Origin: Bdellovibrionales bacterium
Lineage (GTDB): Bacteria > Bdellovibrionota > UBA1018 > CAIMNF01
Assembly: GCA_040380025.1 (NCBI GenBank)
Contig: JBEIJY010000018.1
Location: forward strand, 1-42,875
Length of the DNA stretch: 42,875 nucleotides
Reading direction: 5' to 3'
A program made the translations under genes and the position numbers. The notes under the pieces were generated by a model. It did no database searches and was not told the DNA's origin. It saw only the letters and a program-made list of their open reading frames with translations. Shown here piece by piece: positions 1 through 42,875 of the stretch. The stretch's first letter is position 1; each line of letters begins with the position of its first letter.

Positions 1-73
1 ATTCTGTGTTTTTTGCCCTCCCGGCGCTCGGGTGCCCCGCCCTCTCGGCGGCCCCCGCCGCCTCCTTTGTCTT

Positions 74-146
74 AAAACACTTCTTCCCCCACCCCCCCCC
101 TCTCCATCCCGCTCTTTTCAAAAGCACAAACAAAGAGTGCGGTTCG
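74..146. repeat. Degraded right arm of the dispersed palindromic repeat, at the window start
   Basis: ccccccctctccatcccgctcttttcaaaagcacaaacaaagagtgcggtt resembles the reverse complement of the left arm at 3789-3862; surrounding sequence is low-complexity. Confidence 0.6.
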
Positions 147-149
147 CGC

Positions 150-491
150 TCACCCCGGAGGCCAGTGCAGGGAGCGCCCCGCAAGAAAATGCAAATGCAG
201 ATGGAACACCGTCTGTCCGGCGTCGCGGTTGCAGTTCATGACCACGCGGTATCCCGACTGGTCCACGCCCATCCGCTTTGCGATTTCTTTCGCAGCCAGA
301 AACAGCTCCCCGATCAGGGCCGCATCGCTTCGATCCAGATCATTGATCGTGGGGATTTCTTTCTTCGGCACGATCAGCACATGATGGGGAGCCTGCGGGT
401 GGATGTCCTCGAAGGCGAGCACGAGGTCGTTTTCAAACACGATTTTTGCAGGGATTTCCCGCTCGATGATCTTCGTAAAAAGGGTTGGCAT
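150..491 (-). CDS. HIT-family (histidine triad) nucleotide-binding protein, HinT-like
   Basis: MPTLFTKII start, AFEDIHPQAPHHVLIVPK, GQTVFHLHLH triad, WPPG end. Confidence 0.93.
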   Translation of the reverse strand: MPTLFTKIIEREIPAKIVFENDLVLAFEDIHPQAPHHVLIVPKKEIPTINDLDRSDAALIGELFLAAKEIAKRMGVDQSGYRVVMNCNRDAGQTVFHLHLHFLAGRSLHWPPG

Positions 492-523
492 GTTCCCTTT
501 ACTTTCGCTAAGGTAGCGCAGGT

Positions 524-796
524 ATGTCAAAGAAACTTTTTGTGGGAAACCTTCCGTTCGAGGTGAATGACGCCGATCTGGCCACCGTGCTCGCAGTCGC
601 CGGAAAAGTCATCGAAGCCCGTGTGGTCCTGAACAAAAAAACCGGGCGCTCCAAGGGCTATGGTTTCGTCGAGATGGAAACCATCGAGATGGCCGAAGAG
701 GCCGTGAAGAAATTCGAAGGCGCGACGCTGAACGAGCGCGCAATCACTGTTCAGATCGCAACCCCCAAGCTGGAAGCCGACGCAAAGACGGAATGA
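524..796 (+). CDS. RRM-domain RNA-binding protein
   Basis: RNP2 LFVGNL and RNP1 KGYGFVEM. Confidence 0.93.
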   Translation: MSKKLFVGNLPFEVNDADLATVLAVAGKVIEARVVLNKKTGRSKGYGFVEMETIEMAEEAVKKFEGATLNERAITVQIATPKLEADAKTE

Positions 797-2703
797 TGAC
801 CGAAGGCTGGTCCCGATTCGGATTTGTCCGTGTTTCGGCCCTTCTTCCGCGCATCGAACTCGGCAAGCCGCTGGCGAATGCCGAATCCCTCCTGCCCCTT
901 TTCGTGCGGGAGGCGCTCTCCGGAGCGCAGGTGATCTTCACTCCCGAACTCGCGTTGACCGGGTACACCTGCGAGGATCTGTTCCATTCCGAGACCCTTC
1001 TGCAGGAATCCGAAAAAGGACTCAGTCGGCTGATCGAGGGATCGCGCGGTCACGGAGGCTTGTGGGTGGTGGGGGCTCCTCTCCGGCTTCCCGATGGTCG
1101 CATGTTCAATGGCGCGTTTGCGATCCGTTCGGGCACCCTTCTGGGATTCGTCCCGAAAATCTTTTTACCCAACATGGGCGAGTTCTATGAGCGCCGGTGG
1201 TTCGTTCCCGGGCGCTCCCTCCACGAAACCGTCCACCACCCGATCCTCGGAACTTTCCCTGCGTCCGCCCGGCAGATTTTCTCTTCGGGACCCTTGCGTC
1301 TCGGAATCGAGATCTGCCATGACCTTTGGGCTCCCGAGCCTCCCTCGACCGCGCTCGCCCTCTCGGGTGCGAACCTGATTGTGAATCTCTCGGCGAGCAA
1401 TGAGCTCGTCGGAAAACCCGCTTACCGCAAGCATCTGGTCGAGACCCAGTCCCGCCGATCCCATCTTGCCTATGTGTATGCGAGCTGCGGGGCGGGAGAA
1501 TCGAGCAAGGACACGGTATTCTCGGGACACAGTTTCGCGTTCGAGCTCGGCAGACTCTTGGGCGAATCGGCGCCGTTCGATGGTTCTTCGGATTGCTTCA
1601 GCGTCGATGTCGACCTCGAGCGGGTGCTGAACTCCCGGACCCGCGATATCTGTTTTTTGGAGGCGGTCGAAAATCGCACCCTCCGCGCGATCGAGGTGCG
1701 GGAGTTCGAGGCGAATCCGGTGTCGTTTTCCGATCTCCGCCGCACCGTCGATCCCCATCCCTTTCTTTCCGAGATACCCGATTACGAAGATGTGCTCGCC
1801 ATCCAGGTGCACGGACTTCTTCGTCGGGCCGAAGGCTCCGGCGCGAAGAGCCTCATCGTCGGGGTCTCCGGCGGGCTCGATTCCACCTTGGCGCTGAAGG
1901 TGGCCGCACGCGCCCGCGATGCCTCCGGGCAAAAACTGCGTCTTATCGGGGTCACCTTGCCCGGTCCGGGAACTTCCGAAAAAACCCTGGGCTTCGCGCG
2001 CACGCTTCTCGCCGAGGTGCATCCCGATCTCGTGATCGAGGTTCCGATCTCCGAAGCAGTGAGCCAGCATCTTCGCGATCTTGGCAAGTCCGACTCCGAG
2101 CGCGGAATCGTGTACGAGAACGCCCAGGCGCGCGAACGGACACAGATCCTTTTCGATCTCGCGAACGAGCATCAGGGAATCGTGGTCGGCACGGGCGACC
2201 TCTCCGAGCTCGCACTCGGGTGGTGCACCTTCAATGCCGATCAAATGGCGCATTACTCGGTGAATGCCGGCATTCCGAAGACAGTGGTTCGCGAACTGGT
2301 CGGGTTCTGGGCCGAGACCGCCGAATCGCGCGCCCTGCACGCGATTCTCGAAGAAATCCTCGATTCGCCGATTTCTCCCGAGCTTCTGCCCCCCGATGCC
2401 GAGGGTGCGATCTCGCAAGAGACCGAGGCGCTGATCGGAAGCTATGATCTTCATGATTTTTTTCTGCATGCGTACCTGAATTCCGGCTATCCGAAAGACA
2501 AGATCCTCGCGCTTGCACGGGTCGCCTTTCGCGGCGATCCCGGTCTTCTTGCCGGGGTTGAGCGCGCGCATTCCATTTTTTTCAACCGGTTTTTTTCCCA
2601 GCAGTTCAAACGAACCACGCTTCCTCCCGGACCCAAGGTGCATTCGGTTTCGCTTTCGCCCCGATCCGACTTCCGCCTGCCCGACGAGCTGAAGGCACCC
2701 TGA
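793..2703 (+). CDS. nadE: Glutamine-dependent NAD+ synthetase
   Basis: Nitrilase domain E/K/C residues (PELALTGY, PKIFLP, EICHDLW) plus synthetase motifs SGGLDS, ENAQARER, GTGDLSE, SQQFKR. Confidence 0.95.
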   Translation: MMTEGWSRFGFVRVSALLPRIELGKPLANAESLLPLFVREALSGAQVIFTPELALTGYTCEDLFHSETLLQESEKGLSRLIEGSRGHGGLWVVGAPLRLPDGRMFNGAFAIRSGTLLGFVPKIFLPNMGEFYERRWFVPGRSLHETVHHPILGTFPASARQIFSSGPLRLGIEICHDLWAPEPPSTALALSGANLIVNLSASNELVGKPAYRKHLVETQSRRSHLAYVYASCGAGESSKDTVFSGHSFAFELGRLLGESAPFDGSSDCFSVDVDLERVLNSRTRDICFLEAVENRTLRAIEVREFEANPVSFSDLRRTVDPHPFLSEIPDYEDVLAIQVHGLLRRAEGSGAKSLIVGVSGGLDSTLALKVAARARDASGQKLRLIGVTLPGPGTSEKTLGFARTLLAEVHPDLVIEVPISEAVSQHLRDLGKSDSERGIVYENAQARERTQILFDLANEHQGIVVGTGDLSELALGWCTFNADQMAHYSVNAGIPKTVVRELVGFWAETAESRALHAILEEILDSPISPELLPPDAEGAISQETEALIGSYDLHDFFLHAYLNSGYPKDKILALARVAFRGDPGLLAGVERAHSIFFNRFFSQQFKRTTLPPGPKVHSVSLSPRSDFRLPDELKAP

Positions 2704-2716
2704 CGGAGACCCTGCC

Positions 2717-3721
2717 ATGTTGATCCTTCCCAAATTCAAACGCGGAACCCGGCCCCCGAAGCGAATCGCCGTCCTCACGAGCGGCGGTGACGCCCCCGGA
2801 ATGAATGCCGCCATTCGTGCCGTGGTCCGCACGACGATTGCCATGGGGTCCGAGGCGATGGGAATTCAAAGGGGATATGCCGGACTTCTCGAAGGACTCA
2901 TCCATCCGATGGTTCCCTCATCGGTTGCGAACATCATCCAGCGGGGAGGGACGATTCTTCGCACTTCGCGATGTCCCGAGTTCATGAAGCCCGCAGGAAG
3001 AAAAAAGGCGGCCGCCATGTTGAACCGTCACGGCGTCGATGCGCTGGTGGTGATCGGCGGCGATGGGAGCTTTCGCGGGGCGAGGCATTTGCACGAAGAG
3101 TGCGGAATTCCCGTGCTAGGGGTCCCCGGCACGATCGACAACGACATCGCCTGCACGGACGACACGATCGGGTTTGATACCGCCGTGAACACCGGGATCC
3201 AGCTCATCGATAAAATCCGCGATACCGCTTCGTCGCACGACCGCACGTTTTTGGTCGAGGTGATGGGGCGTCACTCCGGAATGATCGCCCTCCATACCGG
3301 CATTGGCGGGGGCGCCGAGAGCATCATCGTTCCGGAGGTCAAAACCAAGGTCGAGAGCATCTGCCAGAGCATCGAGCGGGGCATTCGCCGCGGGAAAACC
3401 AGCAGCATCATCGTGGTCGCCGAAGGGTGCCAGTTCGGCGGGGCCGAGCCGCTCTCGAAGGAGCTCGAAAAGCGCGGGTATTCCACAAAGCTTGCCATTC
3501 TCGGCCATACCCAGCGCGGGGGCAGTCCGACCGCGCATGACCGTCTTCTTGCCTCGACGCTCGGCGCGGTCGCAGTTCATGCTCTCCTTGCCGGCGAAAA
3601 AGAGGGAATGGTGGGAGTGGAGCGGCAGGAAGTGCGGATCACGAGTTTCCGGAAGCTTGAAGGCGGACCAAGAAAACTCTCGCGCGAGTTGCTCGCGATC
3701 GCGGGCGATCTTGCCCTGTGA
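2717..3721 (+). CDS. pfkA: ATP-dependent 6-phosphofructokinase
   Basis: TSGGDAPGMNAAIR, GGDGS, PGTIDND, EVMGR, LGHTQRGG. Confidence 0.96.
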   Translation: MLILPKFKRGTRPPKRIAVLTSGGDAPGMNAAIRAVVRTTIAMGSEAMGIQRGYAGLLEGLIHPMVPSSVANIIQRGGTILRTSRCPEFMKPAGRKKAAAMLNRHGVDALVVIGGDGSFRGARHLHEECGIPVLGVPGTIDNDIACTDDTIGFDTAVNTGIQLIDKIRDTASSHDRTFLVEVMGRHSGMIALHTGIGGGAESIIVPEVKTKVESICQSIERGIRRGKTSSIIVVAEGCQFGGAEPLSKELEKRGYSTKLAILGHTQRGGSPTAHDRLLASTLGAVAVHALLAGEKEGMVGVERQEVRITSFRKLEGGPRKLSRELLAIAGDLAL

Positions 3722-3788
3722 CGGAGTTGCAGTCCGCGTCGTTGTTTGAGGCGGAACGATTCCGTTCAACCGAAAAAGCAGGAATTCA

Positions 3789-3991
3789 CAAAACTGCCCC
3801 CTTTGATTGTGCTTTTGTTGTGAGCGGGATCGGCAGAGGGGGGGGGGATGATTCGGTTTTTGCCGACTCTCGCGAGCCAGGATGGCGAAAGCGAGGCCGG
3901 ACGATCCGGCTCGGAGGCAAAAACGGAATCATTCCAACCTCTTCTGCCGATCCCTCTCCATCACCAAGCACAATCAAAGGGGGCAGTTTTG
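3789..3991. repeat. Full ~200 bp palindromic (MITE/REP-like) element with long imperfect inverted arms
   Basis: Perfect 26-bp terminal inverted repeat caaaactgccccctttgattgtgctt / aagcacaatcaaagggggcagttttg, extending imperfectly to ~75 bp per arm; lies between convergent genes. Confidence 0.88.
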
Positions 3992-3995
3992 GACT

Positions 3996-4670
3996 TCACT
4001 CGTTCACCGAGTTCATCGCCAGAATCGGACTCTGTTCCCCGTACACCCGCACATAGGCCTGACGCCGGTGGAACCAGCTGTAAAAAAACACCGCGAGCAG
4101 GACGCCGGCGATCAGATCGACCACATAGTGCTGTTTCGTGGTCATCGTCGAGAGCGTGATCAGGGTCGACCAAACGAAGAACACCCAAAAATGGCGTTTT
4201 TTCCCTTCGGACAAAAACGCGAAAGCCGAGAGGTACACCGAGCTGACATGAAGGCTCGGAAGACAGTTGGTGGCGGCATCCTGCGCCCGAAGCCAGATCC
4301 AGATCGACTGAAGCCATTCCGGGGTTTCGGCCGGAACCGGATAAAGATCGCGCGGATAAATCGTCGGGAACACGACAAAAATCGCGCAACTGACGGCTTG
4401 CAAAGAGAAGAACGAATACAGGTACTTGTTGATGTTGTCCTGGTTGCTGAGCAGGATGTACACGAACGCGAAGTAAAAATACTCGCTGATGTAAATCAAA
4501 ACCGATGAGGGCAAAAAAGGAACACTCGTGTCGATCCAGGTGAGCGCAAGCTCCCGCGGAGGCAGGATCGGGTTGTGGTTCGTAAGGTAATAAATCGCAT
4601 ACGACACCGCATACATGATCGCGCCGAGGACGTATTTGTTGGCTCCGGTGACAAACAGGGGCAGCTTCAT
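3996..4670 (-). CDS. PAP2-superfamily membrane protein (inositolphosphorylceramide synthase/AUR1-like)
   Basis: Multiple TM segments; NCLPSLHV and STMTTKQHYVVDLIAG motifs. Confidence 0.8.
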   Translation of the reverse strand: MKLPLFVTGANKYVLGAIMYAVSYAIYYLTNHNPILPPRELALTWIDTSVPFLPSSVLIYISEYFYFAFVYILLSNQDNINKYLYSFFSLQAVSCAIFVVFPTIYPRDLYPVPAETPEWLQSIWIWLRAQDAATNCLPSLHVSSVYLSAFAFLSEGKKRHFWVFFVWSTLITLSTMTTKQHYVVDLIAGVLLAVFFYSWFHRRQAYVRVYGEQSPILAMNSVNE

Positions 4671-4815
4671 AAGCTTCGCATCCTATCTCATTTCCGACTA
4701 AATTGCATCGAATAACTGACAGGAAGAAATCTTGATGGATTTCAATCCGGTTGGTAGGGTTCCCGTACCTGAAAACTCAACGAAAATCCCATTGAATCCT
4801 CAAGGAGGGATCCCC

Positions 4816-6246
4816 ATGTTTCTCGACAGTCTTGCCCAGGCGTATCCGATTCTGATTCTGCTCGGGGTGGTGTGGCTAGTGTTGTCCCGTCTTCCCCAGG
4901 TTCAGCTCGGGCATTCCGAGGACTTCAAGCGGCGCAGGCTTCTGAACTGGCTTCCTTTGGGGCTTACCTACGCGTTTCTTTACATGGGTCGCTACAACCT
5001 GACGGTGAGCAAAAAGTCCTTCGGGGACCTGATGCAAAACTCCGATTTCGGGACGATTTTCTTCTTCGGGACCATCACGTACGGATGCGCCTTCGTGATC
5101 AACGGACCGCTCACCGACCGGATCGGGGGAAGACGCGCGATTCTGGTGGCGGCGCTCGGTTCGGCCGTCGCGAACTTCCTTATGGGTCTCGTGACGTATC
5201 TGGGAATGACCGATCACCTCGTGGTCACGTTCTCGATCCTGTACTCGATCAACATGTACTTCCAGAGCTTCGGTGCCGTGGCGATCGTGAAGGTGAACTC
5301 CTCGTGGTTCCATGTTCGGGAGCGCGGCACGTTCGGCGGAGTGTTCGGAATCCTGATCGCGCTCGGTCTGTATTTTGCTTACGACTGGGGCTCGATCATC
5401 GCGCGCACCTTCTCGCTCCCGTGGGTGTTTTTCGTGCCGACCGTCATGCTGATCGGGTTTTTCATCGTCTCATTCGGGTTAGTCCGCGACCATCCCTCCG
5501 AGGCGGGGTTCCAGGATTTTGATCCGGGAGACGCCAAGATCGGCGAAGGCGCGCGAATGACCGCATTCCAGGTTGCGGCGATCATGATGCGGAATCCTGC
5601 GATCGTTACGATCGCCCTGATTGAGTTCTGTTCCGGATTCCTCCGGAACGCGATCATGCAATGGTACAAGGTGTTTTCCGATCAAACCGGAATTGCGGGC
5701 ACATTTGTTCCCAAGAACTGGGGGCTTTTGCTCTGTTGCGCCGGGATCATGGGAAGCGTGTTCGCCGGAACCCTCTCGGACCGCTTTTTCGGCTCCCGCA
5801 GGGGGCCGGTCTCGGCCGTTTTGTATTTTATGATGCTGGTGGGCGGAATCGTCGCGAATTTTCTGCTTGGCTCGGATTACCTGGGCTTCCTCATGATTTT
5901 TATGTCGATGGCGATCATCGGGGTTCACGGAATGCTCTCGGGCACGGCCAGCATGGATTTCGGCGGCAAAAAGAACGTCGGAACGGCAGTGGGGCTCATC
6001 GATGGTATGGTGTACCTCGGAACCGGCGCCCAGTCGCTCTACTACGGTTGGGCGCTCCCGAATGGCGATGCCGCGCGGGATTTCTCGAACTGGCATGCCT
6101 GGCCCGTGGCCATGGGCCCGGTGGCCCTCATCGGCTTTTTGCTTGCCCTCCGTCTTTGGAACGCGCACCCTTCGGCGCCCAAAAAAGAACGCGCTGAAAC
6201 CAAGATCCCGGTCACCCTGACGGCCGAACAGTCGTCGGCGGAGTAG
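4816..6246 (+). CDS. MFS transporter, GlpT/UhpT-like organophosphate family
   Basis: YMGRYNL, GPLTDRIGGR, WFHVRERG, GTLSDRFF, GTAVGLID; about 12 TM segments; GGAGG RBS before ATG at 4816. Confidence 0.85.
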   Translation: MFLDSLAQAYPILILLGVVWLVLSRLPQVQLGHSEDFKRRRLLNWLPLGLTYAFLYMGRYNLTVSKKSFGDLMQNSDFGTIFFFGTITYGCAFVINGPLTDRIGGRRAILVAALGSAVANFLMGLVTYLGMTDHLVVTFSILYSINMYFQSFGAVAIVKVNSSWFHVRERGTFGGVFGILIALGLYFAYDWGSIIARTFSLPWVFFVPTVMLIGFFIVSFGLVRDHPSEAGFQDFDPGDAKIGEGARMTAFQVAAIMMRNPAIVTIALIEFCSGFLRNAIMQWYKVFSDQTGIAGTFVPKNWGLLLCCAGIMGSVFAGTLSDRFFGSRRGPVSAVLYFMMLVGGIVANFLLGSDYLGFLMIFMSMAIIGVHGMLSGTASMDFGGKKNVGTAVGLIDGMVYLGTGAQSLYYGWALPNGDAARDFSNWHAWPVAMGPVALIGFLLALRLWNAHPSAPKKERAETKIPVTLTAEQSSAE

Positions 6247-6249
6247 ACC

Positions 6250-7488
6250 ATGGATTGGACATCCGATCAGACGCGCGCACTGAAAATCCTCGCCGGCGAG
6301 AACAACGTGTTTCTCACCGGAGGAGCCGGAACGGGCAAATCCACGGTTATTTCTGAGTTCATTGGCAATCAGGAATCCGTGGCCGTGCTGGCCTCGACCG
6401 GAACCGCAGCGATCCTTCTTCGGGGCAGGACCTTTCATTCCTTCTTCGGTCTCGGCATCATGGAGGGCGGGAACGAAGCGGTGATCGAACGCGCCGTCAA
6501 GCATCGCGGCATCGTCCAACGCCTTCGGCGCACGAAGACCGTGCTGATCGACGAGATTTCCATGATCGGTGCGAACGAGCTTCTTTGCGCCGAGAAGATC
6601 GCCCGGAAGGCGCGAGCCGTGTCCGCTCCTTGGGGCGGTCTGCGAGTCGTCGTCATCGGTGACTTCGCACAACTCCCTCCCGTAGTGCGCTCCGTGCCCG
6701 GGCAGGTGTCGAGCGAGCGGCCCTGGTGTTTCACCGCCGAGGCCTGGCGCGATACCCTGTTCGATGCCGTGGTGCTAAGAGAAATCGTACGATCCCGCGA
6801 CTCCGATTGGAACCGCGTTCTCGGCGAACTCCGGTGGGGCGAGATCGGAGAAGAGTCGTTTCGGGTACTGAATGAGCGGGTCAGTCCTGTTCCCCTGAAG
6901 TTCCAAGGGACCCGGCTTTTTGCGCGAAGAGCCCAAGTCGACTCCTTGAATCAGGAACGATTGAAGACTCTTCCCGGGGGCGCGCGGGAATATCCCACGG
7001 TTTACGCGGGCAAAGCCCAGCGGCTCGATGAGCTTCGACGGAACGCGCCGGTCCCCGAGGTTCTCCACCTCAAAATCGGCGCCTTGGTGATGTTCCGGCA
7101 GAATGATCCCGACTATCGCTTCGTGAACGGAACCCTCGGCACGGTCGTGAAGCTCAAGGACGACGAGGTCCATGTCGAGCTCCTGACCGGAAAAACCATC
7201 GAGCTGAAGCCCGCGACCTTCAGTCTTCTCGATGCCGATGGCGAGACCCTCGCATCGGCCACGAACTTTCCTTTGAATCTTGCGTGGGCCTGCACCATCC
7301 ACAAGGCGCAAGGTGCGACTCTCGATCGCGTGCATGCCGATCTCAGGGGTGTCTGGGAGCACGGGCAGACCTACGTGGCGCTGTCTCGCGTCCGCTCGGT
7401 TTCCGACCTCACCCTCGAGGGGCTTTCCCGGAACAGCTTCCGCATCGATCCCGCGGTCACCGGGTTTTATCGCTCGCTTCGCGGCTGA
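6250..7488 (+). CDS. PIF1/RecD-like SF1B DNA helicase
   Basis: TGGAGTGKS, IDEISM, GDFAQLPPV, NGTLG, AWACTIHKAQGATLD, YVALSR. Confidence 0.92.
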   Translation: MDWTSDQTRALKILAGENNVFLTGGAGTGKSTVISEFIGNQESVAVLASTGTAAILLRGRTFHSFFGLGIMEGGNEAVIERAVKHRGIVQRLRRTKTVLIDEISMIGANELLCAEKIARKARAVSAPWGGLRVVVIGDFAQLPPVVRSVPGQVSSERPWCFTAEAWRDTLFDAVVLREIVRSRDSDWNRVLGELRWGEIGEESFRVLNERVSPVPLKFQGTRLFARRAQVDSLNQERLKTLPGGAREYPTVYAGKAQRLDELRRNAPVPEVLHLKIGALVMFRQNDPDYRFVNGTLGTVVKLKDDEVHVELLTGKTIELKPATFSLLDADGETLASATNFPLNLAWACTIHKAQGATLDRVHADLRGVWEHGQTYVALSRVRSVSDLTLEGLSRNSFRIDPAVTGFYRSLRG

Positions 7489-7784
7489 GGGGGCGATTTA
7501 GCGATCTCATACAGCCGGTCGAAATGATACATGCCGGTGCGGTGTCCGTCGCTCCATTCGACATGGATTCCGTACCGTCCGACCGGTTCGACTTTCAGGG
7601 GTTTGACATCCGGTTTGATGCTTTCTTTCTTCAGGGTGCGTACGCCGGTCATCTCATCAACGCAGGTGGCGCACGGGCAGTAAAAACGAAGATCAATGCA
7701 GGGGAGGGTGAATTCCTCCCCGGTGTCAAAACCGAGCAGAAGGTTGAAACCCGGGGCTGGCGCCACTTTGGTGAGGTTCGGCAT
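7467..7784 (-). CDS. DUF971 / GBBH-N-like metal-binding protein
   Basis: LRFYCPCATC, VGRYGI, WSDGHRTGMY. Confidence 0.85.
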   Translation of the reverse strand: MPNLTKVAPAPGFNLLLGFDTGEEFTLPCIDLRFYCPCATCVDEMTGVRTLKKESIKPDVKPLKVEPVGRYGIHVEWSDGHRTGMYHFDRLYEIAKSPPQPRSER

Positions 7785-7847
7785 GTCGAAAACGTAGCAC
7801 AAATTCGATTTCAAAAAATCAAAAGTTCTCCTACGCTGAAGAGTGCC

Positions 7848-8780
7848 ATGGAGCGAATTCCATCAAAAAGTCTGAGTCAGCTTCTGGATCCGATCAACCG
7901 CCTGTACCGGCACCGTCTGGCCAAGCGGATCGCGCATTTTCTTCGCAAAACGCCGATCACCGCCAACCATGTCACGATCGCCCACACTTTGGTCGGGGTG
8001 CTTGCCGCGTTCCTGATTTACAAAAGCCAGTATCTTCTTGCGATTTTGTTCTTCGAGGTGAGAACCGTGCTCGATGCCGTCGACGGAATCCTTGCTCGCC
8101 TGAAAAACCAGGCGAGCCCTTTCGGGCGGACGCTCGATACCATTGGTGACGGAATCACATTCAATTCATTGATGCTGGCGGGGGCTCTTCGGATGATCGG
8201 GGATTTTCCGAGCTATCGTCCCTCGCTTATTCTGATTGCGGTCTTTTTGTTCGCGCTCACCGCCGCCCACTGCGGAAGTGTCTACCAGCTCATGAAACGC
8301 AAGCTCGGCTCGATCATCATGGAGCAGGTCGATTCCGTGGAGCGCGAGTGGCGTGAACAAGGCGAGAAAATCCGGAATGATCCGGGCGCTTGGATCGCGC
8401 GATTCGGATTCTGGATGGATACGCTGACGATCCGGTTTGTTTCCGAGGAATGGTACGAAAAAATCGCCCGCCGGCGCACCGCCGGGGACTGGGAGGCAAG
8501 GGCGCTGCAGGACGCCTCCACCATGAATGAGCTTGCGCGGCGGACCCGGAGGAGGGAATTCCGGAATGCCGTCCGGTATACGGCGTTCGTGAGCGATGAT
8601 AATATTTTCGCGGTGATGAGCCTTTGCTTTCTCGGGCTCGAAGCCTTCCCGAACGGGATTTTCCCGTATGTGCACCCCGTCCTGATCGCGTTTTCGGCCG
8701 GTTTTCTGTACGCATTGGGCGCCCTCGTGCTCGGGCTCCATCATTTGCATGGTTTTTATCACGGCGTTTATCGGGATTGA
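7848..8780 (+). CDS. CDP-alcohol phosphatidyltransferase family protein
   Basis: TANHVT and LDAVDGILARLKNQASPFGRTLDTIGD signature; start inferred at MERIPS. Confidence 0.87.
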   Translation: MERIPSKSLSQLLDPINRLYRHRLAKRIAHFLRKTPITANHVTIAHTLVGVLAAFLIYKSQYLLAILFFEVRTVLDAVDGILARLKNQASPFGRTLDTIGDGITFNSLMLAGALRMIGDFPSYRPSLILIAVFLFALTAAHCGSVYQLMKRKLGSIIMEQVDSVEREWREQGEKIRNDPGAWIARFGFWMDTLTIRFVSEEWYEKIARRRTAGDWEARALQDASTMNELARRTRRREFRNAVRYTAFVSDDNIFAVMSLCFLGLEAFPNGIFPYVHPVLIAFSAGFLYALGALVLGLHHLHGFYHGVYRD

Positions 8781-8831
8781 TCAAAAAATCCTTTTCATCT
8801 CCCCCCCCGAACAGGCAAGATCGGGGACACT

Positions 8832-9614
8832 GTGAAGATCGTCCAAACTTTGAGAACCGCCATCGAATGGGTCGGAGAACTGGCCCTTTTTGTCGGTCGC
8901 ACACTGCAAAGCGCCGGTCATTTCGGCCGCCGGACCGGGATTTTCCTCAACCAATGTGAATTCATCGGGGTGAGCAGTCTCGGGATTCTTTGCGTTGCCG
9001 CGATCTTCATCGGCGCGGTTCTCGGCTATCAGCTCTTCAAATCGTTTGAGTTGTTCGGAGCCCAGGCATTGGTGGGCGGGACCCTCGGAGTGGGGATCTT
9101 CCGTGAGATGGCGCCCGTGATCGGGGCCATCATGGTCACGGGACGGGCGGGCGCGGGAATCGGAGCCGAGATCGCGAGCATGCGGGTCAGCGAACAGATC
9201 GACGCGCTCGAGGTAATGGGTGTGAACCCGTACGAGTACCTGGTGCTTCCCCGGGTTTTGGCGGGCGCGGTGATGATGCCGCTTCTGGCCTATCTGTTCG
9301 GGGGCGTGGCATGTGTGGCCGCCGCGGTGATCGCGTGTTCGGTCCTCGATCTCAGCTACCCCGTGTTCTGGAATGGAGTCCGAACTTGGACTGACTGGAT
9401 TGACCTTCTTCACTGCGGTTTGAAAAGCATTTCCTTCGGTGCGGCCCTCGCCTGGATGGGATGTTTTTTCGGCTTCCGCGCAAGCGGGGGAGCGCGCTCG
9501 GTCGGTCTCTCCACGAGATCGACGGTGGTGGCCGCGTGCCTCACCATTCTTCTTCTTGATTATTTTTGGACCATGATCCTTCCCCTCAGGGCCGGGCGGC
9601 TGATCGTGAATTGA
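8832..9614 (+). CDS. mlaE: MlaE-family ABC permease
   Basis: REMAPV, GRAGAGIGAEIASMRVSEQIDALEVMGVNP, VGLSTRSTVV. Confidence 0.93.
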   Translation: MKIVQTLRTAIEWVGELALFVGRTLQSAGHFGRRTGIFLNQCEFIGVSSLGILCVAAIFIGAVLGYQLFKSFELFGAQALVGGTLGVGIFREMAPVIGAIMVTGRAGAGIGAEIASMRVSEQIDALEVMGVNPYEYLVLPRVLAGAVMMPLLAYLFGGVACVAAAVIACSVLDLSYPVFWNGVRTWTDWIDLLHCGLKSISFGAALAWMGCFFGFRASGGARSVGLSTRSTVVAACLTILLLDYFWTMILPLRAGRLIVN

Positions 9615-9639
9615 ACAGGAACAGTACGGAGATACCAAA

Positions 9640-11109
9640 ATGGCGAATGCAAATGAGGCAAGCCGCGCAACCAAGCTGAAGACCGGCATATTTACGGTCG
9701 TGGGCCTTCTTTTTCTCGGGGCACTCACGGTCTATGTGAACAACCGTCCCTTCTGGTGGCGCCAGTGCGAGCCGATCCAGGTGACGGTCGAGGATGCGAC
9801 GGGGCTCAAGACAAAATCCCCGGTGAAATCCCTTGGCCTTGAGATCGGATACATCTCGGACATCGGCCTCGTGAAGTCCGGTGTGAATCTGCGCGTTTGT
9901 GTCACGGCTCCGGTGGCGATCCTGCCGGAGACGAAGGCCTACGTTCGGAGTGAGGGGTTTCTGGGTGACCGCTTCTTGGAGTTGAAGCCCGTCCGGTATA
10001 CCGGCGATCACTTTGTGGACGAAGAGTCGGGTTCCGAGGAGCGTGTTCCCCGCGAATCCCCGAAGCCCGAGTCAAGTCAGGCGAAAAAAGAAAAACCCTC
10101 CCGGGTCGCCCGGATTTCTTCCGGGGGCCTCCGCCTCCTGATGGCGGCCGCATGGTTCTCGGTCGAGGCACGAGCGCAAAAAGCGAAAAATGTTCCGGTC
10201 GGCGAACAGTCCGCCGACATGCAGGAGCTCATGAGCGAAATGAAGGCGCTCACGACTTCGCTCAAGGAGTCCATCAACCCGGACGAGATCCGCTCGACAA
10301 TCCGGCAGTTGAACCGCACTCTCGAAGAGGCGTCAAAAACATTCTCGCCCCAGGGGGGACTCACTCAGACGGCCCAGCGGTCCTTGATCAAGCTCGAGGA
10401 CGCCATCGAACAAATGCGCGATCAGATGACCCGGGTCAATCAGGGACAAGGCTCGGTCGGGATGGTGTTGAACGACCCGGTGTATGCCGAGGAGCTCAAG
10501 AAAGCCCTGAAGGCCATGAACAAGCTGCTCGGGCGGGCAAGCGAGATGAAGCTCATGATGAATCTCGGCATTCATCAGCTGACCGCATTTCATGCCGCAA
10601 GGGCGTCGGTTCAGCTCACAATCCAACCCAAGCCAGATCGGTATTACCTGATCGGGCTCGATATGGATCCCCGGGGGGTTTACTCCCAGAACATCACGAC
10701 TGCCGAGATCGGCGGTTCTTCGACCACGGTGCGTTCCACGGTCCAGCAAATCGGCGGATTCAATTTCACCGCCATGTTCGGAAAGATCCTGAAAGAGCGG
10801 TTTGACGTGAGCGTGGGGCTTCTTCGGGGGGATGGTGCGGCCACCTTCGGAGTGAATCTCGGGCCAGAAGAGGATTTGACCCAGTTCCAGATAAAAACGG
10901 ACTTGTATTTTCGTCCGAAGACCCTGAACGGGGTGTGGACCGCACAAGCGGATAGCCGTATCTACCTGATTTATCAGCCTGTTTCTGTTTTTTATGCGAT
11001 CGGAGGAGTAGAGGGGTTCCGTCAGGTGAATGGAGCCTTTTCGGCCTTCTTCGGCGGCGGGATGCGCTTTGAGGACGAAGACATCAAACTTTTGCTCTCG
11101 TTCTTGTAA
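9640..11109 (+). CDS. mlaD: MlaD/MCE-family protein with helical region and beta-rich C-terminal extension
   Basis: N-terminal TM, MCE motifs ATGLKTKSPV...GLEIG and GFLGDRFLEL; GQGSVGMVLND; follows mlaE. Confidence 0.85.
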   Translation: MANANEASRATKLKTGIFTVVGLLFLGALTVYVNNRPFWWRQCEPIQVTVEDATGLKTKSPVKSLGLEIGYISDIGLVKSGVNLRVCVTAPVAILPETKAYVRSEGFLGDRFLELKPVRYTGDHFVDEESGSEERVPRESPKPESSQAKKEKPSRVARISSGGLRLLMAAAWFSVEARAQKAKNVPVGEQSADMQELMSEMKALTTSLKESINPDEIRSTIRQLNRTLEEASKTFSPQGGLTQTAQRSLIKLEDAIEQMRDQMTRVNQGQGSVGMVLNDPVYAEELKKALKAMNKLLGRASEMKLMMNLGIHQLTAFHAARASVQLTIQPKPDRYYLIGLDMDPRGVYSQNITTAEIGGSSTTVRSTVQQIGGFNFTAMFGKILKERFDVSVGLLRGDGAATFGVNLGPEEDLTQFQIKTDLYFRPKTLNGVWTAQADSRIYLIYQPVSVFYAIGGVEGFRQVNGAFSAFFGGGMRFEDEDIKLLLSFL

Positions 11110-11232
11110 TTTCTCCCGTTTTCGCCTATTCTCGCGATTCCGTATCAACGGCGCCCCGACGAGGCTGTGTGTCAGCAGCCGTTTTGAAGAGGAATGGTCC
11201 TCTCCCGGGTGATTATTGGAGTACGAACTCAA

Positions 11233-11403
11233 ATGCGTGAAAAAGTAAGGCTGATCTCATCAGCAAAAACAGGCTACAGCTACTATACCACCAAGAACAA
11301 ACAGAAGCAGACCGACAAGATCCAGCTCAAGAAGTATGATCCGGTCGTGCGCAAGCACGTGCTGTTCACCGAAACCAAAATGCCGAGCCACTCCAAGAAG
11401 TAA
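11233..11403 (+). CDS. rpmG: 50S ribosomal protein L33 (Cys-free form)
   Basis: [23 protein letters not shown]...[15 protein letters not shown]. Confidence 0.96.
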
Positions 11404-11421
11404 GCGGGGAGATTAAGAATC

Positions 11422-11673
11422 ATGAAAGAAAATATCCATCCTGTTTATCGTGACGTTGTGTTCAAGGATCTCCAGAGCGGGTTCGAGTTCCTGACTCGTT
11501 CCACCGTTCAGACCAAAGAGACCATCAAGTGGTCCGATGGCAAAGAGTATCCTTTGGCCAAGGTCGAGATCTCCTCGAAGTCCCATCCGTTCTACACCGG
11601 TCAAGATCGCCGCGTAGATACCACCGGACGCGTCGAGAAGTTCATGAACAAGTACAAGAACCTCAAGAAATAA
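11422..11673 (+). CDS. rpmE2: 50S ribosomal protein L31, type B (Cys-free)
   Basis: [27 protein letters not shown]; no cysteines. Confidence 0.95.
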
Positions 11674-11717
11674 GGTTTCCTCCAATGGTAAAACGCCGCG
11701 CAAGCGGCGGTTTGCCT

Positions 11718-11758
11718 GGGCCTTCCTCCTTTAGCCGGGAGGGAGGCCCTTTTTTTTT
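11718..11758 (+). terminator. Rho-independent terminator after rpmG-L31
   Basis: gggccttcctcc-tttagccg-ggagggaggccc stem followed by a T9 tract; a second hairpin (cgccgc gcaa gcggcg) lies just upstream at ~11694-11709. Confidence 0.85.
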
Positions 11759-12693
11759 CAGAGAAACATCTTCATCCAAAGAAGATTGCGGTCGAAGATC
11801 AGAGTGTTCGCCTTGGATGCAAGTCGCGGTTTTCCGCAAAACGAAACCGAAGTTCCCGCTTCTTCCATCATCAGGATGTCATTCGCGCCATCTCCGGCGA
11901 CGATCACCTCGTCCCGGGAAAGCCCGAGACGGTTCTTCAGCTCCGAAACAATCTCGCGCTTCCTTGCCGCATCCACGATCCGTCCCTCGAGTTCTCCCGT
12001 CAGGAGCCCGTTCGCGTCGGCGGCGAGGGCATTGCCGAAGACATGATCCAATCCCAGCGTTTTTTTGAAATGCTCGAGAATGACCTCGAATCCCCCGCTG
12101 ATCACGGCCGTTCTGATTCCCTGCGATCGGAGACTGGAAAGCAATTCTTTGCCTCCCGGACTGACCGTGAGCGAGGAAATCACCTCTGTGACCCGTTCCT
12201 GTTCGAGTCCCCGGAACAGCGCGACCCGCGCCCTCAGGCTTTGCTCGAAGTCGAGTTTTCCTTGCATGGACTGCTCCGTGATCGCCGAGACTTCCTCGTA
12301 AAATCCGGCTTTGCGCGCGATTTCGTCGATCACCTCCTGGTCGATCAGCGTGCTGTCCATGTCAAAGCAGACGAGTTTTTTCGGGGTTTCCAAGGTCTTT
12401 CGAGAAAGGCAGGCCACGGCAAAGGGGCGAGGCACCGGAAGGGCGCCCGAGAGAACCTCCCGCCAGACCGTGTCTTTGATGAGTTCTGGTGAGAGCCCCG
12501 GTGCGGGTTCCGGAAGATCGAATCGAAGATGCAGGGAATCCCTTGGCTCGTGCAGCAGCGCGGACGTTGCCGAATTGGCAGGAAAGGAAAAGCCCGCATT
12601 GCGGAGCGCGCGTTCCAGGTGCGAAGAAAGGGCGTCGAGCGCCTCACGGTCAAGAACCGGACTGATCCAGATCAGCTGGTGGGAAGAGCGCAT
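11758..12693 (-). CDS. serB: Phosphoserine phosphatase (HAD family)
   Basis: FDMDSTLI, SLRARVAL, ISGGF, GDGANDILM. Confidence 0.92.
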   Translation of the reverse strand: MRSSHQLIWISPVLDREALDALSSHLERALRNAGFSFPANSATSALLHEPRDSLHLRFDLPEPAPGLSPELIKDTVWREVLSGALPVPRPFAVACLSRKTLETPKKLVCFDMDSTLIDQEVIDEIARKAGFYEEVSAITEQSMQGKLDFEQSLRARVALFRGLEQERVTEVISSLTVSPGGKELLSSLRSQGIRTAVISGGFEVILEHFKKTLGLDHVFGNALAADANGLLTGELEGRIVDAARKREIVSELKNRLGLSRDEVIVAGDGANDILMMEEAGTSVSFCGKPRLASKANTLIFDRNLLWMKMFL

Positions 12694-12762
12694 GATCTAC
12701 CCGAGTTTCCCAGTCAAATCAGGTCTTGGCAAGCGTGTTTTGCATTGGTAGCTCTTGAAATC

Positions 12763-14055
12763 ATGGCGATTTCGACAGAACCGTACAAGGGCACGCGCGA
12801 TTTTTATCCGAAGGACATGCAGCTCCGGAACTGGATGTTCGGGAAACTCGCGACCACCGCGCGTTCGTTCGGATACCTCGAGTACGGGGGACCCATGATC
12901 GAGAGTTTTGATCTTTATGCCGCGAAATCGGGCGAAGAAATCGTGAATCAACAGCTGTACAGCTTCGTCGACCGCGGCGATCGCAAGGTGGCCGTCCGGC
13001 CCGAGATGACGCCGACCATGGCGCGATTGGTGGCAGCGCGGATCAACGAGCTTCCCCGGCCGATCCGGTTGTTCAGCATTCCGAACCTCTGGCGCTACGA
13101 GCGTCCGCAAAAAGGCCGCTTGCGCGAGCATTGGCAACTCAATGTGGATGTTCTGGGAGGGGATGCCGTTCTGGCCGAAACCGAGATCCTCACGCTCGCG
13201 ATCGACATCATGGCGGCCTTCGGTGGAGAAGACCGGATCCAGGTCCGCGTGAATCATCGAAAACTGATGGATGCGTTCTTTTCCGCGCATCTCGGCCTCT
13301 CGCCCGAACAAACCCTTCGAGTCGTGAAAGCCATCGACGCCAAAGACAAGATCGGCGAAGAAAAATTCCAGACGCTTCTCGCCGATGCTGGCGTGCGCGA
13401 AGATCAGATCGCCGGTCTCCGGAAGTTCTTCGTGTCGTCGCTGGACGAAATCGCACGCGATCTGCCCTGCGAGGGCGCAACTCATCTTCAAACGCTCTTT
13501 CGCATGCTCGAAGAGTCCGGGGCTTCGGGGCAGGTGGTGTTCGATCCCACGATCATGCGGGGGCTTGATTATTACACCGGCACGGTGTTCGAGATTTTTG
13601 ACGTGAGCCCCGAGAATCGAAGGGCCATGTTTGGTGGCGGCCGCTACGACAATCTTGTTGGGATGTTCGGCAAGGAATCCCTTTCGGGAGTCGGGTTCGG
13701 CATGGGCGATGTTTCGCTTCAGAACTTCCTCGAGACTCACGGGCTTGTTCCGAAGTTCGAAAGCGAGATCGACGTGATGGTGACTCTTCCGTCGCTCGAA
13801 ACGCGGGGGATCGCCGAATCGATCGCGCGGAGTCTCCGGAATGCCGGGTTCCGGGTGGCGACCCCGCTTCAAACGGGCGGCTTCGGTGCCCAGCTGAAGC
13901 TCGCAAACCGGCACGAGGCCAAGGTCGTGGTTCTTTTCGGCGAAAGCGAACTCGCAAAAGGCGAGGTGATCCTGAAGGTGCTCGCGACCGGAGAACAGCT
14001 TCAGGTCAAAAAAGAAGACACCGTATCGCGGATTCTCTCGATTCTCGGATCGTGA
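12763..14055 (+). CDS. hisS: Histidyl-tRNA synthetase
   Basis: KGTRDFYP, RPEMT, WRYERPQKGRLREHWQ, RGLDYYTG, GGGRYD. Confidence 0.97.
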   Translation: MAISTEPYKGTRDFYPKDMQLRNWMFGKLATTARSFGYLEYGGPMIESFDLYAAKSGEEIVNQQLYSFVDRGDRKVAVRPEMTPTMARLVAARINELPRPIRLFSIPNLWRYERPQKGRLREHWQLNVDVLGGDAVLAETEILTLAIDIMAAFGGEDRIQVRVNHRKLMDAFFSAHLGLSPEQTLRVVKAIDAKDKIGEEKFQTLLADAGVREDQIAGLRKFFVSSLDEIARDLPCEGATHLQTLFRMLEESGASGQVVFDPTIMRGLDYYTGTVFEIFDVSPENRRAMFGGGRYDNLVGMFGKESLSGVGFGMGDVSLQNFLETHGLVPKFESEIDVMVTLPSLETRGIAESIARSLRNAGFRVATPLQTGGFGAQLKLANRHEAKVVVLFGESELAKGEVILKVLATGEQLQVKKEDTVSRILSILGS

Positions 14056-14059
14056 TTCG

Positions 14060-14085
14060 AAGCGCACTCAAAGGGGGCAATTCGA
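14060..14085. repeat. Solo arm of the palindromic repeat family
   Basis: aagcgcactcaaagggggcaattcga matches the right terminal arm at 3966-3991. Confidence 0.7.
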
Positions 14086-14098
14086 TCGGCCGCTCCGC

Positions 14099-14404
14099 TC
14101 AATTCAAGATCTGGATCAAGACAAACGGATGGACCACGACCGAAAGAAACGGGAGGTTCAGGTTTTTTTCCCAATGTTCGAGCTGATTCGCATTCGGCTT
14201 GGTCAGGAGCCCGTCCCCGATCCACTCCGCGACCCGCGCCTGATCGTTCTCGGCGATTTTCACGGCGGCTTCCAAGAGAGCAAGTTCGGGCGCCACGAGA
14301 ATGATCCCGTCCCGAACCAGATGTCGACGCAGGTCAGACCAAGCGACCTGACCGATCGAGGCTTGGAGTTCCCGCTCGAGCGCTTCGCGTTTCGAATCGC
14401 TCAT
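14099..14404 (-). CDS. DUF2288-family protein
   Basis: WSDLRRHLVRDGIILV, V-x-x-WI...L-x-KP, VVHPFVLIQ pattern. Confidence 0.8.
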   Translation of the reverse strand: MSDSKREALERELQASIGQVAWSDLRRHLVRDGIILVAPELALLEAAVKIAENDQARVAEWIGDGLLTKPNANQLEHWEKNLNLPFLSVVVHPFVLIQILN

Positions 14405-14841
14405 CGCGGTTTCTCCTCGCAAAAGAGGTCAAACGACAATTGTTTGTGATGCTTCGAACTCGCGGGGATCGAAAGTACTCCCTCACAGATACGCGGGCCA
14501 TCCCATCCTGAGATCGCCGGATTTCGAAACACATGGACCGGTCCGAAGGGGGAGGGTCTGGGCTCTTGTTCCCGGATCCATTGGCCGCCAAAACGGCGAG
14601 ACTTCAAAAGAGTCTGTTGTTCTCGGATCAGTTTCGCGCACAGATCCGCCGATTCCTGGCTCTCCTGACAGAAGACGGGATCGGCTTCAAAATCCCGGAG
14701 AGCGTCCCGATATGAATTCCGGATGAGCGTGGCAGATCGCGGATGATGCTCGATGAAGTCAAAAAGGGTCGAAGCGAAGGCTCCGGCGGGGAGGAGAAAC
14801 AAAAATGCAGCAATCATGAGGAAAACTCCCGGTTCGGTCAA
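14401..14841 (-). CDS. Hypothetical exported protein (start may be 14817)
   Basis: Signal-peptide-like AAFLFLLPAGAFA; stop overlaps the DUF2288 start; no family recognised. Confidence 0.55.
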   Translation of the reverse strand: MTEPGVFLMIAAFLFLLPAGAFASTLFDFIEHHPRSATLIRNSYRDALRDFEADPVFCQESQESADLCAKLIREQQTLLKSRRFGGQWIREQEPRPSPFGPVHVFRNPAISGWDGPRICEGVLSIPASSKHHKQLSFDLFCEEKPR

Positions 14842-14917
14842 AAGATGTCTGCTTTTTTTCAGGGTTTGGCAAGTCCCGTTTTGAATTCTCCGGAGGTCTT
14901 TGCTAAAATCAAAACCA

Positions 14918-15340
14918 ATGAAGATGCTGAAAATTCAAAGGCTCGATCCCGCGGCGCGAATCCCGGTGCGTGCTCACGCGCACGATGCCGGCCTCGATCT
15001 GTTTGCCTTGGAGCGTCATAGTCTCTCTCCGGGTGAGGGAAAGGTGTTTCGGACGGGAATCGCGATCGAGATCGATCCGGGCTTCGTCGGGTTGGTCTGG
15101 GATCGTTCTTCCATGGGAAAACGCGGCATCAAGACCATGGGGGGCGTGATTGATTCGGGGTACAGGGGCGAAGTGGGAGTGATTCTCTGGAATCTCTCCA
15201 GCCAGTCCCAAGAGATTCTGGCGGGCGACAAGATCGCCCAGCTTTTGATTCAGCCGGTGGCCACACCCGAGGTGGGGGAAGTCGAGCTTCTCTCGAATTC
15301 CGAGCGGGGTACGGGCGGTTTCGGAAGCACGGGGAAGTAA
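14918..15340 (+). CDS. dut: dUTP diphosphatase
   Basis: AGLDL, RSSM, GVIDSGYRGE, GDKIAQL, RGTGGFGSTG. Confidence 0.96.
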   Translation: MKMLKIQRLDPAARIPVRAHAHDAGLDLFALERHSLSPGEGKVFRTGIAIEIDPGFVGLVWDRSSMGKRGIKTMGGVIDSGYRGEVGVILWNLSSQSQEILAGDKIAQLLIQPVATPEVGEVELLSNSERGTGGFGSTGK

Positions 15341-15377
15341 GGGCGTTCTTCGAATCGATTTTTCATGGAGGGGGATC

Positions 15378-16148
15378 ATGATCCGGTTTGCTTTGTCCTT
15401 GGTTTTGTTCTTGGTTCTTGCAGAGAGCGTTTTTGCCATGGATCAGTTGACGTTGATCAACGGGCAAATGGTGGAGGGCACGATCGTCAAGGATGTGCCC
15501 GGGCGCCATATTGATATCAAGCTCATCAACGGGCAGACCAAACGCTATCGCCACTCCGATATCGCATCAATCGACCGCGACGTCCCCTCCGACGCCGCTC
15601 CGGCGGCGGGTGGCAGTGAGAACAGCGCTTGGTTTTCGGTGCTTCTGGGCGGGTATCTGAATCTGACCACGATGAACAATGCCGCTACTTTGGGGGTCAA
15701 CTCCGGTTCCCCGATGCTGTTCGATTTCGGGGTGAAGTTCGGATTGATCGCGTCCGATCTTGATTTCGCGAAGCTCGCCTTCGCTCTCAGTTACGACTAC
15801 GTGTTTGATCCGAACAGCAACAACAACAGTTTTTTTTATGTTTCCCGGTCCTACCACGATCTGAATGTCCAGGCGCTTTTCACCCGACTCGGAAAAAGCG
15901 GATTTTATTTCGGTCCGACTCTGGGGTTTGCCATTTTTCCCCAGCAAAACCAGCTGGGAATCAGCACCATGAATCAGAACCGGGCGACGAGCCTGTTCCA
16001 GGCGGGGGCGGTTGCCGGTTATGAATTTCTCGTTTCCGAGGGCTTGTCCATCGGTCCGGACCTCCGGTTCCAGAGCATTCTCTCGGACTCGGCCCTGTTC
16101 CGGGCGAATGTGCTCAAATTCTCGGCACAGATGAATCTTTACTTCTGA
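15378..16148 (+). CDS. Exported protein with probable C-terminal outer-membrane beta-barrel
   Basis: Signal peptide, small N-terminal beta domain (L-x-NG-x-x-VEG-x-I), amphipathic strands, terminal Phe (MNLYF). Confidence 0.65.
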   Translation: MIRFALSLVLFLVLAESVFAMDQLTLINGQMVEGTIVKDVPGRHIDIKLINGQTKRYRHSDIASIDRDVPSDAAPAAGGSENSAWFSVLLGGYLNLTTMNNAATLGVNSGSPMLFDFGVKFGLIASDLDFAKLAFALSYDYVFDPNSNNNSFFYVSRSYHDLNVQALFTRLGKSGFYFGPTLGFAIFPQQNQLGISTMNQNRATSLFQAGAVAGYEFLVSEGLSIGPDLRFQSILSDSALFRANVLKFSAQMNLYF

Positions 16149-16663
16149 AGGACCGGCAGAACACTCTCCGCAAGGAGGATGTGGTCTTTTTCCTCTTCCG
16201 CAATTCTCTGAAACAGTGCGGCTGTGACGGGGTCGAAGCGCAAAAGGGTTTCGTGGAATTTCTCGCCTGCGACCCGTCCGCGTTCTTCGGCGTTCGCCAT
16301 GAAGCGGGCGAATTCATCCGGGGTCGCACACCGGTCGAAGGAACGCCAGAGGGCAAGCGAGAGGGGACGTTCCGCAACATCTACCGAAAGCTCCTCCATC
16401 CGCGCCAAAAGCCAGTCCATGTGTTTTTTTTCCTCGCGGGCCAGGGTCCGCCAGAGCGAGCGGGCCTCGTCCGGAAGCGCTTCGAACGATTCCGCGGCAA
16501 GGGCGAAGGCATGATGCGCTTGTTTTTCGGCGAACGCGACGAAGCGCAGGCGGTCTCCGAGCCCCTCGCGGGTCGAGAGCGAGCGGGGCTCCGGCGCCTT
16601 TTCTCCGTCCGCACAAATGCGGAAGGGCGCCCAGTCTATCGGTGCTTCCGAAAATCGTCCCAC
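16139..16663 (-). CDS. Ferritin-like di-iron protein (DUF455-like)
   Basis: Two ExxH motifs (EEKKH, EEKDH) plus Glu in FAEKQA and AEERG. Confidence 0.72.
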   Translation of the reverse strand: MGRFSEAPIDWAPFRICADGEKAPEPRSLSTREGLGDRLRFVAFAEKQAHHAFALAAESFEALPDEARSLWRTLAREEKKHMDWLLARMEELSVDVAERPLSLALWRSFDRCATPDEFARFMANAEERGRVAGEKFHETLLRFDPVTAALFQRIAEEEKDHILLAESVLPVLQK

Positions 16664-17073
16664 GATTCCGCCATTCTCAGGATGATTTCAAATTCCTTGC
16701 CGCCCACTTCCATGCACGACAGCCTTGATTGCCGGATCAGGGGCATCTCGCGGAGTGCCGGGGTGCTTTTGATTTTCGCAAGCGACACCGGTTTTTTCAG
16801 CTTCATCACGAACCGCACATCGATCTGCGACCAGTCGCCGGGATGGTCCGGGTCCGGATCGGGATACGCCTCCTTGCACACGCGGGCGATCCCTACGACC
16901 GCACGATCGTCGTTGCTGTGGTAAATCAGCGCGAATTCGTCTTTTTTGCACGAGCGGAGCACATTCCGCGCCTGGAAATTCCGGACATGATCCCAGTTCG
17001 TGCGACCATCCTTCTCCAGGCGGTCGATCGAGTAGACCTCGGGTTCGGATTTCAAAAGCCAGAATTTTCCCAT
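16636..17073 (-). CDS. EVE-domain protein
   Basis: WLLKSEP, WDHVRNFQARN, YHSN, SRLS. Confidence 0.93.
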   Translation of the reverse strand: MGKFWLLKSEPEVYSIDRLEKDGRTNWDHVRNFQARNVLRSCKKDEFALIYHSNDDRAVVGIARVCKEAYPDPDPDHPGDWSQIDVRFVMKLKKPVSLAKIKSTPALREMPLIRQSRLSCMEVGGKEFEIILRMAESWDDFRKHR

Positions 17074-17144
17074 GCGATTCCGTCTAACAAAGCCAAAACT
17101 TTGTCGCAAGATGAAGTTTCCCGGGATGTGGTAAACTAGGTGCG

Positions 17145-18122
17145 ATGAGGCCATTTTCTGCGCGTGTGCTGATCTGTCTGACTGCCGTTCTGCCGTTTCT
17201 GATCTCCTCCTGCATGCGGAGCCAGGGGATCCGCAAGGATCGCGATTTCCACGAGGAGTCATCGGACGGGTACTATCAGGAGGGAGAATCCCGCGGAAAA
17301 TCCGAAGTGATCGAGCGACTGAAGGGACCGAAAAAAAAGGTGCTCGTGCTTTCGTTCTGGAACGATACGCCGACCGGCGACGAGGCGCTCGGTGATTTTG
17401 TCGCCTCCGAGCTCCGGCGCGAGATCTCGCTTGGCGGAAAGGTCCTTCTTCCGGACGAGAAAATGGTCACCTCGGTTACGAAGGATTTCGTGGACGGAGA
17501 CCGCGTGCAGATCGCGCAACTCGTTCGGGAGGGGCGCCGGTTCGGGGTGTCTTGCGTGATCCTCGGCCGGATCGGAAAAATCAGCTTCCGGCAGAGCCGC
17601 GAGAAGGTCGGGATTTTCCGGCAGGCAGAGAGTGTCGCGACGGTGGATCTCGAGATGAAGGTTTTCGATGTGAGCTCGGGCCGTGAGGTGGCTACCTACC
17701 AGCGTACGGGAGCGGCGGCCAATACCGCCCGGGTCGTGATCGAAGAGGATTCCCTCTCGAATCGCGAGGCCCGCGCCGATCTCGCCAAAGAGGCGATCTA
17801 TGATGCGGTCCAAAAGCTGATTCCGGATGCCGAGCTCGCGATGGAAAAAATGGAATGGCAGGGAAGAATCGCCAAAATTGCCGGAAACAAGGTATACATC
17901 AATGCGGGTCGGGCCTCGGGGCTCCTCTCGGGAGACATCTTGAAGGTACTTTCTCCCGGCGAAGAGATCGTCGACCCGGTCACAAAGGCGTTTCTCGGGC
18001 GTTCCGAGGGATTTCTGAAGGGCACGCTCGAGGTCAGTGATTTCATCGGGACCGACAGTGCAATGACGGTGGTTCACACCGGAGGGAATTTTCAAGAAGG
18101 CGATGTGGTCCGTCTCTATTAA
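17145..18122 (+). CDS. Lipoprotein with CsgG/FlgT-like domains
   Basis: Lipobox LISSC; alpha/beta domain; C-terminal VYINAGRASGL...DPVT...LG...GDVV resembling FlgT C-terminus. Confidence 0.6.
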   Translation: MRPFSARVLICLTAVLPFLISSCMRSQGIRKDRDFHEESSDGYYQEGESRGKSEVIERLKGPKKKVLVLSFWNDTPTGDEALGDFVASELRREISLGGKVLLPDEKMVTSVTKDFVDGDRVQIAQLVREGRRFGVSCVILGRIGKISFRQSREKVGIFRQAESVATVDLEMKVFDVSSGREVATYQRTGAAANTARVVIEEDSLSNREARADLAKEAIYDAVQKLIPDAELAMEKMEWQGRIAKIAGNKVYINAGRASGLLSGDILKVLSPGEEIVDPVTKAFLGRSEGFLKGTLEVSDFIGTDSAMTVVHTGGNFQEGDVVRLY

Positions 18123-18774
18123 CCGGCATTCTCCAACCGCTCCATTCCGTTTTGCGGATCTGATCTCCCTTCAGGAAGAGGTTCTGGCGAAGGTGCGTAC
18201 GGAGCGCGGAAAGGCGCTCCTGTTCGCCGAGCTTGCCCCGGTGATCACGCTCGGAAACCGGCAGATGCTCGCTGGGGCTCCGCCACTCGAATCCTCCCGG
18301 ATCGGAACCGCCGAGGTGGTCGGAGGTGAGCGGGGCGGAAACGAAACCTGGCATGGTCCCGGCCAGTGGGTGGGGTTTGTGCTTGCGCCGCTTCTTGAAT
18401 TCACCGGCGATTCCCGGGGCGTCCGTCGCGCGGTCCGGCTCATCCTCGAGGCCGTTTTGCCCGTGGCCGAGCTCCATGTCCCCGATGCCAAAATCGAAGA
18501 GGGCGCACGTCTCGGGATCTGGTCGGATGCAGGAAAGCTCTGTTCGGTGGGGATCAAAATCCGGGACGGATACACGAGCAGCGGGTTCGCCTTGAACTGT
18601 GTGCCGCACCCTTCGGCCTTCCTCGGTCTGAATCCGTGCGGGATCGCGGACGCGGCCCCCGACTTTTTGTTTCGCAATCGTCCACAGGGATTCGACTTCG
18701 CAGGAGAGTTCGAAAAAATTCCGACACTGATTCTTGATTCATTCGAGAAAAAAACATCTGCGACGGAATTTTAG
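18103..18774 (+). CDS. lipB: Lipoyl(octanoyl) transferase
   Basis: PVITLG, RGGNETWHGPGQ, GIW, KLCSVGI, GFALN, LNPCGI. Confidence 0.88.
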   Translation: MWSVSINRHSPTAPFRFADLISLQEEVLAKVRTERGKALLFAELAPVITLGNRQMLAGAPPLESSRIGTAEVVGGERGGNETWHGPGQWVGFVLAPLLEFTGDSRGVRRAVRLILEAVLPVAELHVPDAKIEEGARLGIWSDAGKLCSVGIKIRDGYTSSGFALNCVPHPSAFLGLNPCGIADAAPDFLFRNRPQGFDFAGEFEKIPTLILDSFEKKTSATEF

Positions 18775-18828
18775 GATTCAATTTCATCTTTCCCTTCGGT
18801 TACAATAGAAATTCAGGAGCGGGGGCGA

Positions 18829-19059
18829 ATGTTGAAAAAACCGAACACCAGAAAAATTCCGAATGCAATCCGGGCGAATGGCTATGAGCGCGGCTTTTGG
18901 TTGCTGATGGGGGCGTCTTTTTTGACGATCGCCTTTTTGGTGGTGATGGAGACCAGTCGAGCCCGCCCTTCCGGGCTTCAGTTCATGAAAAAGGTCGAGA
19001 TCGAGCGGATCTCCCTCGAAGAGGCCCATCGGGTCGATGTAAATAAACGAAATAATTGA
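18829..19059 (+). CDS. Small hypothetical single-TM protein
   Basis: AGGAG upstream, one hydrophobic helix, fills an intergenic gap. Confidence 0.5.
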   Translation: MLKKPNTRKIPNAIRANGYERGFWLLMGASFLTIAFLVVMETSRARPSGLQFMKKVEIERISLEEAHRVDVNKRNN

Positions 19060-19179
19060 TTTTTTCGCAAGTCCTGCCCGCGAGCGCGGATCGACTCAAT
19101 TTTTCGGCATCTTTTTCCGATCAGGATAGTACACTAATAAGCAGGGGATCTGCTTTTGGTGAGTCGGGAGGGGAAGTCA

Positions 19180-19971
19180 ATGCGGAACAGGGTGGGGGGA
19201 GTTCAGGCCGTCTGGGAGTTCTGCCGACGGATCCTCGACTGTGGTCCTGCCGTTTTTTTTCTCTTCGCCCTAACCGCATGCGGAAAAAAAGGCAGCGAGG
19301 TCATCAAGGAGTGCGTCCTTGCGGAGGATCAGTCCGCTACCCTGATCGGGAAATGGTCTGCAAATCCGGTTCCGGTTGCGGTGATCGCGAATGATTTCTC
19401 CTCAAACGAGCTTCAGGCGATTCGTGCCGCCATCGGAACCTGGAATTCGTTTTTCACCGCTTCGAAAGGGTTTCAGATTTATCTTTCAGAGGGTTCGTCC
19501 CTGGGAACAGTCCGGGCCGAAACCCCGCGGATCTCGACGAGTGCGGTTTGCTCCCACACCATGGTGGCCGCAAACGGATTCACCCGGCCCATTGTCATCC
19601 AGAAATCCCGGTCCTGGAGTTATGGCAAATCAGTCATCGCACTCACGGGAACCTGTCCCGTGGCGGTGAAGGGGGCTTCGCAACGGGTGTTCACCTCTGC
19701 GGTGATGGAGATCAACTTCGTTCATTTTTTTGCGACCGGAAAGCCGGTTCCGGATCTCGAGAGCGTGATCGCCCACGAGCTCGGGCACTTGCTCGGTTTG
19801 GATCACTCCTGTGCATCCAAGGCGAAGACCGGCTTTGCTTCGTGCCAGGGAGCGGGGGTCGATTACATCGAGGCGCTCATGTTCCCGAGCCTCGGCTTCG
19901 ACGGCAGCCGGGGGCGGATCCGGCGCGAACTCGGAACAAACGATCAACGACGGGCAAATTGCCTTTACTGA
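19180..19971 (+). CDS. Matrixin-like (metzincin) zinc metalloprotease lipoprotein
   Basis: HELGHLLGLDH zinc motif, ALMFP Met-turn, LTAC lipobox. Confidence 0.85.
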   Translation: MRNRVGGVQAVWEFCRRILDCGPAVFFLFALTACGKKGSEVIKECVLAEDQSATLIGKWSANPVPVAVIANDFSSNELQAIRAAIGTWNSFFTASKGFQIYLSEGSSLGTVRAETPRISTSAVCSHTMVAANGFTRPIVIQKSRSWSYGKSVIALTGTCPVAVKGASQRVFTSAVMEINFVHFFATGKPVPDLESVIAHELGHLLGLDHSCASKAKTGFASCQGAGVDYIEALMFPSLGFDGSRGRIRRELGTNDQRRANCLY

Positions 19972-19993
19972 GGCCCTCTGCTACATTTCCCGA

Positions 19994-22672
19994 ATGTCAA
20001 ATGCGGGAAAAGTCTTTCCAAAAACTGATGCATTGAATCCGGATTCGCTTCCGAAAACCCTCGATTTCGCGGCCGTCGAATCCGCACTGCAATCGCGCTG
20101 GGAACAGGAGGGCATCTATCGCTATCGTGAATCCGACTCCCGTCCCGTGTTCGCGGTCGATACGCCGCCCCCCACGGTTTCCGGATCGCTCCATGTCGGG
20201 CACATTTTCAGTTACACCCAGACCGATATTCTGGCGCGTTTTCAGCGCATGAACGGAAAAAACGTCTTTTACCCGATGGGATGGGACGACAATGGGCTTC
20301 CCACCGAGCGACGGGTCCAGAATTTTTTCCATATCCGGTGCGAGGCGAACGAGCCCTATGTGCCGGGGCTTGATCTTCCGCCTGTTCTCTCGACCATGAC
20401 CGAAAAGGAGCTCGAGGCATCCAAAACCCCGCAAAAGAACCTTTCGCGGAAGAACTTCATCGAGCACTGCCACAAGCTCACCCATGAGGACGAGAAGTTT
20501 TTTCGGAATCTTTGGAGCCGGATCGGCCTCTCGGTCGACTGGAATCTCGAGTACGCGACGATCGATGATCGCTCCCGGACGATCGCCCAGTTGAGCTTTC
20601 TCGATCTCCATCAAAAAAACGAGATGTACCAGGTCGAGGCGCCCACCCTGTGGGATACCGATTTCCAAACCGCAGTCGCCCAGGCCGAACTCGAGGATCG
20701 CGAGATCCCGGGCGCATTCCATGACATCGAATTCCAGATCGAGGGGGGCGGTTCGTTCGTGATCTCCACCACGAGGCCTGAGCTCCTTCCGGCCTGTGTC
20801 GGAATCGCCGCGCATCCCGAAGATGCCCGCTATCGGCAGTTCATCGGAAAGTATGCCCTGAGCCCTTTGTTTGGCGCCAAGGTTCCTGTGTTTGCGAGTC
20901 CGCTCGTGAACCCCGAAAAGGGCACGGGGATTCTCATGGTCTGCACCTTCGGCGATCAGACCGACGTGCAGTGGTGGCGCGAGCAGAATCTTGCCCTCCG
21001 GCAGATCATCGGTCGCGACGGAAGGCTTCAGCCCGTTCGATTCGGGTCCGCCACCTTTCCCTCCCTCGATCCCGAGCATGCGAATGCCTCGTATCAGAAT
21101 CTTCAAGGGAAGACCGTGAAGCAGGCACAGAAAGCCGTGGTCGAGATGTTGCAATCGGCGGGGGTCCTGAAGGGCGAGCCCAAGCCGATCCGGCACGCCG
21201 TGAAGTTTTACGAAAAGGGCGATCGTCCGGTCGAGATCCTGACCACCCGGCAGTGGTTCGTGAAGCTCGTCGACAAGAAAGAGCGCCTGATCGAGTTCGG
21301 CTCGAGAATCCAGTGGCATCCCGAGTTCATGTTCTCTCGGTTCAAGAACTGGACGGAGAATCTCGGAATCGACTGGTGCGTGAGCCGTCAGCGGTTCTTC
21401 GGAGTCAGCATTCCAGTCTGGTACCGCCTTGATGCGAACGGAGCCGTCGACCACTCCAGTCCGATCATCGCGGCCCGCGAGCAGTTGCCGGTCGATCCGA
21501 TGTCCGACACGCCTCCCGGGTTCGCCGAAAATCAACGCGGAAAGCCCAGTGGCTTCGTGGGAGAGTCTGATGTGTTCGACACCTGGTTCACGTCGTCCCT
21601 GACCCCCCAGCTCGGCTCCCACTGGGAGTTGAATCCTGCGCGCCACAACGCGATTTTTCCGATGGATGTCCGCCCTCAGTCGCACGAGATCATCCGAACT
21701 TGGGCTTTTTACACCATCGCCAAAGCCATGCTCCACGAGTCCAAGATTCCTTGGAAGCACATTGTGATCTCCGGTTGGGTTCTCGACCCCGATCGCAAAA
21801 AGATGTCAAAATCGAAGGGCAATGTGGTGACTCCCGCTCAGTTCATCGACGAATCCGGTGCAGACTCGGTCCGGTATTGGGCCGGTCTTGCCCGCTACGG
21901 GGTCGATACGGCCTTTGATCCGGGCGTGATCAAGATCGGTCGTCGCCTTGCCATGAAGCTCTTCAATGCCGGCAAATTCGTCCTGACTCAAGGGGCGGCT
22001 GAGGGGGCGATCACCGAGGCTCTCGATCTCGCCTTCCTCGCCAAGCTGAAGGATCAGGTCGATGCGGCACGGAAGTCATTCGATTCCTTCGAGCCCGCGC
22101 AGGCCCTCATGGAAACCGAGAAGTTCTTCTGGTCCCATTTCACGGATTCCTATTTGGAGCTTGTAAAGGGACGGACTTGGGGCGAAAAAACCTCGCCTGC
22201 AGAAATCGCGGCCAAGGCCTCGGCGGTCCATTCGCTTCGATTTGCGCTGAAGACCCTCCTCAAGCTCTTTGCGCCGTTTCTGCCCTACACCACCGAAGAG
22301 GTGTGGGGGTACGCGTTCCGCGGTGAGTCCGAAAGCATCCATCTGGCCTCGTTTCCGCGCGCATCCGACTTTGAGGGAATTCCAGCCGGGATTCCCGCCG
22401 TGTTCGATGCCGCGATGGCCGCGCAGAGTGCGATCAATCAGCAAAAAACGGTCTCCAAGGTCTCGATCGCTCGCCCTGTGGCTTCGATCGCTCTCGTCGC
22501 GAATTCGCACACGATCGAAGCGGTGATTCCCGCCCAGAAAGATGTGATGGCCGCATCGAAGGTGGAATCGATCGAATGGATCCGGGATGAGGCGCTCCCC
22601 GCAAACGAATTCCGGGTGGGGCGGATCGAATACGGGCCTGACCCGAAGGCCCAGCCGCCTGTTTCCGGCTAA
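19994..22672 (+). CDS. valS: Valyl-tRNA synthetase (short type)
   Basis: DTPPPTVSGSLHVGH, GWDDNGLPTER, DWCVSRQR, KMSKSKGN. Confidence 0.96.
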   Translation: MSNAGKVFPKTDALNPDSLPKTLDFAAVESALQSRWEQEGIYRYRESDSRPVFAVDTPPPTVSGSLHVGHIFSYTQTDILARFQRMNGKNVFYPMGWDDNGLPTERRVQNFFHIRCEANEPYVPGLDLPPVLSTMTEKELEASKTPQKNLSRKNFIEHCHKLTHEDEKFFRNLWSRIGLSVDWNLEYATIDDRSRTIAQLSFLDLHQKNEMYQVEAPTLWDTDFQTAVAQAELEDREIPGAFHDIEFQIEGGGSFVISTTRPELLPACVGIAAHPEDARYRQFIGKYALSPLFGAKVPVFASPLVNPEKGTGILMVCTFGDQTDVQWWREQNLALRQIIGRDGRLQPVRFGSATFPSLDPEHANASYQNLQGKTVKQAQKAVVEMLQSAGVLKGEPKPIRHAVKFYEKGDRPVEILTTRQWFVKLVDKKERLIEFGSRIQWHPEFMFSRFKNWTENLGIDWCVSRQRFFGVSIPVWYRLDANGAVDHSSPIIAAREQLPVDPMSDTPPGFAENQRGKPSGFVGESDVFDTWFTSSLTPQLGSHWELNPARHNAIFPMDVRPQSHEIIRTWAFYTIAKAMLHESKIPWKHIVISGWVLDPDRKKMSKSKGNVVTPAQFIDESGADSVRYWAGLARYGVDTAFDPGVIKIGRRLAMKLFNAGKFVLTQGAAEGAITEALDLAFLAKLKDQVDAARKSFDSFEPAQALMETEKFFWSHFTDSYLELVKGRTWGEKTSPAEIAAKASAVHSLRFALKTLLKLFAPFLPYTTEEVWGYAFRGESESIHLASFPRASDFEGIPAGIPAVFDAAMAAQSAINQQKTVSKVSIARPVASIALVANSHTIEAVIPAQKDVMAASKVESIEWIRDEALPANEFRVGRIEYGPDPKAQPPVSG

Positions 22673-23151
22673 ATCAGCAGAGGATGGACATCGCTCGTTT
22701 TCAGTTCCATCACCAGAGCCGTCTCGCCGTTCGAGTAGAATCCCTTGCGCTCGTGGGTCTTTTTGAATCCGATGCGCTCATACACGCGAATCGCCGTTTC
22801 ATTGCTCTCGCGGACCTCGAGAATCACCTTCGGAATCTCTTCGCGGACGGCTTCGTTCACCATGGCTGAGATCAGAATGCGCGAGAATCCGAATCCGCGG
22901 CATCCGGGGGCAACGGTCACATTCAGGAGCGACACCGCCTCGGCCTGGAGCCAGTACACCATGTATCCGAGAACGATCGAGTCCGTTTCGTCATCGGTGA
23001 GGACGAGGAATCGTGAGTAGGGAATCGAAAGCTCCTGCCGAAAGTGCGCCTCGCTCCAGGGTTCAGGATGGCTTTGCTTTTCGATCTGGGAAACCCCGGG
23101 AAGGTCCTCGGTGGTCCCGGGTCTCAGGCTGATGCTGGGCTGGTGGTTCAT
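22669..23151 (-). CDS. rimI: RimI-like GNAT N-acetyltransferase
   Basis: PWS, LLNVTV, RGFG, LEVRESNETAIRVYERIGF, FYSNGETA. Confidence 0.88.
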   Translation of the reverse strand: MNHQPSISLRPGTTEDLPGVSQIEKQSHPEPWSEAHFRQELSIPYSRFLVLTDDETDSIVLGYMVYWLQAEAVSLLNVTVAPGCRGFGFSRILISAMVNEAVREEIPKVILEVRESNETAIRVYERIGFKKTHERKGFYSNGETALVMELKTSDVHPLLI

Positions 23152-23273
23152 TCCGCAAGTGAATCCCGTCCGGTCTTCGATTGCAATGGGTCTTCGATTG
23201 TGAATGTCCGGTGCACAATGCCAGATGCGGGCTTCTGCGATTTGGGCTAGTCTGGATCCAGGAGGGCCGAGGC

Positions 23274-24692
23274 ATGAAACGCGGCGTGATCTATGATGTG
23301 CTCTACGGGTTCGTTCCCATCACCGAGTGGGAAGAGAAGATCATCAATTCCCCGTTCTTCCAGCGGCTTCGTTGGATCAAGCAGCTGAGCTTCGCGAACT
23401 ACATCTTTCCGGGTGCCGAGCACAACCGCTTCGGGCACACGATCGGAGTGATGCATTCGATGGACCAGATGTTGCGGGCGCTCGGTCTCGCCGTGCCCGA
23501 TCACGAGCTCTTCGACCCCAAGGCGACCTCGCAAAGGGCCATGCTCCACAAAAGTCTGCGCATTTGCGCGCTCATGCACGACATCGGCACATTTCCGTTC
23601 TCCCACACGGTCGAATACGCGTACATGAAGCACGGAAACGACAAGCGCAGGCTTCCCGAGCGGGCGAAGAAGCTCTCGAACAATCACGAGCATCTGGGCG
23701 CTTTCATCATCAAAAATACCCGCTATGAGGATGGAATCACCCGGATCCTCGAGGAGTTCGGATTCGACGTGGTGATGATCTCGAAAATCATCAAGGGTGA
23801 GTCTCCGTACACGATCGCAAACCAGCTGATGCACTCCGATCTCGATGCCGATCGCATGGATTATCTTCTACGCGATTCGTATTACACCGGCATTCAGTAC
23901 GGGCAGTTCGACCGCGATTACATTCTGGCGAATCTCACGACCTTCGATCTCGGACGGGGCCAGCTCGGGTTCGGTGTCCGCGACAACGCCATGCGGGCGG
24001 TCGAGGATTTCCTGATCGCGCGCTTCAACTGGTACTCGCAGGTGATCCGCAACCCGCAGTCCTCGAAGTTCGACGTGATTTCGACCCGGATTGCCGAGAA
24101 GTTCCTCGATGAGGACCTGATTTACCAGTTCCATGATCTGCTTTCGATGGTCGAGGAGCGCGATGAGCGGTTCTTCTGGTGGAATGACATCTATTTCATC
24201 AACCGGTGCCAGGAAGTCCGGCATCTCGGGCTCGTCGATGACGAGAACACGCAGGAGCTGATCCAGATGCTCTTGTTCCGGAAGGCCCCGAAAACCGTGC
24301 ATCATCCCGAATTCGAACATCGCATCCTCGAGTCCACGGGCTCCGAGAAGGAGCGGGAGCGGCGCATCCGCCGCATCGGGGCGATTGTTTCGGATTTCGA
24401 GAGGGTGATCGAGGAGAGCGGCACGGGCAAGGAGTGGATCCTCGCCGACATTCCGAGCAAGGACATCGCCTTCACCGCATCGCGCGAGCGGCTGACCAAG
24501 AAGGAGCGGAAGGGGCCCTTGTATCTCGAACAGGAGCCGGTCAAGATCGTGACCAAGCGGTCGGGAGTGAAGCTTCTGATCGAGATCGAGAACTCGATCG
24601 TGAAGCGTCTGAGCCATTACATCAATTTCGTCCCGAATGTGTACGCGAACGAGTCGGCGATCCGGTTGTTTAAAGCGAAAAAGTTGCTCTAA
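23274..24692 (+). CDS. HD-domain phosphohydrolase (SAMHD1/dNTPase-like)
   Basis: FQRLRWIKQL, HNRFGHTIG, HDIG, DADRMDYLLRD; AGGAGG RBS. Confidence 0.9.
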   Translation: MKRGVIYDVLYGFVPITEWEEKIINSPFFQRLRWIKQLSFANYIFPGAEHNRFGHTIGVMHSMDQMLRALGLAVPDHELFDPKATSQRAMLHKSLRICALMHDIGTFPFSHTVEYAYMKHGNDKRRLPERAKKLSNNHEHLGAFIIKNTRYEDGITRILEEFGFDVVMISKIIKGESPYTIANQLMHSDLDADRMDYLLRDSYYTGIQYGQFDRDYILANLTTFDLGRGQLGFGVRDNAMRAVEDFLIARFNWYSQVIRNPQSSKFDVISTRIAEKFLDEDLIYQFHDLLSMVEERDERFFWWNDIYFINRCQEVRHLGLVDDENTQELIQMLLFRKAPKTVHHPEFEHRILESTGSEKERERRIRRIGAIVSDFERVIEESGTGKEWILADIPSKDIAFTASRERLTKKERKGPLYLEQEPVKIVTKRSGVKLLIEIENSIVKRLSHYINFVPNVYANESAIRLFKAKKLL

Positions 24693-24700
24693 GCGGCTTC

Positions 24701-24831
24701 GAACTGCCCCCTTTGAGTGTTCCTGATCAGTACGGTGTTTCGGGAAAGGGGCTCGGAGGCTAAAACTAAATCATTCCCACCCCTTGGGCGCACTCGCAGG
24801 GCGCAAAAGCGCAATCAAAGGGGGCGGTTTT
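24701..24831. repeat. Internally shortened copy of the palindromic repeat
   Basis: aactgccccctttgagtgt ... gctcggaggctaaaactaaatcattcccacccc ... aaagcgcaatcaaagggggcggtttt matches both termini and the right-arm interior of 3789-3991. Confidence 0.85.
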
Positions 24832-24873
24832 AAACCATTGCGCCCTTTCGAAACAGCTTCTAAGTTCTAGAAG

Positions 24874-25554
24874 ATGGAATCTGTGCGCCTGAAATCCGTG
24901 ATTCTCCTTTCGGGGGGACTCGACAGCAGTGCCAATCTCGCGTTCGCGCGTCATTTTGACGAGCCGGTGCTCGCCCTCACCGTGAACTACGGTCAGAAAG
25001 CCTGGAGCGGGGAGCTTCGCGCCTCCGAGGCCTTTGCACGGCATTATCAGGTGCCGCATCGGGTACTCGATCTCTCCTGGCTCGGAGGGCTGGGGCGGAG
25101 TGCCCTGACTTCTGCAGCCCTTGCCGTGCCGGAGCTGAATGGAAGCGATCTCGAGGACGCGGGCGTCACCAAAGAATCGGCCTCCCGGGTCTGGGTGCCG
25201 AATCGCAACGGTCTTTTTTTGAATGTCGCGGCTGCGTTTGCCGAGGGAATCGAGGCAAAACAGGTGGTGGTGGGGTTCAATCGCGAGGAGGCGGCGACCT
25301 TTCCCGATAATTCCGCACAGTTCCTGGGGGTCGCGAATCTAGCGCTCCGGTATTCCACTCGAAATTCCGTGAAGGTGATTTCTTACACCGAAATGATGGA
25401 CAAGACTGAAATCGTTTCCGCGCTCCGGAATCTGCCGGAGCCCTTTCCTTTTGATCTGGTATGGTCTTGCTATGAGGGCGGGGTCGCACCTTGCGGGAAG
25501 TGCGAATCCTGCCGGCGACTCGAGCGAGCCCGTTTTGGAGGCTCCGGAACATGA
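24874..25554 (+). CDS. queC: 7-cyano-7-deazaguanine synthase
   Basis: LSGGLDS, YGQ, WVPNRN, WSCY...CGKCESC. Confidence 0.93.
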   Translation: MESVRLKSVILLSGGLDSSANLAFARHFDEPVLALTVNYGQKAWSGELRASEAFARHYQVPHRVLDLSWLGGLGRSALTSAALAVPELNGSDLEDAGVTKESASRVWVPNRNGLFLNVAAAFAEGIEAKQVVVGFNREEAATFPDNSAQFLGVANLALRYSTRNSVKVISYTEMMDKTEIVSALRNLPEPFPFDLVWSCYEGGVAPCGKCESCRRLERARFGGSGT

Positions 25555-26108
25555 AGATCCTGCTTGCGAAAGAATCGATTCCCTACACCGGGCCCGAGCT
25601 CCGGCCCCATTTTCTTCTTTCGAAATTCGGCATCGAAGGTTCGCTTCTTGTCGCCTTCCGTGGTCCCTGCGAAGTTGCGACCGATCATCTCGTCGATTGG
25701 GAGGACCGTCTTGCCCTCGATTGCATCCGCGCCCGCGAGATGCTCCATTTTCTGGGCGAGTTCTTCGGGATCACCCTGAAAGAAGGCATCTGGATCCAGC
25801 GCCTGATCGTGAGTGAGATCGAATCGATCCTGCTCCGGAAGGGCTTGGTCGTGGTCCGGGACGGAGATGATCTTTTTGTCGAAAAAAAGAAGCTCAGTGT
25901 TTCGATCGTCACCGTTTCGCCGGTGTCGGTGCTTTTGCATCTCGGGATCAATATCGATCCCGCAGGCGCGCCCGTCGATGCGATCGGACTCGGCACGATC
26001 CTGTCCGAATCCGAAGTTCCGGCGTTCGCGCTCGAAGTGCTCGAGAGGTTCAAACGCGAATTCGAAAGTGTGGACCGGGCGGCAGTCAAGGTCCGTCCCG
26101 TGATCTGA
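25551..26108 (+). CDS. DUF366-family protein (BPL/LplA-like fold)
   Basis: YTGPELRPHF, FRGPC, LVDWED, MLHF, RDGDDL, KLSVSI, HLGINI; ATGA overlap with queC stop. Confidence 0.82.
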   Translation: MKILLAKESIPYTGPELRPHFLLSKFGIEGSLLVAFRGPCEVATDHLVDWEDRLALDCIRAREMLHFLGEFFGITLKEGIWIQRLIVSEIESILLRKGLVVVRDGDDLFVEKKKLSVSIVTVSPVSVLLHLGINIDPAGAPVDAIGLGTILSESEVPAFALEVLERFKREFESVDRAAVKVRPVI

Positions 26109-26121
26109 GAGAGGAATCATC

Positions 26122-27255
26122 ATGTCGATCCGGTTTCCAACCCATATCCAACAGCTGAAGCCCTACATCGCGGGGAAGCCCATCGAGGAGACCCGCCGGG
26201 AATACGGGGTCAAGAAAGTGATCAAGCTCGCGTCGAACGAGAACCCCCTCGGTCCCTCCCCGAAGGCCTTGCTTGCGATGAAAAAAGCGATGAAGGATCT
26301 GCAACTGTATCCCGATGCGAGCGGATACGATTTGCGGGTTGCGCTCTCCCGGTTCGAGAAAGTCCCGTTTGACGAGATCGTCCTCGGAAACGGATCGAAC
26401 GAGGTGATCGAGCTTCTTATCCGCTCTTTTTGCCTGCCCGGCGATTTCATGGTGGCGAGCGATGGCGTGTTCGCGGCCTATCCCATCTCGGCACGGATCC
26501 AGGGAGTCGACACACTCTTCACCCGCATGACCCAGGACTACCGCTTCGATCTTGGCGCGATGCTCGAGCAAATCAAAAAAGAGCCGAAAGTGAAGATTGT
26601 GGCCCTTCCGAATCCGAACAATCCGACCGGCACCTATGTGAACGAAGCCGAGCTGTCGGCCTTTCTCTCGGAGGTCGAGAGAATCCGGGACGGATCGGTC
26701 CATGTGATCCTCGATTATGCGTATTGGGAATATGTGACGGCGTCCGATCTTCCCGATCCTGTGGAGCTGTATCGCAAGTTCTCGAATGTCTCGGTCCTGA
26801 AGACATTCTCGAAGATCTACGGCCTCGGGGGACTGCGTGTCGGCTACGGGGTGATCCGTCCCGAACTTGCGGCGATGGTCCAAAAGGTGAGAATGCCATT
26901 CAATGTGTCGAGCGTGGGACTCATCGGGGCCGAGGCCGCCTTGAAGGACAAGGAGTTTGTCCGGAAGTCCGTGCGCGTGAATCTTGCGGGACTGAAGAGC
27001 ATGAAAAAAGCCTATGAGACGCTTCGGATTCCCTTCCTGCCGTCCCAAGGAAATTTTTATCTGGTGAATGTGAGGCAGGGGTTCGGGATGTCCGGCCCCG
27101 AGCTCTTCGAGACCTGTCTTCGGACCGGGTTGATTCTTCGTCCCGTGGCGAATTACGGAATGCCGGACTGGGTGCGGGTCACAATCGGAACCGAGGCGCA
27201 GAACCGTGCCGTGGTGCGGACGTTCACCGAGCTAAAAAAGTTAAAAAAAACCTAG
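26122..27255 (+). CDS. hisC: Histidinol-phosphate aminotransferase
   Basis: KLASNENPLGPSP, GNGSNE, NPNNPTG, TFSKIYGLGGLRVGY. Confidence 0.94.
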   Translation: MSIRFPTHIQQLKPYIAGKPIEETRREYGVKKVIKLASNENPLGPSPKALLAMKKAMKDLQLYPDASGYDLRVALSRFEKVPFDEIVLGNGSNEVIELLIRSFCLPGDFMVASDGVFAAYPISARIQGVDTLFTRMTQDYRFDLGAMLEQIKKEPKVKIVALPNPNNPTGTYVNEAELSAFLSEVERIRDGSVHVILDYAYWEYVTASDLPDPVELYRKFSNVSVLKTFSKIYGLGGLRVGYGVIRPELAAMVQKVRMPFNVSSVGLIGAEAALKDKEFVRKSVRVNLAGLKSMKKAYETLRIPFLPSQGNFYLVNVRQGFGMSGPELFETCLRTGLILRPVANYGMPDWVRVTIGTEAQNRAVVRTFTELKKLKKT

Positions 27256-27275
27256 CTTGTGTTAAGGTTTCCGTC

Positions 27276-27995
27276 ATGTCTACCCATTTTGTTGTAGCCG
27301 TGGACGGTCCCGCCGGAACCGGGAAGAGCTCCGCGACCAAGCGAATCGCAGATCTTCTGAATCTGGTTCATGTCGACACCGGCGCTCTCTATCGGGGAGT
27401 GGCTTGGCTCTGCTTCGAGGCGGGATTCACGCAGGATTTCGATGAGTCCGACCATGCCGCCATTTCGCGGATTTCCGAAAAAGCGAAGTTCGAGTTCAAA
27501 CGGGTGCCGGACCGCAACCCTAAAAACCGCCTGTTCGTGAACGGCAAGGATGTCACTTCGATGATCCGCACGCCCGAGATGAGCATGATGGCCTCCAAGA
27601 TCTCGGCCATTCCCGGAGTTCGTGCGGCTCTGAAAGATCTTCAGCGAAATTTGGGCCTCAAAGCCCCCTCGATTCTGGAGGGGCGTGACATCGGGACGGT
27701 GATCTTCCCCGATGCCTCGATCAAGTTCTTCATGACCGCAAGCATCGAGGAGCGCGCAAAACGCAGGCTTGCCGAACTCGAGGCGCAGGACAGTGACACC
27801 ATTCCCTTTGAAGAGCTGAAGGAGCAAATCCGCATTCGGGATGAAGGTGACTCCAATCGTTCCATCGCCCCCCTTCGAAGGGCGAATGACGCGATCGAGA
27901 TCGACACCACTCGTCTTACGCTTGATGAGGTGGTATTGTTCATGGCCGGAAAAATCCGTGAACTGCAGGCCGGACGTTCTGGCAAAAAAGGATGA
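27276..27995 (+). CDS. cmk: Cytidylate kinase
   Basis: DGPAGTGKS, DTGALYR, EGRDIGTVIFPDA. Confidence 0.96.
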   Translation: MSTHFVVAVDGPAGTGKSSATKRIADLLNLVHVDTGALYRGVAWLCFEAGFTQDFDESDHAAISRISEKAKFEFKRVPDRNPKNRLFVNGKDVTSMIRTPEMSMMASKISAIPGVRAALKDLQRNLGLKAPSILEGRDIGTVIFPDASIKFFMTASIEERAKRRLAELEAQDSDTIPFEELKEQIRIRDEGDSNRSIAPLRRANDAIEIDTTRLTLDEVVLFMAGKIRELQAGRSGKKG

Positions 27996-27998
27996 ACG

Positions 27999-29012
27999 AT
28001 GCGGATCCTCGTCACGCGAACCGATCGTCTGGGCGATGTGATTCTGGCCACTCCGGTGTTGCGCCGCCTTCGTGAGTCCGACCCCGATGCGCGGATCTCA
28101 TTTCTGGTCCGGAAGTCCTGGATGCCCGTTCTTGCTTTCGGCGAGGGAATCGATTTGATTCCGTATGATCCCGAGGAGTCCGTTTCGAGTCTCTCGGCCC
28201 GGTTGAAGGCGGGATCCTTCGATATCGCTTATGTTCTGAAGGACGAAAAAACGGTTTCGTGGGCGGTGAAAAAAGCGGGGATCCCCGTGCGATCCGGCCC
28301 GTATTCGACGTTCCGTTCCTTTTTGCTGTTCAACGAGGGACGGTTTCAAAGACGATCGCAGTGCCTCATGCATGAGGCCGAGTACAACCTCGATCTTGTG
28401 TCGCGGGTGACTCCGGCCGACGCCCCCGCGGAATTGCCGAGGGCTTGGGTTGCCACTTCAATCCACGCGGAGGAGCGCGCGCAGGCATTTTTGGTCCGCG
28501 CCGGACTCGCCGAAAAACCATTTCTCGTCATTCATCCGGGATCCAGCGGCTCGGCCCGCTATGTGAGGCCCGAGAAGCTCCACGGACTCGCCGCCGGGCT
28601 CCTCAAGCGGGGGTTTGCGGTGGTGGTCTCGGGCGGTCCGCTCGAGACGGGGCTTCTGCAGGAATTCAAGAAAGCCGTTCCCGATGCGATCCTTCTCGGG
28701 TCGGCGGAGGGCCTGGAGCTCGACGGCCTTGCCGGGGTTTATCGGAAGGCGCGAGCGGTGGTGGCACATGGAACGGGGCCGCTTCATCTCGCAGCGGCGG
28801 TCGGAACTCCTGTTTTTGCAGTGTTTCCGCCCTTGTTTGTTCTTTCAGAAAAGCGCTGGGGGCCCCTGACCGAAAACCGTTCGGTCTGGGTTCCTGACGT
28901 CGAGTGCCCCGAGAAATACCGGTGTCGCGGGCCGAAATGTGTTCACTTTGATTGCATGGACCGCTTTGAGATCGAAACCGCGGTCCGTCGTGTGGAGGAG
29001 CTTTGCTCATGA
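27999..29012 (+). CDS. Glycosyltransferase family 9 (LPS heptosyltransferase-like)
   Basis: RTDRLGDVILATP, HE, IHPGS, TGPLHLAAAVGTP, RWGP. Confidence 0.9.
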   Translation: MRILVTRTDRLGDVILATPVLRRLRESDPDARISFLVRKSWMPVLAFGEGIDLIPYDPEESVSSLSARLKAGSFDIAYVLKDEKTVSWAVKKAGIPVRSGPYSTFRSFLLFNEGRFQRRSQCLMHEAEYNLDLVSRVTPADAPAELPRAWVATSIHAEERAQAFLVRAGLAEKPFLVIHPGSSGSARYVRPEKLHGLAAGLLKRGFAVVVSGGPLETGLLQEFKKAVPDAILLGSAEGLELDGLAGVYRKARAVVAHGTGPLHLAAAVGTPVFAVFPPLFVLSEKRWGPLTENRSVWVPDVECPEKYRCRGPKCVHFDCMDRFEIETAVRRVEELCS

Positions 29013-30025
29013 GATCCGAATCGAATCCCGTCACCATGCCCGAAGAGGAGCTTTTACAGCTTTTGGGGTCTTTTCAGCGCCGGAGAATCGCAGTGCTCGG
29101 TGATGTGGGGGTCGATCGCTATACCCAAGGATCCGTCGAACGCATTTCGCCCGAAGCGCCGGTTCCGATCGTGTTCGTCCAGAGCGAAACCCTGAAGCTC
29201 GGGCTTGCTTCGAATGTCGCGGATAACATCGCGGCTCTCGGAGGAAAAGCCGCCGTCACCGGAGTCATCGGACGCGATTCTTGCGCGGAGGATCTGCGCC
29301 GCTTGTTCGACGAGCACGGAATTCCCACCACGGGTCTCGTGGTGGATGGCTCAAGACGCACGATCATGAAGGAGCGCATTGTGGCCGAAACCCAGCAGGT
29401 GCTCCGTGTGGACTATGAGAGCGTGCATCCGCTCTCGCCCGGAATCCAAAAGCGCGTCGATGCCTCCATCCAAAAAGGAATCGCAAAAGCCGATGCGCTC
29501 ATCATCGAGGATTATGCGAAAGGTCTCCTGACCCGCTCCATGATCCGGTCCGCGATCATGGCCGCGAGAAAAAAGAAGATCCCGATCCTGGTCGATCCCC
29601 ATCTGAAGACTCCGGTCGAATGGTACCGCGGGTCGACCCTTCTTACTCCGAACAAGAAAGAAGCCGAGGCTCTCGCCGGAACGCGGATCACCGATGCCAG
29701 ATCCCTTCGAAGCGCCGGGAAAATCATTCTTCGAAAAACCGCCTCGGAGTGCCTCATCATCACGCTCGGAAAGGACGGCATGGCGATCTTCAAAGAGGAG
29801 GATTCGAATCCGATTCTGATTCCGACGTTTGCGCGCGAGGTGTACGACGTGTCGGGCGCGGGAGACACGGTCATTTCGGTGCTGGCGCTCTCGCTCGCAT
29901 CGGGTGCCCGGATCGAAGAGGCGGCGTACGTCTCGAATCTTGCGGCCGGTGTCGAGGTCAGCAAGCGGGGAACCGCGACTGTCTCGCCTCAAGAGGTGAT
30001 TCAGGCCTACTTAAGTGCTCACTGA
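29009..30025 (+). CDS. rfaE1: D-glycero-beta-D-manno-heptose-7-phosphate kinase (stand-alone HldE kinase domain)
   Basis: RISPEAPVP, DYAKG, TPNKKEA, VYDVSGAGDTV; no adenylyltransferase domain. Confidence 0.92.
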   Translation: MRSESNPVTMPEEELLQLLGSFQRRRIAVLGDVGVDRYTQGSVERISPEAPVPIVFVQSETLKLGLASNVADNIAALGGKAAVTGVIGRDSCAEDLRRLFDEHGIPTTGLVVDGSRRTIMKERIVAETQQVLRVDYESVHPLSPGIQKRVDASIQKGIAKADALIIEDYAKGLLTRSMIRSAIMAARKKKIPILVDPHLKTPVEWYRGSTLLTPNKKEAEALAGTRITDARSLRSAGKIILRKTASECLIITLGKDGMAIFKEEDSNPILIPTFAREVYDVSGAGDTVISVLALSLASGARIEEAAYVSNLAAGVEVSKRGTATVSPQEVIQAYLSAH

Positions 30026-31243
30026 CGGGCCGGGAACCCCTTCCCGGCGGATCCACAAAGCTCCAAGAAGGAGCACTGTGCAGGCACCGATATAAAACGG
30101 GAATTCCATTCCATGGTGGAACGCCATGATTCCGCAAAAGGGACCGAGGATCCGGGCAAGACTGCCCATGCCCTCTTTCAGGCCGATCACCGCTCCCTGC
30201 TCCCCGGCATTCGCCCGCTTTGAAACCAAAGCGGCCAGGGTCGGATTGATGAGTCCGCTTCCGAGCGCAAGGGGAATCGCGCTTGCAAAGAACAGTTCGT
30301 ATGAGGGGGTATGGGCGAACAAGACCATCGACACGCCTTGAATGAAGAACCCCGTGATCGCGAGCCGGACTTCGCCGTATTTCGGCACCCACTTGCGAAT
30401 GAATCCTCCCTGAATCACCGCGCCGAGCACACCGGACCACATCAGCACCATCCCGGTGCGGTAGGCGGCATCGGTGGTGGCAAGATCAAAGCGGGTCTGG
30501 ATCAGGAGCGAGAACACCTGCTCCAGATTCGAGAAGGCGAAGGTGGCGAAAAATGTCGAGATCACCGGCAGAAACAGCGGACGATCGCGGATCACGCGGC
30601 GAAGGGTGTGGAGTTGGGCGAGACGCGAGCGGGTTCCCGCTTGCGCTTGGTTTTGCTCGCGGATTCCGGCCGGAAGGCTTTCCTTCAAACGAAAAAACGC
30701 CAGAATCAGGTTCGCGCCGCAAAGCGTGCCCGCAATGAGCCCCGGCGCCGCCATCCCGAGCTTCGCGGTCGAAATCCCCCCGATCGGAGGCCCGAGCGTG
30801 AATCCGATCCCGAAGGCCGCACCGATCAGTCCCATCCCTTTCGCCCGATCGTTCGCGGTGGTCACATCGGCGATGTAGGCCTGGGCGGTCGAGATGTTCG
30901 CCGCGAAAATTCCGGCGAGCGCGCGCGAGAGAATGATGAGCGGGAGCGTGTCGGCCGCGGCGAACAAAAAATACGAGGCGGTGGAACCCAGAAGCGAGAG
31001 AAGAAGAATCGGACGTCGTCCGACGCGGTCTGAAAGAGAACCCCAGACGGGCGAAAAAAAGAACTGCATCAAAGAATACACCGAGCCCAGGACCGCGAGC
31101 TCGAGGCCCGATGCGCCGAAGTGGCGGCCGTAAATGCCCACCAGGGGAATGATCATTCCGAACCCGACCAGATCAAGGAAAACAGTTGTGAAGATCACCA
31201 AGAGCGGCGACTTGCCGGCGGGTTGCGGTGCGGATGCGTTCAT
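30011..31243 (-). CDS. MFS drug:H+ antiporter (TetA-like)
   Basis: FLDLVGFGMIIP, GSLSDRVGRRP, AYIADVT, GAAFGIGFTLGP. Confidence 0.9.
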   Translation of the reverse strand: MNASAPQPAGKSPLLVIFTTVFLDLVGFGMIIPLVGIYGRHFGASGLELAVLGSVYSLMQFFFSPVWGSLSDRVGRRPILLLSLLGSTASYFLFAAADTLPLIILSRALAGIFAANISTAQAYIADVTTANDRAKGMGLIGAAFGIGFTLGPPIGGISTAKLGMAAPGLIAGTLCGANLILAFFRLKESLPAGIREQNQAQAGTRSRLAQLHTLRRVIRDRPLFLPVISTFFATFAFSNLEQVFSLLIQTRFDLATTDAAYRTGMVLMWSGVLGAVIQGGFIRKWVPKYGEVRLAITGFFIQGVSMVLFAHTPSYELFFASAIPLALGSGLINPTLAALVSKRANAGEQGAVIGLKEGMGSLARILGPFCGIMAFHHGMEFPFYIGACTVLLLGALWIRREGVPGPSVST

Positions 31244-31301
31244 GCCCCCCGTCTTAACAAACATGAGGAAACCTCTCAAACTCAATGTTACCCTTCCGGG
31301 A

Positions 31302-32312
31302 ATGGCCGATTTGAGTTGGGGCAGTGGTCCCACGCAGTATTTTTTCGAACTGACTCCCGACCGTGTGATGGACGCACTCGAGCAGAATCCCATTCTGGGC
31401 GAGCTCGGCCGGTGCACCGGGTACTGTCAGCCGCTGGCAAGCTTCGAGAACCGCGTTTACGAGGTCGAGTTCGAGGATCGCATCCGCAAGGTCGTGAAGT
31501 TTTATCGTCCGGGTCGCTGGAGCGAGGGGCAGATCCGCGAAGAACACGAGTTCATGCTCGAAATCCGCGAAGCCGAGATTCCCGTCGTCGTGCCGGACTG
31601 GTTCGAGCGCGAAGGGGACACGCTTCGCAAAACCGATTCGGGGCTGTTTTACTGTGTTTATCCCAAGACCGGAGGCCGTCAGCCCGAGGATCTTCCCCCC
31701 GAGCGTCTCGAACAACTCGGTCGACTCATTGCCCGCATGCACGGGGTGGGAAAACGCCGCGAGGCGAAGGCCCGGATCCGGCTCACTCCCGAAACCTACG
31801 GGCGCGCATCGCTCGCGTTCTTGATGAAGGGGGGATTTGTGAATTCCGCCGTCGAGTCGCGATTCGAATCGGTGGTCGAGTCGATTCTTGGTGCGGCGGA
31901 CGGAAAATTCGCAGGACAGTCCTTGCAACGGATCCACGGCGATTGTCACGCCGGGAACATTCTCTGGAACGAAAAAACCGGTCCCGCATTCATCGATTTC
32001 GACGACATGGTCGTGGGACCTCCCGTGCAGGATCTCTGGCTTCTTGCTCCCGATCCTGAATCGCTCGTTCATCTGGTGGAGGGCTATCACCACATGAACG
32101 ATCTGCCTGCGGGGAGTCTCGGGCTCGTGGAGGTTCTTCGAGCGCTCCGGATGATCCATTACGCGACCTGGATCGCAAAGCGCTATGAAGATCCAGCCTT
32201 CCAACGGGCGTTTCCGCATTTCGAGTCGCCCCGGTACTGGGATGAACTCACCGTCGATCTTGAACGTCAAAGAGAAAGAGTGGAATCCCATGGCCGAAAT
32301 CCGGGAATTTAA
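31302..32312 (+). CDS. srkA: Stress response Ser/Thr kinase SrkA/RdoA
   Basis: SFENRVY, KFYRPGRWS, EEHEF, HGDCHAGN, DFDD, QDLW, DPAFQRAFP. Confidence 0.92.
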   Translation: MADLSWGSGPTQYFFELTPDRVMDALEQNPILGELGRCTGYCQPLASFENRVYEVEFEDRIRKVVKFYRPGRWSEGQIREEHEFMLEIREAEIPVVVPDWFEREGDTLRKTDSGLFYCVYPKTGGRQPEDLPPERLEQLGRLIARMHGVGKRREAKARIRLTPETYGRASLAFLMKGGFVNSAVESRFESVVESILGAADGKFAGQSLQRIHGDCHAGNILWNEKTGPAFIDFDDMVVGPPVQDLWLLAPDPESLVHLVEGYHHMNDLPAGSLGLVEVLRALRMIHYATWIAKRYEDPAFQRAFPHFESPRYWDELTVDLERQRERVESHGRNPGI

Positions 32313-33423
32313 AGAGCAGTTCCGGAACCGCGAGGGAATTCACTTCAACAGCGCCGGACAATCTCCGATCTCGATCCCCGCTTCACTCCGGGCTCGCGAG
32401 GTGGTGGCGCTTCAGGAGCGTCAGGGCTCGCTCGCCGATTCCGAACTGCTTCGTGGTGCGGACCGAACCCGTTCCAATCTTGCGAAATTTCTGGATGCGC
32501 CGAAGGAACTCACGGTCTTCGCGCCGAACGTGGCCAGTGCGATCTCGACTGCGGCCCTCGGATTTCCGCTCCGCGAGAGCGACGAGGTGGTCGTGATCGA
32601 TCAAGAATATGCAAGCTCGTTTTACCCGTGGAAGGTCGCGTGTGATCGGAGCGGAGCCCGTTTGCGGGTATTCCGCTCAGGTCCGGATTGCTCGATCGAT
32701 CTCGAGCGCCTGATCGGGTTCATCCGATCGCCCGTCCGGATCGTGGCCGTGTCGTGGGTGCAGTTCCAGACCGGCGCGATTCTCGATCTGGAGCGTCTGG
32801 GAAATCACTGTCGCTCGATCGGAGCGTTTCTTGTGGTCGATGGCATCCAGGGGTTGGGGCAAATACCGTTCTCGTTCCGCTCTCTTCCCGTGGATTTCGT
32901 CGCCGGCGCGGCCCACAAGTGGCTGTGCTCGCTTCTCGGTCAGGGATTCTTCGCAGGTACGAAGGAGTTTCTCGGGCTGTTGTCTCCCGTGGCAGTCGGG
33001 GCCGGAACCTTCGGCCGTTGGGGGACGTTCGCGCTTCCGGATCAGCCGATGGAGCCGGTGCCGGGGCGGTTCGAGCCGGGCGGGGTTGCATTCGCGCCTC
33101 TATTCGCGCTCGATTCGGCGGTGGAGTTGATCCGGGAAACCGGAACGGAGCGAATCGAGGCCGAGATCTCACGCTTGTCCCGCACTCTCCGGTCGGGGCT
33201 CCAAGAGCTCGGAGTGGAGCTCGTGACCCCCGAAACCCAGCGGGGAGGGATCACGAGTGTGCGGTTTTCTCCCGCGGTGGAAGCGCGGTTTCTGGAGGTT
33301 TGTCGCAACGAAAAGATCGCGCTGGTGAAGCGGGGGGAGTCCGTGCGCTTCTCGCTTCATGCGTTTTGCACGGATCAAGAAGTGGCGCAGGTTCTGGATT
33401 TGGTGAAAGGTGTGATCTCATGA
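32290..33423 (+). CDS. PLP-dependent aminotransferase class V / C-S lyase-like
   Basis: HFNSAG, SWVQFQTG, VDGIQ, AHKWL, RFEPG. Confidence 0.88.
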   Translation: MAEIREFKEQFRNREGIHFNSAGQSPISIPASLRAREVVALQERQGSLADSELLRGADRTRSNLAKFLDAPKELTVFAPNVASAISTAALGFPLRESDEVVVIDQEYASSFYPWKVACDRSGARLRVFRSGPDCSIDLERLIGFIRSPVRIVAVSWVQFQTGAILDLERLGNHCRSIGAFLVVDGIQGLGQIPFSFRSLPVDFVAGAAHKWLCSLLGQGFFAGTKEFLGLLSPVAVGAGTFGRWGTFALPDQPMEPVPGRFEPGGVAFAPLFALDSAVELIRETGTERIEAEISRLSRTLRSGLQELGVELVTPETQRGGITSVRFSPAVEARFLEVCRNEKIALVKRGESVRFSLHAFCTDQEVAQVLDLVKGVIS

Positions 33424-33722
33424 TTCACGAAAAAAACAGTTATGATCTTCATCTGTTCGTCTGCACGAACGAAAAGAAAAACGGCGGCGGATGCGGACCG
33501 AAGGGTGCCGAAGCGCTCGTCGATACCCTGAAGGCCTGGACAAAGGCGCAGGGGTTTCCATCTAAAATCCGTGTGAACCGCTCCGGGTGTCTCGGCAAAT
33601 GCGAATCGGGGATCGCCTGCGTCGCCTATCCCGAGGCCGAGTGGGCGCTCCAGGTGAGCCCGGCCGATCTTCCCGCAATCGAAGAGTGGATTCATTCCCT
33701 GAACGGACGGATCCGAGAATAA
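33420..33722 (+). CDS. Thioredoxin-like [2Fe-2S] ferredoxin
   Basis: HLFVCTN...C...RVNRSGCLGKC...YPE; ATGA overlap with the upstream gene. Confidence 0.88.
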   Translation: MIHEKNSYDLHLFVCTNEKKNGGGCGPKGAEALVDTLKAWTKAQGFPSKIRVNRSGCLGKCESGIACVAYPEAEWALQVSPADLPAIEEWIHSLNGRIRE

Positions 33723-33805
33723 CCGGATTCCGGTTTGATTCGAGATGAATCCGCCCGCGCACTGTGCTATTCGATGGGGGCAATTGAGTTCGGGGAGGAA
33801 CTGCA

Positions 33806-34759
33806 ATGAACATATTCGTCGGGGTGGCGCGGATCGCGCTGATGGTTTCGTTTTTTTCGCTTTCGTCCGCTCGTGCGGACAACCTGATTTCAGAACAGCA
33901 ACAAGAAGAGGCAGTCCTGCGCCTGGAAGAGGCACTCGGCGACGAGGCGTCGCTCTCGCGGATCGCCGGAGCGATCGATGCGATCGAAGAAACGGCGACC
34001 TCAGAAGAAAAGATCGTCTTGCAATCGATGCGGGAAGTGGTCCGGGAGTTCCGGAGCGGGATGGTTCCTCCGGGAAAAACCAAAAGGAAGCCGAAAGCGG
34101 GCGAGTTTTTTGCCAAACTCGGGATCGGCATCCACCGGTTGACCGCAAAAATGGTGGCGCCTTTTTACCGGGCCACCGGGTATCTGACCGGCCGGTACGA
34201 AAAAAACAACGAGTATGACGGAGAAGACTCCGATCGCCCCACGAATTATCTTGCCCGGCTCGCATATCAGTTCCGCTTGATGGAGAACAACGCGGTTGCG
34301 GCCTTGCTCGAGCGACTGCAAGAGGGGGAGCATCTGACCGCTCCGGAGGTCAATCTCATCATCGCGGCGATTCCCCGTCTCGGCATGCGCGAATGGGAAC
34401 CGATCGCGGGGGTCGCGGGGTTCCATGTGAGCTCGGTTGCGGTCACGGCGGTCGTATCGAATGTGCTGGGATTCGCGGGGCTTGCGGGGCTTCCTTGGAT
34501 GGTGTTCCATGGGTATTTCATCGGGGTGTTCGCGGCGACGGTTCCGTGCGGGTTCCCGAGAGCGCAAGAGAAGCATCCCGCGCTCCAGAAATACTGCGAG
34601 GACATCATGGCGGCATACGAGATGACCATCTTCCCCGCCCGGATCAAGGGGTATGTCAAAGGGGTGAATGCCCGCAATCGTGCCCGTGAGCGCGCCCGCG
34701 AACGTGCTCGCGAAGAACGGGAAAAACGCGAGCAGCGACAGGCGATCCGTCAGGAATAG
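33806..34759 (+). CDS. Hypothetical exported protein with hydrophobic hairpin and charged tail
   Basis: GGAGG RBS, signal peptide ending SARA, Gly/Ala-rich hydrophobic stretch, RARE-repeat tail. Confidence 0.7.
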   Translation: MNIFVGVARIALMVSFFSLSSARADNLISEQQQEEAVLRLEEALGDEASLSRIAGAIDAIEETATSEEKIVLQSMREVVREFRSGMVPPGKTKRKPKAGEFFAKLGIGIHRLTAKMVAPFYRATGYLTGRYEKNNEYDGEDSDRPTNYLARLAYQFRLMENNAVAALLERLQEGEHLTAPEVNLIIAAIPRLGMREWEPIAGVAGFHVSSVAVTAVVSNVLGFAGLAGLPWMVFHGYFIGVFAATVPCGFPRAQEKHPALQKYCEDIMAAYEMTIFPARIKGYVKGVNARNRARERARERAREEREKREQRQAIRQE

Positions 34760-34803
34760 TTTTGGGTTGATTCGGAGGCTTGCCGGACGCTAAGCTCCGG
34801 AAT

Positions 34804-36078
34804 ATGCTTGATCTCCGTACCATCCGCGAAAATTCCGAATCCGTCCGGACTGCGATCCGCAACAAGCGCGTGGCGCTCGATCTTGACGAGCTTTTGTCCC
34901 TCGATCGCGAGGTTCTGGAGCTGAAGAAAAAACTCCAGGCACTTCAGGAAGAGAAGAATTCGAACGCAAAGAAAATGCCGAAGGCATCTCCCGAAGAACG
35001 ACCGGGACTGATCGAACGCGGGCGCGCGATCGGACAGGAAATCAATTTGCTCGAGCCGGTTCTCGGGCAGAAAGAAGAGGGGCTGAAGAACCTGCTTTGG
35101 CTCACCCCCATGATTCCGGCGGCCGATGTTCCCGTCGGCCCCGATGATTCCGGCAACGTCGAGCGAAAGACCGGGGGGACGATCCCGGATTTCGGGTTCT
35201 CCGCCAAGGATCATGTCGAGCTCGCGCTTCAAAACCAATGGGCCGAGTTCGAGCGGATGGCTCGTGTTTCGGGATCGCGGATGATCGCCCTGAAGAACGA
35301 GCTCGCGCTCTATGAGTTCGCGGTGATCCGGTTCGCGCTCGATCTCCTCGCCAAAAAAGGGTCCCAGATCATCACCGTCCCCGCGATGGTGCGCGAGGCG
35401 GCTCTTTTCGGAACCGGGCATTTTCCGACCGGTCGCGAGCAGGTGTATTTTCTGAAAGAAGATGATTTGTATCTCTCGGGCACGGCCGAGGTCCCCGTGA
35501 CTTCGATCTTCAGCGGCGAAATCCTCGCCGAGAGCGAAATCCCGAAGCGTATCGGGGCATTCTCCCCGTGTTTCCGTCGCGAGGCGGGGAGTGCCGGCAA
35601 GGATGTCCGCGGCCTCATGCGCGTGCATCAGTTCAACAAGGTCGAGCAGTTCGTGTTTTGCCGGAACGACCCCGAGGAGTCCGAGCACTGGCACCGGGAG
35701 CTTCTTGCCACCTCCGAAGAGATCGTGCAGGCACTTGAACTTCCGTATCGGGTGATCGAGGTATGCACCGGCGACATGGGTGCCGGAAAATACCGGATGC
35801 ACGATCTGGAATGCTGGGTCCCCTCCGAAAAGCGCTACCGGGAGACGCATTCCTGCTCGAGTCTTCACGACTGGCAGGCGCGGCGGGCGAACCTCCGCTA
35901 TCGGGGGCGGGATGATCAGGTCCGTTTCATTCATACTCTGAACAACACGGCCGTCGCGACACCGCGGATCTTGATTCCGCTCATCGAGAATCACCAGCTT
36001 CCGAACGGCGCGGTCCGGATCCCGAAGGCCCTCCAGCCGTACATGGGCGGGCTCGACCGCATCGGCGGGAGTGCGTAA
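34804..36078 (+). CDS. serS: Seryl-tRNA synthetase
   Basis: MLDL start, GTAEVP, CFRREAG, GLMRVHQFNKVEQ, ETHSCS, HTLNNT. Confidence 0.97.
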   Translation: MLDLRTIRENSESVRTAIRNKRVALDLDELLSLDREVLELKKKLQALQEEKNSNAKKMPKASPEERPGLIERGRAIGQEINLLEPVLGQKEEGLKNLLWLTPMIPAADVPVGPDDSGNVERKTGGTIPDFGFSAKDHVELALQNQWAEFERMARVSGSRMIALKNELALYEFAVIRFALDLLAKKGSQIITVPAMVREAALFGTGHFPTGREQVYFLKEDDLYLSGTAEVPVTSIFSGEILAESEIPKRIGAFSPCFRREAGSAGKDVRGLMRVHQFNKVEQFVFCRNDPEESEHWHRELLATSEEIVQALELPYRVIEVCTGDMGAGKYRMHDLECWVPSEKRYRETHSCSSLHDWQARRANLRYRGRDDQVRFIHTLNNTAVATPRILIPLIENHQLPNGAVRIPKALQPYMGGLDRIGGSA

Positions 36079-36081
36079 CCG

Positions 36082-36771
36082 GTGGATTTTTTCGATGTCG
36101 TCCGGGCTCGGCGAAGCGTCCGAAAGTACACGTCCACGCCGGTTCCCGAATCGGTGATCCGGCAGGCCCTGGATGCGGCCTTGCTTGCCCCGAACTCCTC
36201 GAACATGCAAACCTGGGGGTTCTACTGGGTCCGCTCCCCCGAAAAAAAGCAAAAACTGGTCAAGGCCTGCCTCTCCCAGGGCGCCGCTCGCACTGCGGCC
36301 GAGTTGGTCGTGATCACGGCCGAGACCAAGCGCTGGAAGGAAAATCGGCGCGAGATGATCCGGGTTTTCCGGGAGGCAAAGGCGCCTTCCTTTGCGATCG
36401 ATTATTATCAAAAACTCATTCCGGTTTTTTACGGGTTTTCTTTTCTTGCTCCGCTGAAGTGGCTCATTTTCAACTGCGTCGGCTTGTTCCGTCCGATGAT
36501 GCGCCATCCTTGGAAGCCGGGCGATGTCGAAGTGGTGTCGATCAAGTCCGCGGCGCTCGCCGCCGAGAACTTCATGCTCGCCGTCTCCGCGCAGGGCTTC
36601 GGATCCTGTCCGATGGAGGGCTTCGATGAATCGCGCGTCCGGCGGATTCTCGGACTTTCCTGTTCCGATCGCGTTGTGATGGTGATCTCCGTGGGGGAGC
36701 CCGATTCCGAACGCGGGATCTGGGGGCCACAAGTCCGCTTCGCGAAGGATCGCTTTGTCCGCGAGATTTGA
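36082..36771 (+). CDS. Nitroreductase family protein
   Basis: RRSVRKY, APNSSNMQTW, SCPMEGFD. Confidence 0.92.
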   Translation: MDFFDVVRARRSVRKYTSTPVPESVIRQALDAALLAPNSSNMQTWGFYWVRSPEKKQKLVKACLSQGAARTAAELVVITAETKRWKENRREMIRVFREAKAPSFAIDYYQKLIPVFYGFSFLAPLKWLIFNCVGLFRPMMRHPWKPGDVEVVSIKSAALAAENFMLAVSAQGFGSCPMEGFDESRVRRILGLSCSDRVVMVISVGEPDSERGIWGPQVRFAKDRFVREI

Positions 36772-36858
36772 ATTTTCGCCGGTTTGATTCCCGTCAAGTA
36801 CCTGACTCTTGCAAGACTTCTCCTTCTCTCAAAAAATGGGAGGAGGGGAGGGGTGACC

Positions 36859-37080
36859 ATGACAGAGAACAGTCCGATCACAGGAGTGATCGATGAGTCG
36901 AATGTGATCATTGATTTCGGGAAATATGAGGGACGCACGGTAAAGGAGCTCGCGTATCTGGATCCGGTCCTCTACGCGGCCCTTGCGAGCGAAAAGAACG
37001 ACGGCTCCGTTTCGATCCGTCGCCATCGCGACAAAACTTTCCGGCTCTACCTGAATCCGCTTGCGCAGTTGGATCACTGA
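36859..37080 (+). CDS. Small protein with FGKY motif (DUF3820/ExoX-C-terminal-like)
   Basis: IDFGKYEGRTVKEL...DP; G/A-rich RBS upstream. Confidence 0.65.
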   Translation: MTENSPITGVIDESNVIIDFGKYEGRTVKELAYLDPVLYAALASEKNDGSVSIRRHRDKTFRLYLNPLAQLDH

Positions 37081-37097
37081 CCGATAAATTCCGGATC

Positions 37098-38195
37098 ATG
37101 TTGGACTCCTTCTTGCGCCACGTGACCCGGGACTCCTACGGTCCTGTTTCATTTCCGGATGCTTCTCCTTTTCCCGCCGTCGTTCATCGGTTCCAGGATT
37201 CGTACTCTCTTTTTGGTTGGACGAAGATGCCGGATCTGATCGCGGATCGGGGGCGGATCGATGCGGGGATCTTCACCTTCCTGAATCTCCGGTATCGATC
37301 ACCCGAAACCTGGAAAGCGTTTTTCCGTTCGCCGGATGCCCTCGCGTTCCGCAAGGCGGGCGCGGCGGCCGCTTCTGCCGGGAGCGTGAGCTCGGCATTG
37401 AATGAAGTCTCGGAGCGCCTTCCGATTCGCTCGAACTTCATCGGAGTGCTCGACGAGCGCAGTTTTCGCGATCTGGAAGCGTCCGTTCCGGTTTCTTCTT
37501 CCCTGCTTCTTTCCGAAGAGACCCTTCAAGCGGTTCGGATCGCTCTTCCGCCGGTTTTCCCGGTATGCGAATTCTTCGCCGAAGAAAAAGCCCCTGCCGG
37601 TCTCGTGCTGGGGCGGACGGTCCGAGATCATTCTGTTTGGCGGAATCAGGCCTTCCCGAAGCTTCTTCCGTTCGAGTTCTTGTGCCGGTTCGACGGGGAT
37701 TTTCCCGAGGTGGCGGTCATGCTTTCGCAGGACCCGCTCAAAACCGAGATCAGTGCCGCACAAGCGCTTTGGATCACAGGAATGCCGGCATCGGAATTCC
37801 AGGATCTTCTGCTCTCTGCCGCTTGGATCGCGGCCTGGACGAGGCATACTGTCCGTTCGGCTGCTTTGGATCTTGGCTGGGTTCGCCTTCGGTTCGCGCT
37901 CCTTCCGGGAGGGGCTCCGGTCCTCGTGGACGCATTCGCTCTCGAGGATCTCGGATTCCAGCGGCAAGGAGTGTCGATCCCGTTCGCGCCCGCGATCGAG
38001 TTCCTGCAAGGCTCCGCCTGGCATGAGGCTGTTTCGCGTGCGAAAGAACAGTCATTGCGCCAAGGTGCTCCGGACTGGAGGCGTTTGTGCACGGTGCCGG
38101 CTCCGGCGCTCGATTTCGCGGTGAAAGCCCGGGTCGAAGAAGACCTGCAAGGAATCGCCCGAAGCCTGTTGGGAAGCGAGAATCATGTTTTGTAG
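37098..38195 (+). CDS. Degenerate SAICAR synthetase (PurC)-like protein, catalytic motifs missing
   Basis: FQDSYSLFGWTKMPDLIADRG resembles the DRYSVFDWGxMPD.I..KG segment of long PurC; LLPFEFLCRF, LVD and W..A..RAK....G..DWR..C follow the same order. Confidence 0.7.
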   Translation: MLDSFLRHVTRDSYGPVSFPDASPFPAVVHRFQDSYSLFGWTKMPDLIADRGRIDAGIFTFLNLRYRSPETWKAFFRSPDALAFRKAGAAAASAGSVSSALNEVSERLPIRSNFIGVLDERSFRDLEASVPVSSSLLLSEETLQAVRIALPPVFPVCEFFAEEKAPAGLVLGRTVRDHSVWRNQAFPKLLPFEFLCRFDGDFPEVAVMLSQDPLKTEISAAQALWITGMPASEFQDLLLSAAWIAAWTRHTVRSAALDLGWVRLRFALLPGGAPVLVDAFALEDLGFQRQGVSIPFAPAIEFLQGSAWHEAVSRAKEQSLRQGAPDWRRLCTVPAPALDFAVKARVEEDLQGIARSLLGSENHVL

Positions 38196-40584
38196 GATCG
38201 AGTCCGGATACAAGGCAGGGTTTTCTGATCCCGAGGCGGCACGCATTCACCGGAAGATCGCCGAGATCCATCCCAGTCTTGCGGAGCGGATCCGGTGGAT
38301 CCGGAAGCTTCGGATCGCGTGGATGGAGTTCGATGCTTCCCGCGACAAGGTGGTACAGGGCATCCAGGAGGTTTTCAAGAATCCGGTCACGGATTGGGTC
38401 TTCACGGGCGACCTGCTTCCTTCCGCCGCCGGGAGCAACGGCACGCTGTACGATCTGATGCAGGAATCTCCGTTCCGTCCGGGGGTTTTTCACGGCATCG
38501 AAAAACGAAAGCGCCTCATGGTTCATGACGAGGATTCGCTCGTGCTCCGGGACGCGATGCAGACCGTGCTCGGGCGGAAATCCCAGGGCGATCGCGTGGT
38601 GAGCGGGGAGTTGCTTTTGCTCGAGGGTGCGAAGCTCGTGCAGTCGGATCTCGAGTGGATCGCGCGGAACTGGTTCGCGCACGAGCAATTCGAGTCGTGG
38701 TCCCTGCTCTCCGAAGAGGAACTGAAACGGAATTCCCGCTTCCAGTCCGAACAGGTTGCAAAATACCTTGCTTTGCCCGGACAGTCGGTCCGTTCGGGAC
38801 TTCTCCAGTTCCGGGCCCCCGGCAGGGCGCGCGATCTTCCGATCCAATGGTCCAGGGTGTCCGAGCTTCTCCGTTCCAAAATCATCTCGCCCTCCATTCC
38901 AGCGCCCTTGAGCGTCGGTGATGACTGGGGCTTCCTCGCCGACATCCGTTTTTCGTCGAGCCGGCTGCAGATCGAATCCTTGAGTGAGACCGAGTTCCAG
39001 CTTTGTCGCCACCAGCTCGATCACTTCGCCCTGCAAGGAAACATGCGATTCCAATCGGTCCTCGGAGTCCTGCCCGAGAAGAACCGCCTCTGGAGGAGCG
39101 AGATCGAGGGTGAGTCCCCGCTCAAGGTCCGCGATGATTTCGAGAACTCCATCGAGCGGGTGGCCTCTTCCACCAACACTCCGATCGCGGTGATGAAAAT
39201 CCTCGAGGAGACGCACGAGGCCGTTCCCGCTTATTTTTTCACCGGGAATATCAGCATCCACGACAAGGATTTGAAGACCCTGAAGGCCCGCGACCGCGGT
39301 GCCCTCTCCGATCTCTTTTTTGTCGGATACGGCGATCAAGGTGTGATCCGGAACCTGAGTTTTCTGGGCACCTTGCAATCCACCTATCGCCACGGACTGA
39401 AGGGGGAGGCGATTGATTTCTCGATCCATGGTTCCGGCCGGAGCCTCCTTCAGTGTTTCAAGGGGGCGCATGAGGAGTTCCAGTACGGGTTCGACCTCGT
39501 GATCGACGGAATCGAGGATTGGTTCAAGAAGAACTTCGAATCCGCCATTTCACTCGGATTCATCTGGGGAGTGAATCCCGAAAAGCGCCAGTGGCTCTGC
39601 CGGGTTCTCGAGAGCCGGGGCATCCCTTACATCCATTTCGGAACGACCTCGCTCACCGGAGACGTGCGGATCCTCGAGGGCGGGGCGGTCCGGTCTTCTG
39701 TGACCATCCGCGAGTTTTTCCGGCCATCCGATGAATCCCCGGCGTCGAGGCTGTATGAAGAGCCGTTGTATCCGAAAGAAACGCGCAATCAGCCGGCGCA
39801 TTTTCGGAACCGGTTTTGCACCGAGGATCTGGCACTGAAGCCAGAGGACTTTCATACGAACGTCGCATCCCCCGTGGTGCTCCGGCCTTCGCTTGAGCAC
39901 TGGTCCGGGCTCATGGTGCTCGGCGATCTGATCGATCAGTCCTTCAACTCCCAGGTGCTGGATTATCTCATGCGCAGGTGCACGGCCATGGGTGGACAGA
40001 TCCACTGCGTGCAAGCGTCGTATCTGAACGGACTCAAATCCTGGTCCAATACGCTTCTCCAGCTCGAACGCGATTTCGGGATCGCAGTGACCGAAGTGGA
40101 ATTCATCCATCAGCCCGAGATCCGGGCGCATTGGCTTGCTCTCCAGATCATCGCACGCGTCGCGGATGTCCGGATGGTGCGCACCGAGGAGTTCAAGTTC
40201 GCGAACGACCGGATTTATTGGTTGCCCGGCGATTTCGCCCAGCCCGGCACTCGGTGGCTTGCCGGGTTCGAGGGGCGGTACCAGACCTCCCTGCACAGTG
40301 CGGTCGCGATCGAATCGGATGGCGAGGATCTGCAAAAGGTCACGGATGCTCTCTGTTTTGCTCTCAAAAAAAGGAAGCTCGGTGCCGAGGTCCGGATCCA
40401 GCATCGCTTCGGCGGCGGGTTTTTTGTCAGCGTCGGCGAGAACGAGCGTTTTGCCGTCGAAGAGGAGTGGCGGACACTCGGGGTCCGGCATGAGTTCGTG
40501 GGGCGGGTCACGGCTTCGCCCTATCTGGTCATCCGGAACGAGGCGGATCAGCTCGAAACCATCTCGATCGAGGACATCCTATGA
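38185..40584 (+). CDS. Degenerate FGAM synthase PurL-like protein with N-terminal PurS-like repeats
   Basis: RIESGYKAGFSDP...VFKNPV N-terminus; PurM-like remnants VLRP, RCTAMGG, DVRMVRTEEFK..NDRIY, FVSV...VGRVT; sits between purC- and purQ-like genes. Confidence 0.65.
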   Translation: MFCRIESGYKAGFSDPEAARIHRKIAEIHPSLAERIRWIRKLRIAWMEFDASRDKVVQGIQEVFKNPVTDWVFTGDLLPSAAGSNGTLYDLMQESPFRPGVFHGIEKRKRLMVHDEDSLVLRDAMQTVLGRKSQGDRVVSGELLLLEGAKLVQSDLEWIARNWFAHEQFESWSLLSEEELKRNSRFQSEQVAKYLALPGQSVRSGLLQFRAPGRARDLPIQWSRVSELLRSKIISPSIPAPLSVGDDWGFLADIRFSSSRLQIESLSETEFQLCRHQLDHFALQGNMRFQSVLGVLPEKNRLWRSEIEGESPLKVRDDFENSIERVASSTNTPIAVMKILEETHEAVPAYFFTGNISIHDKDLKTLKARDRGALSDLFFVGYGDQGVIRNLSFLGTLQSTYRHGLKGEAIDFSIHGSGRSLLQCFKGAHEEFQYGFDLVIDGIEDWFKKNFESAISLGFIWGVNPEKRQWLCRVLESRGIPYIHFGTTSLTGDVRILEGGAVRSSVTIREFFRPSDESPASRLYEEPLYPKETRNQPAHFRNRFCTEDLALKPEDFHTNVASPVVLRPSLEHWSGLMVLGDLIDQSFNSQVLDYLMRRCTAMGGQIHCVQASYLNGLKSWSNTLLQLERDFGIAVTEVEFIHQPEIRAHWLALQIIARVADVRMVRTEEFKFANDRIYWLPGDFAQPGTRWLAGFEGRYQTSLHSAVAIESDGEDLQKVTDALCFALKKRKLGAEVRIQHRFGGGFFVSVGENERFAVEEEWRTLGVRHEFVGRVTASPYLVIRNEADQLETISIEDIL

Positions 40585-41318
40585 GCAAATACCGCGCACT
40601 CATCCTCTCCGCCCCGGGAAATCGGGGAGAACGGCATTTCGAGCATGCGCTCCGGAGTGTCGGATTCGACGCCGAGATCCTCTCGGTGCCTGAGGTGGTC
40701 GATTACGGAATCGATCTCGATCAGCTTTGCCTGAAGTACAAACTGCTGATCATCCCCGGCGGGAATTCCTATTCTTCGGTCCTGGGCGGAGGAAAAGTCC
40801 TCGCACTCAAGATGCGGCACTTGTTTCGCTGGAATTTGCAACGATTCGCCGAGCGGGGCGGTCTCGTGCTCGGGGTCGGGACCGGATTCGAGGCGCTCCT
40901 GCACATGAACGTGTTCGGGGACGACTACACCCTCCGTTCGAACGGTTCCTTTGAGACCACGGTGAAATGGATCAAGGCGGTTCCGACCGGAAGTCGTTGC
41001 ATCTGGTTGAAGGGGCTCGGAACCATCGAACTCCCCATGAATCTTCTCGACACCGAATTCGTGATCGAGCCCGGGTCGGTGGTCGAGGCGACAGGAAGGC
41101 TCGAGCGGCTGGGCCTTGCGTGTCTTCGTTCGGCCGAGAACGACGGGATCCTCGGTCTTTGCGATCTGACCGGAAGAATCCTCGGGATGATGCCGAATCC
41201 CGAGTTCTTCTTGAGCTGGACGAATGCCGAGGACTGGTTCCTGAATCCGACCCGTGCGGCGGCGCCCGGGCAGGGCTACGCGATTTTCGAGAACGCCGCC
41301 CGTTATTGCGAGCAGTGA
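40581..41318 (+). CDS. PurQ-like class I glutamine amidotransferase homolog lacking catalytic Cys and His
   Basis: IPGGNSY, GKVLALK, VLGVGTGFEAL (canonical LGICNGFQ), GLCDLTGRILGMMPNPE (canonical MPHPE), IFENA. Confidence 0.88.
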   Translation: MSKYRALILSAPGNRGERHFEHALRSVGFDAEILSVPEVVDYGIDLDQLCLKYKLLIIPGGNSYSSVLGGGKVLALKMRHLFRWNLQRFAERGGLVLGVGTGFEALLHMNVFGDDYTLRSNGSFETTVKWIKAVPTGSRCIWLKGLGTIELPMNLLDTEFVIEPGSVVEATGRLERLGLACLRSAENDGILGLCDLTGRILGMMPNPEFFLSWTNAEDWFLNPTRAAAPGQGYAIFENAARYCEQ

Positions 41319-41325
41319 TTTTGTC

Positions 41326-42624
41326 TCACAAAGCCCAGTAGGCCTCGTCGAGGCTTTCTTCTTTTTCGGGGAGTCCGCGGAAGAGTCTCGGTGAGTTGCG
41401 GGAGAGGATCTCGAAACTCACTCGATTCGAGTATTTGCAGATCTGTGCGATCGAAGAATAGGTCAGATAGCGTGCATGATGTTTCGGCGAGTTCGGAATC
41501 TTGCTCCGGTGGTACCGGTTCGCCGCCATGTCATGCAGGAGCGCCGCAAGAGCGCCGTCTCCCGCGCCATTCGTGTTCTTGATCTCGACCGGTCCGCCCA
41601 TGAACGGGTTGATGTGCGAAAAAATCCGGATCGGGGTTTCGCAGTCCGACCGTCGCATCCCCCGGGAATACTCGAACTGGTTGTAGTTCACGATCGATTT
41701 CGTGTGGAGCTCGTGTTCCGTGTGCCGCGCGAACGCGCGATCCACATGGCCGCCCACATACAGTCCGTTCGAACCGACCGTGAGAAGCGCCAGATCCGTG
41801 ATCGAGAGCGCCTCGTTGATCGCAAGCAGCGGATCCTCGACTCCGGTCAGGGCCTTCGCCTCTTCCTGGTTCATCGCGAGGACGTTCACGTGACTCCCGA
41901 TGAAATCACGGAAGAACGGCACTTTCGAGGCGATGAGTGCGCTTGTCCCCAGGGTAAGAATGATGGGAACCCCGGATTTTTTTGCGATCTCGCAGGCGCG
42001 GACCGTGGATTCGAAAATCGGGGAGCGTTCGTCGCGGAGGGTGTAGGCCGAGACGAGAAGCGCGCAAGAACGCTCGATCAGGCGGGCGGGCAGGAATGCC
42101 GGTTGAAGGTCATCCATGCACCCTTTCGAGATCCCGAACGTGCGCTCGCCATCCGGGGTGATCAGGCAGATGGCGCGCCCCATGGGCCGTTCGCAGGGTT
42201 GCAGGTGATTCAAGTCGACCTTGGAAGAGGTGGAGGCGATGTACTTGAACGCATAATCGCCCACGGTGATCTGGCGCGAGATCGCGCCCAGAAGAACGGC
42301 GCGTTCTTCTGAGAGGACCGAGAAATTGTGAAGAGTGTTGCCCACCGATCCCCCGGCGTACTCGCCCGTGATCCGGCCCTCTTTTTTTGCGAGCGAGTAG
42401 ATGCGATCGCAGTGCTCGTGCTCGATGATCTGGGACTGGCCTTTCTTGAGTCCATGCGCTTCGAGGAACGAATCTTCGACATGGCACTCGATGTCGACCA
42501 AGAGTTGGTCGATTCCGACAATGTGGTAGCTCTCGTCGGTCGAGTAATTGTGATCCGCGCTCACGCGATCCTTCTCGGTCACGGGGAAGTAGTGCTTGGA
42601 TTTTCGGCGTCCCGGAAATTTCAT
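41326..42624 (-). CDS. gsk: Inosine/guanosine kinase
   Basis: MKFPGRRKSKHYFPV N-terminus, GIDQLLVDIE, NTNGAGDGALAALLHD, SPRLFRGLPEKEESL. Confidence 0.95.
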   Translation of the reverse strand: MKFPGRRKSKHYFPVTEKDRVSADHNYSTDESYHIVGIDQLLVDIECHVEDSFLEAHGLKKGQSQIIEHEHCDRIYSLAKKEGRITGEYAGGSVGNTLHNFSVLSEERAVLLGAISRQITVGDYAFKYIASTSSKVDLNHLQPCERPMGRAICLITPDGERTFGISKGCMDDLQPAFLPARLIERSCALLVSAYTLRDERSPIFESTVRACEIAKKSGVPIILTLGTSALIASKVPFFRDFIGSHVNVLAMNQEEAKALTGVEDPLLAINEALSITDLALLTVGSNGLYVGGHVDRAFARHTEHELHTKSIVNYNQFEYSRGMRRSDCETPIRIFSHINPFMGGPVEIKNTNGAGDGALAALLHDMAANRYHRSKIPNSPKHHARYLTYSSIAQICKYSNRVSFEILSRNSPRLFRGLPEKEESLDEAYWAL

Positions 42625-42727
42625 GCTTCGGCCTCGCTGGATTTGACACCCGTTATAGGTCAATCAGGGGTGGATTTCAACGAAAAACAGATCGAATCAA
42701 TCGGGATTAAGGCGACCCGAACATCCC

Positions 42728-42875
42728 CAAACTGCCCCCTTTGAGTGTGCTTTCGCAGGGAGCGAGATCGGCCGGGGGGGGTGGGATGTTTAGGTTTTTT
42801 AGGACGCGCGCGCGCCCGGGGCGCGCGGAAGCCAGGCGGCCCCCCCCCGCGCGGCGGGGGAAACCGCAAAAATAC
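42728..42875. repeat. Left arm of the palindromic repeat, degrading into low-complexity sequence at the window end
   Basis: caaactgccccctttgagtgtgctttcgcagggagcgagatcggcc...gggatgtttaggttttt aligns with 3789-3860. Confidence 0.85.

Follow-up and report, generated by a model that had tools for sequence, protein, structure and literature searches.

Organization of the locus

Three genes lie in tandem near one end of the window, by which we mean the whole stretch of 42,875 nucleotides that was analysed. They are accompanied by a small upstream ORF and by a kinase gene on the opposite strand:

36784..37080, + strand: 98-aa ORF with an ExoX-like_C motif (Pfam PF20600 at 3.5e-5, below cut-off)
37098..38195, + strand: ORF1 (PurC-like), 365 aa, SAICAR-synthetase fold with nucleotide/Mg and substrate motifs replaced
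38185..40584: ORF2 as a whole (PurSL-like), 799 aa, PurS-like N-domain plus PurL
38185..38769, + strand: ORF2 residues 1-195, double PurS-like N-terminal domain
38770..40584, + strand: ORF2 residues 196-799, PurL (FGAM-synthetase) fold with ATP/FGAR motifs deleted or replaced
40581..41318, + strand: ORF3 (PurQ-like), 245 aa, class-I glutamine amidotransferase fold lacking the nucleophile Cys and the His
41340..41356, + strand: terminator-like hairpin from a consensus scan, directly 3' of the ORF3 stop
41326..42663, - strand: gsk, inosine/guanosine kinase (NCBIfam NF011655 at 8.8e-178)

The first-pass annotation had described three intact and overlapping ORFs of these lengths, and their coordinates and both junctions are confirmed. 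The ORF listing of the window contains no internal stop in any of the three. ORF2 begins with an ATG at 38185 and overlaps the end of ORF1 (last stop position 38195) by 11 nt, and the ATGA at 40581-40584 is common to ORF2 and ORF3. The stop of the 98-aa ORF is separated from the start of ORF1 by 17 nt. Its homologues adjoin 15 of 16 related reduced loci and the reduced loci of two other groups (g14 and g15), and they also adjoin canonical operons, where they are divergent from purF. We regard this ORF as a conserved neighbour of the pur operon on its 5' side, and as no more than a possible member of the system. The gsk gene is found at the same position in 14 of the 16 related loci; it is a convergent neighbour that provides context only and is not co-transcribed with the trio. 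The hairpin after ORF3 is possibly a terminator, in a scan that found 12 hairpin-type sites where 8.5 were expected.

Homology of the three proteins

The proteins had been likened to PurC, a PurS-fused PurL and PurQ, and profile and fold searches together show Pur homology for all three, which sequence alone barely detects for ORF1 and ORF2. ORF1 matches no Pfam family, PurC (PF01259) included, and its NCBIfam PurC match is weak (7.8e-8; NF010566 at 31.8 bits against a cut-off of 546). The AF2 model of ORF1 (pLDDT 88.3) retrieves SAICAR synthetase (PurC) in all of its top 37 Foldseek matches in the PDB, the best at 7e-10, and an ORF1 family profile that includes one canonical PurC matches PDB 1kut at 1e-7.

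ORF2 likewise matches no Pfam family. The AIRS, AIRS_C and FGAR-AT linker domains, all three of which Pfam finds in its canonical relative, are undetected, the ORF2 family profile has no PurL match among PDB sequences, and the PurS match to the N-domain is weak (NCBIfam). Residues 1-195 share 46% identity with the N-domain of a canonical PurS-PurL fusion of 1060 aa, and a profile-profile alignment with canonical PurSL extends over the whole length at an E-value of 2e-68, ORF2 having some 250 aa fewer than the canonical form. All of the top 26 Foldseek matches of its AF2 model (pLDDT 84.5) in the PDB are FGAM synthetase/PurL (best 8e-28; TMq 0.64 against 4lgy). The ORF2 core is rare, and its profile matched only 22 proteins among 1.84 billion representatives. 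ORF3 is recognized more readily, by Pfam GATase_5 (PF13507; 5e-25, 88.5 bits against a cut-off of 27), by alignment to T. maritima PurQ 3d54_D at 4e-12, and by 43% identity to the canonical PurQ of a related locus (L020). Its best score for an NCBIfam PurQ equivalog is 52.2 bits, below the cut-off of 298.

Loss of active-site motifs

The annotation had further claimed that active-site motifs are replaced in all three proteins, and the alignments bear this out as far as residues can tell. In ORF1, GSVK appears as HVTR, KxE(F/W) as RLR, and SKExxR (SKEFLR) as PFAPAIEF, and in 14/14 family members R or K stands where KxE has its Glu; we take these residues to have a catalytic role in PurC. In ORF2, the motifs ETHN.., NRD, GKDGIHG.., DNGAGG.., SESQERM and SGKDSMKN, which presumably line the ATP/FGAR active sites of PurL, are all deleted or replaced. 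ORF2 keeps 30 of the 248 core columns that are invariant in nine canonical PurLs (218 are changed), and among 327 canonical columns conserved at ≥90%, five are kept and 112 align to gaps. Its best conserved part is the N-domain (residues 1-195), with column conservation of 0.74-0.83. In the C-terminal third of ORF2, invariant Arg, Glu and His residues are numerous and form clusters at 597-799; these charged positions would also suit a new active site.

The nucleophile site of ORF3 reads GVGTGFE in place of G[IV]CNGFQ, with Gly for Cys, and all 13/13 family members have G or A at the Cys position. The triad motif in the window's copy is PNPE for PHPE, with Asn for the His and the Glu unchanged; the His is present in the other 12 of the 13 members, whose His-Pro-Glu would also suit a new active site. 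No new invariant Cys is seen in the family alignment beyond those common to canonical PurQ. The description of the trio as catalytically dead is read from lost residues, and it should be worded accordingly as putative since residues can migrate.

Origin by reduction of a purine operon

A separate canonical set of purC, purL and purQ, which the annotation had proposed to look for, is absent from the window's genome, as is every other de novo step searched. By Pfam the genome lacks purC, purH, purD and purE, and tblastn with two full operons found no purF, purD, purN, purH or purM in this 98%-complete assembly. Genes for salvage and interconversion are present, namely purA and guaB in the genome and gsk adjoining the trio. 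Relatives carry orf98 next to a full operon in the order purF-purC-purD-purN-purSL-purQ-purH-purM, and the window has orf98-ORF1-ORF2-ORF3 in its place. The trio is an in-place remnant of this Bdellovibrionales operon.

Over 116 genomes, the canonical Cys motif of PurQ tracks purH: both are found in 71, neither in 34, and 7 + 4 are discordant. Within the genus purH is confined to 4/16 genomes, each of which has a second operon of the canonical kind; counting also G017, these are the cases in which apparently dead genes coexist with a separate complete operon. Genus g14, of another family, has an operon of purC-purSL-purQ only, without purD and purH, and the Cys of its PurQ is G or A. Because its PurC and N-domain branch away from the f1 clade and next to those of a genome from its own family that has the full operon (support 97/97 and 97), g14 reduced its operon to the same three genes and lost the PurQ Cys independently. 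Its PurSL core looks catalytically intact (234-236 of the 248 columns kept) and its PurC motifs look intact as well. Such an intact core would not be expected from a purely non-catalytic role, unless the loss of the pathway in g14 is recent. Core decay is intermediate in g15 and G087, where 83-104 of the 248 columns are kept, and the PurSL-like protein of g15 is fast-evolving (46% amino acid identity within the genus, against 74% for its PurQ-like protein).

Selection on the trio

Ordinary decay had been expected to show as frequent frameshifts and dN/dS near 1. The values obtained are far below 1, and there are no stops in the orthologues among the matches listed over 116 genomes. In ORF2, dN/dS is 0.021 for the pair L009-L010 and 0.022 for L009-L011, and the corresponding values in ORF3 are 0.022 and 0.020; among reference genes, gsk gives 0.030 and 0.020 in the same pairs and serS gives 0.019 (L009-L011 only). 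Both parts of ORF2 are constrained (N-domain 0.007-0.032; residues 196-799 0.015-0.047), and the genes are retained across the genus with ORF2 identity down to 38%. The rate in ORF1 is 4-5 times that of its neighbours (0.088 and 0.095). The trio is thus under purifying selection, which is strong for ORF2 and ORF3. ORF1 is best read as an accessory rather than a core part, because it is less constrained and is missing in two of the 16 related loci (L015 and L016). Taken with the intact frames, low dN/dS and motif loss argue for selection on a non-catalytic role, as had been suggested. On these sequences the trio would count as pseudoenzymes, having homologous folds from which key residues are absent and being under purifying selection.

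A predicted ORF2-ORF3 complex

ORF2 is predicted to bind ORF3 as a heteromer. Three folding runs gave ipSAE values of 0.90, 0.91 and 0.90, and the best of three controls gave 0.00; at least 92% of contacts agree between runs, with partner pLDDT of 89-90. The ipSAE mark applied was reached by 116/157 solved complexes and by 2/215 mismatched pairs, and structures of PurLQS and large PurL are already solved, so the pass may mirror likeness to those. The ORF2 N-domain contributes residues 9-20, 62-69 and 116-130 to the predicted interface with ORF3. Conservation at the predicted interface does not exceed that of the remaining residues (p 0.24 for ORF2, 0.72 for ORF3, 0.10 for the ORF2 core).

Function and alternative explanations

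We consider it probable that the trio is a selected, non-catalytic complex of the PurSL-like and PurQ-like proteins, with the PurC-like protein as a dispensable accessory, serving as a binding or sensing module. Genes for all other de novo steps would have been deleted, and purC, the purS-purL fusion and purQ would have stayed. The residues on which glutamine hydrolysis and the synthesis of FGAM and SAICAR depend would then have been lost and the trio refixed by strong purifying selection. The PurSL-like and PurQ-like proteins may still dock in the manner of FGAM synthase, by contacts of both the PurS-like N-domain and the core with the PurL fold, with the PurC-like protein as a dispensable accessory of the assembly. 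Its job would be independent of de novo purine synthesis in an uncultured bacterium of predatory type that presumably lives on salvage (gsk, purA, guaB). The complex may descend from a moonlighting ("trigger") function that the enzyme had, and within the cell's purine/nitrogen economy it could signal or buffer a metabolite or interact with a partner protein. Both parts of this reading, that the complex is non-catalytic and that it is a sensor or binder, we infer. The trio thus probably does a new, non-enzymatic job in a genome that no longer makes purines. Among the roles offered by the first-pass annotation, a sensor or binder is favoured; an inhibitor of a canonical Pur complex fits poorly with the presence of purH in so few genomes of the genus.

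The proteins could instead be enzymes still, neofunctionalised for a different reaction with migrated or new active-site residues, for example as an amidohydrolase or ligase that needs no ATP and whose substrate comes from salvage or from prey. Such an enzyme would account for the His-Pro-Glu kept in most PurQ-like proteins, for the invariant charged clusters of ORF2 and for a dN/dS of about 0.02, as low as for enzymes, and the abstract of a pseudoenzyme review mentions migrated residues in some cases (PMC10211241). We find it unlikely, given that the window's ORF3 lacks both Cys and His and has gained no invariant Cys beyond those of canonical PurQ, that both PurL nucleotide-site motif sets are gone, and that ORF1 is dispensable. 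That the proteins remain an ammonia-dependent FGAM synthase and a SAICAR synthetase working on imported intermediates is scarcely credible: the ATP/FGAR and PurC motifs are gone in the window's lineage, and the steps before, between and after are absent. This idea draws on g14, in which PurSL and PurC motifs look intact and only PurQ appears dead, and on carbamoyl-phosphate synthetase I, where a dead glutaminase domain leaves an ammonia-using synthetase.

Modulation of a real FGAM synthase or purine pathway by a dead complex, with a second canonical operon or prey enzymes as the target, is improbable, since a canonical pathway that could be modulated is missing from 12/16 genomes of the genus and from the window's own genome, and on an impression by eye the translations show no export signal at their N-termini. 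The coexistence of dead genes with a complete second operon in the remaining four genomes and in G017 would fit it, and so would herpesvirus vGAT pseudoenzymes, which act by recruiting active PFAS (PMC7605207). Finally, a functionless relic in slow, ordinary decay would be in line with the vanished pathway, with the fast evolution and occasional loss of ORF1, and with the fast-evolving PurSL-like protein of g15. We hold it to be very improbable in view of the dN/dS of ORF2 and ORF3, which equals that of serS, of the intact frames in all matches listed, of the translational coupling that has been kept, of retention across the genus despite low identity, and of the independent retention of the same genes in g14.

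Comparison with known systems

FGAM synthase (PurL-PurQ-PurS of T. maritima, 3D54; large PurL of Salmonella, 1T3T) shares with the trio the PurS-like N-domain and PurL fold of ORF2, the PurQ fold of ORF3, and the purSL-purQ gene order with its translational coupling. The predicted docking of ORF2 to ORF3 via N-domain and core would also match the bridge role described for the large PurL N-domain (PMC7124931). The trio differs in the missing nucleophile Cys of ORF3 (and His in the window's copy), in the shortened ORF2 with its changed core and undetectable AIRS/AIRS_C, and in the absence of a surrounding purine pathway. ORF1 resembles SAICAR synthetase in its fold, in a retained D..S...W..MPD segment and in its place within a pur operon, whereas it has no Pfam match, has three motifs replaced, changes more rapidly than ORF2 and ORF3, and can be dispensed with in some lineages.

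Regulators such as HisZ and B. subtilis PurR (PRT fold), which we take to be derived from enzymes, offer a functional analogy only: there too an enzyme fold of nucleotide or amino-acid metabolism would be kept for binding a ligand or partner after catalysis was lost, and no DNA-binding domain is seen in the trio.

The closest analogue is the herpesvirus vGAT pseudoenzymes. The gammaherpesvirus tegument proteins vGAT/ORF75/BNRF1 are derived from FGAM synthase, have no catalytic triad and serve a role outside purine synthesis (PMC7605207), and the trio would resemble them in these respects. Among BFVD models, 13 match that of ORF2 at E ≤ 0.001 (best 7e-24, TMq 0.60), and all of the named ones are gammaherpesvirus FGARAT-type proteins; the likeness is at fold level only, with 11-13% identity. 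Descent of ORF2 from the viral ORF75/BNRF1 lineage is ruled out, as its N-domain and synteny tie it to Bdellovibrionales purSL. Our literature search found no paper on a bacterial case of such FGAM-synthase-derived pseudoenzymes. The viral proteins are independent in origin, having come from an animal single-chain PFAS captured by a virus, and they act on host proteins, whereas the trio is chromosomal, split into subunits and accompanied by an apparently dead PurC, in a cell mostly without the active enzyme.

Gene layout and origin in the pur operon

The trio comprises three genes resembling purC, a purS-purL fusion and purQ, and it is preceded by a small ORF with an ExoX-like_C motif:

36784-37080, + strand: orf98, small ExoX-like_C ORF, 98 aa
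37098-38195, + strand: ORF1 (PurC*), 365 aa
38185-40584, + strand: ORF2 (PurSL*, a PurS-like N-domain and a PurL fold), 799 aa
40581-41318, + strand: ORF3 (PurQ*), 245 aa

The first-pass annotation had described three intact reading frames joined by 11-nt and ATGA overlaps, and the ORF listing and a reading of the junctions by eye both agree: the ATG of ORF2 sits 11 nt within ORF1, and ATGA is common to the end of ORF2 and the start of ORF3. The remaining genes of the window are usual chromosomal housekeeping genes (NAD synthase, PFK, MlaE/D, hisS, leuS, queC, cmk, serS), and thus a reading as a defence system or mobile island was dropped; PADLOC defence models likewise matched no family in the trio or orf98. 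A promoter scan of 36000-42875 gave no sigma-70-like site against 1.6 expected, which is uninformative. The sequencing data listed for the genome are four DNA entries, all of one study, and no RNA entry.

In canonical relatives, as shown by the related MAG locus L020, orf98 lies divergently ahead of purF-purC-purD-purN-purSL-purQ-purH-purM, and in six further genomes the operon can be followed from orf98 to purQ, in some of them to purH. The window reads orf98-ORF1-ORF2-ORF3 followed by a convergent gsk, and loci of related MAGs repeat the arrangement serS-(nitroreductase)-orf98-ORF1-ORF2-ORF3-gsk. Among the 16 loci counted (L004-L019), gsk is found in 14, ORF3 in 15 (L007 stops at a contig edge) and ORF1 in 14, being absent from L015 and L016, where orf98 abuts ORF2. 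The trio is thus the in-place remnant of its own operon and no stray paralogue.

The ExoX-like_C ORF flanks the 5' end of the pur operon across the order (window 36784-37080, +; L020 817-1038, −; also L035 and L037-L039). It is divergent in the canonical loci and in those of genera g14 and g15; in family f1, to which the window's genome belongs, it points the same way as the trio, 17 nt ahead of ORF1, and so may be co-transcribed with it.

Some other features of the window were noted. A 660-aa ORF (34750-36732, −) lies antisense across both serS (34780-36078, +) and the nitroreductase gene (36082-36771, +); the DNA is GC-rich, and the frame is almost certainly spurious. The gsk ORF (41326-42663, −) is listed with a TTG start at 42663 and 445 aa; the NCBIfam model alignment begins at residue 14 and homologues have 432 aa, so translation probably begins some 13 codons further in. 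Three ORFs at 11529-12068 and 19056-19669 (+), with a GC3 of 0.40-0.47 versus 0.6-0.8 in adjoining genes, could be non-coding or of foreign origin.

Homology and replaced active sites

Profile-profile, fold and family-model searches agree on the Pur homology proposed for all three ORFs, and the alignments of all three confirm that the active-site motifs of PurL, PurQ and PurC are replaced. ORF3 is clearly a relative of PurQ, matching Pfam GATase_5 at 88.5 bits (cut-off 27) and T. maritima PurQ (3d54_D, 4e-12), and it falls well under the NCBIfam PurQ cut-offs (52 vs 298 bits). Its nucleophile elbow reads GVGTGFE in place of the canonical G[IV]CNGFQ; the position of the nucleophile Cys is Gly or Ala in 13/13 family members, and PHPE is kept in 12 of these 13, the window copy having PNPE.

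ORF1 and its homologues matched no Pfam family, and ORF1 has a weak PurC match in NCBIfam. A family profile that included one canonical PurC matches 1kut at 1e-7, and the best 37 PDB fold matches of the AF2 model (pLDDT 88.3) are all SAICAR synthetase. The canonical GSVK has become HVTR, the Lys-x-Glu of K-L-E-W/F has become R-L-R, with Arg or Lys for the Glu in 14/14 members of the diverged family, and SKEFLR is gone; the altered residues have catalytic roles in PurC.

An insert of about 80 aa in PurC was considered as a marker common to trio lineages and rejected, as it also occurs in canonical PurCs: in all five of type A (one of two kinds of canonical pur operon) that were read whole, and in one fused to purD. 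The PurC of L020 (2783-3877, +) is without the insert of six other type-A PurCs despite its type-A operon, groups with a type-B PurC in the tree (99/99), and may represent gene replacement inside an operon.

ORF2 matched no Pfam family, and its 37-sequence family profile searched against PDB sequences returned no PurL, with chance matches alone (E 0.1-1.7), so that profile-profile and fold comparison were needed. Residues 1-195 share 46% identity with the N-domain of the canonical 1060-aa PurS-PurL fusion of L020, which carries PurS, FGAR-AT linker, AIRS and AIRS_C, and a profile-profile alignment covers ORF2 from end to end (771 columns, E 2e-68). The AF2 model (pLDDT 84.5, pTM 0.86) has FGAM synthetase as all of its best 26 PDB fold matches, led by 4lgy (8e-28, TMq 0.64), 1vk3 (TMt 0.65) and 3viu (TMt 0.59) at 10-12% identity; this search supersedes an ESM Atlas lead, in which the named clusters closest to residues 196-799 bear AIRS/AIRS_C (0.87-0.89). 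Past residue 195, ten canonical-length PurSL sequences, one of them a diverged copy from genome G087, have 327 columns with conservation of 90% or more; 112 of these columns fall opposite gaps in ORF2, and the residue is retained in only 5. In a second alignment the reference was the set of core columns without variation across nine canonical PurLs, eight of type A and one of type B; of these ORF2 retains 30/248, whereas its N-domain keeps 13/20 invariant columns. The PurL segments ..VETHNSPSALDPYGGA.., ..NRD.., ..GKDGIHGATFSS.., ..DNGAGGLSSS.., ..SESQERM.. and ..SGKDSMKN.., which presumably line the nucleotide and substrate sites as in PurM-superfamily structures, are deleted or replaced.

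Loss of purine synthesis

The window's genome (2.35 Mb) is, like all genomes used here, a MAG, and calls of absence rest on its completeness (98%, with 1% contamination). SAICAR_synt, AICARFT/IMPCHase, GARS_A and AIRC have no match in it, and its sole GATase_5 is ORF3. Used as tblastn queries, all proteins of one type-A and one type-B operon matched nothing in the genome beyond the trio, apart from two weak hits: the N-terminus of a class-II amidotransferase, probably glmS, and a formyltransferase; a separate canonical purC/purL/purQ set, a check proposed at the outset, was found by neither Pfam nor tblastn. Salvage is retained: the genome has purA and IMP dehydrogenase, and the inosine/guanosine kinase gene adjoins the trio. 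One AIRS gene lies on another contig (L003, G000:C16:39626-39949, −; 364-aa frame); PurM queries do not match it by tblastn, and it is probably ThiL, SelD or HypE-like, not PurM.

Distribution and repeated reduction

Among 116 genomes of the order, the 800-aa PurSL* form is confined to family f1, where it occurs in 16/16 genomes of genus g1, in the window's genome, in G018 (g3) and, more divergent, in G017 (g2). In other families PurSL is about 1050 aa long and aligns with ORF2 over the N-domain only. A core-only profile found 22 proteins out of 1.84 billion representatives: the 7 strong matches are the family itself, and the 15 weak ones are limited to the C-terminal part. These 15 proteins have 239-1062 aa, and the six of about 1000 aa are presumed to be PurSL.

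The purH gene is present in 78/116 genomes and in just 4/16 of g1, and those four together with G017 have a second, complete operon elsewhere. The one in the g1 genome G001 (L033, G001:C10:274500-288500) is a canonical pur operon with a 1127-aa PurN-PurL fusion (5089-8472, −) of unusual domain architecture: residues 69-185 match PurN, the remainder matches PurSL from about residue 109, and the first PurS-like repeat is missing.

Genus g14 of family f10 lacks purH (0/4 genomes) and purD (0/3 tested) and retains purC-purSL-purQ beside orf98. Its PurQ has Gly or Ala for the Cys, its PurSL keeps 234-236/248 core columns, and the motifs of its PurC are unchanged. In genus g15 and in G087 (g47) PurSL*-PurQ* is present, the PurQ being dead and the PurSL core keeping 83-104/248 columns. 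In ML trees the g14 PurC falls beside that of a genome of its own family with the full operon (97/97), apart from the f1 clade, as does its N-domain in a quick tree (SH-aLRT 97); support for the f1 clade is 100/100 and 99. Because g14 groups with its own family and apart from f1, these trees indicate that reduction to the same genes with loss of the Cys was independent at least twice. The backbone of the PurQ tree is unresolved, and the number of independent Cys losses inside f10 is not fixed by it.

The canonical Cys motif is found in 75/116 genomes (control hits 0). Cross-tabulated by hand against purH, over related and hence non-independent genomes of which several are incomplete, both occur in 71, neither in 34, purH only in 7 and the motif only in 4. 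The Gly/Ala variant occurs at 16 places in 15 genomes (control pattern 4 hits), and 13/16 places lie within about 3.5 kb of a PurSL-type gene. Extra variant copies away from such a gene (G066:C1:182653 and G041:C48:6240) could be chance matches or additional dead PurQ paralogues; G066 also bears a canonical PurQ motif.

Selection

Pairwise dN/dS (Nei-Gojobori) was computed for pairs with unsaturated dS, dS being saturated for most pairs; values for g14 and g15 are rough for the same reason.

dN/dS of the trio and neighboring genes
Pair; ORF1; ORF2; ORF3; serS; gsk
L009-L010; 0.088; 0.021; 0.022; n/a; 0.030
L009-L011; 0.095; 0.022; 0.020; 0.019; 0.020

When ORF2 is split, the N-domain gives 0.007-0.032 and the core 0.015-0.047, and there are no internal stops among the matches listed over the 116 genomes. 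The low dN/dS and the lack of stops mean that the ORF2 core was rewritten once and then held as tightly as a housekeeping gene; constraint on ORF1 is weaker than on ORF2 and ORF3.

Predicted ORF2-ORF3 complex

ORF2 (1-758) and ORF3 (1-242), trimmed to the size limit, were folded together, each with its family alignment. Three runs gave an ipSAE of 0.90, 0.91 and 0.90 (best of 3 control folds 0.00), with 144-152 contacts agreeing between runs at 92% or more and a partner pLDDT of 89-90. The mark is reached by 116/157 solved complexes and 2/215 mismatched pairs, and since PurLQS and large PurL structures are solved, the pass may partly reflect likeness to them. The predicted interface involves N-domain residues 9-20, 62-69 and 116-130 together with core patches; its contact residues are not more conserved than others and lend it no independent support. 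A PurL/PurQ-like heteromer of ORF2 and ORF3 is a prediction of the model.

Interpretation and rival explanations

The trio descends from a purine operon and has lost its catalytic motifs; it persists under strong constraint where the pathway is absent, has been retained repeatedly, and in some genomes coexists with a real operon. We consider it probable that the trio is under selection, is no longer a purine enzyme and works as a complex, and only about a third of this confidence goes to the specific idea of a sensor. The PurSL*/PurQ* pair would serve as a non-catalytic binding or sensing module, with PurC* as an optional third member. The enzyme of Bdellovibrionales may have had such a role before the pathway was lost, as a moonlighting function seated mainly in its best conserved N-domain/PurQ part.

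The main rival is that the trio has acquired a new catalytic activity, which the tight constraint on the rewritten core would also fit, and which we regard as improbable beside the replaced active sites of ORF2 and ORF3. Plain decay, with the loss of the pathway in its favour, is unlikely: reading frames are intact among the matches listed, and the dN/dS of ORF2 and ORF3 stands at about 0.02. Modulation of a canonical enzyme by a dead complex is likewise unlikely; a second operon is there to be modulated in four g1 genomes and G017, and the window's genome has none. Residual ammonia-dependent synthesis might suit g14, with its dead glutaminase, and is also unlikely for the trio, in a genome where the other steps have no match.

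A broader reading, for which we see the case as evenly balanced, is that selection maintains in the PurSL-PurQ pair of Bdellovibrionales, often together with PurC, a second, catalysis-independent function, which by itself preserves the genes where de novo purine synthesis has disappeared or been substituted. On this reading it has preserved them at least twice independently (f1, g14) and probably more often (g15, g24, g37, g47), and it could be that of a predator-specific regulator or scaffold for prey-derived nucleotides or nitrogen. Repeatedly, a three-gene piece of a core biosynthetic operon outlives its own pathway, which points to a hidden moonlighting role for PurL and PurQ, perhaps also for PurC, that may exist in the active enzymes too. 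Taken together, the lineages make up a natural series that starts with PurQ alone dead and ends with a complete rewriting (dead glutaminase with intact synthetase in g14, half-decayed core in g15 and G087, rewritten core re-fixed by selection in f1), in effect an experiment already run in the conversion of an enzyme complex to a non-enzyme. If such genes were annotated as purL, purQ or purC on the strength of gene order or distant similarity, purine synthesis would be ascribed to these predators in error.

Comparison with known systems

A full-text literature search gave no bacterial case of an FGAM-synthase-derived pseudoenzyme. The only ones found in print are gammaherpesvirus vGAT/ORF75, which are without the triad and recruit host PFAS (PMC7605207). 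The ORF2 model matches 13 viral models (E ≤ 0.001), and every named one is of the vGAT/ORF75 kind; despite this predicted likeness of fold, the viral proteins and ORF2 are of independent origin.
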